This document shows positions 1 to 64,000 of a stretch of 64,000 nucleotides of DNA, piece after piece. This stretch comes from Macrostomum lignano (taxonomy: Eukaryota), in the NCBI GenBank assembly GCA_002269645.1, contig NIVC01001171.1:1-64000 (forward strand), in the 5' to 3' direction. Within the stretch, counting starts at the first letter, position 1. Each line of letters begins with the position of its first letter. The translations under genes were made by a program, and so were the position numbers. The notes beneath the pieces are model-generated. The model was not told where the DNA came from. It made no database searches and was given only the letters and a program-made list of their open reading frames with translations.

Positions 1-69
1 TTTTCAATAAATTCTTATTAAGTCTGGTAGAAGCACTATTTCTAAAAATCGAGACATTGCATCTTAAAC

Positions 70-3000
70 AAAACACTTCAGAACTTTCGACCCAAAGCTA
101 TCGATCACTTTAGCATGACAACGGAGGTTAATTTGGGCGACTTGAGGCAGCTAACAATTTGGATCAGCAGCACCAGCCAGTTGGACTCTTGGCTCATGTC
201 AAGAATAGTTATCACTGACTGTCAGAAAAATACTCGTAAGAAAAACCTAGTTGATAAGTTTTAGTATATGGGATAGGTTGAGTTTAATGCCCTATGATGC
301 TCATTTTCCCTACCAACACAGGTATTTTTCATTCTAAACGACTGGGTGAAGCCACACAGCGACCAACTGGTTCATCTCGCCACCAGGGAGAATTTGTCGT
401 ATTGCCCTGGCCTGTTGCGCAACAATCTGAGCCGAAAGCTGACCGACGATCACATCTGGATGTCGGTGCTGCGCCGCAAGACTGACACCAATTTCTCGAG
501 AATTGAACGTCTGGGCGTCTGTTTCAGCGTGCTGTTCCTCACAATGATCGCCAACGCGATGTGGTACGGCGTTGGGGACGGCGGCTCAAACGCCCAACAG
601 ATGGTCCACATCGGGCCAGTGAAGTTCTCCGTGAACGCTCTGCTAACATCCATACTTGGTGCCTTGTGCGTTGTTCCAGTCTCCGCTCTGATCGCCTTAC
701 TCTTCATGAAGTCGCGCCTTGGCGTCGGAAAGAGGTCGCGAAAGTCTCAGCCAGTGATTTTTCTTCAAGAACGATCCATCGATACTCCACTGTATCAGCA
801 AAGACCACACAGCAGTCGGTCAGCAACAAATCGAAGCAAATTGTCCTACCGTTCTGGTGCAACATAGTTGCCTGGTTCCTAGTGCTGGCCAGTGTACTAG
901 TTTCTGGCCTATTCTTAGTGTTCTACGCCATGGACTGGGGCCGAGACAAGTCTCAAGAGTGGCTGGCGGCTTTCTTTCTGTCAACGTTTCAGTCTGTACT
1001 TATCATTCAACCACTAAAGGTAGGCATGCGATTGACATACTCGTATTTGTCTATGTTTAGGCATGACTCATGTCCACTCACCGATGCCTCGTGTCCACTC
1101 AGCGATGCCTTGTGTCCACTCAACGATGCCTCGTGTCCACTCAGCGATGCCTTGTGTCCACTCACCGATGCCTCCTGTTCACTCACCGATGCCTCGTGTC
1201 AACTCAACGATCCCTCGGGTCCGCTCACCGATGCCTCCTGTCCACTGTCTGACGTCTTACTATCCACCTACCGATGCAAAAAACAAAGGGAATACTTAAT
1301 ATTTCGATTGCTACACAGTATCTAAACATGTTTGTAGTCAAAACTGAATATGTTTGCTTCCTAGTCCTACGACAAGCAGGTGTTGATTTAAAAGTGTTAT
1401 CATCTGTTATAGTTTTTCGATTCGTATCATTAACTAGTGCTGCATACTCACACGAGAAACCTAATATAGTTTATTAAAGTATTCCAAAAGCATGTGCCCT
1501 TCTTATTTACATTATCCAGGTACTCGCTATTGGGCTGGTGATTTCAGTAATAATGCGCAAGGACTACGACGCGATGAAGATGGACTTGGTGCGAGTAAGG
1601 TACCATAACAACGCTAGAAAGAGAGGTATTGCCTTCAGTGATTCGCTTGATTTCTGGTTATTGTAAAGATTTTAACACAGTTCACTTTGCTTAACTGTTT
1701 CAGAGGTCTTCAAATACCTGCATGAACTCGAGGAAGAAGAAAAGAACGACGAACTGCTGAAAAAAGCCAGGAAGACTACGGTGGACCTGATATTGAGCCT
1801 TATTCTGCTGGTCCTCCTGTACTGCATCTGCTACGGAAACTTGGATCCTGTCACCTACAATCTGCATAAAAGCATTAAAATACATCTCGGAGTGGACAAA
1901 CTGAGCATGGTCAGCACGTTTGATAAGTACTACGAGTACCTGCGGACAACACTCATAACGGCACTGTACTCCAGCGACCTACCCCAGTTGGTAAATAATC
2001 TTAGTCAGTCGCAAGAATCGAGTTTCATCAGTGACCTCGCCGGTTATCGCTTAAGTCGCGTCACTGTGCGCCAGCTGCGCATCCGGCCAGTGGACGTGCA
2101 CCGTCTGGCACCCCCTGGCGGTGTCCATTTCAGCGAGGAAGTTCGCGACACCGGCTGTTACAGGCCCGGATGGCGAGAGCTGCGAGTCTGCAACTACTCA
2201 GAGACTCAGTCAGCTTTGGAGCTGGCATTCGTGGACTTGCCAGCAAAGCTTACCGACAGTATCGACTATTGGGGCCGCTTGAAGTTATACAGCGGCGGCG
2301 GATTCACCGCTGTGCTACCGAACGGAGCCAATCGAACAATGGAGCTTCTGACTGAGTTGCAGCGATTTAATTGGCTGGATAACTACACCAGACTGGCGAT
2401 TGTTGAGATGGACCTGTTCTATCCCAGTGTAAATTTGTTCACCAGCGTACTTCTCAGTCTGGAACTGCAACCTTTCGGCGGCAGCTTAAGCAACAGTGAG
2501 CTGTACAGTACCCGCTTGTACCGTTACATTGGAGCCGCTGGACTGTTCGCCCTGGTCTCGGAGATCCTCACCGCCCTGCTGTGTCTGATTATGATTTCTC
2601 GCGTTGTGCTGAGCATCAAGGAGCAAGGCCGTGCGTACTTCAGCAGCGCCTGGGCCTGGCTTGGCCTAGCCATGCACGCCTGTCTCGTATCGTGCGCCGT
2701 TTGCTACGGTTTGCGAACGGGCGCCACAATTGCCTCGCTAAACCAGCTGCGCAACGCTAAACTTCTGTCTACTAATCTGCGATATGTCATGTTGGTCAAT
2801 CAGCAGTTTTTCTACTTCCTAGGTGCAGCCACCTTCCTACTGCAGGTGTCATTTATTAATATTGTTAGGTTCAGTCGAGGGCTACACCATTTGCAAGGCA
2901 CAGTAAAGAAGTCGCTCGCCGAGCTGACGTCATTCATTCCGGTCTTTTTGATTGTGTTTTTTGCATTCACTCTGCTGCATCATCTGCTGCTTGGATGCCT

Positions 3001-3958
3001 TGAAGAGCCCTATAGGTCTGTGCTGGACTCGATTATAACAAACTTCTCAGCCATGCTGGGAAAATTTGACATGCAGTACGTGAGTCGCAACGGCCTGCTA
3101 GCAAAGTTGGCATTCCTGCTCTATGTCTCCTTCATCATGTACATCGTGTTGAATGCCTTCATTGCTATTATCAACGAATCATACGAGACGGTGCGCGAAG
3201 AGGCCGAGACAAGCCCCAGCGAGGAGGACTTCCAGTTGCTGGACCAGATTCTGGCCAACTTGCGCAGCCTGATGACCTGGAAAAGGAGTAGAGGAGAGGA
3301 GTACCTGGAAAAGGAGGAGTACGAAGGTGAGAAAGTTGCCTGGGCTATAAAAATATCGGTCAAATTTAGTGCTCATATGCATGCAGGATGGGATATCGAA
3401 CATTAAGTCAATACAGATCGAATCATCGTTAATACGGGGGCTGAGCAGCTCAGCGGTGAAGGCGTCTGACACCTCGAGCCACGAACCCTGGTTCGACTCT
3501 GTGCGACATTCATTTGAGACTTGTGCACCAAACAGTGGCCGGGGGGTCTCGTGCGATTCACAACCATGAGGTCCAGCCCCCGAGGCACATAGAGTGTATA
3601 TATATAGGAAAATTTTAATCACACAAACAGAAAAAACCTTCTGAAACCATGTACATGTACGCATGGCTTTGACTATATTTATTGCCAAAACTGAGTGCTT
3701 TCAAAAAATGCTCGTTTCTGCATGCATCTGGTTTAAAGATACTCTGGATTGACCATCGGGATCCTCGGCACGACGGGAAAAGTTACTTTAGTTTAAACAG
3801 TTGCCCGAGGGAAAGTTAGGCCATTCTTTTGTTGTTGATTATAAGAGTCTGAATACTGATTCACTGATCATCTGCTCGTTTCAGAGTGGCTTCGCGCTGC
3901 GGAAAACATGGAGGTTCGACTGCAAAGGCTCGTTCGGGAGTGCTGCGACAATAGTTGA
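70..3958 (+). CDS. Polycystin-1-like (PKD1L family) gene, 3' portion: PLAT domain, TM segments, TOP domain, channel domain. Approximate exons ~70-235, 322-734, 770-1019, 1520-1625, 1704-3326, 3885-3958; 5' part lies outside the window
   Basis: PLAT-like NFRPKAIDHF...LRQLTIW...WLMSRIVI. PKD1 motifs DDHIWMSV...FSRIERLGVCFSVLFLTMIANAMWY, LPFWCNIVAW...KSQEWL...QSVLIIQPLKV, YSGGGF and WLDNYTRLAIVEMDLFYPSVNLF. GT/AG junctions at 1020/1519, 1626/1703 and 3327/3884 keep the frame to TGA 3956-3958. The first two junctions are uncertain. Confidence 0.87.
1068..1262. repeat. 21-bp intronic minisatellite (ACTCACCGATGCCTCGTGTCC), about 9 copies
   Basis: Direct tandem periodicity, reflected in the repetitive ORFs (DASCPLS)n. 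Confidence 0.9.
3436..3580 (+). mobile_element. tRNA-derived SINE-like fragment in the last PKD1L intron
   Basis: A-box-like AGCTCAGCGG and B-box GGTTCGACTC (3490-3499) at tRNA spacing, but no intact cloverleaf. Confidence 0.5.
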
Positions 3959-5739
3959 AGCAGATTGACGGACTCGAACCAGTTGACTGGGCTGGGACAA
4001 TGTTTTCTTGATCTTTATCCATGTTCTTGGTTGCGGGCCGTCACCCTGCTCGCCTGAGGCCGTTTCATATAGCTAGAGTCGCTACCTTCATCTTCCAAGC
4101 TCATATTGTTGCTGATTTGTAGGTTAGAGAGCGCTGGTAAGCCTTTAGGAGACATGAGAGGAACTAAGTTAATGCTACTGGTACAAAGATTATGTCTTTT
4201 CTTACCAGTCAAACTTTTGGACTAAAGACTAGGGGCAGCAGTTGTCTTGAATGTAGGGTTCTGCCACTATGGATTAAGTCAACTGCTCCCAAGCTTAAAC
4301 TGACTGCAAAAAGCAGCAGTATTGGTGTGCTTTAATGGTTTAAATAGTAATGCACTGGTTAGATTTTACCCACAAAATCACTATCCACAGATAGCACGCC
4401 ACGCGTACCATGTAGTTTCAATCTCTTTCCCAATACCGCAGAGCAGTGTATCAACTAGCTTGTAACAGGTCAAGAGATTCCCATAGACTACTGACTGCAT
4501 AGCTTACTTGACTATTGAGTTCCAACAATTCATTCTGAACTTGTCTATGGTAAAACCAGGATAACAAAAACTAGCGGTCCAATTTTAATGTACAATTTTA
4601 TCCAACTGATGCGAGACTCATCGTGACTAACAAAATTGACGAGAGGCCGCGATTGCAGTTATGGACTGTGTTCCCAGCTGTTTTGACCAGACAGCGACTT
4701 CGACAGCGAATATGTGAGCTTCAATGAAGAATTACTAGATGAGGAAGATAGAGAAATGCCGAAGTACCTGTAGCTGAGTATGGAGTCGAGTTCGCCAACA
4801 AGAATGAATGGACAGAGCTGCTGTCAAGATGGTGCAGGCGTAGCCACCAACAGTGATTGTACAAGTGCGTAAAGTTGCGAATCCAGAATTGGCAGAATGG
4901 GTCCGGTTTACTCTAATTAATGAGCCCTATTTATGAGTATAATTTGTCAAAGCCGCAAAAGCCATGCACTTGCACTCATTGAAAATAACACTGTTCAATT
5001 GCCTGAAAGCAAAAATTGTAAGCATAAATTAAGATTTTTGAGAACATTCCAAAACAAAATAACACACACAAGAAATATCCTGGATTCGGAATTATTATCG
5101 AAAATATATACGTAGTTTACATGTTATCTAGTTTGTATCTTGCCTCCAAAAATGCACAATATACTAAAACTATATGGTCTATCTTTCTGTACCGGTAGAC
5201 TTTTTCAAAATGTTAATTGCATTGAAACTGTAGCAGATATTTTCCGTTTTCCTGGGTATAATCAATTGTAAAACAATTGTTAGAGTTGCGTTGGTCGACT
5301 AAATACTTCAATATCTATTCGATTTTTTTCGATTCTGTTTGAAATAAGTTTAAATTTAGATGATTGGAATTTTTTCCTGCGAATTTTTTCTTTTATATCT
5401 TTTACGTAACGAAGCTTTCTGCCTTGTGCGCTATTTTATGCACTTCTAACAGTACGATCAAGAATCTTTTATTATTGATGATAAAATAAAGCTGTGTTCT
5501 TTTGAAAAGCAAATCGGCCTAACTTCTAATTTATTTAACTATTATACACTATCCGTCACATTTTAAACAATTGCGTGTACTGCATGCAATCGTTACTCTC
5601 TGAATAAGGTGTGTTAGACACGCCGGGGGTGCCGCTGTACATATCGCTGTACTTTGGCGGGGGGTTGAGGTGTGGGGATGTTGGCCGCGCCGGCCAGCTT
5701 AAAGCCTCCGCACCCGGCCCGGCTTGTCTCCGCCGCCAT

Positions 5740-6760
5740 TTCTTAATTTCTCAAGGCGCAGCCGCAGTCATCTGGGATGCCGAGAGTTTCTGGAGTGTCA
5801 TCGACTGGGAGCTGGACTGCGGTGGTGTGTTCAAGGATGTTCATATCAACTTCAAGGAGGCTCTGGCACCTTTGCTGATCATCCTGCACCGTCGCTCTCA
5901 GCTGAAAAATTGTAAAATTGTCATCTACACCGACAGCACCGCAGCAGCTGGCATGATCAATCGGCTGAGCTGTCGTGACCCGCGGTTCCTGCAGGTGTAC
6001 CAGACTGTGGCTCTGCTGTGCATCAGGAACAGCATCAGTTTGGAGGCCTTTCACCTTCCTGGTCGCACGCAGATTTTTTCTGATGCCGCCTCCCGCATGT
6101 TTGCCTCGCAGTCTGAGCTCATTAACTTTTGCTGCCGCTACTACCGTACGCTCGTGATCTGCCCGCTTGAGTTCGCGTCGCACGCGCTCTCTGCCGCTTC
6201 CCAATCTCGCCTCCTTTTGCAGGTCGCCCTCGCCCTCCGGAGACGCCGCCCGCCCCCCGCGCTGTGTCCGCCGGACACCTGTGCCGCCTCGGCCTGGCGG
6301 AGAACTCCTGGCGATCCTACCTCAGCCAGCTGCGCTCCTGGGAAGCCTTCTGTGTTAGCGCAGGCCGCCCCTCATCTCCAGCTGACGGTGACCTGCTCTG
6401 CCGCTACATCGCGCACCTGGTGAGCACCCGGCTCCGGTCCTTCTCCAGCCTCCGATCCTACGTCCACGCCGTTCTTTTCTGCACCAAGCCACCGGCGCCC
6501 CCGACCCAGCGAAAGACTTCACCGTGTAGCTGGCCCTCCGCGGCGCCAAACGTCATCTGGGCCTGCGATGCAAACAGGCGAAGCTGCTGACCATCGAGCA
6601 CCTCAAGAGCATCCATCAGCAGCTCCCGCGCTCCATCTCAAGCGCAGATCTCCGGGCCACCTTCTGGGCGGCTCTTCTGGTGGGCTGGTGGGGCATGTTG
6701 CGCCTTGGCGACTTCCTATCGACCCGCGGCAGCCGCTCTGTCTCACGGGCCGACACGGGA
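5740..6760 (+). mobile_element. Tyrosine-recombinase retrotransposon (Ngaro/DIRS group) fragment: RNase H plus N-terminal part of YR, frameshifted
   Basis: RNase H motifs HINFKEALA...IVIYTDSTAA...AFHLPGRTQIFSDAASR, followed directly (no methyltransferase) by YR motifs LAENSWRSYLSQLRSWEAFC...LCRYIAHL...SLRSYVHAV and WAALLVGWWGMLRLGDFL. Confidence 0.85.
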
Positions 6761-6952
6761 CGACACGTTGCCTACGTACACGAGGCCAGCAAAACGACAG
6801 CACATGCACGTACTTGCATGCACACGTTACTGGAGCTGTGGAGCAACGTTAGCCACCATGTTTGCCACGAGATTGAATACATACTTTTGATAAAAATAGT
6901 ATAAAAACACTGCTCCGGCCGCTGGCGCGTCCGCTGATTCGGTGGAGTAACG

Positions 6953-7243
6953 GGTAATGGCTATACTAGAGTTCCGGCACCGGAACCTGTTTTCTAATGG
7001 CTATGGATCCGGCAGTCTTCTGCAGGCAGTTATCTACTGAAGTCTTTGAACATTAGAAGTATCTTGTTTTGAATCTCATCGTTTCGTTTTGATCTTATCT
7101 TGAACTAATCTCAATATCAACCACCCGTTAAAAAGTAAAATGTTTCTGCTATATTATACCCATAAATTGCACTACTGGAATACCACTGCCGGATCCATTG
7201 CCGTTAGAAAATGGGTTCCGGTGCCGGAACTCTAGCCATTGCC
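6953..7243. mobile_element. 291-bp MITE, Mutator-like
   Basis: About 60-bp imperfect TIRs (GGTAATGGCTA..CTAGAGTTCCGGCACCGGAACC / GGTTCCGGTGCCGGAACTCTAGCCATTGCC). Exact 9-bp TSD GGAGTAACG at 6944-6952 and 7244-7252. Confidence 0.88.
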
Positions 7244-8419
7244 GGAGTAACGCGAAGTAGACCGCGCTAAGACTGAGATTTCCTCCTCAACTAGGGCTTG
7301 CATGTGCTATTTCGATCAAGTATGAGCAATCAAGACTCCAATCGAAGTGATGCACGCGGCTATCTCTGAGTTATTTGAACTCATCTTTATTGGTCTATTG
7401 ATAGTGAAATGATCCATGATGTAGTCAATTTAATAATAGGAATGTTGCGCAAAGTGGCACCTATAGGTTGGGATAATGACCTAAAAGCATCCGACAATTA
7501 AATGATTACAAATTTTAACCAAAGAACAGTCGATAGGTGACTTTCGATGCTGCAGGTTGCGTAGGCACTGCATGCGTCGCTGTTGTAACTGGGGAGTCGA
7601 AATGATGCTGTCGGGGGCGATGATTCTTGCCGGAGTTCAGTATCGGGATAGGCCATGCAGCTAGGGGTTATCAGCAGGGATTGGAACAATTGACGGAATT
7701 AGCAATTAAATGACAGCCCAACAGTGGTCCTGAGCCAAGTCCAAGTCAGAGTCCAAGTGTACGACCCAGAGAGTGAGAAAGCGAGTGTTAAAGAGTTACT
7801 CAAATTGCGGGAAAACGAGCTGCTTATTTAGAGCTGAAATCAAAAAAGCCCCATGCGCGTGACTGCAGGTCGATGCACATGCAGGAACTCCGTGAACTCC
7901 CCTTGAACGAGTGAAGCAACCGAGTGGCATCACCTAGCTGCCTAGCCGTTACCGTGACTGGCTAAAAAATGGGTGGGTACGCTGCTTAAGGGTGGGGGAT
8001 TGCGACATCACATTACATGGGAGAAATGACTTGCGGGAGGGGGAGTTCATTTGATGCTTTCTAGCTAGTTCGGTGATTCCGGAGCGGAGGTTGAGGTGCA
8101 GGGAAAGAGAAGTTGGGGAGCAGGGCATAGGGATGAGTACCTGTCATCGAGCGAAGGGGCTTGGGTTGAGCTCTGACGGACTAATATACATGAATTTTTT
8201 ATGGAAGGCTGACCGTGGTGACATCAAAACCATCATGGGAATAGTATTTAAAAATCGGTTAAAAATAAGTTAAATCTTCTTTGATAGGGCATCTTGTTCA
8301 CGCAGCAACTTTTTATAATAAAGTTAAGCTAAAATTAGCTAAAACCTGTACCAGTAAATTTGAACTAACTAGAGTGATACGAGCGAGTTAACAATTTTTT
8401 TGCACGAAATTAAACTGCG

Positions 8420-8520
8420 TTTTTTCGTCTGCGCCGCGCCGCGCCGCCTTGATTGGAGCATCATCGCTCGCAACGTGCAAGCATCTTCTCTTGTTGCGCG
8501 CACGTAGAGGGTAGAGATGC
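8420..8520 (+). promoter_or_regulatory. Candidate TRAIP promoter (CpG-rich patch with inverted CCAAT box)
   Basis: GCGCCGCGCCGCGCCGCCTTGATTGG lies immediately before a 3-kb CpG-poor stretch leading to the TRAIP ATG. The assignment is inferential. Confidence 0.3.
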
Positions 8521-11500
8521 AGACTTTGCCTTGGTTCATCGCTGCCCGATCCCATTAAAAACTTTTTACTGAATCAACAACGAGAGTATCATCTTTTCTG
8601 TCGGCTTTTCATTCTATTAGGGCATTTGTATTTGCTATAGCATTAGTAGGCCTATTATAAGTAGCCTATTATAGATTCGTATATTGTCACTTATACAAGT
8701 TATAGTCAGACATAGTAATAGGAGTAATAGTACCTTAGACTATAACTAAGATAACACAGCCACAACTAGCTAATGCCTAGTTTAGGCACTTCAGTGAGAA
8801 AATTAAATTTCAGAAATTGTTATAGGCTGCTATTTCACTAGATAGATCTTACTTTCCCATTTCCAAAATGGCCAAACTTTAGTGATTTGGTTGAGTAATA
8901 AGGAAACTACAGCTATTTTAGTAACCCCGATTTGTGCCTTTAGCCAATGGAATTTTTACATTACGGTTTGTGATCATTTTTGGCCAAAAAGTTGGCTTTT
9001 TGTCTTTGAACACTTGTAATTAATTTTCTAGCCAACCAAAATGACTGTGCTTGGTGTCATTTTGTTCAGTTTTTTAGTGTTAATTGTATGAATTATATAT
9101 TTTAATATTATTTTATATGCCCAAGTTGCTAAGCTAATTGAAACAGGATGGGTGTATGAAATTTTGACTATTTTAACCAGATACGCAATGATTGCAATTT
9201 TAAAAATACAATAGCATCTGTTCTGCTTGCTTAATTTATACAAGGCTAGTGTCATTTTGTTCAGGTTTTTACCTACTATAATACTATTCTACTTCTTGCC
9301 CTAAATTTTTAATGCATGACAGACACCCCAACTGCAATGTAATGTGCTGTACAGGCTTTGCGCATGGGTTTATTAAAAAACGGTTTTGTCTATCGTGTTC
9401 AGCATAGCAGAATTAGTTAAATGACACAGAGAACTAGTTTGCCGGAAGGCAGAGTCTCACAAAAAACACGAAATACACGTTTCAATGGGTATTTTACATG
9501 TAAACGTATCAAAAAAAGAAACCTCCACAAAATTTTTGCGCCTATAGCTATTGGCAAGCGGTTTTTTTACTGTGCTTGTATTGTCAATAGGTAATGAAAA
9601 ATATAAAGAGAAACAATGCAGGAAAAGGATTTCATGGAAAATTTTGGATTTGAAATTTTGCATAGAGCCATATGGGCATTAAAAGAAAAAAAAATTTTTT
9701 TTAACACCAGAAAAATGTTTCTAAATTATCCCTTTACACTATAAAACCTTTGTTTCCATTATAAAAAACACATTGCAGCTAAGAAAAAGCATTTTCTGAA
9801 CCACTGTTTTTTTATTCATTTTGGCTTCAATTTTATATTCCTCCTAAAAAATGGTCAACTTTAAAAATAGACAGTGCAAAAAGTATAACAAAGCTAGACT
9901 TGCAGTTGGTGTCATTTGAAAGAGCTCCTTTTTACCTTTTAAATGCATATTTTACTTTCATCCTGGCTTCTATAGTTTCTTTAAAATCGCCCTTGAAAAA
10001 TTGGACTTTTTTCTTACTTTTTTGCCATTGGCACGCACTTCTTATAACTCACTGAAGTCCCTACCTAGTTTATTGGGCTGGGTAGTAGGTCTAGCTAGCC
10101 AAGTGTCAGTAGGCCTATACTATGTTTTCAATAATTTCTAATCATATTCAATATTCATACTCATAGCCTAGGCTTATAACATAAATGCAAGTCATTTATA
10201 TAACAAAATTACTACATTAGATGGTTCATAATCCTATTTATACCATAGCAAAACTAATTTAGGGCCTATTCCATGACAACACACTAGACTTTTTTCGGAG
10301 GATAAGCACCCTGTGCTGACCATAGGCTAGGCATAGTTAATATTGTCTGCCATCTGCATGAAAAAACTTTTATTAGCCTATTTAGAAGAGACTGGAGTGT
10401 CTGCACCTAAAAATTACTCACCTAGGGCCTAATTTTAAAAGATAATATCTTACTCTACATTAAGCTTGCTGTTTGCTACCTGTACCAAAAATTGCAATCA
10501 AACCAATTTGCATTTCTCAAATCTTGAATTAATCTCAAATTAGTTCTAAAATTCTATAGAAAATAGTATCATCTCAAGGCTCTATAGCTAAGGTAAAATC
10601 TATCCCAAAAACAAAGAACACATTCTGTATAGAAAGTAGGCCTATAAAAAATACATATGTACAATCAAAACTTCATTGTTTTTTTGGCCATGACATAGCA
10701 TAAAAAAGCTTTAGGCCCTAGTAAATTAATATTGGTGCTCTAGTATTAGGCCTATCATTGCTACATTCAAATCCAACAATATGTGCAATCTTCTAGCAAA
10801 AAAATCTATTGGGCCTATTCTATGCACTTTTAAAAGTAAATTTTTGTGTTCTTTATGCTTGTTATATAGATGTACACCCCTTGAAATGGACCCTTTTTAA
10901 CTTGTTCTTCAGTTTGAAGTTTTGTTTTGGCTAAATTTGACTTGGCTTTGCTTTGTTTATTTTTAGAAATGGGCCTTATAGGCTTTAGCATATGCAGTGA
11001 CCCACATCAAATTATTTTTTGTTTAACTTGTCTTTGTTATACTCATTTTAGCTATAATATAATGGCTAGGCATCTTGCACTAACAATTATTTCCAATTGG
11101 TGCTCTTCAACAGCTGGCTAAGCAGTAAGCTATGTTGATCTAAATGTTTATTAATATTATATATATAGTACCCCTTTAATATATATTATAATGCCCCCAT
11201 ATTCTAGAAATAAAAAATTTTAAATATGAAATAAATCTATTAATTAAAATGAAACATAATTTCAAAGAACTATATAAATCATCATTTAAAAATTATACAA
11301 AAGCAGTGCATCTTTTTTGTTTGCTCTTCTATCATAAACACTTTGACAAATTTTATGGCAATAAACAAACTCTACTTTGTCATCTTTGTTATGGTCTTAT
11401 TTACCTACAAGTACTATGGTGTCTTTCCTTTGTTACAACACTACTCAAGCTAAAACTCATTGTTTTGAAAACAATTACAGTTAATCATTGTAAGGCCTAC

Positions 11501-11584
11501 AGTTAAGCAGCAAGTTGAATTTGGCTTTCTGAGTATTAGCTATACTCAGCAGAGTATTTGAGTTGCCAAATACATTAAGCTACA

Positions 11585-14311
11585 ATGGTAGGCTACTCAT
11601 GCTCAGTCTGCCGGGACGCTGTCCCCTGCTCAGCCAGCAGCTGCTGTGCATTGCCATGCGGCCACGTGTTCCACCAGGCCTGCGCAGACACCTGGCTGGC
11701 CACATCGCGCTGTTGTCCGCTGTGCCGGGTGCGGGTGCCGCCAAAACCCGGCCCGCTCAAGCTGTTCTTCTCCAGCGAGGACTCCACTATGGACTGCAGC
11801 GTTGTTGACGCCGGCGGCGACTCGGCGTCCACGGCTGCTGACCTTCGAGTCCGAGTTGACGAGCTGTCCAGCTTGCTTCGCGGCGAGCAGGAGGCGCGCG
11901 AGTCTGCCGAGCTGCGATTGGCTGCGGCAGAAGCCGACCTTGCGGAGGCTGGCCGGCAGAAACTGCGCATGCAGAAGAGTCTGGATGTGGCCAGCCTGCA
12001 GGTGTCCCAGCTGCAGTCCTGCGCCAGTCAGCTGGAGGACGCATCCAGGTGGGTAGCGAGAGCTCATTCTGTAGATAGTTGAGTCGGAGCACACTCAGTG
12101 CAGTCAGCACATACTCAGCACACACTCAGTACACTCAGCACACACTCAGTACACTCAGCACACTCAGTACAGTCAGCACACACTCAGTGTAGTCAGCACA
12201 CTCAGTACAGTCAGCACACTCAGTGTACAGTCAGCACACTCAGTGTAGTCAGCACACTCAGTTAGAGATGTTCCGAAAGCGAATTTTCTGTCGAAATCGA
12301 AATCGAAATCGAAATTCGCTACTTTCCGAAATCGAAATCGAAATTTTCCGAAATCGTAATTCAGAAAAACAAAGTTTAGTACAACCGACACTCAATTTTC
12401 TACTTTCGATTTACTGCTCATGCAAAACAAAATACATGTATGTTTAGCAAAAGTTCGTTTATTTTCGGCCACTAAAAAGTAGAATCCCTCATTGCCACTT
12501 TTAAATGCAAAATTTTTTTTCGACGCGAAAACTACATATACTGTAAATGTGTTAAGTAATTTATTTGAACTAGTGCCTTTAAAAGAAACACTAAGGCGCG
12601 TATATTGCATTACTAGACGGTATTAAAGCACGGCAGCAAAGCGCGCCTTTTCCCTGCTAGACAAAACAAATTTCTCTGCCTTTATTTGTCTAGGCGGTAG
12701 GGTATAGGGTGTATACTGAGTTGTACATGTATAAAATGTACAGTTAAAATGTACATGTATCACTGCATGACTAGCAATAACTGAGATCGTGTAAACGATA
12801 ATGCATGTACATGTACGGTAAATGTACATATATATACTGTAAAATGCGAAAAATATGCAATATATCAGCAGACGCTTTTGCAGCTTTTGCAGCTTCCACA
12901 TGTACAAACTACCATGTTACATGTCCTACATGCATGGAACAGTTTTAACAAATTCAAATAGTTTTACATGTAAAAATTGTATAATATCACCGATAAAAGA
13001 CAGTAACGAAGTTCTAAAAAAACTAAACTCAGATAAAACTTTCGGAAGTAGGCACTTCCGAAATTTTGACTTCCGAAATTTTTTCGAAATCGAAATCGAA
13101 ATTTCGGAACATCTCTACACTCAGTACAGTCAGCACACACTCAGTGCAGTCAGCACACTCAGTGCAGTCAGCACACTCAGTGCAGTCAGCACACACTCAG
13201 TACAGTCGAAACGGATTGAATTGGTAAAATCTCACTGAGAAGACCTTGAACTCATCGCCATATATAAAAATTCTTTAGAGAGGCCGACCGTTGGCGCAAG
13301 GAGGCCCGCGAGTGCCGGGAGTCGCTCACCCTGTACGAGCACCTACGCGCAGTTGTCGAAGGCGACGCGGCCGAGGCGGAGCGCCAGCTGGCGGAGTGCG
13401 GCAGCGCGGGAGCTACTCAAGCCTCGGTGCGCGAGCTCATGACTATCGGTATGCAGCTTCGCCGGCATCTGGACAGGGCTAGGCGAGAGAAGCGGGACCT
13501 GCTGACTAGGGCCAACCACGCCGAGGTCAGGCTTCGGCGGGCCAAGGAGCGCCTGACGGCCATGCAGCAGCAGCAGCAGCTTGGAGCGACTGGCACGCCT
13601 TCCAATCAACGACGCGGACCCTCCGCCAGCGTCGGCTGCCAGACTGACGGTGGCTCCGTTGTTGAATGCCTTCAGGAGTCACCGGCCGCCGCCTGTCCTC
13701 GCTCCCCGGTGTTCCGCGGCAGCTCGGCTCGGCAGCAGCGACGACAACCGCAGCCGGTGAACGACTCAATGGCTGTGGTTGTCTTGGACGACGACGAGGA
13801 CGAAGAGATCGATGGAAATGACGACGGCGTGTCGCCTCTGACCGGCCTCGCCTCCTGGCGCCCGACGCCGTCGTCTGTTGAATCGCCGATGCTTCGGACG
13901 CCGTTAAATCCATTTCGACGTGCGCACAGCGCCACCTCTGTTGTGGTGCTGTCTCAGCAGCGGCCTCAACAGCAGCAATCGCAGCCGCAGTTCTTGCCGC
14001 CGCAGCCTCCGTCACGTCCACCGCCTCCGAAGGCGGTCATCGGGCCGACCAATGCAGACCGGGTGGCCATCCCGTCAGCCGCTCTCCTGGCCAGCCGGTC
14101 ATCCTCCGCTGCGCCTCAGTCGCCGATACGACCGAAAATTCGCTCGGTTCTGTCTAGGAGAAATCCTGCCGGAGGCGGTCAGTTCGACTGCCAAAGAAGA
14201 TTGCGTCCAGTCGAGGAGTGGGGAGTCGCGGTGCAGCCAGCGGCGGCGGAATCGCGAAGTACTTTTATTCTAAGCCGAGTGACTGCGGAGGCGGTAGTGC
14301 CCAGTAGCTAA
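11585..14311 (+). CDS. TRAIP: TRAIP/NOPO-like RING E3 ubiquitin ligase, exons 11585-12048 and 13279-14311
   Basis: N-terminal RING CSVC...CGHVFHQAC...WL...CPLCR, then a coiled coil. [16 protein letters not shown]...[23 protein letters not shown] resembles the TRAIP zipper. The phase-2 intron AG|GTGGGT...TTTAG|A restores the frame. Confidence 0.72.
12085..12262. repeat. Degenerate CACACTCAGT(A/G)CAGTCAG minisatellite, resuming at 13116-13205 after the inserted element
   Basis: The same unit occurs on both sides of the 12265-13115 element. Confidence 0.8.
12265..13115. mobile_element. Non-autonomous TIR element (about 850 bp) in the TRAIP intron
   Basis: TIR GAGATGTTCCGAAA / TTTCGGAACATCTC with TA on both sides, plus subterminal (CGAAAT)n repeats. 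Confidence 0.8.
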
Positions 14312-14626
14312 TAGCTTGGTAGTTATTGATTGTGACTTGAGTAGAGCTGCGGGTTTGGTGACTTATTGGTAGAATATCGATTTTGTGTCAAAATTATTGA
14401 ATCGTATCTTGCGCTTTCTAGTCAGCTAATTAAACTGAGTTTATAGGTAGGGGTATAGCTAGCAGGATATAGTGTAATAAATATGATATATCACCGTGGG
14501 TCTAGATTCCAGTATCTGCCATTAGTCGGGTTACTTAGTTTCAATAGATCTGGTATTTATTTAATAGTATCGAAGTATCTATCAACAGTTACGAATGTAA
14601 TATCTAGCTCGTAGTTACTAGTATCG

Positions 14627-15620
14627 ATGGGTCTAGTTACTAGTATCGATTGATCTAGTTACTAGTATCGATGGGTCTAGTTACTAGTATCGATTGATCT
14701 AGTTACTAGTATCGATAGGTCTAGTTACTAGTATCGATTGATCTAGTTACTAGTATCGATGGGTCTAGTTACTAGTATCGATTGATCTAGTTACTAGTAT
14801 CGATGGGTCTAGTTACTAGTATCGATTGATCTAGTTACTAGTATCGATAGGTCTAGTTACTAGTATCGATTGATCTAGTTACTAGTATCGATGGGTCTAG
14901 TTACTAGTATCGATTGATCTAGTTACTAGTATCGATAGGTCTAGTTACTAGTATCGATTGATCTAGTTACTAGTATCGATGGGTCTAGTTACTAGTATCG
15001 ATTGATCTAGTTACTAGTATCGATTGATCTAGTTACTAGTATCGATGGGTCTAGTTACTAGTATCGATTGATCTAGTTACTAGTATCGATAGGTCTAGTT
15101 ACTAGTATCGATTGATCTAGTTACTAGTATCGATGGGTCTAGTTACTAGTATCGATTGATCTAGTTACTAGTATCGATAGGTCTAGTTACTAGTATCGAT
15201 TGATCTAGTTACTAGTATCGATGGATCTAGTTACTAGTATCTATGAGGTCTAGTTACTAGTATCGATGGGTCCAGTTACTAGTATCTATGATATCTAGTT
15301 ACTAGTATCAATGGATCTAGTTACTATTATCTATGAGATCTAGTTACTAGTATCTATGAGATCTAGTTACTAGTATCTATGAGATCTAGTTACCTAGTAT
15401 CGATGGGTCTAGTTGCTAGTGTCGGTTGGTCTAGTTGCTAGTGTCGGTTGGTCTAGTTACTAGTTTCGGTTGGTCTAGTTACTAGTTTCGGTTGGTCTAG
15501 TTACCTAGTTTCGGTTGGTCTAGTTACTAGTTTCGGTTGGTCTAGTTACTAGTTTCGGTTGGTCTAGTTACCTAGTTTCGGTTGGTCTAGTTACCTAGTT
15601 TCAGTTGGTCTAGTTACTAG
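14627..15620. repeat. 22-bp satellite (CTAGTTACTAGTATCGATGGGT / ...ATTGAT) with 44-bp dimer alternation
   Basis: Direct periodicity; variants drift toward the right end. Confidence 0.95.
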
Positions 15621-16099
15621 CACATGTTAGCTTATTAAATGATTTAAAACGTTCACCACATCTAATTAACTGCAGCAGTATTTTAGACAAAGCTTAGTTG
15701 TTAATAGCGGCTCAAAATCTTTTATCAATCCGCAAATGAAAAACTGCATTATATATTTTTTATTTATTCTTTGGCTGTGTGCCAATGATACTTTTCGATG
15801 ACCATGCTAGGACTTAAGCTCTTTTATATAAACATTTTATAGTCTCTATTATTATTAAATTAACGATTTTCATTGTAATTGCTCAGCATTTGTAGCTAAG
15901 TGTTGGAGGGCGTTTTCATGCTTTATTTTTCTGTATTCGCTCTTGTCCTGCATTTTTTAATCAAATACACCCCACTGAGGTGCTGCAATTTCTATTCCCT
16001 ACACAATTTTCACCGAACTGTCTAAAACCGAAGGAAATATGAGCGGTCTCATTTTTTATGATCTGCACACGCGTCTCTTGAACCGCCCTCTCAGATTCC

Positions 16100-17291
16100 C
16101 TCTAGCTGGGTCACCGCCACCCTCCCAGATCCTCTGACTGGGTCACCGCCACTCTCCCAGATCCTCAGACTGGGTCACCGCCACTCTCCCAGATCCTCAG
16201 ACTGGGTCACCGCCACTCTCCCAGATCCTCAGACTGGGTCACCGCCACTCTCCCAGATCCTCAGACTAGGTCACTGCCACTCTCCCAGATCCTCAGGCTG
16301 GGTCACCGCCACCCTCCCACATCCTCAGGCTGGGTCACCGTCACCTTTCAAGATCCTCAGACTGGGTCACCGCCACCCTCCCACATCCTCTGACTGGGTC
16401 ACCGCCACTCTCCCAGATCCTCAGACTGGGTCACCGTCACCTTTCAAGATCCTCAGACTGGGTCACCGCCACCCTCCCACATCCTCAGGCTGGGTCACCG
16501 CCACCCTCCCAGATCCTCAGGCTGGGTCACCGTCACCTTTCAAGATCCTCAGACTGGGTCACCGCCACCCTCCCACATCCTCAGGCTGGGTCACCGTCAC
16601 CTTTCAAGATCCTCGGGCTGGGTCACCGCCACCTTCCCAGATCCTCAGGCTGGGTCACCGCCACCCTCCCACATCCTCAGGCTGGGTCACCGCCACCCTC
16701 CCAGATCCTCAGACTGGGTCACCGTCACCTTTCAAGATCCTCAGACTGGGTCACCGCCACCCTCCCACATCCTCTGACTGGGTCACCGCCACTCTCCCAG
16801 ATCCTCAGACTGGGTCACCGTCACCTTTCAAGATCCTCAGACTGGGTCACCGCCACCCTCCCACATCCTCAGGCTGGGTCACCGCCACCCTCCCAGATCC
16901 TCAGGCTGGGTCACCGTCACCTTTCAAGATCCTCGGGCTGGGTCACCGCCACCTTCCCAGATCCTCAGGCTGGGTCACCGCCACCCTCCCACATCCTCAG
17001 GCTGGGTCACCGCCACCCTCCCACATCCTCAGGCTGGGTCACCGTCACCTTTCAAGATCCTCAGACTGGGTCACCGCCACCCTCCCACATCCTCAGGCTG
17101 GGTCACCGTCACCTTTCAAGATCCTCAGGGCTGGGTCACCGCCACCCTCCCACATCCTCAGGCTGGGTCACCGCCACCCTCCCACATCCTCAGGCTGGGT
17201 CACCGCCACCCTCCCAGATCCTCAGGCTGGGTCACCGCCACCCTCCCACATCCTCAGGCTGGGTCACCGCCACCCTCCCACATCCTCAGGC
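16100..17291. repeat. 32-bp minisatellite (CTGGGTCACCGCCACCCTCCCACATCCTCAGG), about 37 copies
   Basis: Period of 32 measured between GGTCACC motifs. Confidence 0.95.
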
Positions 17292-19379
17292 TTGGTCGCA
17301 TCATCTTGTCTGGCTCTGTCAATCTATCCTCAGACGATCAGATTTGCTATTTGCGACCACAACTAGCTATAGGCTATAGCACAACTGAGTTGGTTGCAAA
17401 ATATGTTTGTATCTCACTTCTGTGTCAATCTTGGCTGCAGATTTCGACTAACTTTTCCTGACGATGTATAGTCCACTAGTGGTGTTACATGTAGATGTAC
17501 ATAGATGTACATGTAATATCAGAGACTGCTGGGAGGTAAGGAGAAGTATGAGAGGCAAACCGAGGGAAAGATTATTACAATGGTTTTTATACGCTCGTAG
17601 CATTTTTCTAGAGCTTTGCATAAAATACAGCAGTTCCTATGCACATTACTGCGGGCTACTATGGGCTGAGGCTCGTGGCGAATACTCAGCTTTTACGAGC
17701 AGTCTAAAAATTTGTTCTCGTATGTTTGCCTATAGATTATACAATACCAATACCATAGACCTACTGATGGCAGAAAGATAGAAATCCTCGGGCGGCTTCG
17801 CGTCGCATCCCTTGGATTTTTCGTCTTTCTTGCTCTCAGAAGGTCTATGGGATAGCCATTCCCCTCGATTTGCAATGTCAGGGACAGACGTCATTTCTCT
17901 GCCAAAAATCCATGGATTGCAATGTGAATTAGACATATATTTTTTCTCGTCTCACTGGATAAATGTCAGTCCATGGAATCATTTTCTAAGCTCTAAATCA
18001 TAAACAGTAAGTTGAGAAAAGCATCTTATTGGGATCCTGTTTCAATGTGCTGCTGGTTCGACGCAAATTGTCACGCCTCTGCTCGACATGAAATCCATAC
18101 TTGGTGGTATCAGCGACTTGCTTCGCGAAGAGATGGACCTTTCTATCCTTCTTTGCTGGCAAAGGCAGACTAGTGGACGGTTCTTGGCCTTGGGTGCAGC
18201 AACGCTTTGGATCCAGAATTGCGGGCCATTTCCTTCAAGATCTTGGCGACTCGGAGCTGAAGTTATCGGCTGAACAGGAGTAACCGTCTACTTTTCCACC
18301 CTGCCGTGACAGGCTGGTCGGGCCCTTTAACAACTGTACCTTCAAATTCTACTACACAAGTGGCAGACCAACTCAGGGAGAAGTGGGATAACACCCCCGA
18401 CTGCCGGCAATCCCGCGCGGGCTGTGTCCTTCCTCCGCCCTGCGCAGGGCCCTGCTTTGACTCAACCGCAGGGACATTTCTGCCCAGTAAATCGGGTGGG
18501 GATTTTGATGCAATGTCTGAAATTCGACAAGCCATTATAAAGCAGAAAATCTCATCTTTCATTCGACTACATACTTTTGTGTATATGTTAATTTAACAAG
18601 AAGTGTTACCTACTACTTATTTGGCCTATGGTGGCCCAATATGCCCATAGAGTTACAAAGAAGATCGCTGGCAGAACTTTTGTGCATGACCTTGAAATGT
18701 AATGTGACAGGGGTGCAAGCTCCAAGATATTAATTGATGCACCAAAAGTCAATAAATTTACTTCAATGCTTCGCTAAGTGAGCATGGCATGTTGCTGCCC
18801 TTCCTAGAGTGCGCATTCATAATAGCGTTTTCACAGATACAACTCAGCTTGCGAAAGTGCTGCTATAAGGATCCTCTTTGTAACTCTACAGGCCACACAA
18901 GTAAACATATACAAAAAAGTTTCTACAATCAAATGAAAGATGAGATCTTCTGCTTTCCAATGACTCGAAAATTGTTGAAGTTCAAGCATGCATTAATAAT
19001 CCATAGGCAAAAGTATCACTATAATTTTTGGACACCCCCTCGCAATTACTAGCTTAAGAATTGAGCCTAATCCATACAAAACAAAAAGCATGCGGATATT
19101 AAAGGATTAGGCAAAAACAATCAGCTTTGCTCAGGCGGTGAGGTTATGTTATACGAGTTGGCCAACTGGGAAGGAATCGATATAGTAAACAGAACAAAAA
19201 CAATTTATGTGGGCAAGAGTTCATTTTTCGTGCTGAAGTTCACAGTACGTTTGGAAGCGGAAAAACAATAAAATTGAGTGCTTATGATTAGTTTAGTGAT
19301 TTGGGAGTTTATAGAGTCTCAACAGCCAATTATATACGAGCAGTTGGTTAATTTCGTTCTTTTCATCAACTTCGCCGGT

Positions 19380-19715
19380 TTATTTCTTGCAGTGGTACTT
19401 GTGAATCTTGGCGCACTTCACGCACTGGACCGTGCCCCACAGTTTGCACTCGCAGTAGTGCTTTCTGCACTTGCCGTGCTTGATGACCCGGCCGACCTTG
19501 ACTTTGCAGCACTTGATGCAGATGAATGTCATGCTGACGACACTGAAGGTGCGCTTGCAGCAGCCGGCCGCGCCGCAGCTCTTCGAGACGCCGCGGTCCT
19601 CAATGGCGGTGCTCTCGTCGGCGGAGTTCTCAACCGGGCTGGCCGCGGCCGGCCTGCTTGAGAACAGCAGGCAGAGGCTGAAGGCCGCAATTATGAGTAG
19701 CAGATTAACACGCAT
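19380..19715 (-). CDS. Secreted cysteine-rich cationic prepropeptide, 111 aa (antimicrobial-peptide or toxin-like architecture)
   Basis: Hydrophobic signal peptide ending AAA, acidic propiece SPVENSADESTAIEDR, then a 70-aa region with 12 Cys, 14 Lys, 3 Arg and 1 Glu. GC-rich codons within AT-richer flanks. Confidence 0.82.
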   Translation of the reverse strand: MRVNLLLIIAAFSLCLLFSSRPAAASPVENSADESTAIEDRGVSKSCGAAGCCKRTFSVVSMTFICIKCCKVKVGRVIKHGKCRKHYCECKLWGTVQCVKCAKIHKYHCKK

Positions 19716-20599
19716 CTTCTCTTCAGACTAATAAATGGTCTCGTATGGCTATAGGTGAGATAAGTTCGAATTTGCAGGTCGCTTCGGATGCCCCCAGTTG
19801 TAGGGTTTGGTTGTTGCTTTTATTCGTATGGCAATTTCGCGCTTAGCTCCAACCCCCCCCACCCCTTAGACAGCGGGTTTTAATTGGCCTGAACTGCAGC
19901 TTGGGTAGCTGCTATAGCTAGGATAGGGATAAATGTTGAGCTGGGCTGCTCGTGCACGTGTCCGCTGTTCTCGTGTGCGCCGCTGGGGGTCGGTACGTAA
20001 GATCTCTCTACCTCTCTCTCTGTATTCACTGGTCTCTATTGTCTTCCTTAAGTGTCGTCTAAAGGGTTTGCATTAGCTTTATAAAATTGTCTCATAAACA
20101 GTCACTGCAAAACTACCGCGGCTTATGCTTGAGAAAAGCTAGTTGGAGAGAATGGAGAGGAGCTAGGGGGCAGCTCGCACGTGTTCCAGCTATACACAGT
20201 GGCAATAGACCAGTATCAACTCTCGTAGCTATAATAGAGCAGCTCGACTGCCGATCGCGACTATATAGTTCACAGTACGTGAGCTCGCGCGAGCAAAACA
20301 CACAGTCAGTATAGTAATTTCTGTCGGGTGGCCTGACAGCACAGCGCTTGCTGTACATGTACAGTGTACACTATCACAGCATGAAATTAACTATCGATTA
20401 AAAGCTTGCATTGATCCAATAACTTAAGCTGGAGCATGAGCAGCGGGTATTATATTGAGTACAGCAGTGAGCTGATCGATAAATAGCTGCATGTATATAC
20501 TCAGCAACAGGTACCCCCCTCACTCATGCTGTCACACGCGGCACAGGCACAAAGCATTGTTAAATTGCTGACTCCATCAGGGGCAACGCAACGCAACGC

Positions 20600-21550
20600 A
20601 ATTTTAGCAACGCATTGACTCATTTTAGCGACGCATTGACTCATTTTAGCAACGCATTGACTCATTTTAGCGACGCATTGACTCATTTTAGCAACGCATT
20701 GACTCATTTTAGCGACGCATTGACTCATTTTAGCGACGCATTGACTCATTTTAGCAACGCATTGACTCATTTTAGCAACGCATTGACTCATTTTAGCGAC
20801 GCATTGACTCATTTTAGCAACGCATTGACTCATTTTAGCGACGCATTGACTCATTTTAGCGACGCATTGACTCATTTTAGCAACGCATTGACTCATTTTA
20901 GCAACGCATTGACTCATTTTAGCGACGCACTGACTCATTTTAGCAACGCATTGACTCATTTTAGCAACGCATTGACTCATTTTAGCGACGAATTGACTCA
21001 TTTTTGCGACGCATTGACTCATTTTAGCGACGCATTGACTCATTTTAGCGACGCATTGACTCATTTTAGCGACGCATTGACTCATTTTAGCAACGCATTG
21101 ACTCATTTTAGCGACGCATTGACTCATTTTAGCAACGCATTGACTCATTTTAGCAACGCATTGACTCATTTTAGCGACGCACTGACTCATTTTAGCAACG
21201 CATTGACTCATTTTAGCAACACATTGACTCATTTTAGCGACGAATTGACTCATTTTTGCGACGCATTGACTCATTTTAGCGACGCATTGACTCATTTTAG
21301 CGACGCATTGACTCATTTTAGCGACGCATTGACTCATTTTAGCAACGCATTGACTCATTTTAGCGACGCATTGACTCATTTTAGCGACGCATTGACTCAT
21401 TTTAACAACGCATTGACTCATTTTAGCGACGCATTGACTCATTTTAGCGACGCATTGACTCATTTTAGCGACGCATTGACTCATTTTAGCGATGCATTGA
21501 CTCATTTTAGCGATGCATTGACTCATTTTAGCGATGCATTGACTCCTTTT
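20600..21550. repeat. 21-bp minisatellite (CGCATTGACTCATTTTAGCGA), about 45 copies
   Basis: Direct periodicity; generates the spurious ORFs (KMSQCVA)n and (ALTHFSD)n. Confidence 0.96.
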
Positions 21551-22886
21551 AGCGCCACAGGCACTTACGAGCGTATTATGGCGCCGATATGCGAATTTTA
21601 GCGCCAGAAAAAAATTTTGATTTCCATAACGGGCCACAAGGTGCGGAGGGGGACAAACCATTGGCATGTCCCCTATAGCTTTTACAGGGGGACATGTGCC
21701 CCCCGGTGGCGACGCCCCTGAGTGCAGATTAGTCAAGAGCATATAGTTAAGCATTTTATTTGCTCGCTTAGGCAACTGGAGCACAAGGACGCTACACTCG
21801 ATTTTCTAAGAAGCATGGGGGGACATGCCAATGCTGTCTCCCCTATCCCATCATCTTGTGGCCCGTTGTGGAAATCAATAATTTTGCTTTAGGGCGCCAA
21901 GTGTCTGCGGCGCCATAGTGAGTGTCTGTCTACGGAGCCAAAATAAGTGCTAACAACACTGATTCCCAAAATAATGTAGGAATTTAGTCGAGTAGAATTC
22001 TTGGCGTCGTCCCCCACCATAAAATTTATGGCGACGCCCCCTGTATGGTGAGCTAAAAACGCCACTGCTCCAGAGTCTGTGATGGCATCTGGCATGCTCC
22101 GATAGCAAGCTGAACGTACTACTGACCAACTTCAAAAGTAGCAATTCGGCTCAACCGTTGTCAAGCGAGTATTTCTGTACAAATCTTGGTAAAAAAAACT
22201 AGATATTGTCAGACGTGGACTCTATTAAATTAGTTGAAAGCAAATGTACAACAGAGTTTAATGCGGTTTCACACTGACAGTGCAAAAAGTTAATTTTTGA
22301 AATAACACCCACTCCTTCAATCCCAGTGTATATTTTAGTTGCAGAAAACTTCCAGTAAATCCATTGACAAGTTATGACTAAAATATATTAGCCGAACTGC
22401 TTACTTAAACAGTAGTTTGTCAGGGCAAAGCAATTATTTTTTGAGCCATCACAAATTACAAAATATTAACAAAGATGCACAACAAATGACAAAAATCCGT
22501 CAACACAGAAAAACAAAAGACAAGCAAAGAAGCACTGGTTTTTTGTCTCTGATTAAGCAATATGTATTTTACAAAAGTGTCCTGAATGAAATAGCCATAA
22601 TAACAAACCTATATAAACAATTACGCTACTTTACATCAAGGATGAGTAATCATTCGTACAAACAATAGCATATTAAAATTCAATTTAATATAAAATAATA
22701 TTAAGTAAAAAGGAAGGCTTCGGAACTGAGAGATAAATCAGAGAGGAAATATTAACACTAGAATTTTACGTTAACTAATAATAGTAATAATAATAATGAG
22801 ACAAGAGAAAGAGCGAGAGACAGTCGGGTCTGGACAGAACGAACTTATTTTTAATGGCTGACAGTCTTGTCAGACTTGGCGCTCGC

Positions 22887-25800
22887 CTAAGCCTGCGCCT
22901 GCGCTACCTGCTTGTCAGCTTTGGACTGCACCGGCAGGTACAGCTTGAACTCTGCGGGCAGCTCGTCTTCGGTGTACAGCCGGTCGGAGAAGTACACCCG
23001 GCGGATGCGGCAGTTGGCGTGGATCTGCGGGAGTTGAATCATTGCTAATCCAATTCTTTGTTCTTTGATGTTTACCGCTCCCGCACACTTCTTACCTATC
23101 TGTGGTCTTTGATGTTTACCGCTCTCACAGACTTCTGATCTATCTGTGGTCTTTGATGCTTACCGCTCCCGCACACTTCTTATCTATCTATGGTCTTTGA
23201 TGTTTACCGCTCCCGCACACTTCTTATCTATCTGTGGTCTTTGATGCTTACCGCTCTCACATACTTCTTATCTATCTGTGGTCTTTGATGCTTACCGCTC
23301 CCGCACACTTCTTATCTATCTGTGGTCTTTGATGCTTACCGCTCCCGCACACTTCTTATCTATCTGTGGTCTTTGATGCTTACCGCTCCCGCACACTTCT
23401 TATCTATCTGTGGTCTTTGATGCTTACCGCTCTCACATACTTCTTATCTATCTGTGGTCTTTGATGTTCCCCGCTCCCGCACACTTCTTATCTATCTGTG
23501 GTCTTTGATGCTTACCGCTCTCACATACTTCTTATCTATCTGTGGTCTTTGATGTTCCCCGCTCCCGCACACTTCTTATCTATCTGTGGTCCTTGATACT
23601 CACCGCTCTCTCACACTCCGTATCTATATATGGTCTTTGATGTTCACCGCTCTCACACCTCTTATCTATCTGCGGTATCTGCTCTTTTTTAATTTGATTT
23701 GCCAATTCTAACAAAAATTACCCGCCTCCTGATTGCACCAACCTGAACGCGCAGAGTCTCAATGTAGTTAGTGCCGTAGGCTCGCCTAGTGAAGTCGGAC
23801 AAGTTGAACTGGATCTGGTTCCAGCCCTCGTCCAGGCGCATCGGCATGGTGCAGATAAACGGTTTCACCCGGGTGGTGCTCTGATAGTTCGAGGCGCGGA
23901 ATCTGCGCCGAACATGCTTGTCGTCCAAAATCTAAAGTTTTTGAAGTTTTGTTTAAATTTTTAAATTTATTGGAAAACTAATATATTGGAGTTGCTAGAA
24001 AAAATTAACAATGAATTTATTTTTACCTGAATTTCAAAAGTAAAGTACTTTTTCAAGTTTTTGATGATCATGACCAAGAAAGGCAATTTGATGCCAAGGT
24101 CCTTGTCTTTATCTTTTGGACAGGTGATAAAAGTTGTACTGACATTGGTGCCAACAATTTCTAGGACAAGTGATTGGATGTCATTGTCAGTGATGCGTTT
24201 TATGTGACCATTGCGTACCTACAATTAAGAAAGTATTTTATTATTATTTCTATGTAAATTAACAGTAAATTTTTGGGTACAGGGCTGATAAAGTGTTTAA
24301 ATAAGCATAAAAATAAAACAAGAAAATAATGAAATAACTTTTGATATATCAAGTATAATATTAAATTGCTTAGGATGAATTATACTTAAGGCCGCCTATT
24401 GTTTAAAGATACAACAAAAATTAATAATAATAGAAACTTCTGTTAAGATAAAATAAGCTTAATATATCAAATAAGTTTTTATCAGACCTACTCAAGTATT
24501 TATACACATTAAAAATGGCAAATTTAATCAACAATTTATAAAAAATGATTAGATAAATCCAAAAATACATTTTAAAATGCATTTCGAAAAATAAAACAGC
24601 TAAACTTATATTATTTTAAATTATTAAAATATAATATAATATAAACCCAAAATTTCATAACTCCAAAAACAAAAAACCATTGCCTATCATAAACCCAAAA
24701 TAAATCAAACCTAAAATTTCAAATATCATAACTCAGAAAGTTCTAGCAATAGCTATCCAATAAATCAATAATATTTTAATTTTTTGGAGTTATGATATGA
24801 TATAGCCTAAATTTTTGTTCTCTAATATTAGAAGTATTGGACTTATTAAAAATTAATTCCTACTACCTAAGTCTGGTATTCAAAAAAGAACAATAAAAAA
24901 TGCCACTTTACAAAAGTTACTTTTGTATTAAAAGAGCTGGAAATACTAGAACTTTGCCCAATAATATATTTAGTGTACAAAAGATTATAAAAGATATTGG
25001 TCTATCTTTTGTTAAGTATACATGTATAAATTTATGATTTATTAATTTATACATTTTAATATAATGTAAACCTTTTTACTTTGTATCTTTAATAATCTAA
25101 AAGATTTAGTTAGGACTAGCAATAGCATACTAATGCATTTTGCCAAGCATATCTAATGTTGGCAATTGTCAAGTTCCATTTGTTAAATTATTTTGACTCC
25201 AGAAAAGTAATCTACAAACTATTTTAAGAACAAAAAACTATTTCTAAGAGACCCAAGCCTGATTAAGCACTAATTCTATGCTTCTAAACTTATTGTAATG
25301 AGACTAATGCTGGTAAGCTGCAAATAGTCTATGGCCAAAATGTTTAAACATTTTGCAACTTGGAAAATGTCTATGGACTAGTCCAAATGTCTATGGTCTT
25401 TAACAAGTTAACAAATAACAAATAAATAGAAAAAAGTCTTAAATTTATCAGCTACAGCAAAGTTAACTCTTCAATGTCATGGCTAGATGCCTTCCTGCAT
25501 CATTTTTCATTATTTTTCCTGCACAAGTGCAGCCAGCATTGGCTTTGTGTGATATGGAAATAACCATCATAAATGCGCAACAGTCGGCCGAGTCGGCCGA
25601 TCCGGCCGATCGATTTGGCGGCCAACCAAGGAAGTTGCAAAAACACCCACCCAAAAAAACACCCAAGTAGTAGTACTAAGTAGCTGACGAGGCATTTTTT
25701 CTTAATAAGACAGTGATAGTTACTCCTGCCGCTTACCCAAAGTTGCGTTAATTTTGCTTTAGGGTTTTTTACATGTAAGTCGCATTTTTGTTAAAACTAA

Positions 25801-28800
25801 GTCGCACGGCCGACCAAATTTTGGAGGTTGCGCATGTATGATAACCGGGAGTACGAGATCTGCTAGCAGGAAATCTGCTAGCCGAAGTTTGCTAGCGAGA
25901 AATTTGCTTGCCGAAATCTGCTAGCCGAAGTTTGCTAGCCGAAATCTGCTAGCCGAAATCTGCTAGCCGAAATCTGCTAGCCGAAGTTTGCTAGCAGGAA
26001 TTTTGCTAGCGAGGATTTTGCTAGCCAAAATCTGCTAGCAGGAATTTTGCTAGCAAGGATTTTGCTAGCTGCCTTGCTCTCGTAGCTGTTGCATGCTATT
26101 TGCTGTGTTTTGATTCCGATTTGAGCTGCTTTGATTCGTACGAGTAAATATATAACTTATATACCATATACTGCCACTACCAGCCATTAAGACTGAAAGT
26201 TGTGTGTATAGATAAGTTTAAATTTAACTACCTAAACTACAGCTGCCTGAGCTACCTGAACTACGGCCTTACAGCTGATAATGCTAAAACATTATCAAAT
26301 GTCTACGAGTAAAAAAGGTCAAAAATTATAAATGATTTTGACGATTTCCAAGTGCAGTTTTAGCATATACAGTACTTTAGCATACGAGCGTACAGTAACA
26401 CACATGTTGGTGTACAGTATCTATAGCTAGATACATGTATGTCCAAGGTACAATTTACTATAGCTATATGTATTGTTAATGTATAGATATTTTCCATCGC
26501 TTACGGCACTGTGTACAAGCAAAAACTCTATGCAGGTGTGGCCCACAAGCTCTTACCCTGTGATCATGGATGTAATATATTTACTTTATTCAATAGCTTG
26601 TATATGAACTTTTCAATCCACCTACGTTAAAACCTAAATCTTATTTTCTTTTTGTCTATGACTTCATCTACTGATTGCGTTTTAACACGTACATGTACGA
26701 GAACCCACGGCGAAGGCTAGGCGGCAGATTAAGTCGTCCAGATTGGACAATAAAAAATGTCTCTAGCAAATTACAACTTCGTAAATTGCTGTTCGTCGGT
26801 TTTGGTTAGATTATTGCTAGCAGATTTCGGCTAGCAAAATCCTCGCTAGCAAAATTCCTGCTAGCAAACTTCGGCTAGCAGATTTCGTCCAGCAGATTTT
26901 GGCTAGCACATTTCAGTTAGCAAACTTCGGCTAGCAGATTTCGTCCAGCAGATTTTGGCTAGCACATTTCAGTTAGCAAACTTCGGCTAGCAGATTTCGT
27001 CCAGCAGATTTTGGCTAGCACATTTCAGTTAGCAAACTTCGGCTAGCAGATTTCGTCCAGCAGATTTTGGCTAGCACATTTCAGTTAGCAAACTTCGGCT
27101 AGCAGATTTCGTCCAGCAGATTTTGGCTAGCACATTTCAGTTAGCAAACTTCGGCTAGCAGATTTCGTCCAGCAGATTTTGGCTAGCACATTTCAGTTAG
27201 CAAACTTCGGCTAGCAGATTTCGTCCAGCAGATTTTGGCTAGCACATTTCAGTTAGCAAACTTCGGCTAGCAGATTTTGGCTAGCAGATTTCGGCTAGCA
27301 GATTTTGGCAAGCAAATTTCTCGCTAGCAAACTTTGGCTAGCAGATTTCCTGCTAGCAAATTTCATAGACCCATGATAACCAAGCAAGACCTTGCTATGA
27401 TGACAGCTACAACACGTGACCTAATTAACTAGCTAGCAACCTGCCAACTTATTGCCAACCAGTGTGCCTATAATAACTGCCCTGGTATACCTCTTTGACT
27501 GCAATATCGTCAAGGTGATTAGTTCATTGATGGGTATACTTGGGCCTATCCTGGTTGCGATGCCCAAGGCTTAATCCAGAAGGATTCTTTTTTGAAGGGA
27601 GCCACTTAGAGCTGCACCAACTTATTGATATAATCTACTAGTGGTCAGTGGATGCTAGGCAGCAAGAATGTATGCACTAGTGTGACATTAGCTATTAGTC
27701 AATAATTGACTGGCAGAACTTCATCTATAAAATTTGTGCCTAGTACCTATTGGACCATCCAATGTAGCTTGGTAGTGTTAGGTGAGAAGTGGAAATTGAT
27801 GAGTCATATTTCTTCTATTGCAAGTACTACCAAGGTGCCTATCAGCATGGTCAGTGGGTATTAAGCATAGTTGAATGTGGAACATGCAAGTGCATTCTAG
27901 TTGCTGTGCCTAACCATATTGCCATAACAATGCTACCAATTATTCAACAGCATGTGCTCCTAGGGATGTGCATAATTACTAATGGCTGGCAAGCCTTTGG
28001 CCAACTGCAAAACCATACAGTTGTTAATCATCAATTGGCCTTTGTATTTCTGCAGGACCCAACCATCTATACAAATCTGGTCAAAGGCACATGGGCACAT
28101 TGCAAGGCTAAGCTGTGCACAATGCATGGGACCTCACAAGCCCTATTTGAAACATACTTAGAGAAATTTATGTGGCATTATCTGCACCTAGTAAAACTAT
28201 TTGGGAATATCCTTTATTGGATTTTCTATTACTATAGTGTGTAAAGCTTTTACTGTTTATTGACAATCTGACCATAGACAATAATGAGACTTGTTATTTG
28301 TTTCTATTAAGAATTGTTGATTTGTTAACATTTTGGCCATAGACTATTTGTAGCTTTCCAGTGTCAGTCCCATTACAACAAGTTTAAAAGCATAGAATTA
28401 GTGTTTATTCAGGCGTAGGTCTCTTAAAAAAGTTTTTTGTACTTAAAATAGTTTGTAGATTACTTTTCTGGAATCATAATAATTTAATGAACAGAACTTA
28501 AAAATTGCCCTAATGTTTATATATTAAAAAAAACTATAGGATAGGATAGGCTTAGTAGCAATCCTATACTTTTGTTCAATAAATTATTTTGATATCAAAT
28601 TTGTATATAAGCAAAGTTTGTATGTTAGAATTTGATTAACCTTTGATATACCATTTGATATATAATTGATTATCATTTATGGTATAGGACCAAGACTGCC
28701 ACACTTAGGAGCTTGGAAAGGAATTTGGCTCAATGTGTTATTAAATGGTACAAGAGAGAAGATAAGTAGGTAGGAGAGCCAGCAGGACAAGCCTGCAAGA

Positions 28801-30358
28801 GAGGAACCTATGACTAGGCCTATGAGAGGAATAGCAATGATAAAAGATTGGTAGTTCCCTCCTTAATACCAATAGCCAATAATAGCTGTGGTGGTCTTAG
28901 TGTGTGGCAGTCTTAGTCATGCACCTCATTTATTAGCTAGTAGTTGTTTCATTGGGAATTCTTAGAATTAGCTAGGCCTACTGAGCAAAAATTTGATGTC
29001 AAAATAATTTAATATAGGATGACGCATGACTAAGACTGCCACACACCAAGACTGCCATAGCTATTACTGACTATTGGTATTAAAGGGGAGCTACCAATCT
29101 TTTATCATTGCTATTCCTCTTATAGGCCTAGTCATAGGTTCTTTCTTGTAGGCTTGTCCTGCTAGCTCTCCTACCTACTCATCTTTTTTCTAGGGTTTCC
29201 AATTCATTTGTCTGCCAACAGTTTGTCTGCTAAGTAGACGAAATGCCCTTTCCTTTTAAAACTTTTCGTCTGCTGGGAAATGGGATGGGGATAAGGAGTA
29301 GGGGTGGGGAGCTAGGGAGCGGAGGGACTGGAGGAGCTGCCACTGTCCATTAACATTGTTATAAAGCACTGTATATAGCCTGGTCTTTCATTTTTTAACA
29401 AACTATTTTACAATCACCTAAAATAAGAAAGCTTAACTTAAAACAGTAGAAGGAAATTGCTACAAATTTGATAAAGATAAAATATCAGCGAATAGTTATT
29501 CAAAATTATTCAAATTGACAAAATTTCCAGTAGGCACTATAATGCATAGATGACATATTTTGAAGATATTTATTTTGAAGAGACCAACCATCCCTACAGC
29601 AGTTTAACAATGTTAGGCCCTAATGAATGAAAAAGTTGCAGGTTGGGCAGCTCCCCACCCCACTCCATATCCCCTGGCCCCACCCCCCAATTTCCCGGCA
29701 GACGAACAGTTTTAGAAAGAGAAAACTTTTTGTCTGCTCAATAGATGAACTATTAGCAGACGAAATGACTGGCATCCCTTTCTAGCACTATTCAATAACA
29801 CATTGAGCCAAATTCCTCTCCTAGCTTTTAAGTGTGGCAGTCTTGGTCCTACACCTATAGGATTGCTGCTGGCCTAGCTTCTAGTGTAGCAATTAGAATT
29901 AGTATCAATTTAAAATATGATATAATAATATCTAGTAGAATATTCTAATTTAGATAGATAGCTGAGACATTATTGAATGAACTTTAATAAATCTACCTAA
30001 TACCATTTTACTAAGTCCAAAGCAATGTTTTATCTGTTCCTTGCAAATAGATACATTAGAATGTAAGAATGTACTTAACATACTAAACAGTAAACTAGGC
30101 AGTCTAAACAATAGAATATAGGTAATGTATGCAGTTGTGTAAGTAAGAAAACAGAACGCTTAGGCCTAGTTTGAATTAATTTCTAAATTATAATCGACTG
30201 TACCTGTACGTGTTGAAACTATGTTTCATCGAGAAAAAAGATGACAAACTGCAAGCAAGGAGAATGCAAATTACCGTTTGGCTCCAAATCATCAACGGCT
30301 TGCTGCCGATGCTGTACAATATTGAAAGGAATCCACTTTGAAATGTGTTCTTAAACAT
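22887..30358 (-). CDS. CFAP20: Cilia- and flagella-associated protein 20 (BUG22), about 200 aa; exons 30358-30275, 24218-24027, 23931-23743, 23024-22887
   Basis: [22 protein letters not shown] | [21 protein letters not shown]...[24 protein letters not shown] | [44 protein letters not shown]...LRVQ | [17 protein letters not shown]...EFKLYLP. All three introns are canonical GT-AG, phase 0. Confidence 0.97.
23062..23675. repeat. 44-bp minisatellite in CFAP20 intron 3
   Basis: Unit TCTGTGGTCTTTGATGCTTACCGCTCCCGCACACTTCTTATCTA. Confidence 0.93.
25847..27372. mobile_element. Non-autonomous MULE/Foldback-like element (1526 bp) in CFAP20 intron 1
   Basis: TIR GGG...TGCTAGCAGGAAATCTGCTAGC with long GCTAGC-rich subterminal arrays in opposite orientation. 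Exact 9-bp TSD ATGATAACC at 25838-25846 and 27373-27381. Confidence 0.9.
27500..28244 (+). pseudogene. Merlin (IS1595/IS1016-like) DDE transposase remnant
   Basis: VEIDESYF...GQWV..IVE.GT.KC.LVAVP...[14 protein letters not shown](T)NGWQAF...TVVNH...W...K...HG.....YL..FMW follows the Merlin pattern. The second catalytic D appears as N. Confidence 0.85.
28681..29855. mobile_element. Nested inverted-repeat elements: outer TIRs 28681-28745 and 29790-29855, an inner hairpin with about 165-bp arms (28761-29185) and a further IR pair (about 29195-29775)
   Basis: GGTATAGGACCAAGACTGCCACACTTA versus TAAGTGTGGCAGTCTTGGTCCTACACC. The inner arms differ mostly by C/T and G/A transitions. Confidence 0.72.
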
Positions 30359-33024
30359 GGCTGAAGGATCACACAGCTCACTTTAAAACACTTAATTTGG
30401 AGGCCTAGCGCCAGCCAGTTGGCCACCTACAAGAAGGGGAGTGATAAAAACGGAAAAATAAAGTTTTTAATATTTTGAAACGGCGCAAATGTAGTCAATG
30501 GTTTCTGCCAAAAAGTGCAGCAAGAATACTCGTTGCCCCCCAAAGTAGATCTAAACCAGAATAATGAATTTTTTAATGTGCAGAAACTATTTATAAGTTT
30601 TTAGCACCTGAAACAACTATCTGGTAGTTTTGTGCGATTACAAAATCGCTTTTATAACTTAATGTCTTTTATGTTGTTTAGCTAACGCAAATATTTGATG
30701 CTTTAGAACCGGAAAGAATATAGGAATTCGCACTGGTTTCTCTCCAGCTGATGCACAAACTTTTTGCTGGTGAACCGGAATTAACGGATGCTGATCGTAT
30801 TTAATAAAAGTAAGATATATATAAACATATATTGATACATAACCGTTTGGATTATGCATAGGGGTAGATGTATACATGATCGACGTATAACACTCTAGCT
30901 ACTAAAAGACTTTTCTATATATTTAACGCTATTAACAGCACAAAAAATTGCAAAAAAGACTCAAGGACGAGACTTAAGTCGTCCTTGACAAGAAATTGAC
31001 AACAGCAATTAATCGTGAATCGGAGGGGCCAGCCAGAAAAAGGAAGCCAGAGGATCGATGGGCCAGCGTGAATCAGCTAGGAAACAGTTTCATAACCAAT
31101 TAATTTTGTTGTGCTCACACTTGATCATAAAGCATATGCAGTACTTGTATTTAGATTGTACTTATTCGATTCTTTTGTACGACCACGTGATACTCTTAAT
31201 TAAGCATTTTCTGTGTGTGTCGTTATGACACTGAATTTTACATGTACTATGTTTGCCGTCACAGTCCACTTGTTTTAGCAATTAATTAACATACATGTAC
31301 ATGTACGTAAAGCTAGCTGTGTAGCTGCGCACAACGCAATGGACAGATACATATACATGTAGTCTCGCTGGTTTTTTATTAATGTTTTTCATCAATGTAA
31401 CGTCAGAATCAATGAATACAAAGAGAATATCCAAGCTGTGGCGAGCTCTATTTTTGCACATTACAAATTAATGTACATGTACATGTTCTCGTTTTACATG
31501 TATATCAAGGCTCTGTAGGAACCTTTCTACTAATGCACGAAGGTCTCTGCGATTTAGAAGGAAGGCTCCAAGGGAAGGGAATCCAAGGGAATCTAAAGTG
31601 CTCACCGTATTATGATGTATACCAGCTCAGTAAAGGGAATAACAAGATTTTAATTGTCCAATCCGACCAAGTTTATACGAGTGTAGTCAACTCATTGGTC
31701 CATCTTTTTGGATAACCTAATTTGTACATGTACTTGTAGTAAGGTAGCCAATGAAAAATTTGTATGGTGAGATGCAACTGTACATGTACATTGTATAAAA
31801 GCCATGCATGGAGACATGTGAATTATGCAAGGCTAGTACTGCACGCCTAGGCGTCAGTAGCACAAATTCCAACATTGGCCAGTCTAGTGTGAAGGACCAT
31901 ATTAACCCAATCCCAATTTCCAAACAGCTGCAAAATCGCAGTGAAAAGGAGGCAAGAGCTGTATAGCTTGGAACCGACTGCATGCAGGTTTTTAAACGCA
32001 CGCAATCTAAATTCACTTTCGGCTGCAGCTTACACTGTATACGCAGTGTTAAGTGTATTATTAACGCGTTTTAGCGACCGGTTTTGTAGCTTTTGAATTG
32101 GACTGTGCTGCTGCATAAGCAGTGTTTAAATGGGAATCAGCAGCGACTTCAATCCTGGGTGATGGCTATCTCTTAGCGCTTTCCCTCTCGCGGTTACATA
32201 AGCAGCAGCAAACAGGAAGTAGCTAGCCTTGGTTAAAAACTCTCTTCCCAATTTGTTATTCACTCTCTCTCTCTCTTTCAGGGACTCTTTTCTTTCAGAG
32301 TCAGCCTGGCCCAACCAGTCCAGCCAACGTCCTTATCTAAGAAGTCAATCGATACCTCATCAACAGCTACCAAATTTGTTCGCTGTAATCCGAGAATACA
32401 CCGCGGCTGTTTGGCTGAGTTTTGAGTTTTCCAGATTGTCGGCAGGGAATCTCAAGAAAAATAAGCCTCAAGTTTGCTGGTCCGTCTCTGGTCCCTTCCA
32501 TTTTTCTGCTGATGCAGTCAGTCTGCTTTCGTTTGCGTCAAACTTCTGAGAGATAAGAATCTGATGGGTTGATTGCGGAACTGACAGTTCCTAGTAAATT
32601 AGACTCCGTCAGCCAAGGACATCTAAATCCAGGGTCTGGATTGGCTTTCTTGAAGTTTCTGTAATGTTCACAAGCCTATTCACCAGGTGGAACATTGGTT
32701 TTCCCCAGTCTATATGGACTTTGGCTTTGGAAAAATACAAGCTGGAGACATGGAAGCCCTTGCGTTGTTTTTTTCTCTAAGCGGATTTTTCTCTCGTCCG
32801 ATACATAAAAATACTTTTTATGACCCCGAGGACAGATACTTAATGACATGTTTAGTAGGCAAGCAATTGATCAGCTATGAAAAGTACTTAAGACACGGAA
32901 GCAGCAAAAACTCATTATTGGCTACAATTTTTGTGTTGAAAATCTCGTGTCTATCTGTTCAAATGTATTATGGGCTAAAAATCAGCATTGAAAAACGCGA
33001 AGATAATTAAATTCGTCCTTGCAT

Positions 33025-33572
33025 GACCCTCCTAGGCTACGCCACTGCTCAAGGATGACCTCCCTAGGCTACGCCACTGCTCAAGAATGACCTCCCTAGG
33101 CTGGCTCAAGGATGACGCCCTAGACTACGCCACTGCTCAAGGATGACCCCCTAGGCTACGCCACTGCTCAAGAATGACCCATTTAAACTACGCCACTGCT
33201 CAAGGATGACCCATTTAAACTAAGCCACTGCTCAAGGATGACCCATTTAAACTACGCCACTGCTCAAGGATGACCCATTTAACCTAAGCCACTGCTCAAG
33301 GATGACCCATTTAACCTAAGCCACTGCTCAAGGATGACCCATTTAACCTAAGCCACTGCTCAAGGATGACCCATTTAACCTAAGCCACTGCTCAAGGATG
33401 ACCCATTTAACCTAAGCCACTGCTCAAGGATGACCCATTTAACCTAAGCCACTGCTCAAGGATGACCCATTTAACCTAAGCCACTGCTCAAGGATGACCC
33501 ATTTAAACTAAGCCACTGCTCAAGGATGACCCATTTAAACTACGCCACTGCTCAAGGATGACCCATTTAAAC
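33025..33572. repeat. 32-bp minisatellite (TAAGCCACTGCTCAAGGATGACCCATTTAACC)
   Basis: Direct periodicity. Confidence 0.93.
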
Positions 33573-34559
33573 TGAGCTCTCCTTTCTTTATAAAAATGAG
33601 CATCATTAAATCCGATGGCACTCCAGATTCTAGGCCTCGTACTCCTGGCACGCAGTCCGCCATCTTGCTTTGAATTTTGTTGTCATCAAAGCCCAATCCT
33701 GCAGGCTTTGCAGTGACTTACTTTGTTATCTATATCTGTTGCCAAGTCTTACTGGATAATATTCTCACTCGATGCCTAGGGGCTAGAGAGGCCTAGATGA
33801 TCCCAACTGCCCGTCTTCAAATCCCTTGCTCGAATCCCTTTGATCCCAGGGATAGTTTCAAGGCTTCGAGACGCCTCGGCTAATATCTATAAGCGAAGTA
33901 GCCATTGTTACGTAATCGGTGGTAGCCGGCCAGCAAATTCCTCAGCAGCAGCAGCAGTAGCAGCTGTTTCTCGCGCCCACTGCAGTCAGGGCTGGCCCCT
34001 CCCCGCCAAATCCTTGGGAAATAATCCCAATCCCTAAACGACTGGCTCGCCTGATACTGATGAAAAAAATTAGTCCAGTTCCCTGTCCCTCTTTCACAGA
34101 TATCTGTGCGAATTTGAAAGCATCGGCTAGCCAGCCGAGCCCCTAACAGCTTACGTCAGTCCAGATGAATAGCGAAGGGTTTTTTTACACTCTAAAATCA
34201 CTCCCTCACCCCCACTTTAACCTTGCTGGCTGGCTCCGTCTGTCTGTGACGGCACCGAGGGTCAGATATATTTAGGCTGTTTTAAACTGTCTTATTTCTC
34301 GAAATGGCTTAGCAACTGTTAGGATTAATTCTACCCCCCCCCCACTTATTTCTAGGAAAGCTGCGAGGATGTAAAGGCACTGACTTTGACATCCAACACG
34401 GGGAGCTGCTGGCTTCCAGCTTCAAATGCGTTGTATTGATGTCTCTCTTCTGCTAGTAGGGAAGTGGCAGAAAGGTTGACAGAACTCCTCCGAGTGGCGA
34501 AAGGGTCTGTCTTTCATCTGTGCCTGAAATTGGAGTCATTTAAATGCATAGATCAATTG

Positions 34560-34960
34560 GAATCTACAGGTAATCTATTAATCTTCTGAATGACTATCTA
34601 CTCTACAGGTATCTTCTGGATGAGTATCTACAGGTAATCTAGTAATCTTCTGAATGACTATCTACTCTACAGGTATCTTCTGGATGAGTATCTACATGTA
34701 ATCTAGTAATCTTCTGGATGAGTATCTACATGTAATCTTGTAATCTTCCGGATGAGTATCTACAGGTAATCTATTAATCTTCCGGATGAGTATCTACAGG
34801 TAATCTATTAATCTTCTGGATGAGTATCTAAAGGTAATCTAGTAATCTTCTTATCGAGTATCTACAGGTAATCTTGTAATCTTCTGGATGAGAATCTACA
34901 GGCGATGTGACAGTCTTCTACGAACGCAAGTGAGCATCTAAAGGTAATCTGACGTCTTCT
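34560..34960. repeat. Degenerate 34-bp repeat (GAGTATCTACAGGTAATCTAGTAATCTTCTGGAT)
   Basis: Direct periodicity with variants. Confidence 0.85.
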
Positions 34961-36569
34961 GAATGAGAATTACTCGATTAAATCCAGAAGGAGTTTAAGG
35001 ACCAGCTGATCAATTGAAGATAGCTCATAAATAAGCATTACGGACAGCAGCAATAAAGACAAATAGCCTCTTCAATTTAATCCCCGATTGCAACTGCAAC
35101 TGCCTGACTGCCCAAGCTCAGCCTGCACTGTCTGGGTGGAAATCCTGCCGATACAAAAGGCGTCAAATCCGACCTCCCTGCTGAGTCAATCGGCCTCCTA
35201 AATCCTTTTCCCGGGATTTTGTAACCCGATATCCCCCGTAACTAATCCCGCAACCTGCACCGGTCTGTCTGACCCCCGTGACCCCCCCATGCGGATTGAG
35301 TTTTGATCCTCAATTGGGAAGCGGGCTGCAGGCTGTACAGATTTCAATCCCTCCCTATTAAGCATATCTCCCCCTGTCCCTTCCAGCAATGCCACACGAT
35401 ATATTGCGTTACCCCAATCGAGGTAATGAATCGGACGGGCGGAGGTGCGGGCGGAAGTTCGAACTCGCAAGGGCTTAGCAGTGGAGCTTTAAATGCAAAA
35501 TCTGGAATTTGTTGGATGAATTGATTTGTGGCTGCCGTGTAAGGAACTCAAGATTGTGATGCAAGGGACACTAAAGCTTAAGTAATGTCTCTTGGTGTTC
35601 ACACCCTTGACTTACTTTTGAGTCAGTCAATCTTGAGTCAGTCAATCTTGTGTTCACACCCATTTGAGTTAAAAATTGATGATGAAGAGATGAAGGAGGA
35701 GAGAAGAGACAAACCTTGATTTAAAATAAAATTTACTTAACACTTCATACTATCCATTGAAGCTTACCAACTTCCAGTGCTTTTTAAAGAAAATAACAAA
35801 CCTTCTAGAAATTCTCCTCCAGATCCTATATTCAGATCTCCATGCCTGAACTCGAGATCCGGGCTGATCAAGCAGCTCATAGATAGCGGATACATTCTGG
35901 CCGAAGGCAGGCTAGAATATGAGCCTCGATTCTCTTCTCAATTAATGGGATCGGGGAGCGCACAGGCACAGACAAAAAATATAATAATATCTCTGCCGCT
36001 ACTGCCCCTGCGGACACTGTGTATCAAATCAGACTCAATGACCGGGACTGGATGACAGACATCATACGGAGAGGGGGGAGGGGCGGATGGCTCGATGGCG
36101 ACCCTCCGGTGTTGCGTCATCCCTGATAGGAAACTGGGAAATGGGATAATTTTCGCACTCCGGGGAAGGAGCCCGGCGCGAGAAATCCCAGTCCCCTATA
36201 CTCGGGAGTTTTTCCCCAACAGGCTGACCCCGGTGGGGTGAAGTCTCCCAGCGATGTGAGAAATTTCCTGGCATGCTGTATTGGGATGCTGAGTGGAGAG
36301 TTGATGAAGCTTCACTGGGATTTTGATCTCATGAATTAATGATGCTTGCTGCTCCGGCCAAAAACTGGAAAATGCGCGTCAGGCGACCCCGCATAGTTGA
36401 TGCATTTTGACAGATTTGTTATTCCAAGAGTTTGCTGTTGCTGGGTCAACTTCGAAGCAAGCTTGTTTTGAGTTTCAAAAGTGAATGGCATATTTATTGC
36501 GCCATCTAAATGACAATTCCCTTCTAATGACAGCCGCCACTTTCCATGACAACCTCACTTTTCATGAGT

Positions 36570-36990
36570 GCAATTGATAATGACAGCGCCATTTGTTAAT
36601 GACAGCGTCGTTGATAATGACAGCGCCATTTGTTAATGACAGCACAATTGATAATGACAGCGCCATTTGTTAATGACAGTGCCATTGATAAAGACAGCGT
36701 CATTTGTTAATGACATCGCCACTGATAATAACACAATGCCATTGATAATTACATAATGCATTGATAATTACAGTTTGATTGATAATGACAGCACAATTGA
36801 TAATGACAGCGCCATTTGTTAATGACAGCGCCATTTGTTAATGACAGCATCATTGATAATGACAGCATCATTGATAATGACAGCATCATTGATAATGACA
36901 GCATCATTGATAATGACAGCATCATTGATAATGACAGCATTATTGATAATGACAGCATCATTGATAATGGCAGCATCATTGATAATGGCA
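36570..36990. repeat. 18-bp repeat (GATAATGACAGCATCATT) with degenerate left part
   Basis: Direct periodicity. Confidence 0.88.
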
Positions 36991-37495
36991 GAACAATTGA
37001 TTAAGTTTACTAACTAGACTTCCTGGGTCAAGTTGCATTCCGAAATGATCATTTTCTCCCAGTCTGTCCTCTTGGAGCGAGTTTGTGCGGAAGAGCTCGA
37101 GAAAACACAGGTCAGGTATAAAAGGAAATTAGTTCGAAATGAGTGAGTCTGAAGCGTGCAGTGGGGTAAGGCAGCTTCAGGTACGAACATCCAGTTTCTC
37201 AACCTTCTCTCCTTTACCTACTCAAACTATATGGCTTGACTTACAAGCTTTCACTCGCGTCCGGGATGCGAAAGTTGAGATGGATTGCGTTGAGCATTCA
37301 GAGACAGCAAAACAAACTCAGTGAGTGAGTGTGCTATGACGTGGCACAGTGCCCTACAGGCGAGTGTGTGAGTGAGTGTGTGTGTGCTTTCCCCAACCGG
37401 CAAGAGTCGCTTGCATGGGAGCATATATATGCATACAGACATGTATAAGGAAAAGGAAGAAAAATGAATTACAAAGAGGAAAGAGAGACGCGAAA

Positions 37496-37527
<32 letters not shown>

Positions 37528-38673
37528 AAGTGGGCGGAGACCCGGAGACCTCCATGCAGTTCGAGCACCGAGAGAGTGAGTGAGTGGGACTCAGACCCGT
37601 TCCTCTGGCAAACACTTCAGCTCACTTGAGCTATTCACTCTCCCGTTCTCTGTCTGCCTGATGGAATATTCTATGGCTGCGAGTCCCGTTCGTTTAAAGA
37701 CTCGAGAGACTCATTGGAGGCTACAGAATTGTGTAATTAACTATTAGCTACCTTCTCAGTAATTAATCTTATTTGCTGGCAACTGTGTATGTGCTGTTTT
37801 TGCTTTCAATTACCAAAGACAGCGCATAGTAGGGAATGCTAATATGCAGCTAATATGATCTGAGTGTCTATATACAAGATTCAGTGGTAGATTAAGTGAC
37901 TGGGATAATCCAATTTCTCTTTGGCAAAGAAGCAAGACAAGCAGAAGTTTCTCCCTGTGTGTGTTTGTTTGTGTTTTTATTTTGAAAAGAAGCAAGAAGG
38001 AACAGAAAACAAGCCAAACAGTCGCAGGAGCACGTAGACACAGAGTTCGAGTTCTCCCAGCCGAAGACAGGAAAAAGACGAATGGCATTCCGAGCGGAAA
38101 TGTTTTGTAATTAACGGGCCCGTCACGGTGGATGAAGGCCTGTCAGCGCGGAATCCCCAGCAGGATGCTGGGGATTTACTGCCGTGTCTTTTTGGGGTTT
38201 GCAATGGGCCTGTTCCCCCCTCTCCTCTGTGGCCTTTCTTAGCTCCTTTATTCGCTAACAGAATTCTCTTCCCAAACCCTCCGATCCCCGAGTCTGTGCT
38301 CCCAGATCGTTAGCCGTCAGCGAGGCCGTCAGCGAGGCTCATATCAATATGCAAGTCTGGAAGCCTCATCGCGCCCCGCCCCCCGCATGATGCCCTCGCG
38401 AGGGGGGAGTTATTTTGAGTCCGTTCCGAGTTCCGGGCTGCTGGGAGACGGGGACAGCACGTTGGCTGGCGTGGGAGTTTCTGATGGCCCAGTTTATTCC
38501 CACCCTGCCCCCTTCCTTCCCGTCATTGTCCAGTCTGTTGAGCACGATGTGAACTGCGAGCTCATCGATTGAGCATTGATAGCTGCTTGGGATCCTCAAA
38601 TGCAACTGGGGACACTTCTGTGATGTAAGCGGATTAGCAAAATGGAGGATGAAATGAGGGTGCAATCGTGAAT

Positions 38674-39807
38674 GGGAACGGGATCGGGAACGGGATCGGG
38701 AACGGGATCGGGAACGGGATCGGGAACGGGATCGGGAACGGGATCGGGAACGGGATCGGGAACGGGATCGGGAACGGGATCGGGAACGGGATCGGGAACG
38801 GGATCGGGAACGGGATCGGGAACGGGATCGGGAACGGGATCGGGAACGGGATCGGGAACGGGATCGGGAACGGGATCGGGAACGGGATCGGGAACGGGAT
38901 CGGGAACGGGATCGGGAACGGGATCGGGAACGGGATCGGGAACGGGATCGGGAACGGGATCGGGAACGGGATCGGGAACGGGATCGGGAACGGGATCGGG
39001 AACGGGATCGGGAACGGGATCGGGAACGGGATCGGGAACGGGATCGGGAACGGGATCGGGAACGGGATCGGGAACGGGATCGGGAACGGGATCGGGAACG
39101 GGATCGGGAACGGGATCGGGAACGGGATCGGGAACGGGATCGGGAACGGGATCGGGAACGGGATCGGGAACGGGAACGGGATCGGGAACGGGATCGGGAA
39201 CGGGATCGGGAACGGGAACGGGATCGGGAACGGGATCGGGAACGGGATCGGGAACGGGATCGGGAACGGGATCGGGAACGGGATCGGGAACGGGATCGGG
39301 AACGGGATCGGGAACGGGATCGGGAACGGGATCGGGAACGGGATCGGGAACGGGATCGGGAACGGGATCGGGAACGGGATCGGGAACGGGATCGGGAACG
39401 GGATCGGGAACGGGATCGGGAACGGGATCGGGAACGGGATCGGGAACGGGATCGGGAACGGGATCGGGAACGGGATCGGGAACGGGATCGGGAACGGGAT
39501 CGGGAACGGGATCGGGAACGGGATCGGGAACGGGATCGGGAACGGGATCGGGAACGGGATCGGGAACGGGATCGGGAACGGGATCGGGAACGGGATCGGG
39601 AACGGGATCGGGAACGGGATCGGGAACGGGATCGGGAACGGGATCGGGAACGGGATCGGGAACGGGATCGGGAACGGGATCGGGAACGGGATCGGGAACG
39701 GGATCGGGAACGGGATCGGGAACGGGATCGGGAACGGGATCGGGAACGGGATCGGGAACGGGATCGGGAACGGGATCGGGAACGGGATCGGGAACGGGAT
39801 CGGGAAC
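38674..39807. repeat. (GGGAACGGGATC)n satellite, about 94 nearly perfect copies
   Basis: 12-bp periodicity with only two 6-bp GGGAAC duplications. Confidence 0.98.
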
Positions 39808-40115
39808 TGGCAATGGGGTCGGTAATGAGAAAGCTACTGCATAGCAGCTGGCATTTGTTTATCTCCGAGACAGACCGACTAAAAAATGCTTTTCAAAATC
39901 GAATATATTGAAACAGAAAGATAATTAATAGCGCCGCAGATTGCTCAATCTCCCACGGGAATCGCTTTACACCAACAGGGAACTCCCCAAGTTCAAGAGA
40001 CCTGCCATGACGGGGGCGCTAACCCGGATGTGGGAGATTCTCTCGCCACGTCTCCCGCTTTGCTCTCCCCTCGCTCTTCATTCAGCATTCGGTGGCACGC
40101 AAAGGCGTCACAATG

Positions 40116-40117
<2 letters not shown>

Positions 40118-40169
<52 letters not shown>
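40118..40169. repeat. (GA)n microsatellite; others at 37502-37526 (GA), 40577-40608 (TG) and about 42700-42735 (CT)
   Basis: Seen directly. Confidence 0.95.
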
Positions 40170-40171
<2 letters not shown>

Positions 40172-40574
40172 CTTCGTTTGGGTTTTTGGTTTCAAGTTTT
40201 CGCCAGCCTCGCCTCGCCGCCCCAGCCCTCCCACACACAGCACAGCACAACACAAGGTTTTTATCAAATTTCTCCAGAGCCGATCGTCAAAGATCTCGAA
40301 ATGAAAGGCGGGCGAGAGGCCCCTTCGCACCTTATGGTTTGAATTGTAGGGGAACCGCCTCCCCCAGTTCCAGGTGTCTGCGCCCCGCCCACCCGGCCTC
40401 GTGCTCGGGTGCAGAAGAGGCTCGCAATCCAAGCTCTCCAGGTGCGTTTGCTAGGCCTGCAAAGTTTTGCTCCATAATTTATGACCGCCAGGTTATTGCT
40501 CCTGGCGACGGCGAGGGCGGTAGTGGCCCTAAATCATATTTCTCAATGCTTTTCATTGCTTGTTTTTTGGGATG

Positions 40575-40610
<36 letters not shown>

Positions 40611-42064
40611 CTCCTTCAGGCTGCTCTTCGCTGTGATGACTGACTGCTCACAGCTATAATAAATGCATTCTATACCACAACTGTCAATCAATCTATGCAA
40701 AGTCAATATTTTATTTAAAATGCTTTTGCCCGTCAAAAATCAATATTGGCCCCTGAGCCCATGACTGAGGGCTTATACCGGTAGGCTTATACCTCTATTA
40801 AAAAACATAGAGATTCATTTTATCAAAAAATGACGCAATCTAGTTCCCTGTACCAAAACCAGCGGAACCGGAAGTGTGACGCAACCGTGCTCTTAATTAA
40901 CCTGGCTTATGCGGTCGGACTGCTCAATTATTTTGCCCCAGATGAGGGTAAATATTCAGACAGTCAGGTGCGCCGCTTTTAATTAATTGCTCTCGAATTG
41001 CTCCTGGAAAAGACGATGACTTCCGGGTTTTTAACTGCATAGAAGGCAGGCGGCAGCTGAGTCGGTAACAATAACTTCAGGAGGGCTGCGGCCCAAATCG
41101 TCAGGGCATGCATCAAGAGTCGTCTCACCTTCTGCTAGCTGGGCAAACATCCTGCGGTTTCCGGTAATTCAAAAACTGTTTGCTCAAAGCAAACTGTTGA
41201 TGATTAAAAAAATGGTTATTTGAACAGTAGTTGCCAGACACATTAATAAGTATTGGCACAGATTAACAACTGACACAGTATACAGTATTCTGTTAAAGCT
41301 TATAGCTGTTCCACTGCCTCGCCTGTTTGTCTTTAATCGCAGAAATGGTCATGCCACATTTTCCTACACAGCATTGCTCTGCTCTTTCCCCTCCAATTCA
41401 AGAGGCTGTGTTTATTTAACTCTCGTGTTTCTGGTGGACACAGCATCCAGATGCAGCTGAGAGGCTGGCCAATTAGCAAAACTGCTAAAACGCGACAAGA
41501 GAGGCTGCCCACCGCAATTCCCTCACACTGAGACAAGTGTGTGCGGGCCAGCGCCACTTCACCCCGCGCCCCTTGTTTCCAGGAAACGGCTTGTCCTCCG
41601 GGAATTCCCAGCGGACCCAAGCCGGACAGCGTCTTCGAAGGTTTCTTCGAAATCTTTCTGCTCCACCGACCGCTTGCTGTTGTTGTAAATTGAGAGCAGA
41701 ATTGAGGGAGGGACATGAGGGGTGAGAACTGTGGGTGGAGTGCTTCCTTCCCGCCACTCTAATTGGCAAAAGGGTCCCGTATTGACGCTGCCATCATCAG
41801 AGGCAGAGCCAATTATTACCAATTCGAGTAGTATAGGATAGATAAGAGAATATCCTCTCGCTAAGCTTCCTGCTGTGAATGGACAGACGGAGCAGGAGTG
41901 GAACTGGGGACAGAGGGGCAGTCCTGAGGGGATTTCAAAACAGCGCCTGAAGCGATGCATGCAGATACTTGTTATCAACAGATTCAGACTTTGGTGTGGC
42001 CGGGACAGGTTCCGGTACAGCTGCAGTACCGCGTGGCCATTCAGAAGCAGCTGAGCACAAAATC

Positions 42065-42500
42065 AGCACTCTCAAACCGGCACTCTCAAATTGGCACTCT
42101 CAAATTGGCACTCTCAAATCGGCACTCTCAGATCGGCACTCTCAGATCGGCACTCTCAGATCGGCACTCTAAAATTGGCACTCTCAGATTGGCACTCTCA
42201 AATCGGCACTCTCAAATCGGCACTCTCAAATTGGCACTCTCAAATCGGCACTCTCAAATCGGCACTCTCAAATTGGCACTCTCAAATCGGCACTCTCAAT
42301 TCGGCACTCTCAAATCGACACTCTCAAATTGGCACTCTCAAATTGGCACTCTCAAATTGGCACTCTCAAATCGGCACTCTCAAATCGGCACTCTCAGATC
42401 GGCACTCTCAGATCGGCACTCTAAAATCGGCACTTTCAGATCGGCACTCTCAAATCGGCACTCTCAGATCGGCACTCTCAGATTGGCACTCTCAAATCGG
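42065..42500. repeat. 14-bp minisatellite (GGCACTCTCAAATT/C)
   Basis: Direct periodicity. Confidence 0.93.
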
Positions 42501-42696
42501 CACCTTCCAGAGTCACAAACACAAAAAATAAAACATGCCAGACAGCTTAGTCTTACTTGTTCGATTTTTAAAGGCATTTGCCACTCAATAGTTAGTTGGC
42601 CATTCTCAGTTATAATTGTTATTTCATTATTATTTGCATTTCTTGTTCAAGTACACCTTCGCTACTCCATCGTAGGGATTTGAAGTTATCTAATTG

Positions 42697-42738
<42 letters not shown>

Positions 42739-42964
42739 GTGTTACGGTGACACAGTGAATGAAGTCTAAATAAGTCTAAACACGACAGGGCGCAAAGAGT
42801 GAGTTCACGGGTGTTGACCTACTTTCAATTACAATAACTCGCCTCCGAACCCATAATTTCACACTATATGATAGAAAATCATTATTTTAAACTTACGTAT
42901 ATCAAAGCTGTATCTTCAGTAACAACCTCGCTAAACAAGCTCCCTAATACAGCAAACAGCGACT

Positions 42965-43000
42965 CGATTCTAATTGGCTGCACTGCCCAGCCAATGAGAG
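42965..43000 (+). promoter_or_regulatory. Paired CCAAT boxes about 150 bp upstream of the neprilysin-like ATG
   Basis: TAATTGGCTG and CAGCCAATGAG in opposite orientation. Confidence 0.4.
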
Positions 43001-43140
43001 AGGCCGTAGCGCCCTTGGCCAACAACAATCCGCAATTGTTGAAGTAAAGAAGACGCAAAGCGGCCACTCGGCAGCCGGGCCCAAGTTCTCATCATCTGTC
43101 AATCGCACTCGATAGGAACCCCATTAGCAATCGCTCAGAC

Positions 43141-45537
43141 ATGCCATCCCTGCACCAGATTGACTCCGGAAACGGCGCCAACGGTTCGAAGCATCGGGTG
43201 CACGACGACGGCGGCGCGGCAGCGACTTCCGCGTCCGGCAGCGGCAGCACTGAGGAGCCATCCGGCGACTCCGAGGCCTGCCTGCCGCGGGTGAAGCTCG
43301 CCACCAACGGCGCTGGAGTTGGCAACGGCAACGACGACGGTGTAACAACCCGGAGAAGCCGGTGCAGCGCCCGGACCTGCATCCTGACGGCGGCGGTGAT
43401 CATTCTGGCGGGTGGCCTGGCCGCCCTCTGCGTCCTGTACTTCGTGGTTGGACCTGCGCGCGGCTTCAGCTTCGGCTTTGGCGGCGCTGGCGATGGCGGC
43501 GCCAAGGGAGGCGCCGCGGCCAGCAGCCAAATCGGAGCCGAGGGCTGCGCCGTGGTTGTCGCCGCTGCCGGCGCGATGTCGGGCCCGGAGATGGCGGCCG
43601 CCACGGCCTTCATGCGGCCCGGCGAGTCACCCTGCCGCAGCTTCTACCGGCACGCCTGCGGCGGATTCGCCGACGGTGCCGCCGGCGGTGTCGCCCTGCC
43701 CTGGACTGGAGACCGGGTCCGGCGCCAGGTTGGCGCCATCGACTTGGCCGGCCGGCGCATCCGGGAATCGCTGCTGGAGTCGCTGCTGCTACCAAAAGAG
43801 CTGCTGGCCGGTCCCGGCGCCGCCAGCTGGAAGTCCGCGGTCGGCAATCTGACTTTGGCCTGCTCGCGCCAGCTGGCGCCGCTGACAGCCAAAGAGCTGC
43901 GCGCCGTTTTCGCCGACCGGCGCCGATTCGCCCAGACCGCCCTGCTGGCCAGCCGCTCTGCCGCCTGGGGTGTCGCCGACTCGCCGGAGAAGGTGCTCGC
44001 CCAGTTCGCCTCGCACGGCCTGCCCGTAGCCTTCGAAGTCTCTCCGCAGGTGGCGCAGCCGGCGCCCGTGACGGCCGGCCACCTGCCGCTGTGCTTGCGG
44101 CCGGTTCGCCCCGCCCTGCCGCCGATGCCGCGCGACCGGATGCACCGCCTGATCGCCGCCGCTTTCGAAGCGATGGGCCGCGGCGTGCCGTTTCTCATCG
44201 CCGGGAAGATCCTGGCGCTGCACAACGGCCTGCACGAGATCCTTCGAAGCGCTGATGTGGCCGACGCCAGCTCAGCGCAGTTCGAGATGCGGCCAATTGC
44301 AGCTCTGCACGCCCTGTTTCCTAATGGCCGTTTCGGCTGGGAGGCCTTCCTGGCCGAGCTGCTGGCCGGCGGCGCCGAAGGCGGCCCGACAGCTTCGAAT
44401 GTGGCCGGCTACTCCTCGGCCTGTCTCAGCGGGGAGCGGACAGTGACGGAGGCGGTCAGGCTGGCGGCCAGCCAGGACCCGGACACCCTCATCGGCTACG
44501 CGCTGATTAACGCTCTGGCCGGGCTGCGGCCCCACATCGGACACCTGCTGCCGCCGAAGCTGCTGCAACTTCTGACCGTCGCCACCACATCCGAAGACGT
44601 CGCGCTCGACAAGCTGTCGAAACCATCGCAAGTTCCCGACGTCTGCTTGGACACCGCGCTAGCGCTGTTTCCACGAGTTGTGCACCGCGTCCTGGCCGAC
44701 AAGCACCCGCTGGGCTCGGCCGAGGGCCTCACGCGCCGAGTGCGGGCCGCCTTGGTTGGCCTCGGGGTCAAGAGCAACGTTGAGGACCTGGCGCTGGACC
44801 CATACCTGACCGGTGGCGGTGCCAGCGCCTACAGTGACGCCGCACTGTCGGCTCTGCACAGCGACCTGAGCCTGCCGGAACCGGAAGAGGGCTACCCAGC
44901 CGCTCTGCTGTCGGCCATGCGCCACGCCTTTCTGGCGCCGCTGCGGGCCGCCCTGCGCGGTCACTCGATAGCGCCGCTTCCATCGTCCAGCGAGCCGCTG
45001 CTCCTGGCGCGCGACCTGTCGCCGACGGCTTCCGAGACGCCGGTTTTCGACAGCCGCCTGCCGCTGCATTTCTACCTGGCCGCGCTGGACGGCGCCCAGT
45101 TCTCCCTGCTGCTGGCGCGTCAGCTGATGCCGCCGAGGCCGCGCCCGCCGAAGCCGGAGCTGCTAGCTCTGCACGGCTGCCCGGGCATGGACTCTGCTAT
45201 TGCTGCCCGTCTGGCGACGCTGCGGGTCAGCTTCAAGGCGGCTCTGACCGCTGCGACGGCGTCGTCTGCGACATCGGAGTCGAGTGCGGCTGACTGGCGC
45301 AGAGGATTCTACCTGCGCGCCGGGCAGCTGCTCTGCCAGCGGTTCGCTTCGCCCGCCGAGGCCGACGGAGCTGCTGCCGCGGTCGACTGGGCCATCGGTG
45401 GCCTGCCGGATTTCCGGCGCGTCTTCCAGTGCGGCCTGGAGGCTGAGCCGACGGCCGGAGAGGCGGTGGACCGTCGGAGGGGCTGCCCGAGAGTCCCTGA
45501 TGGCGGCTCTTGGGCCGTTGGTGCAACTGCCGCCTGA
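43141..45537 (+). CDS. Intronless type II membrane neprilysin (M13)-like protein, 798 aa, predicted catalytically inactive
   Basis: N-terminal TM ILTAAVIILAGGLAALCVLYFVV; M13 signature MRPGESPCRSFYRHACGGF; C-terminal FYLRAGQLLC and GLPDFRRVFQCG. No HExxH in the protein. Confidence 0.85.
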   Translation: MPSLHQIDSGNGANGSKHRVHDDGGAAATSASGSGSTEEPSGDSEACLPRVKLATNGAGVGNGNDDGVTTRRSRCSARTCILTAAVIILAGGLAALCVLYFVVGPARGFSFGFGGAGDGGAKGGAAASSQIGAEGCAVVVAAAGAMSGPEMAAATAFMRPGESPCRSFYRHACGGFADGAAGGVALPWTGDRVRRQVGAIDLAGRRIRESLLESLLLPKELLAGPGAASWKSAVGNLTLACSRQLAPLTAKELRAVFADRRRFAQTALLASRSAAWGVADSPEKVLAQFASHGLPVAFEVSPQVAQPAPVTAGHLPLCLRPVRPALPPMPRDRMHRLIAAAFEAMGRGVPFLIAGKILALHNGLHEILRSADVADASSAQFEMRPIAALHALFPNGRFGWEAFLAELLAGGAEGGPTASNVAGYSSACLSGERTVTEAVRLAASQDPDTLIGYALINALAGLRPHIGHLLPPKLLQLLTVATTSEDVALDKLSKPSQVPDVCLDTALALFPRVVHRVLADKHPLGSAEGLTRRVRAALVGLGVKSNVEDLALDPYLTGGGASAYSDAALSALHSDLSLPEPEEGYPAALLSAMRHAFLAPLRAALRGHSIAPLPSSSEPLLLARDLSPTASETPVFDSRLPLHFYLAALDGAQFSLLLARQLMPPRPRPPKPELLALHGCPGMDSAIAARLATLRVSFKAALTAATASSATSESSAADWRRGFYLRAGQLLCQRFASPAEADGAAAAVDWAIGGLPDFRRVFQCGLEAEPTAGEAVDRRRGCPRVPDGGSWAVGATAA

Positions 45538-45624
45538 ATTTGAGAACTTTTATTGATTGAAGCTTTGAGTAACAGCTGCGGAATCCCAAGTATCTGAATT
45601 GTTTCTGAAGTGTGTCTGCAAGCG

Positions 45625-45985
45625 TCAGTGAGATTTGTCTGTGAGTGTCTCTGAGGTGTCTGTGAGTGTCTCTGAGATGTGTCTGTGAGTGTCACTGAGA
45701 TGTGTCTGTGAGTGTCACTGAGATGTGTCTGTGAATATCACTGAGATGTGTCTGTGAGTGTCACTGAGATGTGTCTGTGAGTGTCACTGAGTGTGTCTGT
45801 GGGTGTCACTGAGGTGTGTCTGTGAGTGTCACTGAGGTGTGTCTGTGAGTGTCACTGAGGTGTGTCTGTGGGTGTCACTGAGGTGTCTGTGAGTGTCACT
45901 AAGGTGTGTCTGTGAGTGTTACTGAGGTGTGTCTGTGGGTGTCACTGAGGTGTCTGTGGGTGTCACTGAGGTGTCTGTGTGTGTC
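45625..45985. repeat. 23-bp minisatellite (GTGTCTGTGAGTGTCACTGAGAT)
   Basis: Direct periodicity. Confidence 0.92.
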
Positions 45986-46579
45986 ACCAAGATGATCGGT
46001 TCTGCACTGCTTATGTTAGTGAAATATTTTATTAGCTAAAATTAATGTCGTATTTCTATTAAGATACTCAAGTACAGACAATTCTATGTTGATGTTTTCA
46101 TCTTGTCGTTTTATTACTTAAACGGCATTGATTTTTTGGAAACAGTTTTAGCTTCTAAAAAGCACCGCTTGCGAGTACGATTGATTAAAAGACGATAGTT
46201 TTGTAGACTTTGAAAGTGTCGATAATTTTACCATTTCTTTTTGTCTTTTTTACCTTACTAAGTTTTCCCTGCAAATGTGAAATATTGTTAGTTCTTGCAG
46301 TCTATTATTAATATTTACATTAATAGTTCAATTTTACAAATCAAAATTGACTGCAAGGAAATTTCTGAAAGCTATTCGCTCTTATATAAGCCGTTGTCCT
46401 CATCAACCCCATGAAATTCACCTGTAACATTATGCATACGTTAATGTGTTGTTATTGAATAATAAAAATTGAAAAACGAACAGTTGACTTTCGAATCGCT
46501 TTTGATTTTATTTCGAATCGAAAACTGAAATGCTGGTTTGTGTCAAAGGGACCAATGTTTGCAGGAAAAGTTATTGGTT

Positions 46580-47055
46580 AGTTGTAGAGAGTTATAGAGG
46601 TGTGTCAGTAGAGAGTTATAGAGGTGTGTCAGTAGAGAGTTATAGAGGTGTGTCAGTAGATTCCTAGAGATCTATCAGTGCAGAGTCATAGAGATGTGTC
46701 AGTAGAGAGTCATAGACATGAGAGGGTAGACAGTCTTAGAGATTAGGTGGTAGACAGCCTTAGAGATTAGGCGGTAGACAGCCTTAGAGATGAGGCGGTA
46801 GACAGCCTTAGAGATTAGGCGGTAGACAGCCTTAGTGATCAGGCGGTAGACAGCCTTAGAGATGAGGCGGTAGACAGCCTTAGTGATCAGGCGGTAGACA
46901 GCCTTAGTGATCAGGCGGTAGACAGCCTTAGAGATGAGGCGGTAGACAGCCTTAGAGATGAGGCGGTAGACAGCCTTAGAGATTAGGCGGTAGACAGCCT
47001 TAGAGAGATTAGGCGGTAGACAGACTTAGGGATGAGGCGGTAGACAGCCTCAGAG
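46580..47055. repeat. 24-bp minisatellite (GGCGGTAGACAGCCTTAGAGATGA) with related units to its left
   Basis: Direct periodicity. Confidence 0.9.
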
Positions 47056-47915
47056 ATTTGACAATGCATACCATTGGTCTTGTAAATTATCCAGCAGCTT
47101 GTGCAGATGAACCCGCTGATGAGCCAAGGGTTGGCAGCATATCATTTCAAGCAATTCCATGGTGGCTGATATATTCCCAATGGGATATTTCTCCTCAAAG
47201 CTACTCTTCAATATATCATTCCCTGACTCAATCAGCTTCCTACTCGTTCAGAACCTGTTCTCAACAGTCTCGCTAATGCAGAGTAAGGTGAACAACTGCC
47301 ACCATGCACCCCAACTTGGAAGACTCAAAAACGACACATCGCGACCGACTCCAAGTCTCAATGCGACTGACTCTGCCACGAGATGCGGGCGAGTTTCCAC
47401 TGGGAAAAGAATGAAGTCATAGAACAGTCTGATTGATGAAGCTTTAGTAAGCTGGGAGTCTCTGTCTAACTAAGCTAGATATTTTTCTTTCCCGGCTTCG
47501 CTTGGATAATGACGGGGTCAAAGGGCGAAGTTCATATATCTATATAAAACTTTAAATCAAAGTCGTGAGCCTTTCCCTTCTTCAAAGCCTTCCCGTCTAT
47601 TTCATGCATAAATTCCGCAATGGTCCCATATGCATTGGCTTGCCCGAGTTGACTAATTGGGCGGCTTACCCCCCCCCCCACTCTTTCTATTCGAGCCGAG
47701 CCTATATATCTCAATTAAAGCCTAAGATTTGTGCATATTTTATCATTTTCTGGCGCAAAAAATGCTCAGGCTGCTAGCAATAGCTTTGAGCTGCAAAAGT
47801 TTTTTAGCTGACTCATTATGCTTGATTGATTTGAAAGTTTTTAAACTCCCCAGCTTTCTCCATCCTTGAGACTGCGACTATTCTAGTCTAGTTTGATCTA
47901 GTCTCTACTCTAGAG

Positions 47916-48050
47916 GGGGGTTCTAGCATAGTGGTTACAGCTTCGGACTTACGACGGAAAGGTCGGGGGTTCGATTCTCGAATCACACGGAACAAGTTGT
48001 GACCTTGAGCAAGGACACATTTTCTCTCTTTCCCAGCTCTCTCCAGTCCC
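47916..48050 (+). mobile_element. tRNA-derived SINE with a CORE-like body
   Basis: A box TAGCATAGTGG and B box GGTTCGATTC, followed by GTTGTGACCTTGAGCAAGG, which resembles CORE-type SINE sequence. Confidence 0.65.
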
Positions 48051-48331
48051 CTCCGAGCCCAACCATCCTCGACCACTGCTTTTCCAACACCAGCGCCAAG
48101 TTGCGAATAAATAAAGTACACGACCAGTGTGGGTGTGGCTTTCCATCACATTGCTTGGCTTTTGCAGTCCATGGCCCATAGACTACGGCAAGACGCAGGC
48201 AAGGCCCCTCGAACGCGGCGTATGGAGGATACTCAGTTTGGCTGGCTTTATTCTCAATCAGGCTGTCAAAAGCTATACTAAAATACGATAATATATGCTA
48301 CATAAACAAGTTTAGCAAACTTCTCGGAGCG

Positions 48332-50970
48332 ATGTTAAAAGTGGAAGCTCACGAGGCTATTGTGGTGGACTGTATCGCGGCCCTGGAGTGGCAGGAGCCG
48401 AAGCCTTGTGAGCTGCGCAAGAACCTGCGCACCAACATGTGCGAGCTGCTGAAGTATGGGATGTTCGATGGCCAAGGGATCAAGATGATTATGAATCGAT
48501 GCGAGCTTCTCGAACTGCACGACGATGCCACTGTTGAGCTGGACTTTCGAGTAAACGGAGTCTCCTACACAGAGGAGAGATACCCATTCGTGATGATTGT
48601 TGAGACCAATCAAAGGTAGGATGCTTTTATTAGTAGCTGCTGTGCGTATTCGTACATGCACAGGCCACAAGGCTAAGAGAGGAAGACCATGCGAAAACCG
48701 ATCCTGTATAAATAATGAAGGCGAATCATACTACTTAACAAGTAGTTGGAGAGACATAAACACTTCGCTTTTTGTTCACTTCAACTCTGACACCAACAAT
48801 TCGATTGGCATCCACACAGGGCGCAGGAGTCGGACGAAAATAAACTATACAGGGCCTCACCCTGCTACGATCACATGGTCACCAACCTGATCACCAATTT
48901 GGATCACCAGCACAAGTTTGTGCAGATGATGCGCATCTACACAATATCGGAGAAAAATAAGCAGGACTACAAAAATCTTCTTCGTTTCGTTGCCTCGTGC
49001 TGTTTAAAAGCGCGATCGCTGACGCAATTCGTGCTGCCGCTGCTTCGCGCCTATGAGGATGACAAAAATATCTGGCATCTCTACTCCAAGTGAGCGAGCG
49101 ACCTTGGCTTATTCAGTCTGGCTATCTAATTTCACTTTTTAGTCTCGTGTCCTTGACATGGACAACTCTAAAACCGTGACCTCACATCATTAGCATTGAA
49201 CTATAGCAATCTAGTGCCATCGCATTCAAAAACACATTCCTGGACAATAAAATCCTGGACATCAATTAAATGACATTCAGTTGATAGCTATGACATTTAG
49301 TTCTGGATGACACCACACTATTGACTCAATCTCCCTGACATGTCAACATCTAGTTGATTCAGTAACACATTTCTCAAATCCTTGAGCCAAAATACAATAC
49401 AGGTATCGTAGTCCCATACCAGTACGTCTAAATTATTTCAACACACCACGAGCACCATCACCCTTACACCACATTATCCAACATTATCTGCAACGTCACC
49501 TCTCAGGCCTTACTTCGGCACCATAGCGTCTATTATGCAATCGCTGGCCCAGCTGCAGACCAACAGCAATGCTCAACAGCAGCAGTTCAGCGACCGCGAG
49601 CCCGATCGAGAAGACGCAATCGGCAGTCCCTTGCCGCAACAGTATGTTTTGTACTTCTCAGCCTGCATCCTACAGGCGCTTCAAAAGTTGGCCTCGCATG
49701 GAATCTCGTTGAACCGCATGACTACGGAGAGCGTGATGGTCACGCACCAGCAAATCCCCGTGCTCACTGACTTTCTGTACGCCAACAAGTGCCCCATCCG
49801 CTCGAAGCATGCTTTAAAACGCAGACTGTTGGAACTTCCCGTGCAGCCAGACGACGTCGAGAATGACGCCAGCGGCAGTGTCGGAATTCTCTGGCCGCCG
49901 CCAGAGCTGCTGAATGGAGCTGTCAGTGAAGGCGACTTTGGCCGAGTTGACGTCTGGAACTTTGGCGCCTTTGTGCTTTTGGTGCGACTCCAGGGTCTTA
50001 TTTGAATCGACTTTTAAGTTAAGATGCATGATTTAAGTTTACGAATCCAGCTTGCGGGATCACCGCTAGGCAAAATCGCAGTGTTCGCTTGTGGGGGAGG
50101 TCTCGAACTCAATATGCGTTCTAGCAATTTTCAATTTAAGGGACAATCCTGGAATCTTAGGTAAAAAGTCCTTGGAATCCTGGGTAAACAATCCTGGGAT
50201 CCTGGAATCCTTGGGGTAACAGTGTTGGAAGCTTGGGTCCGGTTGTTTATTGACATACACCTCTAGGGGCCAACCCTTAAAGCTTAGTGTTAAAGAGTAC
50301 AGCTCTGCTGATAACCAATTCTCTTCACTTATAGCTATCCGACGATGTCCCTGCAAGCTCACAGACCCCCGGATATGAGAAACTGAATTTTAGCTCACCA
50401 TCCAAGTTCACCTATTCTCACGCATCGCAGATGTCGGTTGGCACAGAGACTTTCAAGCACCTGCGCAGCTTGGAGCACAGGGCTGCCGTGAGTCAGACAG
50501 GCAAAGTGATCGCTCTTCAGCCGTGCAATCAGATGACTGCCAACAACAGGCCATGCGGCCTGACAGCCTGCGGTCCGGACCTGCTGCATCTGGTCTCCAT
50601 CGCTATGGCCGAGTCGCCGAGCCGCCGGCCAACCATGCGGATACTGCAGTCGGCCAGCTACTACGTCAAGGTGAACTTTTTGAATTTGTGCGAACAAGTA
50701 GACGCGTTCGACATCGATTTAAACGAGCTGCTTGGATTGCAACCAGTTTTGGTTGAGCAGCCGCAGCAGCTACAACAGCAGCAGCCGCCGCCGCTACAGG
50801 CTCAACTACAGCAACAGCAACAACCAAACCAACAACAGCAGCAGCAACAGCAGCAATTGACAACACTGAAACCTCCGCTGCAAATGCTGGACCAGATGAG
50901 CGACGTTGACGAACTTCTAAATCGAATCGGCGCTCAAGGGGCCATGGCGAGCGAGGGTGGCGCTCCTTGA
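48332..50970 (+). CDS. Predicted pseudokinase with poly-Q tail, about 522 aa; exons 48332-48615, 48820-49089, 49507-49981, 50431-50970; may extend further 5'
   Basis: Frame-compatible GT-AG introns. Kinase scaffold: VLPLLRAYEDDKNIWHLYSKPYFG, ILQALQKLASHGISLNRM, VLTDFLYA, GILWPPPELL, DVWNFGAF, SPSRRPTM. Confidence 0.8.
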
Positions 50971-51404
50971 CCGCGGAAACAGCGGACAATACTCAACAGG
51001 CAAAACTGAAAAAACCTTTTTAATCAAAAATATTTGCTTCAACAAATTATAAACAATTTGATATTCAAATTCCTTGGTTGAATAATTCATAGAATCGTTC
51101 TTAGTCTGATTACTACTAAAATACAGCTGTCTTAATCCACAATACACAACAAATGTACCTCGTCAAAGAAATCGTACAAAGTGATGGAATTGTTAAGCAC
51201 GGAGTTAATTAATCACTGAAACAATTTTTCCACATGTTGCTTTCAGTGTAACGCTTTCGCGATTCCGTTTGTATTGGTACAGTTAATCATCGAACTTCAG
51301 TGTTTAAAAGTTCAGGTAAGTCTTCGTTTGTTTATCGCCTTCGTCATTAGTAATTGCTCTCGACGAGTACTACAGATATCGATCGTTTGCGCTTCATCAC
51401 AAAG

Positions 51405-54400
51405 TCACTTATCGCCATCGCATTCGCCCTCGTTGTTGTTGCACTTGACAGCGTCACCGTTGGCGGAGCTGGCCTCGCTGAGCCCTATCTGCTCGGCGTT
51501 GCAGCCAGTCAATGAGTTGCTGCGAAATCTGTATCGATTGAATATTTTTAGGGTTTTGAGATTTTCTGCGCAAATTCGCAGTAATTTTCTAATCAGTCCG
51601 AAAGTCCGTCCTCGTATCTCTGCCGTAATTAACGACTATGTACATTAAGCCATTCCTTATCTCTCTGCCCCATTTATTTAAAATGTACATTAACCCAATC
51701 TTTATCTCTCTGCCACATTAATTTACAGTGTACATTAATCTAGTCTTTATCTCTCTGCCCTATTCATTTACAGTGTACATTAACCCAATCTTTATCTCTC
51801 TGCCCTATTCATTTACAGTGTACATTAATCTAGTCTTTATCTCTCTGCCCTATTCATTTACAGTGTACATTAACCCAATCTTTATCTCTCTGCCACATTA
51901 ATTTACAGTGTACATTAATCTAGTCTTTATCTCTCTGCCCTATTCATTTACAGTGTACATTAACCCAATCTTTATCTCTCTGCCCTATTCATTTACAGTG
52001 TACATTAATCTAGTCTTTATCTCTCTGCCCTATTCATTTACAGTGTACATTAACCCAATCTTTATCTCTCTGCCCTATTCATTTACAGTGTACATTAATC
52101 TAGTCTTTATCTCTCTGCCCTATTCATTTACAGTGTACATTAACCCAATCTTTATCTCTCTGCCCTATTCATTTACAGTGTACATTAACCCAATCTTTAT
52201 CTCTCTGCCCTATTCATTTACAGTGTACATTAACCCAATCTTTATCTCTCTGTCCTATTCATTTACAGTGTACATTAGCCCAATCTTTATCTCTCTGCCC
52301 TATTCATTTACAGTGTACATTAACCCAATCTTTATCTATCTGCCCTATTCATTTACAGTGTACATTAACCCAATCTTTATCTCTCTGCCCTATTCATTTA
52401 CAGAGTACATTAACCCAATCTTTATCTCTCTGCCCTATTCATTTACAGAGTACATTAACCCAATCTTTATCTCTCTGCCCTATTCAATTACAGTGTACAT
52501 TAGCCCAGTCTTTATCTATCTGCCCCATTTATTAACAATGTACATTAAACCAATGCTATCTGAACTATATTTAAATTAATACATAATTTATTTGCGACTC
52601 ACCCAGGATTCAAGGCACCGTTGGCGAATACCGCAGAGGAATCGGGCTCCAAGCCAGCCGCCTTGTCCTTGTCGATTGTGGATGCGGCAGCGGCGGCAAC
52701 AGCGGCAGCGGCAGCAGCAGCGGCGACAGTATCAGTGGTCAGGCCAGCAATGGAGTGACCGTTGATTAGCGATTGTTTTTTGTGGCTGCAGGTGATAGTT
52801 AATCGTACTACTTATAAACGTCGAACTTGATTATCGTGCGTTAATTTTTGCGGCAAGAAATTGTGGCTATTTACCTTTTTTTAATTAGCTTTTTAGGATC
52901 TTCCGGGCTAAAAAAAGTTATGAGTTGGGTAATTGTTGTGACTAGCTGCACGTTTTTTCATTTAAATTTCAACTAAATTTTGATTCAAATCAAACTAACA
53001 TTTGATCAAGGACCGATATAAAGGGGCAATTTGTTTTTCTCCGGCAAAATTTCAATGGTTCTTTGAATTGCAAATTTAATACAATAGAAATGGAAAACAA
53101 CAAATTGCATTGAGGTACCGGCGATTTATCGGCAGAAATGAATCTAAACTACGAGCGTATACTGCATCAAGCGAGCCTTCAAATATTTCTACAATACGCT
53201 CGCGATCGTAGTAGGTGTTACGTCCTGATAACACCGTTTCTTCTAGTGGTCCTTGATTGGCACTTTCTCATCTTCTGCACTTTTAAAGCTAGCATACATA
53301 TGCGTTTGGTTTGAGTAGGTCTCAAGTTTACCGGCTTGGATTTAGTAGGGGATGTCAAGTTAAGCACCGAAATGAAGCTCGAAGATACGGGCCAAACCTA
53401 CGGATTGACAGTTTGCCACCCCAGTCAAAATGAACAACGATATACCCCTTTCCAGGTCCCTTCCAGGTCCTGAATTAATGAGCTATTTCATGTAACATGT
53501 AACATGGTCTGAATGCCAATCAAAATCTTTAGAATAGAACGCACGAGCTCGATCGGACAGAATAGCAAGGAGTGCGGTTATTGAGAAGAAGCCTAAATTA
53601 TTCCTGCATAATACCTGTATGGCTTCAACAGCGACAGTGATTAAAGTCGATCGAACGACGTCGACTGACATCACTAAAATGACGCCGACTGACATAACTA
53701 AAATGACGTCGATTGACGTCGCTAAAACGACGTCGATGAGGCTGTATCATTTCGACGTGATTTTTACCAGCAGGGGGAATTGGGATACGGAAACCAAAAA
53801 AATCTGTATGCAGTTGAGTGCTACATCCTACAACTAGTGCTACATCCTACAACTAGTGCTACATCCTACAACTAGTGCTACATCCTACAACTAGTGCTAC
53901 ATCCTACAACTAGTGCTACATCCTACAACTAGTGCTACATCCTACAACTAGTGCTACATCCTTGACGACAGATTCGGCACTCGCTTACGCGCACTTCCTC
54001 ATGGTTAGAGCGACGACGGTGAGCAGCAGAGTGAACCCAACTGCGGCCGACACCACGACTAGATTGATGAAGTGCGGCGGTGGGATGCTGTAAAACTGAG
54101 CATCGATGTACACAATATAGTGGCCGATGGCATCGTACAGCTTCATGCGGTTGTTTTCGATGATGGCTGCAAATATTCAGAGTGCAACACTGTTCACAAT
54201 CGTTTCAATGATTTTACTGGTAAGAAAATATCCGGGATACTGCGAGCTTCCAAATGTTTCCAAAAGATTCGAAGTTTTTGAGTCTTTACGCACTCGGACA
54301 GGATCCTGTCTTTGAATTCGGACACCGGAGTCCCGACTATTCAAGACAAGTTGGGGCAAAAAATTCTAATCTGGATTTTCTAAAAATGATTTCTTAGTCT

Positions 54401-56545
54401 ATACGATCATTTAAAATTTCCCTGCTGGTTGACAGGAATGAAAAATAGATCTCGCTATAGAATTGTAAAGTACAAGATCTTTTTCAAGTAGCTGGAAACC
54501 ATCCCGTACTGTTCTGAAAAAAGTTTGTCCCATTCGCGGATACCAGCCCAAGCAACAGGTACGCGCGTAAAACGCGCATACTTGGATCGGGCAGGCCCAA
54601 TCTAGCCCAGCCAATGAGAGAGCTGTAAGGAGAGAGGTCAAAGTTAGACGGACGAACCTCAGTCTAGGGGGGGGCAGGCCCAATCTAGCCCAGCCAATGA
54701 GAGAGCAGTAAGGAGAGAGGTCAAAGTTAGACGGACGAACCTCAGTCTAAGGGGCAGGTCCAATCTAGCCCAGCCAATGAGAGAGAGCAGTATAGCTAGC
54801 CGATCGATCTTGCATTCTTCTGAGATAATGAGATGTAAAATCTCATTTACGCTCGTAACCAAATACGACTATGAACTCATTCTTCTAATTAATTTCGGAA
54901 CAGGTAAAACGATCTGCTATCTTTTATTAGTTACTTACTAGTAGTATCAGCAACTGGCAAGATAAAATTGATTTCATTCTCGCCCGGCTGCTGCAAGCTG
55001 TAAGCGATGGACAGGCGCAGGTTGAGGTAGTGCGAGTCCACATTGGCCGGATAGCCCGGGCTGAAACGTACGCTAGCAGCGGTGAAGTTCCTGCGGAGTG
55101 GAATTTTGCGTGCCTTTGTTAAAAAAATATTGCAGTTCGTTTGTTTTACTAGCATCATTGTAACCAATTGAAATTTATTTGAAGGTCTGATTTTGTTCAA
55201 AAAACTTTTTTTTCAGTTCTATTACACTGATCATTTGTATTGATAATTTGCCACGTTTCAAACTTCTAATGTGCATGCATATAGTGTTAGTTACTCTCTG
55301 GATACTCACTGGATAGTAGATACTCACTAGTTACTCTCTGAATACTTACTGGATAGTGGATACTCACTATAGTTACTCTCTGGATACTCACTGGATAGTG
55401 GATGCTCATTAGTTACTCTCTGGATACTCACTGGATAGTGGATACTCACTATAGTTACTCTCTGGATACTCACTGGATAGTGGATGCTCATTAGTTACTC
55501 TCTGGATACTCACTGGATAGTGGATGCTCACTATAGTTACTCTCTGGATACTCACTGGATAGTGGATGCTCATTAGTTACTCTCTGGATACTCACTGGAT
55601 AGTGGATGCTCACTATAGTTACTCTCTGGATACTCACTGGATAGTGGATGCTCACTATAGTTACTCTCTGGATACTCACTGGATAGTGGATGCTCACTAG
55701 TTACTCTCTGGATACTCACTAGATAGTGGGTTATTAACTAGTTGTCGATGGGTACTCACTGACTACTGAAGTAATTAGACCTGTTCCGCCCCCTGTAACT
55801 GGAGGATTTCAATAAACCTAAAGCAGCTTGGATTAGCATTCACTTACTCAAAACTGCTCGAATTGAAGCCGCAGATGGTGAAATTCCCCATGCAGTAGCC
55901 GGTCAGTGCTTGGGCCAGAGTGGCTTTGAATTTCGCTTCCAGACCGGCGCTGGTCCACTGAAACAATGCGATTGCGAAAAAAATTACATAGATATCATAC
56001 TTAATACATTTCTAGCGCCAAAAACTCGATCTACACCTTTCATTTGCCCCTGAGAACATCAGCCTAGTCAAGTGTTATCACCCCACTCGATGCCTTAACA
56101 CTAACCCAGTTCATCACCAACTCAGATCCCTTAGCGCTTCATCAGGTACCTTAAAACCTTCTCAGATTCCCAGTACCTACTCAGATACCTCAACAACACT
56201 TTCTCTGGTGCATAAACAGATTTTTTATCACCATGCAGAGCTTCATATTGATCTTAAGTAGTCCTTGTTGCGTTAGATATTCAATCAATCGCCTTAGGTA
56301 CATGCGTTTAAAGGGGGTCAGATCGATCACTACATCAATCTGATGTGGGTAATCCGAATAATCAGTACATTGCTAACTTCATTCGACATTCGACTCACCT
56401 GATCCAGCTGCAGCATGTAGAACTGCACCCTCACATCTTCCCGCTCGTTAAGAGCTCCGTTAACGACAGCATCTGTTAATGCTGAGCGAGTCAAAGTCAG
56501 CTGCAGTATCAGTATTCGTACGAATAACTCAATGTTGAATCGCAT
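51405..56545 (-). CDS. Type I membrane protein, 297 aa, with a possibly SEA-like ectodomain; exons 56545-56399, 55957-55848, 55090-54939, 54166-53989, 52785-52603, 51528-51405
   Basis: All five introns have strong donors (GTGAGT, GTAAGT, GTAAGT, GTAAGC, GTGAGT), CAG acceptors and matching phases (0, 2, 1, 2, 2); the total is 894 nt. Signal peptide, TM LVVVSAAVGFTLLLTVVALTM followed by RK, and an Ala-rich tail. Confidence 0.83.
51640..52550. repeat. 45-bp intronic minisatellite (TACATTAACCCAATCTTTATCTCTCTGCCCTATTCATTTACAGTG)
   Basis: Direct periodicity; gives the spurious ORF (YINPIFISLPYSFTV)n. Confidence 0.94.
53817..53960. repeat. 19-bp tandem repeat (AGTGCTACATCCTACAACT)
   Basis: Perfect periodicity. 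Confidence 0.93.
54591..54790. repeat. About 80-83-bp tandem duplication (about 2.4 copies), each carrying CCAATCT and CAGCCAATGAGAG
   Basis: Seen directly. Confidence 0.85.
55288..55730. repeat. 40-42-bp intronic minisatellite (TAGTTACTCTCTGGATACTCACTGGATAGTGGATGCTCACTA)
   Basis: Direct periodicity. Confidence 0.92.
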
Positions 56546-57453
56546 TTTGGGTTGTATAGGTGATGCTATGAGTCGAGTAAATAAAACTGATGCAGGATGG
56601 AATGGGCGGGGTTCGGCAGTGAATATGTATCACAACAGCCGTGGCTTTAGCTGTACACTGGACGCAAGATTCAATCCAAAGGGGTATGAGATGTGCGCAA
56701 AAGATGCAAGCCGATAGACAGGAAATTATCCGTGAGCAGCAGCCTCGTGCATCTGAGATCATGGGAGGACGAGAAGGGAAAGAAAATGGGAAAGAACCTT
56801 TTGCTCGGGGCCTCCAGCTAAACAAATCGAGTTCTGCAGGCCCCACCCTATTTTGGGCGTTGCCTAAGATTCGGCTGCCGAGTCTAGTATGGTGCGCGAG
56901 ATGTAAAATATTAGTACTGTATGACAGTTTACCCTATGCTTTACCCTATGCAGCTAATGAGCTGAGTAGGATCCAAGTAATTCGACTGAAACTATTTCTG
57001 CATTAGTACGAAAAAGTATTTTAGACAAGCTACAATTTAACCGCCAGCAGTCTGATGGTAAGCAGTCCTTACCACGCTGACACTCCAATCCAAGCCTAAA
57101 TTTTAACGAAGTAAAACAAAAGTAAGCAGATCGTACAAATCGTACTGATCGTACACTTAGATGCAAAAGTACTCCAAAACGTGTTTAGATTTAGATATGT
57201 GTTTAGACAACTTTAAACTACAAATAAACATAATAACTCAGTAAACATACAAACTACATGTACATTAATTTGCATGTAACAGTAAAAGCTGACCATTGAG
57301 TTTGGAAATATTCTGGTCGGAGAATATTTAGCTACATAATATTTGCTTATAGAAAATATACCGACTTACATTATATTTTGACTAAGTTCGAGTGAACAGG
57401 TTGCCTTCAAATAGATTCATTAAGGCAGACTTAGTCCAAATCGCAGTCGAAGA

Positions 57454-58381
57454 TCAGGCATGCCACTGCTGAAAGCAGGCTTCCAAGCAGAGCCCCGGTT
57501 CCCCTGGACACTCTGGGCAGCAGTAGATCGTGCGCTTGCTGCTTCCAGCTCTGTAGCAGACACGACAGCGCTTTGTTGGTATAGGCTGACTGTCCCGCGC
57601 CACGATCTTCGTTGGAAAGTGCGGACTGACTGGGCCACCTGGAGCGGCCTGGATGGCAGCGGCCGGGCGCTTCCTGCTCCTTCCGATACGCTCCACCAGC
57701 TCCCGAATGCTGGCCTCTAGAAACTTGGCGAACGTCTTCTCTCCACCGCACCGGCTGTACACAATCCAAGCGTTGCGAATCATTTGAAGAAAAAGATGCA
57801 AGCCGAGCTTCAAAAACCACTTTGTAGTTTTCCTCCCTGGCAGATGAGGCTGTAGATGACTGTCCATTCCGTCAACACCACCCATGCACCGATTGTAGGT
57901 GAGAACTGACCTGCTCTTCTGCACCACTGTTTCTGCTCCTCCACGAACCACGCGTCTGGTTTGAACCCTCTCAGCCGCCTCTTTCGTGTCCAGCAAATCA
58001 GAGTCTTCAGGCCACTCTCCTTTCGTGCAACGATCTCACCCCGTCTTTGCGCATGAAGGCGACGTCGTTAGGTGGAACATGCAGCTGTCTGAGCTCAATC
58101 GGCACCCTCGGTCGGCCCGGACGGTACAAGTCAGGTGCGTTCCTTGAGTCAGAAGGTACTCTGACAGCCGATAGGAACCGAACCATTTGTCGACAAAGAT
58201 GCGATAGCCTTGGTGCAGCAAATGGTAGCAGAGCTCAACAACAATCTTCTCGTTGAAGGACAGATTGTCTCCCTGCAACTGTTCATCTAACCAGCGGTTC
58301 TCCTCTGGGGTCGAGTGAACGCGGAAGTTGTATAGGTAGCCTGAGTCAGGGACTTCTGCGATATTAAAGCCGAGTTTCCAG
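57454..58381 (-). pseudogene. piggyBac (PGBD4-like) transposase remnant, 5'-truncated and frameshifted
   Basis: SGYLYNF, GYRIFVDKWF...L...GTHLTCTVRADRG, YNRCMGGVD, KWFLKL..HL......NAWI, and the C-terminal Cys-rich domain KRCRVC...TIYCCPEC....LC...CFQQWH. Confidence 0.9.
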
Positions 58382-60397
58382 TCCCTTATTTCTATGGTAA
58401 ACTTATATCGCAGAAGTCCCTGGTCCAGTACAAACCTGATGGGGACCAGTATTGAATATTTGTTGAATGAAAGCTAAAGAACTTAAAGCATAACATGTTC
58501 TTTTTGCTCATGCATGTTTATGTGAAACGTAGAAAACTAAATTTGTTTCCAAGAAAGTAATATCTCTGATCAGATTGTAATCTTCAAGTTCTTCGTTTAT
58601 AAAATGAACTGACCACGAGGCATGTAACAATATAAAATAAGATTACAATGTGATCAAATATTTTACTGAAAGCAGCTGATGACGATAGGAATTCTTTCTT
58701 TGTCATCAGCGAATCAGTGAAATGGAGCATGAATTACAAATGATTAGTGAATGACAATTCGATTTAAACTACTCGATTTACGGAGCCCGGCCTTCCTGCT
58801 GATTGAGAGGGATGTAAAATACGAAGTGAACAGAATCGAGGTACATGTAGCGTGAGCTAGACACCCAGCAGATGGCCATCTAGGGGGCGCAGCTATGACG
58901 AAATGATAAGAAACTGAAATTGAGCTGCCAAACTAACAGGAGCTATCAAAAGGTGTCAAAAAATTCTGTGATAATCTGCACTACGAGCGTAACTATCTGT
59001 TAAAAAAGTGACTAAGTCTGCAAACCATGTGAACCGGGCAACTACTCGTACTTCTTTTTGCTACGATTTACTAGTATTGAAAATCTACACTGAAAAGATA
59101 ATTTTCTGAAATTTGCATTTTATCTATTAAAAGACAGTAGATTAAATTAAAAAATAGCCTTTCAAAACATAAAAAATGCTTAAAAATTATGAATTTGTTT
59201 AAAATAGAGTATTTTAATTTAAAAGACAAAAGGAATTAATTAAGGTTCCGTTCCCGATAAGAAAAAAATAACAAAAAGATCGATTTGGCAAAAAACATTT
59301 GAATGTAAAACGATTTTTGACTCGAAACTAAAATTTACCATCTGAAATCTGTGTATATGTAAAAAATCAGCTTCACAGACCTTACTGTTGCTTCAGTGCA
59401 CGTCTCCAATCTTGCATAGCGTTATGTTGAAACGTCAGAAAATGTACGATTTCGTAGCTACAAGGGTTTGTAACTTTGAATTTATAAAATAACCAGCTTA
59501 TACTCGTAGGTTACAGTGTAATTATACAACAACAGCAACACAAAAAAATACGCAGTCCCCCCAGTAGTCAGTGGAGGGAGCGTCAGATGGCATGTCGAAG
59601 CGCTAGCAGGCGAAGAATCAATTGCCCGGCCCATTGATCGACGGTGTCGGGCGCCACAACGTTGCTCAGGATGCTGTCCATGTATCTCCGTGTCCTCGAT
59701 TGCTTGAGCCCGCTGAACGGTTCCCGCAAAGTGAGCGGCAGGATGTCCTGGACAGGCTTTGGCAATAGCCCGGATCTGCACGTAGCGCCTGTCAGTAGTT
59801 GGAGTCGCCGTCTCGGTGCAGGATGGTACATGTGTTTTTTTGACTTGCAGCTGTGCGTCCCTCTCGCACAGGTCCTTGGACGGGACGATTTTGTCAGCCT
59901 GAACGCATAGAGCAGCCCCGCGGGCCGAGTGCTCCAATTGTCTAGCTGTTGCTCCAGCGTGGCCGTTAACATCGGGACGCTAGAATTCGCACGACTAGAT
60001 TTCGCGCGATCTGGCATTGAAGCGCGCGACTTCTTTCTAGCGACTGGATTTCACGCGACTGGATTTAAGTGTTTAAGGATTTAAGGAAAGCAATCCTTAA
60101 TTATACTCGATATTTGTTATATTTGTTCATATCTAACTACCTTTTCTGAATCGCATACGTATTCATTTCCCGATTGACATTCAGATTCACATTCAAATTT
60201 TAACAAAGCCGCTGTAACTTTTCTTTACTTGAACGAAACGCTTTAAAATTTTACAAAAACTTTGATGCAATCAAGAAAAAAAACTACGTAAAATATCTCA
60301 GCATTTAAAAATAGACTGTAGAAATTATTCACATATAAAGTTTGTTCCTACCTCCTTAGTGTATTATTATGCAACTCAACAAAACGGCTTAAAATAC

Positions 60398-61375
60398 ACG
60401 CAGAGCTACGAAACTTTATTTTTCTCTTGACGCACGCGAGATGCGTTGGCAAGTCAAAAATCAGCACCCTAGCTTAAAGCCTGTACGAGTTATTCACCTG
60501 CAAACTGTGTTCCTATCTCCGTAGTGTATTTTAGGGGTCCAGCTTGACATTCGCTGACAGACACTTCTACTCAACGCAGAGCTACGAAACTTTATTTTTC
60601 TCTTGACGCATGCGAGATGCGTTGGCAAGTCAAAAATCAGCACCCTAGCTTAAAGCCTGTACGAGTTATTCACCTGCAAACTGTGTTCCTATCTCCGTAG
60701 TGTATTTTAGGGGTCCAGCTTGACATTCGCTGACAGACACTTCTACTCAACGCAGAGCTACGAAACTTTATTTTTCTCTTGACGCACGCGAGATGCGTTG
60801 GCAAGTCAAAAATCAGCACCCTAGCTTAAAGCCTGTACGAGTTATTCACCTGCAAACTGTGTTCCTATCTCCGTAGTGTATTTTAGGGGTCCAGCTTGAC
60901 ATTCGCTGACAGACACTTCTACTCAACGCAGAGCTACGAAACTTTATTTTTCTCTTGACGCATGCGAGATGCGTTGGCAAGTCAAAAATCAGCACCCTAG
61001 CTTAAAGCCTGTACGAGTTATTCACCTGCAAACTGTGTTCCTATCTCCGTAGTGTATTTTAGGGGTCCAGCTTGACATTCGCTGACAGACACTTCTACTC
61101 AACGCAGAGCTACGAAACTTTATTTTTCTCTTGACGCACGCGAGATGCGTTGGCAAGTCAAAAATCAGCACCCTAGCTTAAAGCCTGTACGAGTTATTCA
61201 CCTGCAAACTGTGTTCCTATCTCCGTAGTGTATTTTGGGGGTCCAGCTTGACATTCGCTGACAGACACTTCTACTCAACGCAGAGCTACGAAACTTTATT
61301 TTTCTCTTGACGCACGCGAGATGCGTTGGCAAGTCAAAAATCAGCACCCTAGCTTAAAGCCTGTATGAGTTATTC
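60398..61375. repeat. 176-bp tandem array (about 5.6 copies); an inverted copy starts near 63633 and runs off the window
   Basis: ACGCAGAGCTACG recurs at 60398, 60574, 60750, 60926, 61102 and 61278. Confidence 0.95.
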
Positions 61376-64000
61376 CAGTATTAGAGACTGTACGAGATTA
61401 CAGTATTTACGCTTTCCGCCTCTGTAGTCTGGACAGTTACTAAGATTAAGGGAATTCATCTAATGGGAAACATATGACGGGATAGAAAGTTCACAAATTC
61501 GGCTCTGGTCATATAGCTGGGTCACCCACCTGAGCCTTAAAAATAATTTCTGTACGGACCCCCTGCCACACATCCCTTAATGAGCACGCATCGCATCATT
61601 TTTACGCTGCTTTAGTGGGGTCCTCATGATCGGGAGTTGTTTGGGCCATCTGGTGAAGCCCGGAAGTCGAAAACGGGACTCATTGGGAGTCTGCTACACC
61701 ATGCAGCCATGCAGAAGACTTTTTAAACAGTGGATCCTCTTTCTGTGAATGATGAAGAGGTGACCGGACATTTTGTCAACCAGCATTTCGTCAACCGGCA
61801 GTTCGTCAACCAGACATTACGGCAACTCAGCAAATTGTAGCTGATAATTATATAGCTCTGCACCAGCCAGAGAATGTGAGAATGGCCGCTATTAGCAACC
61901 GAGAGAGTCAAAAGCAGGGCTTCCAAGAACTCCAGAAAGCAGAGCTTCTCACCAGCAGCAAATCTGCCGGGCAAGATGCGCCTGATAATTCCTTGTACTT
62001 CTGCGGCAGAAGTATTTTTTAAAGCTAGCATTTGATGAAAAAGCAGCGGCAGAGATCTTTGCAAGTCGCTAGCTATGTCCCGTCTCATTAATGGGCCGTT
62101 CTGCTCCATCCAGTAAAGAAGCTGAATGGCAGAATTGGCATAGCAGTCTGCTCCGCTATTTCTTAGTCCACAGAGAGGCTGCGGCTCTGAACTTCTTGAT
62201 GATGTTTGTTTGGCAGCCTTTGCCCCTGAACTATGCTCTTGACGAGGCTCTGTTCTAACATTTTCCTCAGCAGGTAGAGATGTGTAAAGATTAGCGTTGA
62301 GGCTTTTAGGAAGCTGTGTATCAACGAAGCGGCGCTCAGGATATCGTTGGCGAAAGCAATCTGGGTCGTAGGCATAATGACCTAGGAGCAAAAGAACTGC
62401 CATTACATGGCAGTCACAGCCAGCTGTTCGGCTACCCACTTTGGACGAGGAGTAGTAGGCATGTAGCCTCCTTAGACCGGCATCGTGGAATCCAAAAGGG
62501 TTTCCATTCGGTAAATCGCTGAGGCGAAGAAGGACTCGATATGTTCGAGATGTGTGCCTCGAAAACACAACGGACAAAAATATCCACGACGGTTGCCAGT
62601 TGCCGAATTTCTTTTGCCAGTTCCTTGCCTGCTGTTCTTGCCGGAATTTCCAGCAGCGCATCGATTGAGGCAGCTGCGATGCAAGGTCTTCAAGCTCTAA
62701 CCACGTATCACCGTCGAAATACTCAAGCGTGTGTTGCACCTGGATGTTTTGGATATAGCTTTCAGACTGCTGTACATGAAATGGTCCCACACTTACTTCC
62801 TGAAGGTTGTCTATCTCAATTCGAGGAAAGCCTGTGGACTCTGGATCTAGCACATCGACTGGTGACCAGCGCCTCGACCCTTCGATAGGAATTCGGGTCA
62901 CGTCACACAGGTAGTTCACACCTTCAATCGGATCGAATTCGTTGCTGAGAAACATGCGCCTATTAAAATTCTGACCAAACTCAAAAAGTGAGCTGTCATT
63001 CCATGACTTTGGCAGCGTTTTATTCAATGGGAATCCAATGTGCGATCGGTTGTATTTGGCAATACAGTTGTCGATAATGACATCTAGCCGACTCGACAGA
63101 AAAGCGGAAAAGCGTAGCCAGCTTACTGGTATTTGACTCAATAACAGTCAGTTTTCCGTGAAGGGGGTGATCCTCAGCCGATACTGGATTCTTTGAGCCT
63201 TAGGTTCACATGAAATCCGGTCCGGTCACCGGATCGGAAATAAGTCCGGTCACCTCTTCATCATTCACAGAAAGAGGATCCACTGTTTAAAAAGTCTTCT
63301 GCATGGCTGCATGGTGTAGCAGACTCCCAATGAGTCCCGTTTTCGACTTCCGGGCTTCACCAGATGGCCCAAACAACTCCCGATCATGAGGACCCCACTA
63401 AAGCAGCGTAAAAATGATGCGATGCGTGCTCATTAAGGGATGTGTGGCAGGGGGTCCGTACAGAAATTATTTTTAAGGCTCAGGTGGGTGACCCAGCTAT
63501 ATGACCAGAGCCGAATTTGTGAACTTTCTATCCCGTCATATGTTTCCCATTAGATGAATTCCCCTAATCTTAGTAACTGTCCAGACTACAGAGGCGGAAA
63601 GCGTAAATACTGTAATCTCGTACAGTCTCTAATACTGGAATAACTCATACAGGCTTTAAGCTAGGGTGCTGATTTTTGACTTGCCAACGCATCTCGCGTG
63701 CGTCAAGAGAAAAATAAAGTTTCGTAGCTCTGCGTTGAGTAGAAGTGTCTGTCAGCGAATGTCAAGCTGGACCCCTAAAATACACTACGGAGATAGGAAC
63801 ACAGTTTGCAGGTGAATAACTCGTACAGGCTTTAAGCTAGGGTGCTGATTTTTGACTTGCCAACGCATCTCGCATGCGTCAAGAGAAAAATAAAGTTTCG
63901 TAGCTCTGCGTTGAGTAGAAGTGTCTGTCAGCGAATGTCAAGCTGGACCCCTAAAATACACTACGGAGATAGGAACACAGTTTGCAGGTGAATAACTCGT
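61013..64000. mobile_element. Long inverted repeat: arms of at least 757 bp (left arm ends 61769, right arm starts 63244) flanking a 1.47-kb core; Foldback-like element or inverted duplication
   Basis: The sequence from 63244 onward is the reverse complement of 61769 leftward, nearly identical in my base-by-base comparison. Confidence 0.9.
61723..63141 (-). CDS. 472-aa ORF: C-terminal region of a PIF/Harbinger-ISL2EU-type transposase with a degenerate SWIM finger, fused to the N-terminal half of a USP (C19) deubiquitinase domain
   Basis: FPRIEIDNLQEVSVGPFHVQQSESY, SRHTSRTYRV and VGSRTAGCDCHVMAVLLLLGHY resemble the SWIM-bearing transposase tail as I recall it. GLRNSGADCYANSAIQLL is a USP Cys box, and FAAGEKLCFLEFLEALL resembles the QQD box. 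Confidence 0.68.
   Translation of the reverse strand: MSQIPVSWLRFSAFLSSRLDVIIDNCIAKYNRSHIGFPLNKTLPKSWNDSSLFEFGQNFNRRMFLSNEFDPIEGVNYLCDVTRIPIEGSRRWSPVDVLDPESTGFPRIEIDNLQEVSVGPFHVQQSESYIQNIQVQHTLEYFDGDTWLELEDLASQLPQSMRCWKFRQEQQARNWQKKFGNWQPSWIFLSVVFSRHTSRTYRVLLRLSDLPNGNPFGFHDAGLRRLHAYYSSSKVGSRTAGCDCHVMAVLLLLGHYAYDPDCFRQRYPERRFVDTQLPKSLNANLYTSLPAEENVRTEPRQEHSSGAKAAKQTSSRSSEPQPLCGLRNSGADCYANSAIQLLYWMEQNGPLMRRDIASDLQRSLPLLFHQMLALKNTSAAEVQGIIRRILPGRFAAGEKLCFLEFLEALLLTLSVANSGHSHILWLVQSYIIISYNLLSCRNVWLTNCRLTKCWLTKCPVTSSSFTERGSTV

Follow-up and report, generated by a model that had tools for sequence, protein, structure and literature searches.

The locus described here raises the question of whether a short open reading frame in the genome of the flatworm Macrostomum lignano encodes a genuine secreted peptide and, if so, what such a peptide might do. 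The window (the whole 64-kb stretch of DNA that was analysed) is the start of contig NIVC01001171.1 of the Mlig_3_7 assembly (GCA_002269645.1), and its minus strand carries a 111-codon, ATG-to-TAA, single-exon frame at 19380..19715 that translates into 111 amino acids. This frame is annotated as the CDS of BOX15_Mlig004404g1 in GenBank as well as in WormBase ParaSite, the model having one exon, in agreement with the intronless gene proposed in an earlier reading of the letters alone (hereafter the sequence-only reading), and the exact 111-aa protein is already present in NCBI/UniRef. The gene models of Mlig_3_7 were built from RNA-seq-derived transcripts by StringTie/TACO, TBONE and TransDecoder (PMC5730564); since this pipeline is transcript-based, the BOX15_Mlig004404g1 model constitutes indirect evidence of transcription. 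The sequence-only reading had staked its proposal on a transcript or a homolog being found, and the RNA-seq-based annotation together with a second genomic copy provide these. Mlig004404 is very probably a real, annotated and uncharacterised secreted-peptide gene.

The gene lies 3.2 kb downstream of CFAP20 (window 30358 to 22911, same strand) and is convergent with a RING-finger gene (11585-14311). An operon or trans-splicing reading of the suffix in "g2", the name of the second copy, was rejected, as the suffix counts copies inside a 95%-identity transcript cluster. Absence from Logan was also rejected as an argument against transcription, as the CFAP20 of M. lignano is likewise not visible there. 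The name "Mlig004404" was not found in any full text of the literature, and BOX15_Mlig004404 is absent from the supplements of PMC5977470, PMC5816591, PMC7336406, PMC5946080 and PMC12896417. A scan for bacterial-type promoters and terminators gave no match, which is irrelevant in a eukaryote. The features of the locus are collected in the table.

Table. Features of the BOX15_Mlig004404g1 locus, in window coordinates
Feature	Position	Strand	Basis
Complete single-exon CDS, BOX15_Mlig004404g1	19380..19715	-	ORF list, sequence, annotated CDS with identical coordinates in GCA_002269645.1
Signal peptide, residues 1-25 (MRVNLLLIIAAFSLCLLFSSRPAAA)	19641..19715	-	Hydrophobic core, A-A-A before Ser at -3/-1, published SignalP 4.1
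Acidic 16-aa segment, residues 26-41 (SPVENSADESTAIEDR), propiece or retained acidic tail	19593..19640	-	Charge -4.5, pI 4.05
Cys-rich polycationic domain, residues 42-111 (GVSKSCGAAGCCKRTFSVVSMTFICIKCCKVKVGRVIKHGKCRKHYCECKLWGTVQCVKCAKIHKYHCKK), 70 aa	19383..19592	-	Composition, Cys spacing
AATAAA overlapping the TAA stop, candidate poly(A) signal	19379..19384	-	Read from sequence
TTATTAG, candidate 3' (trans-)splice acceptor	19728..19734	-	Read from sequence; ends 12 nt before ATG
352-bp segment (last 18 codons, stop, 3' flank), deleted in g2	19083..19434		blastn and MAFFT of contigs

The length of a 111-codon ORF is by itself not significant in 64 kb, and the evidence for coding comes from codon composition. 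The GC content at codon positions 1, 2 and 3 of the BOX15_Mlig004404g1 ORF is 0.45, 0.46 and 0.85, respectively, while the flanks of the ORF have 38-48% GC. The corresponding asymmetry between codon positions (0.39) is the largest among the 33 ATG-initiated ORFs in the window that reach 100 aa, the runner-up reaching 0.20 and the confirmed exons of neighbouring genes 0.13-0.18. Furthermore, the choice of codons is nearly uniform (TGC for 13 of 13 Cys, CAC for 4 of 4 His and AAG for 11 of 14 Lys), and an overlapping antisense ORF of 127 aa obtained a negative score on synonymous codon usage. The frame is therefore a real coding ORF beyond what chance would produce, on account of its extreme codon structure and not of its length.

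The precursor is arranged in the order MRVNLLLIIAAFSLCLLFSSRPAAA, SPVENSADESTAIEDR and GVSKSCGAAGCCKRTFSVVSMTFICIKCCKVKVGRVIKHGKCRKHYCECKLWGTVQCVKCAKIHKYHCKK. Its first part has the n-, h- and c-regions of a classical secretory precursor (MR, VNLLLIIAAFSLCLLF and SSRPAAA, respectively), with a charged n-region, a hydrophobic core of 16 residues (3-18; mean Kyte-Doolittle value 2.7) and small residues at -3/-1, the A-x-A pattern standing directly ahead of Ser26. The AF2 model of the full precursor places a helix at residues 4-19, and the published SignalP 4.1 call for BOX15_Mlig004404g1 is Y, with a product beginning SPVEN, i.e. at Ser26 (PMC10414684 S5 File). The N-terminal signal peptide recognised by the sequence-only reading is thus well supported by its canonical regions and by the positive SignalP result. 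The minus-strand frame at 19380-19715 is the intact copy of a codon-optimised, single-exon gene, restricted to M. lignano, for a classical secretory precursor.

The segment that follows is disordered in the AF2 model (residues 26-41, pLDDT below 50). Its length of 16 residues, its acidity and its terminal Arg agree with the propiece described earlier, whereas its status as a propiece is not supported. R41 is a lone Arg (IEDR before Gly), positions -4, -6 and -8 hold no basic residue, and ProP 1.0 reported no propeptide cleavage, the PP column being blank and the predicted peptide being the 86-aa SPVENS...HCKK (PMC10414684 S5 File). A proprotein-convertase or dibasic site was thus not found where the acidic piece adjoins the mature peptide, the only candidate being this single, ProP-negative Arg. 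The published results accordingly bear out one half of the processing check that had been suggested (SignalP 4.1) and do not support the other (cleavage as judged by ProP 1.0). Cleavage of the acidic stretch as a propiece is an interpretation that the residues around R41 do not support. The proposal that the anionic piece neutralises the cationic domain was overstated too: the stretch offsets about 4.5 of 16 positive charges (about a quarter), and the net charge is about +12 if the acidic tail stays on the 86-aa product as against +16 for the 70-aa domain.

The same succession of parts could be taken for that of a toxin or deterrent which, once freed of an acidic propiece by a cut after Arg, acts on predators, prey or competitors at their ion channels or membranes, and this is quite improbable. 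What recommends it is the signal peptide, the acidic spacer ending in ..IEDR and the disulfide-rich basic domain thereafter, an order shared with spider and cnidarian toxin precursors, where a basic disulfide-rich peptide likewise comes after an acidic spacer that ends in Arg and has E/D at -2/-3. The E/D residues at -2/-3 before Arg resemble the "processing quadruplet motif" of spider toxins. The locus nevertheless differs from such precursors in having no ProP cut and no match in sequence or framework; no similarity to toxin families was detected in Pfam or PDB, and M. lignano is a non-venomous diatom grazer devoid of a venom apparatus.

The 70-aa domain contains 12 Cys with the spacing C4CC12C2CC12C4C1C7C2C7C, which corresponds to the framework C-CC-C-CC-C-CxC-C-C-C. 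It has 17 K+R, 1 E and 4 H (charge +16.0, pI 9.7, mass 7.8 kDa), consists to 17% of Cys and includes 2 F, 2 Y and 1 W as its aromatic residues. The framework, the 12 Cys, the charge of about +16 and the 4 His given by the sequence-only reading for this region were all recounted as correct. The domain also has two CxxC motifs (CIKC and CVKC), one CxC, two CC pairs and 4 His near Cys, so that a metal-binding protein (metallothionein- or zinc-ribbon-like, intracellular or secreted) with CxxC, CxC and His ligands has to be weighed. These motifs are what speaks for it; the clear signal peptide speaks against it, the five aromatics and the hydrophobic hairpin are atypical of metallothioneins, and Pfam at E<=10 returned neither a metallothionein nor a zinc-finger match, making metal binding extremely improbable. 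Metallothioneins are cytosolic, contain about 30% Cys and are essentially free of aromatics and His; membership of BOX15_Mlig004404g1 in this family was rejected on its signal peptide, 17% Cys, 5 aromatics, 4 His and lack of a Pfam match.

Searches for relatives led to a single protein. Neither a Pfam family nor a match among PDB sequences was found at E<=10, and the clear match to a known family or to metallothioneins that would have spoken against the sequence-only reading did not appear in either. A word-indexed search of 5.8 billion proteins returned g2 as the only relative, and an exhaustive phmmer search of 1.84 billion representative proteins returned it as the sole homolog. Within the window, tblastn at E<=100 found no paralogs, a weak match at 56613-56825 (E=0.05) being rejected as it lacks both a signal peptide and a corresponding Cys framework; the homolog check that had been suggested thus yielded no paralog in the window by tblastn and g2 alone by phmmer. 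These results suggest that the gene is restricted to M. lignano. Single-sequence AF2 prediction reached a pLDDT of 50.6 on the whole precursor, and of 61.2 when the 70-aa domain, modelled entirely as beta-hairpins, was taken by itself. Foldseek against PDB with the 70-aa model gave affimers and unrelated beta proteins (best E 1.4), which were dismissed as meaningless; structure prediction, as had been suggested, therefore provided a low-confidence model (pLDDT 51-61) with no Foldseek match below E=1.

Comparison with known peptide families gives a similar picture, and the sequence-only reading was right that the linear spacing does not fit macins, CS-alpha-beta defensins, big defensins or ICK toxins, to none of which Pfam, PDB or phmmer gave a match. 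Like the product, CS-alpha-beta defensins, big defensins and macins are made with a signal peptide and sometimes an anionic segment ahead of a compact, basic domain of 4-8 kDa that is rich in disulfides. The CS-alpha-beta defensins are characterised by a helical CxxxC paired with CxC in a strand and by 6-8 Cys, whereas the present domain has 12 Cys, no CxxxC and no Pfam match at E<=10, and membership was rejected on the missing CxxxC and Pfam match. Big defensins combine a hydrophobic N-terminal domain with a 6-Cys beta-defensin-like domain ending in CC; Mlig004404 differs, with 12 Cys, no terminal CC, no separate hydrophobic domain and no Pfam match, and was not assigned to them. The macins have a knottin-plus-CS-alpha-beta scaffold of 8-12 Cys without CC doublets, while Mlig004404 has two such doublets and no Pfam match at E<=10, which excludes it from this family; PDB sequences gave no match to macins, although hydramacin and theromacin structures exist. 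The linear Cys order of the domain does not map onto the ICK framework C-C-CC-C-C, while the knotted 1-4, 2-5, 3-6 connectivity of that class would have to be read from a fold that AF2 models at a pLDDT of 51-61 and for which Foldseek gave no match below E=1.

A local resemblance exists to the 10-Cys group of prokineticin, MIT1, astakine and colipase, in that some 12 residues separate CGAxxCC from the Cys after it, and a later CxC, basic character and similar size are also held in common. The prokineticin/colipase pattern is C-C-CC-C-C-CxC-C-C, and Mlig004404 differs from it in Cys count (12) as well as in spacing; PF06607 and PF01114 gave no Pfam match. Membership was rejected, the BLASTP alignment being an 8-residue, single pairwise one (E=0.17) against a PROK1 sequence. 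Granulins and the snakin/GASA peptides likewise have 12 Cys in about 60-70 residues, and snakins are strongly cationic and antimicrobial. The granulin framework is C-C-CC-CC-CC-CC-C-C and that of snakin C-C-C-C-C-CC-CxC-C-CxC-C; both differ from the C-CC-C-CC-C-CxC-C-C-C found here, and no Pfam match was obtained. The Cys framework is unmatched, and the broad kind (secreted cationic disulfide-rich peptides) is one already known.

The second copy, g2, is located at around 268.4-268.7 kb of NIVC01000946.1, a contig collinear with the window at 92-100% identity, and its database entry reads [quoted passage not shown]. The first 81 codons are common to g1 and g2 with two replacements (I9M and R21G), both non-synonymous; thereafter g2 is one nucleotide short in codon 84 (AGAAAG to AGAAG) and lacks the 352-bp segment listed in the table. 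This deletion abuts a repeat-rich segment, and inter-contig identity shifts from about 93.5% to 99-100% exactly at its breakpoint. The g2 copy may be a truncated homeolog or allele, or may reflect an assembly error. Over the 280 nt of common CDS, g1 and g2 differ by 2 substitutions and 1 indel, against 23 substitutions and 17 indel columns in the adjoining 280 nt upstream. Since a block further upstream (20276-20500) is conserved between the copies as well as the CDS is, the contrast between CDS and flank is suggestive, and not proof, of purifying selection. One of the two assembled copies being broken is compatible with weak constraint and counts against a functional reading.

The condition of g2 bears directly on whether the frame has any function at all: TransDecoder might have called the ORF wrongly, on a transcript downstream of CFAP20 that is non-coding or arises by read-through, or the gene might be on its way to being lost. 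The frameshift and truncation of g2, the non-synonymous nature of both substitutions (I9M and R21G) and the absence of an ortholog anywhere by phmmer (1.84 billion representatives) are in keeping with this. It is nevertheless very improbable: a GC3 of 0.85 with uniform C/G-ending codons is very hard to reach without translation-linked selection, the signal peptide is complete, the domain has an even number of Cys, the stop overlaps AATAAA, and the CDS carries 2 substitutions in 280 nt as compared to 23 in the adjacent 280 nt.

As regards function, the gene has previously been recorded in a survey of flatworm AMP-like peptides, BOX15_Mlig004404g1 being fAMP-LP 109 in the S5 File of Irvine et al. 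2023, PLoS Pathog (PMC10414684). Entry into this list required a length of <150 aa, a positive SignalP result, a predicted peptide of 10-100 aa and a positive call by >50% of 11 AMP predictors (PMC10414684). The 86-aa peptide was positive in 9 of 11 predictors (81.8%) and the truncated g2 in 72.7% (PMC10414684 S5 File). BOX15_Mlig004404g1 belongs to a class that is computational, with no basis in homology or activity. Group 109 comprises g1 and g2 only and was dropped at the "Same genome" step, i.e. it was discarded because it was seen in a single genome assembly (PMC10414684). Among the prioritised fAMP-LPs, 72% are Cys-rich, as is fAMP-LP 109, and no Cys-rich peptide was synthesised or tested in the screen (PMC10414684). 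The AMP-like character of Mlig004404 has thus already been flagged computationally, and it has no match in family or fold. The novelty claimed by the sequence-only reading stands as far as no known family or fold is concerned, and falls for the gene as such, with its CDS annotated in GenBank/WormBase ParaSite and its listing as fAMP-LP 109.

In this setting, Mlig004404 is read as a lineage-restricted, secreted, polycationic, disulfide-rich peptide whose most plausible role would be host defence, a role to be held with somewhat less than even confidence. Removal of the signal peptide between Ala25 and Ser26 would release the 86-aa product, and a further cut after Arg41 by some protease would give the 70-aa product. 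The 12 Cys would probably pair, in at most six disulfides, about a short and hydrophobic beta-hairpin (TFSVVSMTFICI), and the rest of the surface would consist mainly of Lys, Arg and His, with a net charge of +16 that falls to +12 if the acidic tail is kept. Such a peptide could bind electrostatically to polyanionic surfaces outside the cell, the likeliest targets being bacterial envelopes in the mucus, epidermis or gut of the worm, and would then act as an AMP-like host-defence effector. The acidic N-terminal stretch, if relevant at all, might partially mask the charge during secretory transit.

Several published observations bear on host defence. Big defensins, CS-alpha-beta peptides and myticalins are missing from flatworms, whose predicted AMP-like set consists predominantly of Cys-rich peptides (PMC10414684); the niche is thus left unoccupied by canonical families. 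On the other side, AMP predictors learn from cationic Cys-rich peptides and produce many false positives, which counts against the host-defence reading, and the source paper itself holds that AMP predictors alone should not guide prioritisation (PMC10414684). A length of 70-86 aa also exceeds that of about 90% of invertebrate AMPs and argues in the same direction (PMC10414684). In its boldest form, the host-defence reading would make Mlig004404 the first member, confined to Macrostomum, of a structurally new class of polycationic host-defence peptides with six disulfides, in a phylum without defensins, big defensins and other canonical Cys-rich AMPs, perhaps of recent or de novo origin and with one post-polyploidy copy decaying; this extension is doubtful.

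Orphan status and a degenerate second copy also fit the fast turnover expected of a reproductive secretion (prostate seminal fluid, antrum, cement gland or sperm-associated) that binds to tissues of the partner or to the surfaces of sperm or eggs through its charge and is driven to rapid change by sexual selection, with any antimicrobial activity being secondary. At least 76 transcripts of M. lignano are prostate-limited; of those in which an ORF was identified, half carry signal peptides, and most have no informative homology. Reproduction-related genes evolve rapidly in Macrostomum (PMC7336406). The sequence of Mlig004404, on the other hand, has no reproduction-specific feature, and neither it nor the gene id occurs in the supplements of the seminal-fluid screen and of the three-species reproduction study, files that may be incomplete or use older transcript ids. 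A reproductive role is, on this evidence, unlikely and still to be taken seriously. Rapidly evolving orphan secreted proteins in Macrostomum are often reproductive, an observation which counts against host defence.

The very high Lys content of the domain, its 17% Cys and some Tyr and His would further be compatible with a structural or adhesive role, in which a small protein, rich in Lys and cross-linking through Cys, glues or hardens mucus, rhabdites, eggshell or the adhesive secretion by charge and disulfide exchange. Mlig004404 may in this respect resemble the small Cys-rich cationic proteins of mussel and barnacle adhesives, such as mfp-6 and cp-20k. Temporary adhesion in M. lignano does depend on secreted charged proteins (PMC6410801, PMC9229212). 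The adhesive proteins described from this species are, however, large repeat proteins and not 8-kDa peptides, whereas Mlig004404 has neither repeats nor DOPA-type richness in Tyr, and its gene id is missing from the full text of the adhesion literature; the role is rather improbable.

As flatworms are without canonical Cys-rich antimicrobial families (PMC10414684), the effectors of their barrier immunity are essentially unknown, and Cys-rich as well as species-specific candidates were deliberately left aside by the published screen (PMC10414684). Among flatworms, M. lignano alone offers RNAi and transgenesis as routine methods, and an orphan of 8 kDa with a charge of +16 and 12 Cys gives a tractable entry to a possibly new disulfide fold. 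Mlig004404 also serves as an entry point to flatworm host-microbe biology, and its one intact and one truncated copy provide access to the rise and decay of lineage-restricted secreted peptides after recent genome duplication. Even if its role turned out to lie in seminal fluid or in structure, it would still be a defined member of a fast-evolving secretome. Dozens of comparable small, secreted, Cys-rich proteins found only in M. lignano occupy neighbouring rows of the S5 File (PMC10414684); as one of these, the gene has moderate individual importance.

The immediate flanks of the frame carry two candidate processing signals. The AATAAA overlaps the stop codon at the position that the sequence-only reading had noted, and this overlap implies a very short 3'UTR if the candidate signal is used. 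Upstream, the AG acceptor reported to lie 12 nt before the ATG was found in that position within TTATTAG, but its fit to the published trans-splice motif is weak. The spliced-leader (SL) acceptor motif of M. lignano is [T/C]TNCAG, to which TTATTAG conforms only loosely, and the 35-nt SL ends in ATG (PMC8629364). The TAG of TTATTAG is an in-frame upstream stop that closes the reading frame, and splicing at this site would put the ATG of the SL in frame, adding MSEEK before Met1.

The second genomic copy of the peptide gene (BOX15_Mlig004404g1, encoding the secreted cationic 12-Cys precursor), g2 (BOX15_Mlig004404g2), which lies on contig NIVC01000946.1 in a locus collinear with the window, carries two deletions of 1 nt and 352 bp (10240-10290 of that locus, corresponding to window 19083-19434 and codon 84). 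As a result, g2 lacks its last 18 codons as well as its 3′ end, and the copy in the window is the sole intact one of the two in the assembly. Comparison of the two Mlig_3_7 contigs revealed 99-100% identity downstream of the peptide gene (window 6495-19082) and ~92-96% over the gene and its upstream region (window 19435-29826). Since the identity changes exactly at the g2 deletion breakpoint (window 19082/19435), the alignment suggests a haplotype/homeolog switch, recombination or a chimeric join in the assembly. The nested inverted repeats directly downstream of the peptide gene adjoin this breakpoint and possibly represent a MITE-like element.

Besides this gene, many further species-only predicted peptides that are small, secreted and Cys-rich or polycationic have been listed for M. 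lignano (groups 105-119 in S5 File of PMC10414684; Irvine et al., 2023). In one of them, Mlig008283g1, which is located outside the window, the propiece is long and acidic and precedes RRRRRR, after which comes a peptide rich in Arg, Tyr and His. The predicted precursor layout of the peptide gene recurs in unrelated genes of the species.

Other features of the window
Feature	Window position	Strand	Details
Polycystin-type cation channel gene fragment	346-3406	+	Polycystin_dom and PKD_channel, E ~1e-26
Nested inverted repeats	18530-18965		arms 24-37 nt, 81-88% complementary
21-bp minisatellite	20601-21554		45 copies, 95% matches
CFAP20 gene	22911-30358	-	4 exons; protein ~90% identical to human one
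44-bp minisatellite	23055-23676		inside CFAP20 intron
ISXO2/IS1595-like DDE transposase fragment	27789-28244		inside CFAP20 intron; Pfam E=4e-10
12-bp repeat GGGAACGGGATC, near-perfect	38674-39807		94.5 copies, 99% matches
798-aa ORF	43141-45537	+	70% GC, GC3 0.82
piggyBac-type transposase C-terminal zinc finger	57454-57996	-	zf-Tnp_2, E=3e-8
176-bp repeat arrays, two	60398-61375 and 63638-64000	opposite to each other	98-99% matches
472-aa ORF	61723-63141	-	flanked by the two 176-bp arrays

Among the remaining features, the polycystin-type fragment is situated at the contig start. The 798-aa ORF, rich in Ala/Gly/Leu, had no match in the Pfam search and is probably a real, uncharacterised gene. 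The Pfam search was likewise without a match for the 472-aa ORF; this ORF and the arrays on either side of it may together constitute a mobile element that carries repeat arrays at its termini. The piggyBac-type zinc finger is a transposon remnant. Tandem repeats also generate long reading frames: the 21-bp minisatellite, located between the peptide gene and CFAP20, gives rise to two spurious ORFs, one per strand, with lengths of 427 and 328 aa, and the 12-bp repeat yields three long candidate repeat ORFs of 385-405 aa (PVPD, GNGI and GTGS).

What the first reader, a model, noticed from the sequence alone, without database searches (positions are those of the whole stretch)
61013..64000. Long-inverted-repeat cassette carrying a transposase-tail / ubiquitin-specific-protease fusion
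Seen: one uninterrupted 472-aa ORF lies between near-identical inverted arms of at least 757 bp. The first ~290 aa resemble the post-catalytic tail of SWIM-containing DDE_Tnp_4-type (PIF/Harbinger-ISL2EU-related) transposases. It continues in frame into a USP Cys box with the catalytic Cys retained, plus a QQD-like box, and is cut by the left arm before any His box. Known: other transposons carry Ulp1 or OTU proteases (MULEs, Zisupton, Helitrons). Inference: a transposon family encoding a C19 deubiquitinase fused to its transposase, which I do not recognise as described. This copy looks internally deleted: there is no DDE core and the SWIM Cys residues appear as Ser.
Basis: partly seen in the sequence, partly recalled or inferred. 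Interest (0 to 1): 0.85.

Follow-up and report, generated by a model that had tools for sequence, protein, structure and literature searches.

The report
Dead Spy-USP transposase fragment inside foldback element
The cassette is a non-autonomous foldback-type transposon carrying a dead fragment of a gene from a different, still active transposon family, whose Spy-type transposase has a ubiquitin-specific protease fused to its C-terminus, a combination I found in no paper on such elements.

Summary
A 472-aa open frame (61723-63141, minus strand) lies between 762-nt, 99% complementary arms.

Residues 3-429 match residues 388-818 of an intact 978-aa protein found elsewhere in this genome. That protein has a C2H2-like finger, an HTH, a DDE_Tnp_4-type core, a SWIM-like tail and a complete USP domain. 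At least 12 copies have intact frames, and seven sequenced ORFs differ by 0-3 nt. Distant relatives in marine metagenomes carry the same fusion.

These parent elements are Spy-type. They insert exactly between AAA and TTT without a target-site duplication, which empty sites at 100% identity confirm.

The "internally deleted copy" reading is wrong. The window's arms are unrelated to the parent family's arms. They belong to a foldback-like non-autonomous family with a 176-bp array, identical termini and 8-9-bp target duplications, present in at least 20 elements. Window 61884-63218 is a captured piece of a Spy-USP element, including 24 bp of that element's own arm. The ORF lacks the DDE triad and the USP His box, so it is non-functional.

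The cassette itself is ordinary. The Spy-USP family it reveals looks like a new variant of a known kind.

The parts
60148..60156 (.). Left copy of the 9-bp target-site duplication GAATCGCAT. The right copy is at C1171:67322-67330, beyond the window.
   Evidence: exact 9-bp direct repeat abutting both termini; 9 bp in the C1487 copy, 8 bp in the C46 copy
60157..60397 (+). Outer TIR domain of the foldback-like element 'X', starting ACGTATTCATTTCCCGATTGAC. Its partner is at C1171:67080-67321.
   Evidence: The same 241 bp occur at 95-100% identity at 41 or more places in the genome, in about 20 or more elements.
60398..61375 (+). 176-bp tandem sub-repeat array of the left arm, 5.6 copies at 99% identity.
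61376..61769 (+). Inner domain of the left arm, inverted repeat of 63244-63637.
61770..61883 (.). Backbone of the X element's middle domain, containing a 15-bp mini-repeat. The ORF reads through it by chance (residues ~421-458).
   Evidence: query 395-508 recurs next to the inner arm in X copies that lack the long gene fragment (C459, C1355, C3307, C5093, C712). Also.
61884..63218 (-). Captured fragment of a Spy-type lineage-A element: transposase tail plus the first third of the USP domain, a short upstream stretch, and 24 bp of the lineage-A arm motif (63195-63218).
   Evidence: 96-97.5% nt identity to lineage-A copies C197, C1332 and C422, confined to this interval
61723..63141 (-). 472-aa open frame with no DDE triad, no USP fingers and no His box. 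Residues 3-429 correspond to residues 388-818 of the intact 978-aa protein.
62395..62457 (-). Degenerate SWIM-like motif YYSSSKVGSRTAGCDCHVMAV. Relatives have GYxCxC..G.R..GCCxHV at this position.
62122..62172 (-). USP Cys box CGLRNSGADCYANSAIQ, with the catalytic Cys codon at 62143-62145.
63219..63243 (.). 25 bp of unassigned junction DNA.
63244..63637 (-). Inner domain of the right arm.
63638..64000 (-). Start of the right-arm 176-bp array, which runs on to C1171:67079 (about 19.5 copies).

Best explanation
Two different transposons are nested here.

(1) The cassette (C1171:60157-67321) is a non-autonomous foldback-type DNA transposon, which I call 'X'. It has long inverted arms built from an outer domain, a 176-bp tandem array and an inner domain, around a non-coding middle domain. 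It is flanked by a 9-bp target-site duplication. That means it was inserted by a transposase supplied in trans that makes staggered 8-9-bp cuts, most likely of the Mutator/Foldback type. The type of transposase is an inference.

(2) Its middle domain contains 1.3 kb copied from a Spy-type (PHIS superfamily) element of lineage A. How it got there is inferred: either template switching during gap repair, or nested insertion followed by deletion. The chimera was then amplified and further deleted, producing a series of X copies with nested sub-fragments.

(3) The 472-aa ORF is therefore a young, unselected remnant. It has no DDE catalytic core and only the Cys box of the USP domain, so it can neither transpose DNA nor cleave ubiquitin.

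(4) The parent family is the interesting part. It is a single-ORF Spy-type transposase: a C2H2-like finger, an HTH, a DDE core (D197, D291, E372) and a SWIM-like tail, together about 690 aa, like canonical Spy transposases. Fused to its C-terminus is a compact ~270-aa USP deubiquitinase with the Cys, His and Asp catalytic residues all present. It inserts between AAA and TTT without any duplication and has been active very recently in this genome.

Inferred and untested: the USP domain is catalytically active. It may help transposition by removing ubiquitin from the transposase itself (self-stabilisation), or from chromatin or repair factors at the donor or target site.
For: Cassette anatomy and TSD. 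The same termini occur in at least 20 elements with 8-9-bp TSDs. Nested sub-fragments of the gene occur in other X copies: residues 222-472, 235-403, 279-472 and 1-472. The window fragment is 96-97.5% identical to lineage-A elements only over 61884-63218, including 24 bp of the A-arm motif. Lineage-A and family-B elements have their own related arms and no TSD. Empty sites: joined flanks with AAATTT match at 100% with no indel, 211/211 bases on C1175 and 207/207 on C487, and further junctions match at 95-99%. Intact protein: the 978-aa ORF scores 37.5-41.4 bits on UCH against a gathering score of 23.9. At least 12 copies have a 995-aa open frame, and seven ORFs differ by 0-3 nt over 2934 nt. 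DDE homology: hits at E 1e-8 to 6e-5 are strong DDE_Tnp_4 proteins at 37-79 bits. hhalign gives probability 100%, E 1.7e-48 over 464 columns, with D197, D291 and E372 on the DGTY, DRGF and VVE motifs, and these residues are invariant in 11 sequences. USP: the profile hits USP2 at E 1.8e-17 over its full length, plus USP12/46/15/4/21/7. The Cys box, His box and Asp are conserved in six USP-bearing sequences at 18-35% identity. The fusion occurs in distant relatives P0012, P0024, P0035 and P0048. Foldback precedent: Tetris has 8-10-bp TSDs and Tm1 has 9-bp TSDs, and both are assigned to Mutator/Foldback. Canonical Spy transposases are about 700 aa and target AAATTT.
Against: No autonomous partner of X was found. 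None of the 134 listed MULE-domain hits lies between X termini, so assigning X to the Mutator/Foldback group rests only on architecture and TSD length. The mechanism of capture is not resolved. Placement of the transposase among bona fide Spy proteins was not tested, because no reference sequences were available. The termini (GGGGATGT and GAGGATGT) fit the published GGANNNNG motif only loosely. There is no direct evidence for USP activity or for its role. Copies are too similar for a dN/dS test. The AlphaFold model of the USP part has low confidence.
Confidence: 0.85

Rival explanations
1. One reading: the cassette is an internally deleted copy of the USP-transposase transposon, still flanked by that transposon's own long inverted arms.
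For: Internal deletion is the usual origin of non-autonomous DNA transposons. Family B also has long arms made of tandem units. Several X copies carry nested deletions of the same gene.
Against: The arms of genuine lineage-A and family-B elements are related to each other and unrelated to the window's arms: blastn with word size 7 finds no hit. TSD behaviour differs, none versus 8-9 bp. The fragment carries a 24-bp scrap of the lineage-A arm inside the X element.
Confidence: 0.04
2. One-off rearrangement or misassembly that joins unrelated sequences.
For: The assembly contains haplotigs (C946 duplicates this locus), and long tandem arrays are prone to assembly errors.
Against: The same junctions occur in independent copies with different flanks and their own TSDs (C46, C1487, C1096, C2285, C2164). 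The full fusion is intact in 12 or more copies and in unrelated metagenome assemblies.
Confidence: 0.02
3. The truncated ORF is a functional product, for example a transposase-derived repressor or decoy made of the tail domain plus a USP Cys-box stub, kept open by selection.
For: The frame is open over 472 aa, and the C46 copy keeps it at 99% identity. Truncated transposases act as repressors in some other systems (general knowledge).
Against: Copies are 95-99% identical, so open frames are expected from youth alone. There is no ATG before residue 63. The last ~50 residues are read from backbone and arm DNA. Sister X copies delete different parts of the fragment. Lineage-A copies carry stops and frameshifts.
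Confidence: 0.06
4. In the parent family the USP domain is a passenger: catalytically dead, or irrelevant to transposition.
For: There is no functional data. The domain is divergent, since single-sequence phmmer against PDB finds nothing. Some relatives in the same clade genuinely lack it (P0005-P0008, P0176).
Against: The catalytic Cys, His and Asp and the finger cysteines are conserved across lineages at 18-35% identity. The domain is present in both major subclades and is intact in every recently transposed family-B copy examined.
Confidence: 0.3

Closest known systems
Spy transposons (PHIS superfamily; Han et al. 2014 PMC4122938; Han et al. 2015 PMC4482050; cgSpy PMC11304231)
   Same: Precise insertion between AAA and TTT with no TSD. 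A single ORF. An N-terminal HTH plus a DDE_Tnp_4-type core, with a core-plus-tail of about 690 aa matching the published ~700-aa transposases. Termini start G[GA]G after AAA, like cgSpy (AAA|GGGCC), cvSpy (AAA|GAGCC) and crSpy (AAA|GGACC). TIRs are sometimes long.
   Different: A ~270-aa USP deubiquitinase is fused to the C-terminus, and these papers mention neither ubiquitin nor a protease. There is an N-terminal C2H2-like finger. The TIRs are 1-5 kb arrays of a ~161-bp unit, whereas the 2014 paper saw no sub-repeat structure in long Spy TIRs. The SWIM-like cysteines are lost. The fit to the GGANNNNG terminal motif is only loose. A Hydra Spy with a 963-aa ORF is listed in PMC11304231 Table S1 and might be the same fusion, but I could not check it.
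Foldback elements (Drosophila FB; Tetris PMC4079207; Tm1 PMC3169594)
   Same: The window's cassette has long TIRs with outer, tandem-repeat and inner domains, a middle domain without working coding capacity, unequal and polymorphic array lengths, 8-9-bp TSDs, and many rearranged or deleted copies.
   Different: The sub-repeat unit is 176 bp rather than 10-30 bp. The middle domain carries a captured fragment of an unrelated (Spy-type) transposase gene. No autonomous partner was identified.
Protease domains carried by other transposons (Ulp1 in MULEs, Ginger and Zisupton; OTU in Helitrons and Ginger, PMC2836005; UCH in Helentron subgroups, PMC11417382)
   Same: A mobile element encodes a cysteine protease of the ubiquitin or ubiquitin-like system alongside or fused to its transposition enzyme.
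   Different: Here the protease is a USP (C19, Pfam UCH) fused in frame to a DDE cut-and-paste transposase of the PHIS/Spy type. I found no paper describing that combination.
Pack-MULE-type gene-fragment capture and filler DNA in deletion derivatives
   Same: A non-autonomous element carries and amplifies a fragment of a gene that is not its own.
   Different: The captured DNA comes from another transposon, not a host gene. The capture mechanism is unresolved.

Membership tests
Spy group of the PHIS superfamily (applies to the gene's parent elements, lineages A and B) | [quoted passage not shown] | tested here: met
   All 16 ends of 8 elements read flank-AAA (or a one-base variant)|G[GA]GGATGT... 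with no direct repeat. Joined flanks containing AAATTT match empty sites at 100% with no indel, on C1175 and C487, and others match at 95-99%.
Spy group of the PHIS superfamily | DDE transposase alignable with PIF/Harbinger/ISL2EU/IS5 catalytic domains | tested here: met
   hhalign against DDE_Tnp_4-positive proteins gives probability 100% and E 1.7e-48, and the D, D and E residues align. Relatives P0008 and P0010 score above the DDE_Tnp_4 gathering score. The query alone does not reach the Pfam threshold.
Spy group of the PHIS superfamily | A single ORF with an N-terminal HTH DNA-binding region | tested here: met
   There is one ORF of 150 aa or more in the 4.26-kb core of the element, and the rest is arm repeats. 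HTH_Tnp_4 scores 22.7 bits, below the gathering score of 27, but aligns in the profile comparison.
Spy group of the PHIS superfamily | Conserved terminal motif 5'-GGANNNNG-3' | tested here: inconclusive
   The termini are GGGGATGT (B) and GAGGATGT (A). GGA is present but offset by two bases. Published Spy primers show similar AAA|G[GA]G starts.
Spy group of the PHIS superfamily | Phylogenetic placement of the DDE domain inside the Spy clade | not tested
   No bona fide Spy protein sequence was available. Peptides implied by published primers matched none of the retrieved proteins.
USP / peptidase C19 (Pfam UCH PF00443) | Profile match above the curated threshold over the whole catalytic domain | tested here: met
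   The intact family-B protein scores 37.5-41.4 bits against 23.9, covering profile positions 2-237 of 254. The family profile hits USP2 at E 1.8e-17. The window ORF alone scores 17.5-20 bits, below threshold, over the Cys box only.
USP / peptidase C19 | Catalytic Cys (Cys box), His (His box) and Asp/Asn | tested here: met
   All three are present in P0003, P0012, P0024, P0035 and P0009, and His and Asp in P0016. In the window ORF only the Cys box is present, so for the window copy this feature is not met.
USP / peptidase C19 | Deubiquitinating activity | not testable with these tools
   This needs a biochemical assay.
Foldback-type non-autonomous element (applies to the window's cassette) | Long TIRs with outer, tandem-repeat and inner domains around a non-coding middle domain | tested here: met
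   compare with the description in PMC4079207
Foldback-type non-autonomous element | 8-10-bp target-site duplication | tested here: met
   9 bp (window), 9 bp (C1487) and 8 bp (C46)
Foldback-type non-autonomous element | An autonomous relative encoding a Mutator-superfamily transposase with the same termini | tested here: inconclusive
   There are 134 MULE-domain hits in the genome, but none lies between the listed X termini. Only part of the candidates were scored, and no further genome sequence could be fetched.
SWIM zinc finger (CxCxnCxH) | Four zinc ligands in the CxC...CxH arrangement | tested here: not met
   The window has SSS...GCDCH and family B has SSS...GCDSH. Relatives have CxC...GCCxH. 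There is no Pfam SWIM hit.

The most novel reading that the evidence does not exclude
An old, widespread clade of Spy-type cut-and-paste DDE transposases carries a catalytically competent USP deubiquitinase fused to its C-terminus. It is found in this genome and in several marine-plankton lineages, and it is transposing now in this genome. The deubiquitinase would be required for efficient transposition, either by protecting the transposase from ubiquitin-dependent turnover or by editing ubiquitin marks on chromatin or repair factors at blunt-ended donor and target sites. That would be the first deubiquitinase-dependent cut-and-paste transposase.
Probability: 0.3. Interest if true: 0.75.

Novelty: new variant of a known kind. 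Interest (0 to 1): 0.55.

Why it matters
Spy elements are unusual because they integrate without any target duplication, and they are being developed as gene-transfer vectors (PMC11304231). A natural, currently active Spy lineage has an in-frame ubiquitin-specific protease. Its catalytic residues have stayed conserved across relatives only 18-35% identical. This offers a directly testable case of a DNA transposon bringing its own tool for the host ubiquitin system. It adds USP to the Ulp1 and OTU proteases already known from other transposon superfamilies. It also suggests a simple experiment: compare wild-type and catalytic-Cys mutant transposases in an excision and integration assay. The window's own cassette matters less. 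It is one more example of a foldback-type element capturing and spreading foreign DNA, and of how a long open frame between inverted repeats can mislead.

Tried and rejected
(1) Pfam on the window ORF and its halves gave only a sub-threshold UCH hit.

(2) The word-indexed search of 5.8 billion proteins found a single relative, P0002, twice. The exhaustive HMMER search was what opened the family.

(3) Single-sequence phmmer of the USP domain against PDB found nothing. The profile search worked.

(4) AlphaFold2 on an 11-sequence alignment gave a confident core and tail but a poor USP part. Foldseek against PDB returned nothing with E below 0.2. The top hits were RNase-H-fold enzymes (EndoV, Tn5, RAG1, P element), and I did not use them as evidence.

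(5) dN/dS on the USP domain is not feasible. Family-B ORFs differ by 0-3 nt, and the L013 comparison was invalidated by indels.

(6) I considered AAA/TTT being part of the element, because the 161-bp unit contains AAAGGGGAT. Empty sites reject this.

(7) Metagenome contigs of relatives do not include both termini, so no TIR or TSD comparison was possible.

(8) Peptides implied by published Spy primers matched none of the retrieved proteins.

(9) The search for a MULE partner of X was negative or inconclusive.

(11) The organism could not be identified with the tools. Only its size (764 Mb, eukaryote) and the marine origin of the relatives are known.
Full report
OBSERVATION. A 472-aa open frame runs from 63141 to 61723 on the minus strand. 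It lies between arms 61013-61774 and 63239-64000, which are 762 nt long and 99% complementary and are truncated only by the window end. The window is the first 64 kb of a 147.6-kb contig in a 764-Mb, 5269-contig assembly, so the organism is a eukaryote. Extending along the contig shows a complete element at C1171:60157-67321 (7165 bp). It has an outer TIR domain (60157-60397 and 67080-67321). It has a 176-bp tandem array of 5.6 copies on the left and about 19.5 on the right (60398-61375 and 63638-67079). It has an inner arm domain (61376-61769 and 63244-63637) and a 1.47-kb middle.

WHAT THE ORF IS. On its own the ORF gives only a sub-threshold Pfam UCH hit on the Cys box (17.5-20 bits against 23.9) and nothing for its first 300 aa. 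In the same genome it has more than 99 relatives. One related lineage, family B, is 43-45% identical and has at least 12 copies with a 995-aa open frame. Its 978-aa ORF (P0003) has a C2H2-like finger and a weak HTH_Tnp_4 hit. It also has a complete UCH/USP domain above Pfam's threshold (37.5-41.4 bits, profile positions 2-237 of 254). The window ORF residues 3-429 correspond to P0003 residues 388-818. It therefore starts after the catalytic glutamate and stops one third of the way into the USP domain.

THE TRANSPOSASE PART. An exhaustive HMMER search of 1.8 billion representatives found 131 relatives. Ten of the weaker ones (E 1e-8 to 6e-5) are strong DDE_Tnp_4 proteins at 37-79 bits. Two closer ones (P0008, P0010) also pass that threshold. 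A profile-profile comparison of the family alignment with those DDE_Tnp_4 proteins gives probability 100% and E 1.7e-48 over 464 columns (query 65-673). D197, D291 and E372 fall on the DGTY, DRGF and VVE motifs, and these three residues are invariant in 11 sequences at 22-51% identity. The tail (about residues 400-690) belongs to this transposase type. In relatives it contains a SWIM-like GYxCxC..G.R..GCCxHV motif. In this genome's lineages that motif reads SSS...GCD[SC]H, including in the intact family B, so the Cys-to-Ser change is a lineage trait and not decay. The AlphaFold model is confident for residues ~60-650, but Foldseek found no significant PDB match.

THE USP PART. A profile of six USP domains from the family matches solved USP catalytic domains over their full length: USP2 at E 1.8e-17, then USP12/46, USP15, USP4, USP21 and USP7. 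The Cys box, the His box (GH[YFW]) and the following Asp are conserved in all USP-bearing lineages despite only 18-35% identity. Two finger-cysteine columns are invariant. The fusion occurs in distant relatives from TARA Oceans and other marine metagenome assemblies: P0012, P0024, P0035 and P0048. In a tree of the core-plus-tail region all these proteins form one clade (SH-aLRT 100), separate from plain DDE_Tnp_4 proteins. USP-bearing members fall in both major subclades. That favours an old acquisition with later losses, although several gains are not excluded. Some 'USP-less' neighbours are probably truncated gene calls on short contigs.

THE PARENT ELEMENTS ARE SPY-TYPE. Five family-B copies with flanks are discrete elements of 6.3-9.6 kb and are 99.5% identical. 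Their long arms consist of a ~161-bp tandem unit in variable copy number. All ten ends read flank-AAA|GGGGATGTCAACTTAAG with no direct repeat. Fuller copies of the window's own lineage A (C422, C197, C1332) have related arms and ends (AAA|GAGGATGTGAACTTAAG), again with no TSD. Joined flanks with AAATTT at the junction match elsewhere in the genome at 100% identity and with unchanged length for two insertions (211/211 bases on C1175, 207/207 on C487). Most of the others match at 95-99%. So AAA and TTT are host bases and nothing is duplicated. That is the defining behaviour of Spy transposons (PMC4122938; PMC11304231). Canonical Spy transposases are about 700 aa with a single ORF. This matches the ~690-aa core plus tail and makes the USP a C-terminal addition. 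The three Spy and PHIS papers contain no mention of ubiquitin or a protease. Searches of the held literature found a UCH domain only as an accessory of some Helitron-like elements (PMC11417382). Seven family-B ORFs are intact and differ by 0-3 nt over 2934 nt. Together with the perfect empty sites, this indicates very recent or ongoing transposition.

THE CASSETTE IS A DIFFERENT TRANSPOSON. The window's arms start ACGTATTCATTTCCCG and share no sequence with the lineage-A or family-B arms. The element is flanked by a perfect 9-bp duplication, GAATCGCAT. Independent copies have 9-bp (C1487) and 8-bp (C46) duplications and end at exactly the same base. The terminal 241 bp occur at 41 or more places in at least 20 elements of 0.8-7 kb. 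C946 is the same locus on a haplotig, with the same flanks and TSD, but its element is 4.4 kb instead of 7.2 kb because the arrays differ in length.

Lineage-A DNA in the window is confined to 61884-63218, at 96-97.5% identity. It ends with 24 bp of the lineage-A arm motif. The segment 61770-61883 belongs to the backbone of the arm family, because it recurs in copies that lack the long gene fragment. Other copies keep nested sub-fragments of the gene.

Long TIRs with outer, tandem and inner domains, a non-coding middle and 8-10-bp TSDs are the published description of foldback elements. Tetris and Tm1 are examples, and both are attributed to the Mutator/Foldback group. The genome has many MULE-type transposase genes, but I could not link one to these termini.

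MECHANISM. Shown: the cassette is a trans-mobilised, non-autonomous element that made a staggered 9-bp cut at its target. Its ORF lacks the DDE triad and the USP fingers and His box. The parent family inserts bluntly at AAA|TTT. Inferred: the gene fragment entered the foldback element by template switching during gap repair or by nested insertion followed by deletion, and it was then amplified passively. Also inferred: the USP domain of the parent family is active and supports transposition by stabilising the transposase or by editing ubiquitin marks at the donor or target site. I put that at about 0.3-0.4.

VERDICT. The cassette is ordinary. The family behind the gene is a new variant of a known kind: Spy-type transposons with a fused USP deubiquitinase and tandem-array TIRs.

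Noticed in passing
L025-L034 (C172, C749, C1347, C1388, C1484), family-B elements: The TIRs of these Spy-type elements are 1-5-kb arrays of a ~161-bp unit whose copy number differs between arms and between copies, giving elements of 6.3-9.6 kb. The 2014 Spy paper reported no sub-repeat structure in long Spy TIRs.
   Followed up: partly
P0003 residues ~612-630; window 62395-62457: The SWIM-like zinc motif of the transposase tail has lost three of its cysteines (SSS...GCDSH) even in the intact, recently active family B. Either zinc binding there is dispensable or the domain has been remodelled.
   Followed up: partly
C946:312202-316601 (L038) versus window 60157 onward: The same insertion, with identical flanks and TSD, is present on a second contig with a 4.4-kb element instead of 7.2 kb. 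This is a haplotig with an array-length polymorphism, and it shows the assembly is not fully collapsed.
   Followed up: partly
L040 1568-2932; L044 202-1944 (marine metagenome contigs): Distant USP-bearing relatives have a separate upstream ORF (454 or 580 aa) with C2H2 fingers. In other relatives (P0005-P0007, P0048) a similar ~370-aa C2H2 region is fused to the N-terminus of the transposase.
   Followed up: partly
PMC11304231, supplementary Table S1: A Hydra vulgaris Spy element (Hyvu-Spy-1, 3517 bp) is listed with a 963-aa ORF, far longer than the usual ~680 aa and close to the 978 aa here. It might carry the same USP fusion.
   Followed up: no
L035 (C422:532001-542000), positions ~390-3830: Gag-pol-like ORFs of an LTR-type retroelement (aspartic protease, RT, integrase-like motifs) lie next to the lineage-A copy.
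   Followed up: no
whole genome: At least 134 MULE-domain hits score above Pfam's cut-off, many in open frames of 500-970 aa and in near-identical sets. This suggests several recently active Mutator-type families.
   Followed up: no
window 55287-55760: A tandem array of a 40-42-bp unit (about 11 copies, 90-96% matches) lies 4.4 kb upstream of the cassette.
   Followed up: no
window 38366-39911, 16062-17461, 20501-21805, 41928-42683, 51902-52579: There are several long simple or short-unit tandem arrays. One is a ~1.2-kb hexamer array with strong GC and AT skew at 38.6-39.9 kb. They give spurious ORFs in all frames.
   Followed up: no
window 1676-3406 (+) and 43048-45537 (+): Two long uninterrupted frames (576 and 829 aa) look like real host coding sequence. 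The first has multi-pass membrane segments reminiscent of a polycystin/TRP-type channel. The second is GC-rich and Ala-rich. Neither was scanned.
   Followed up: no
C18:155664-155786; C37:647411-647529: The 114-bp backbone segment of the X middle domain (window 61770-61883) also occurs at 90-92% identity away from any X arm, so it may itself derive from another repeat.
   Followed up: no
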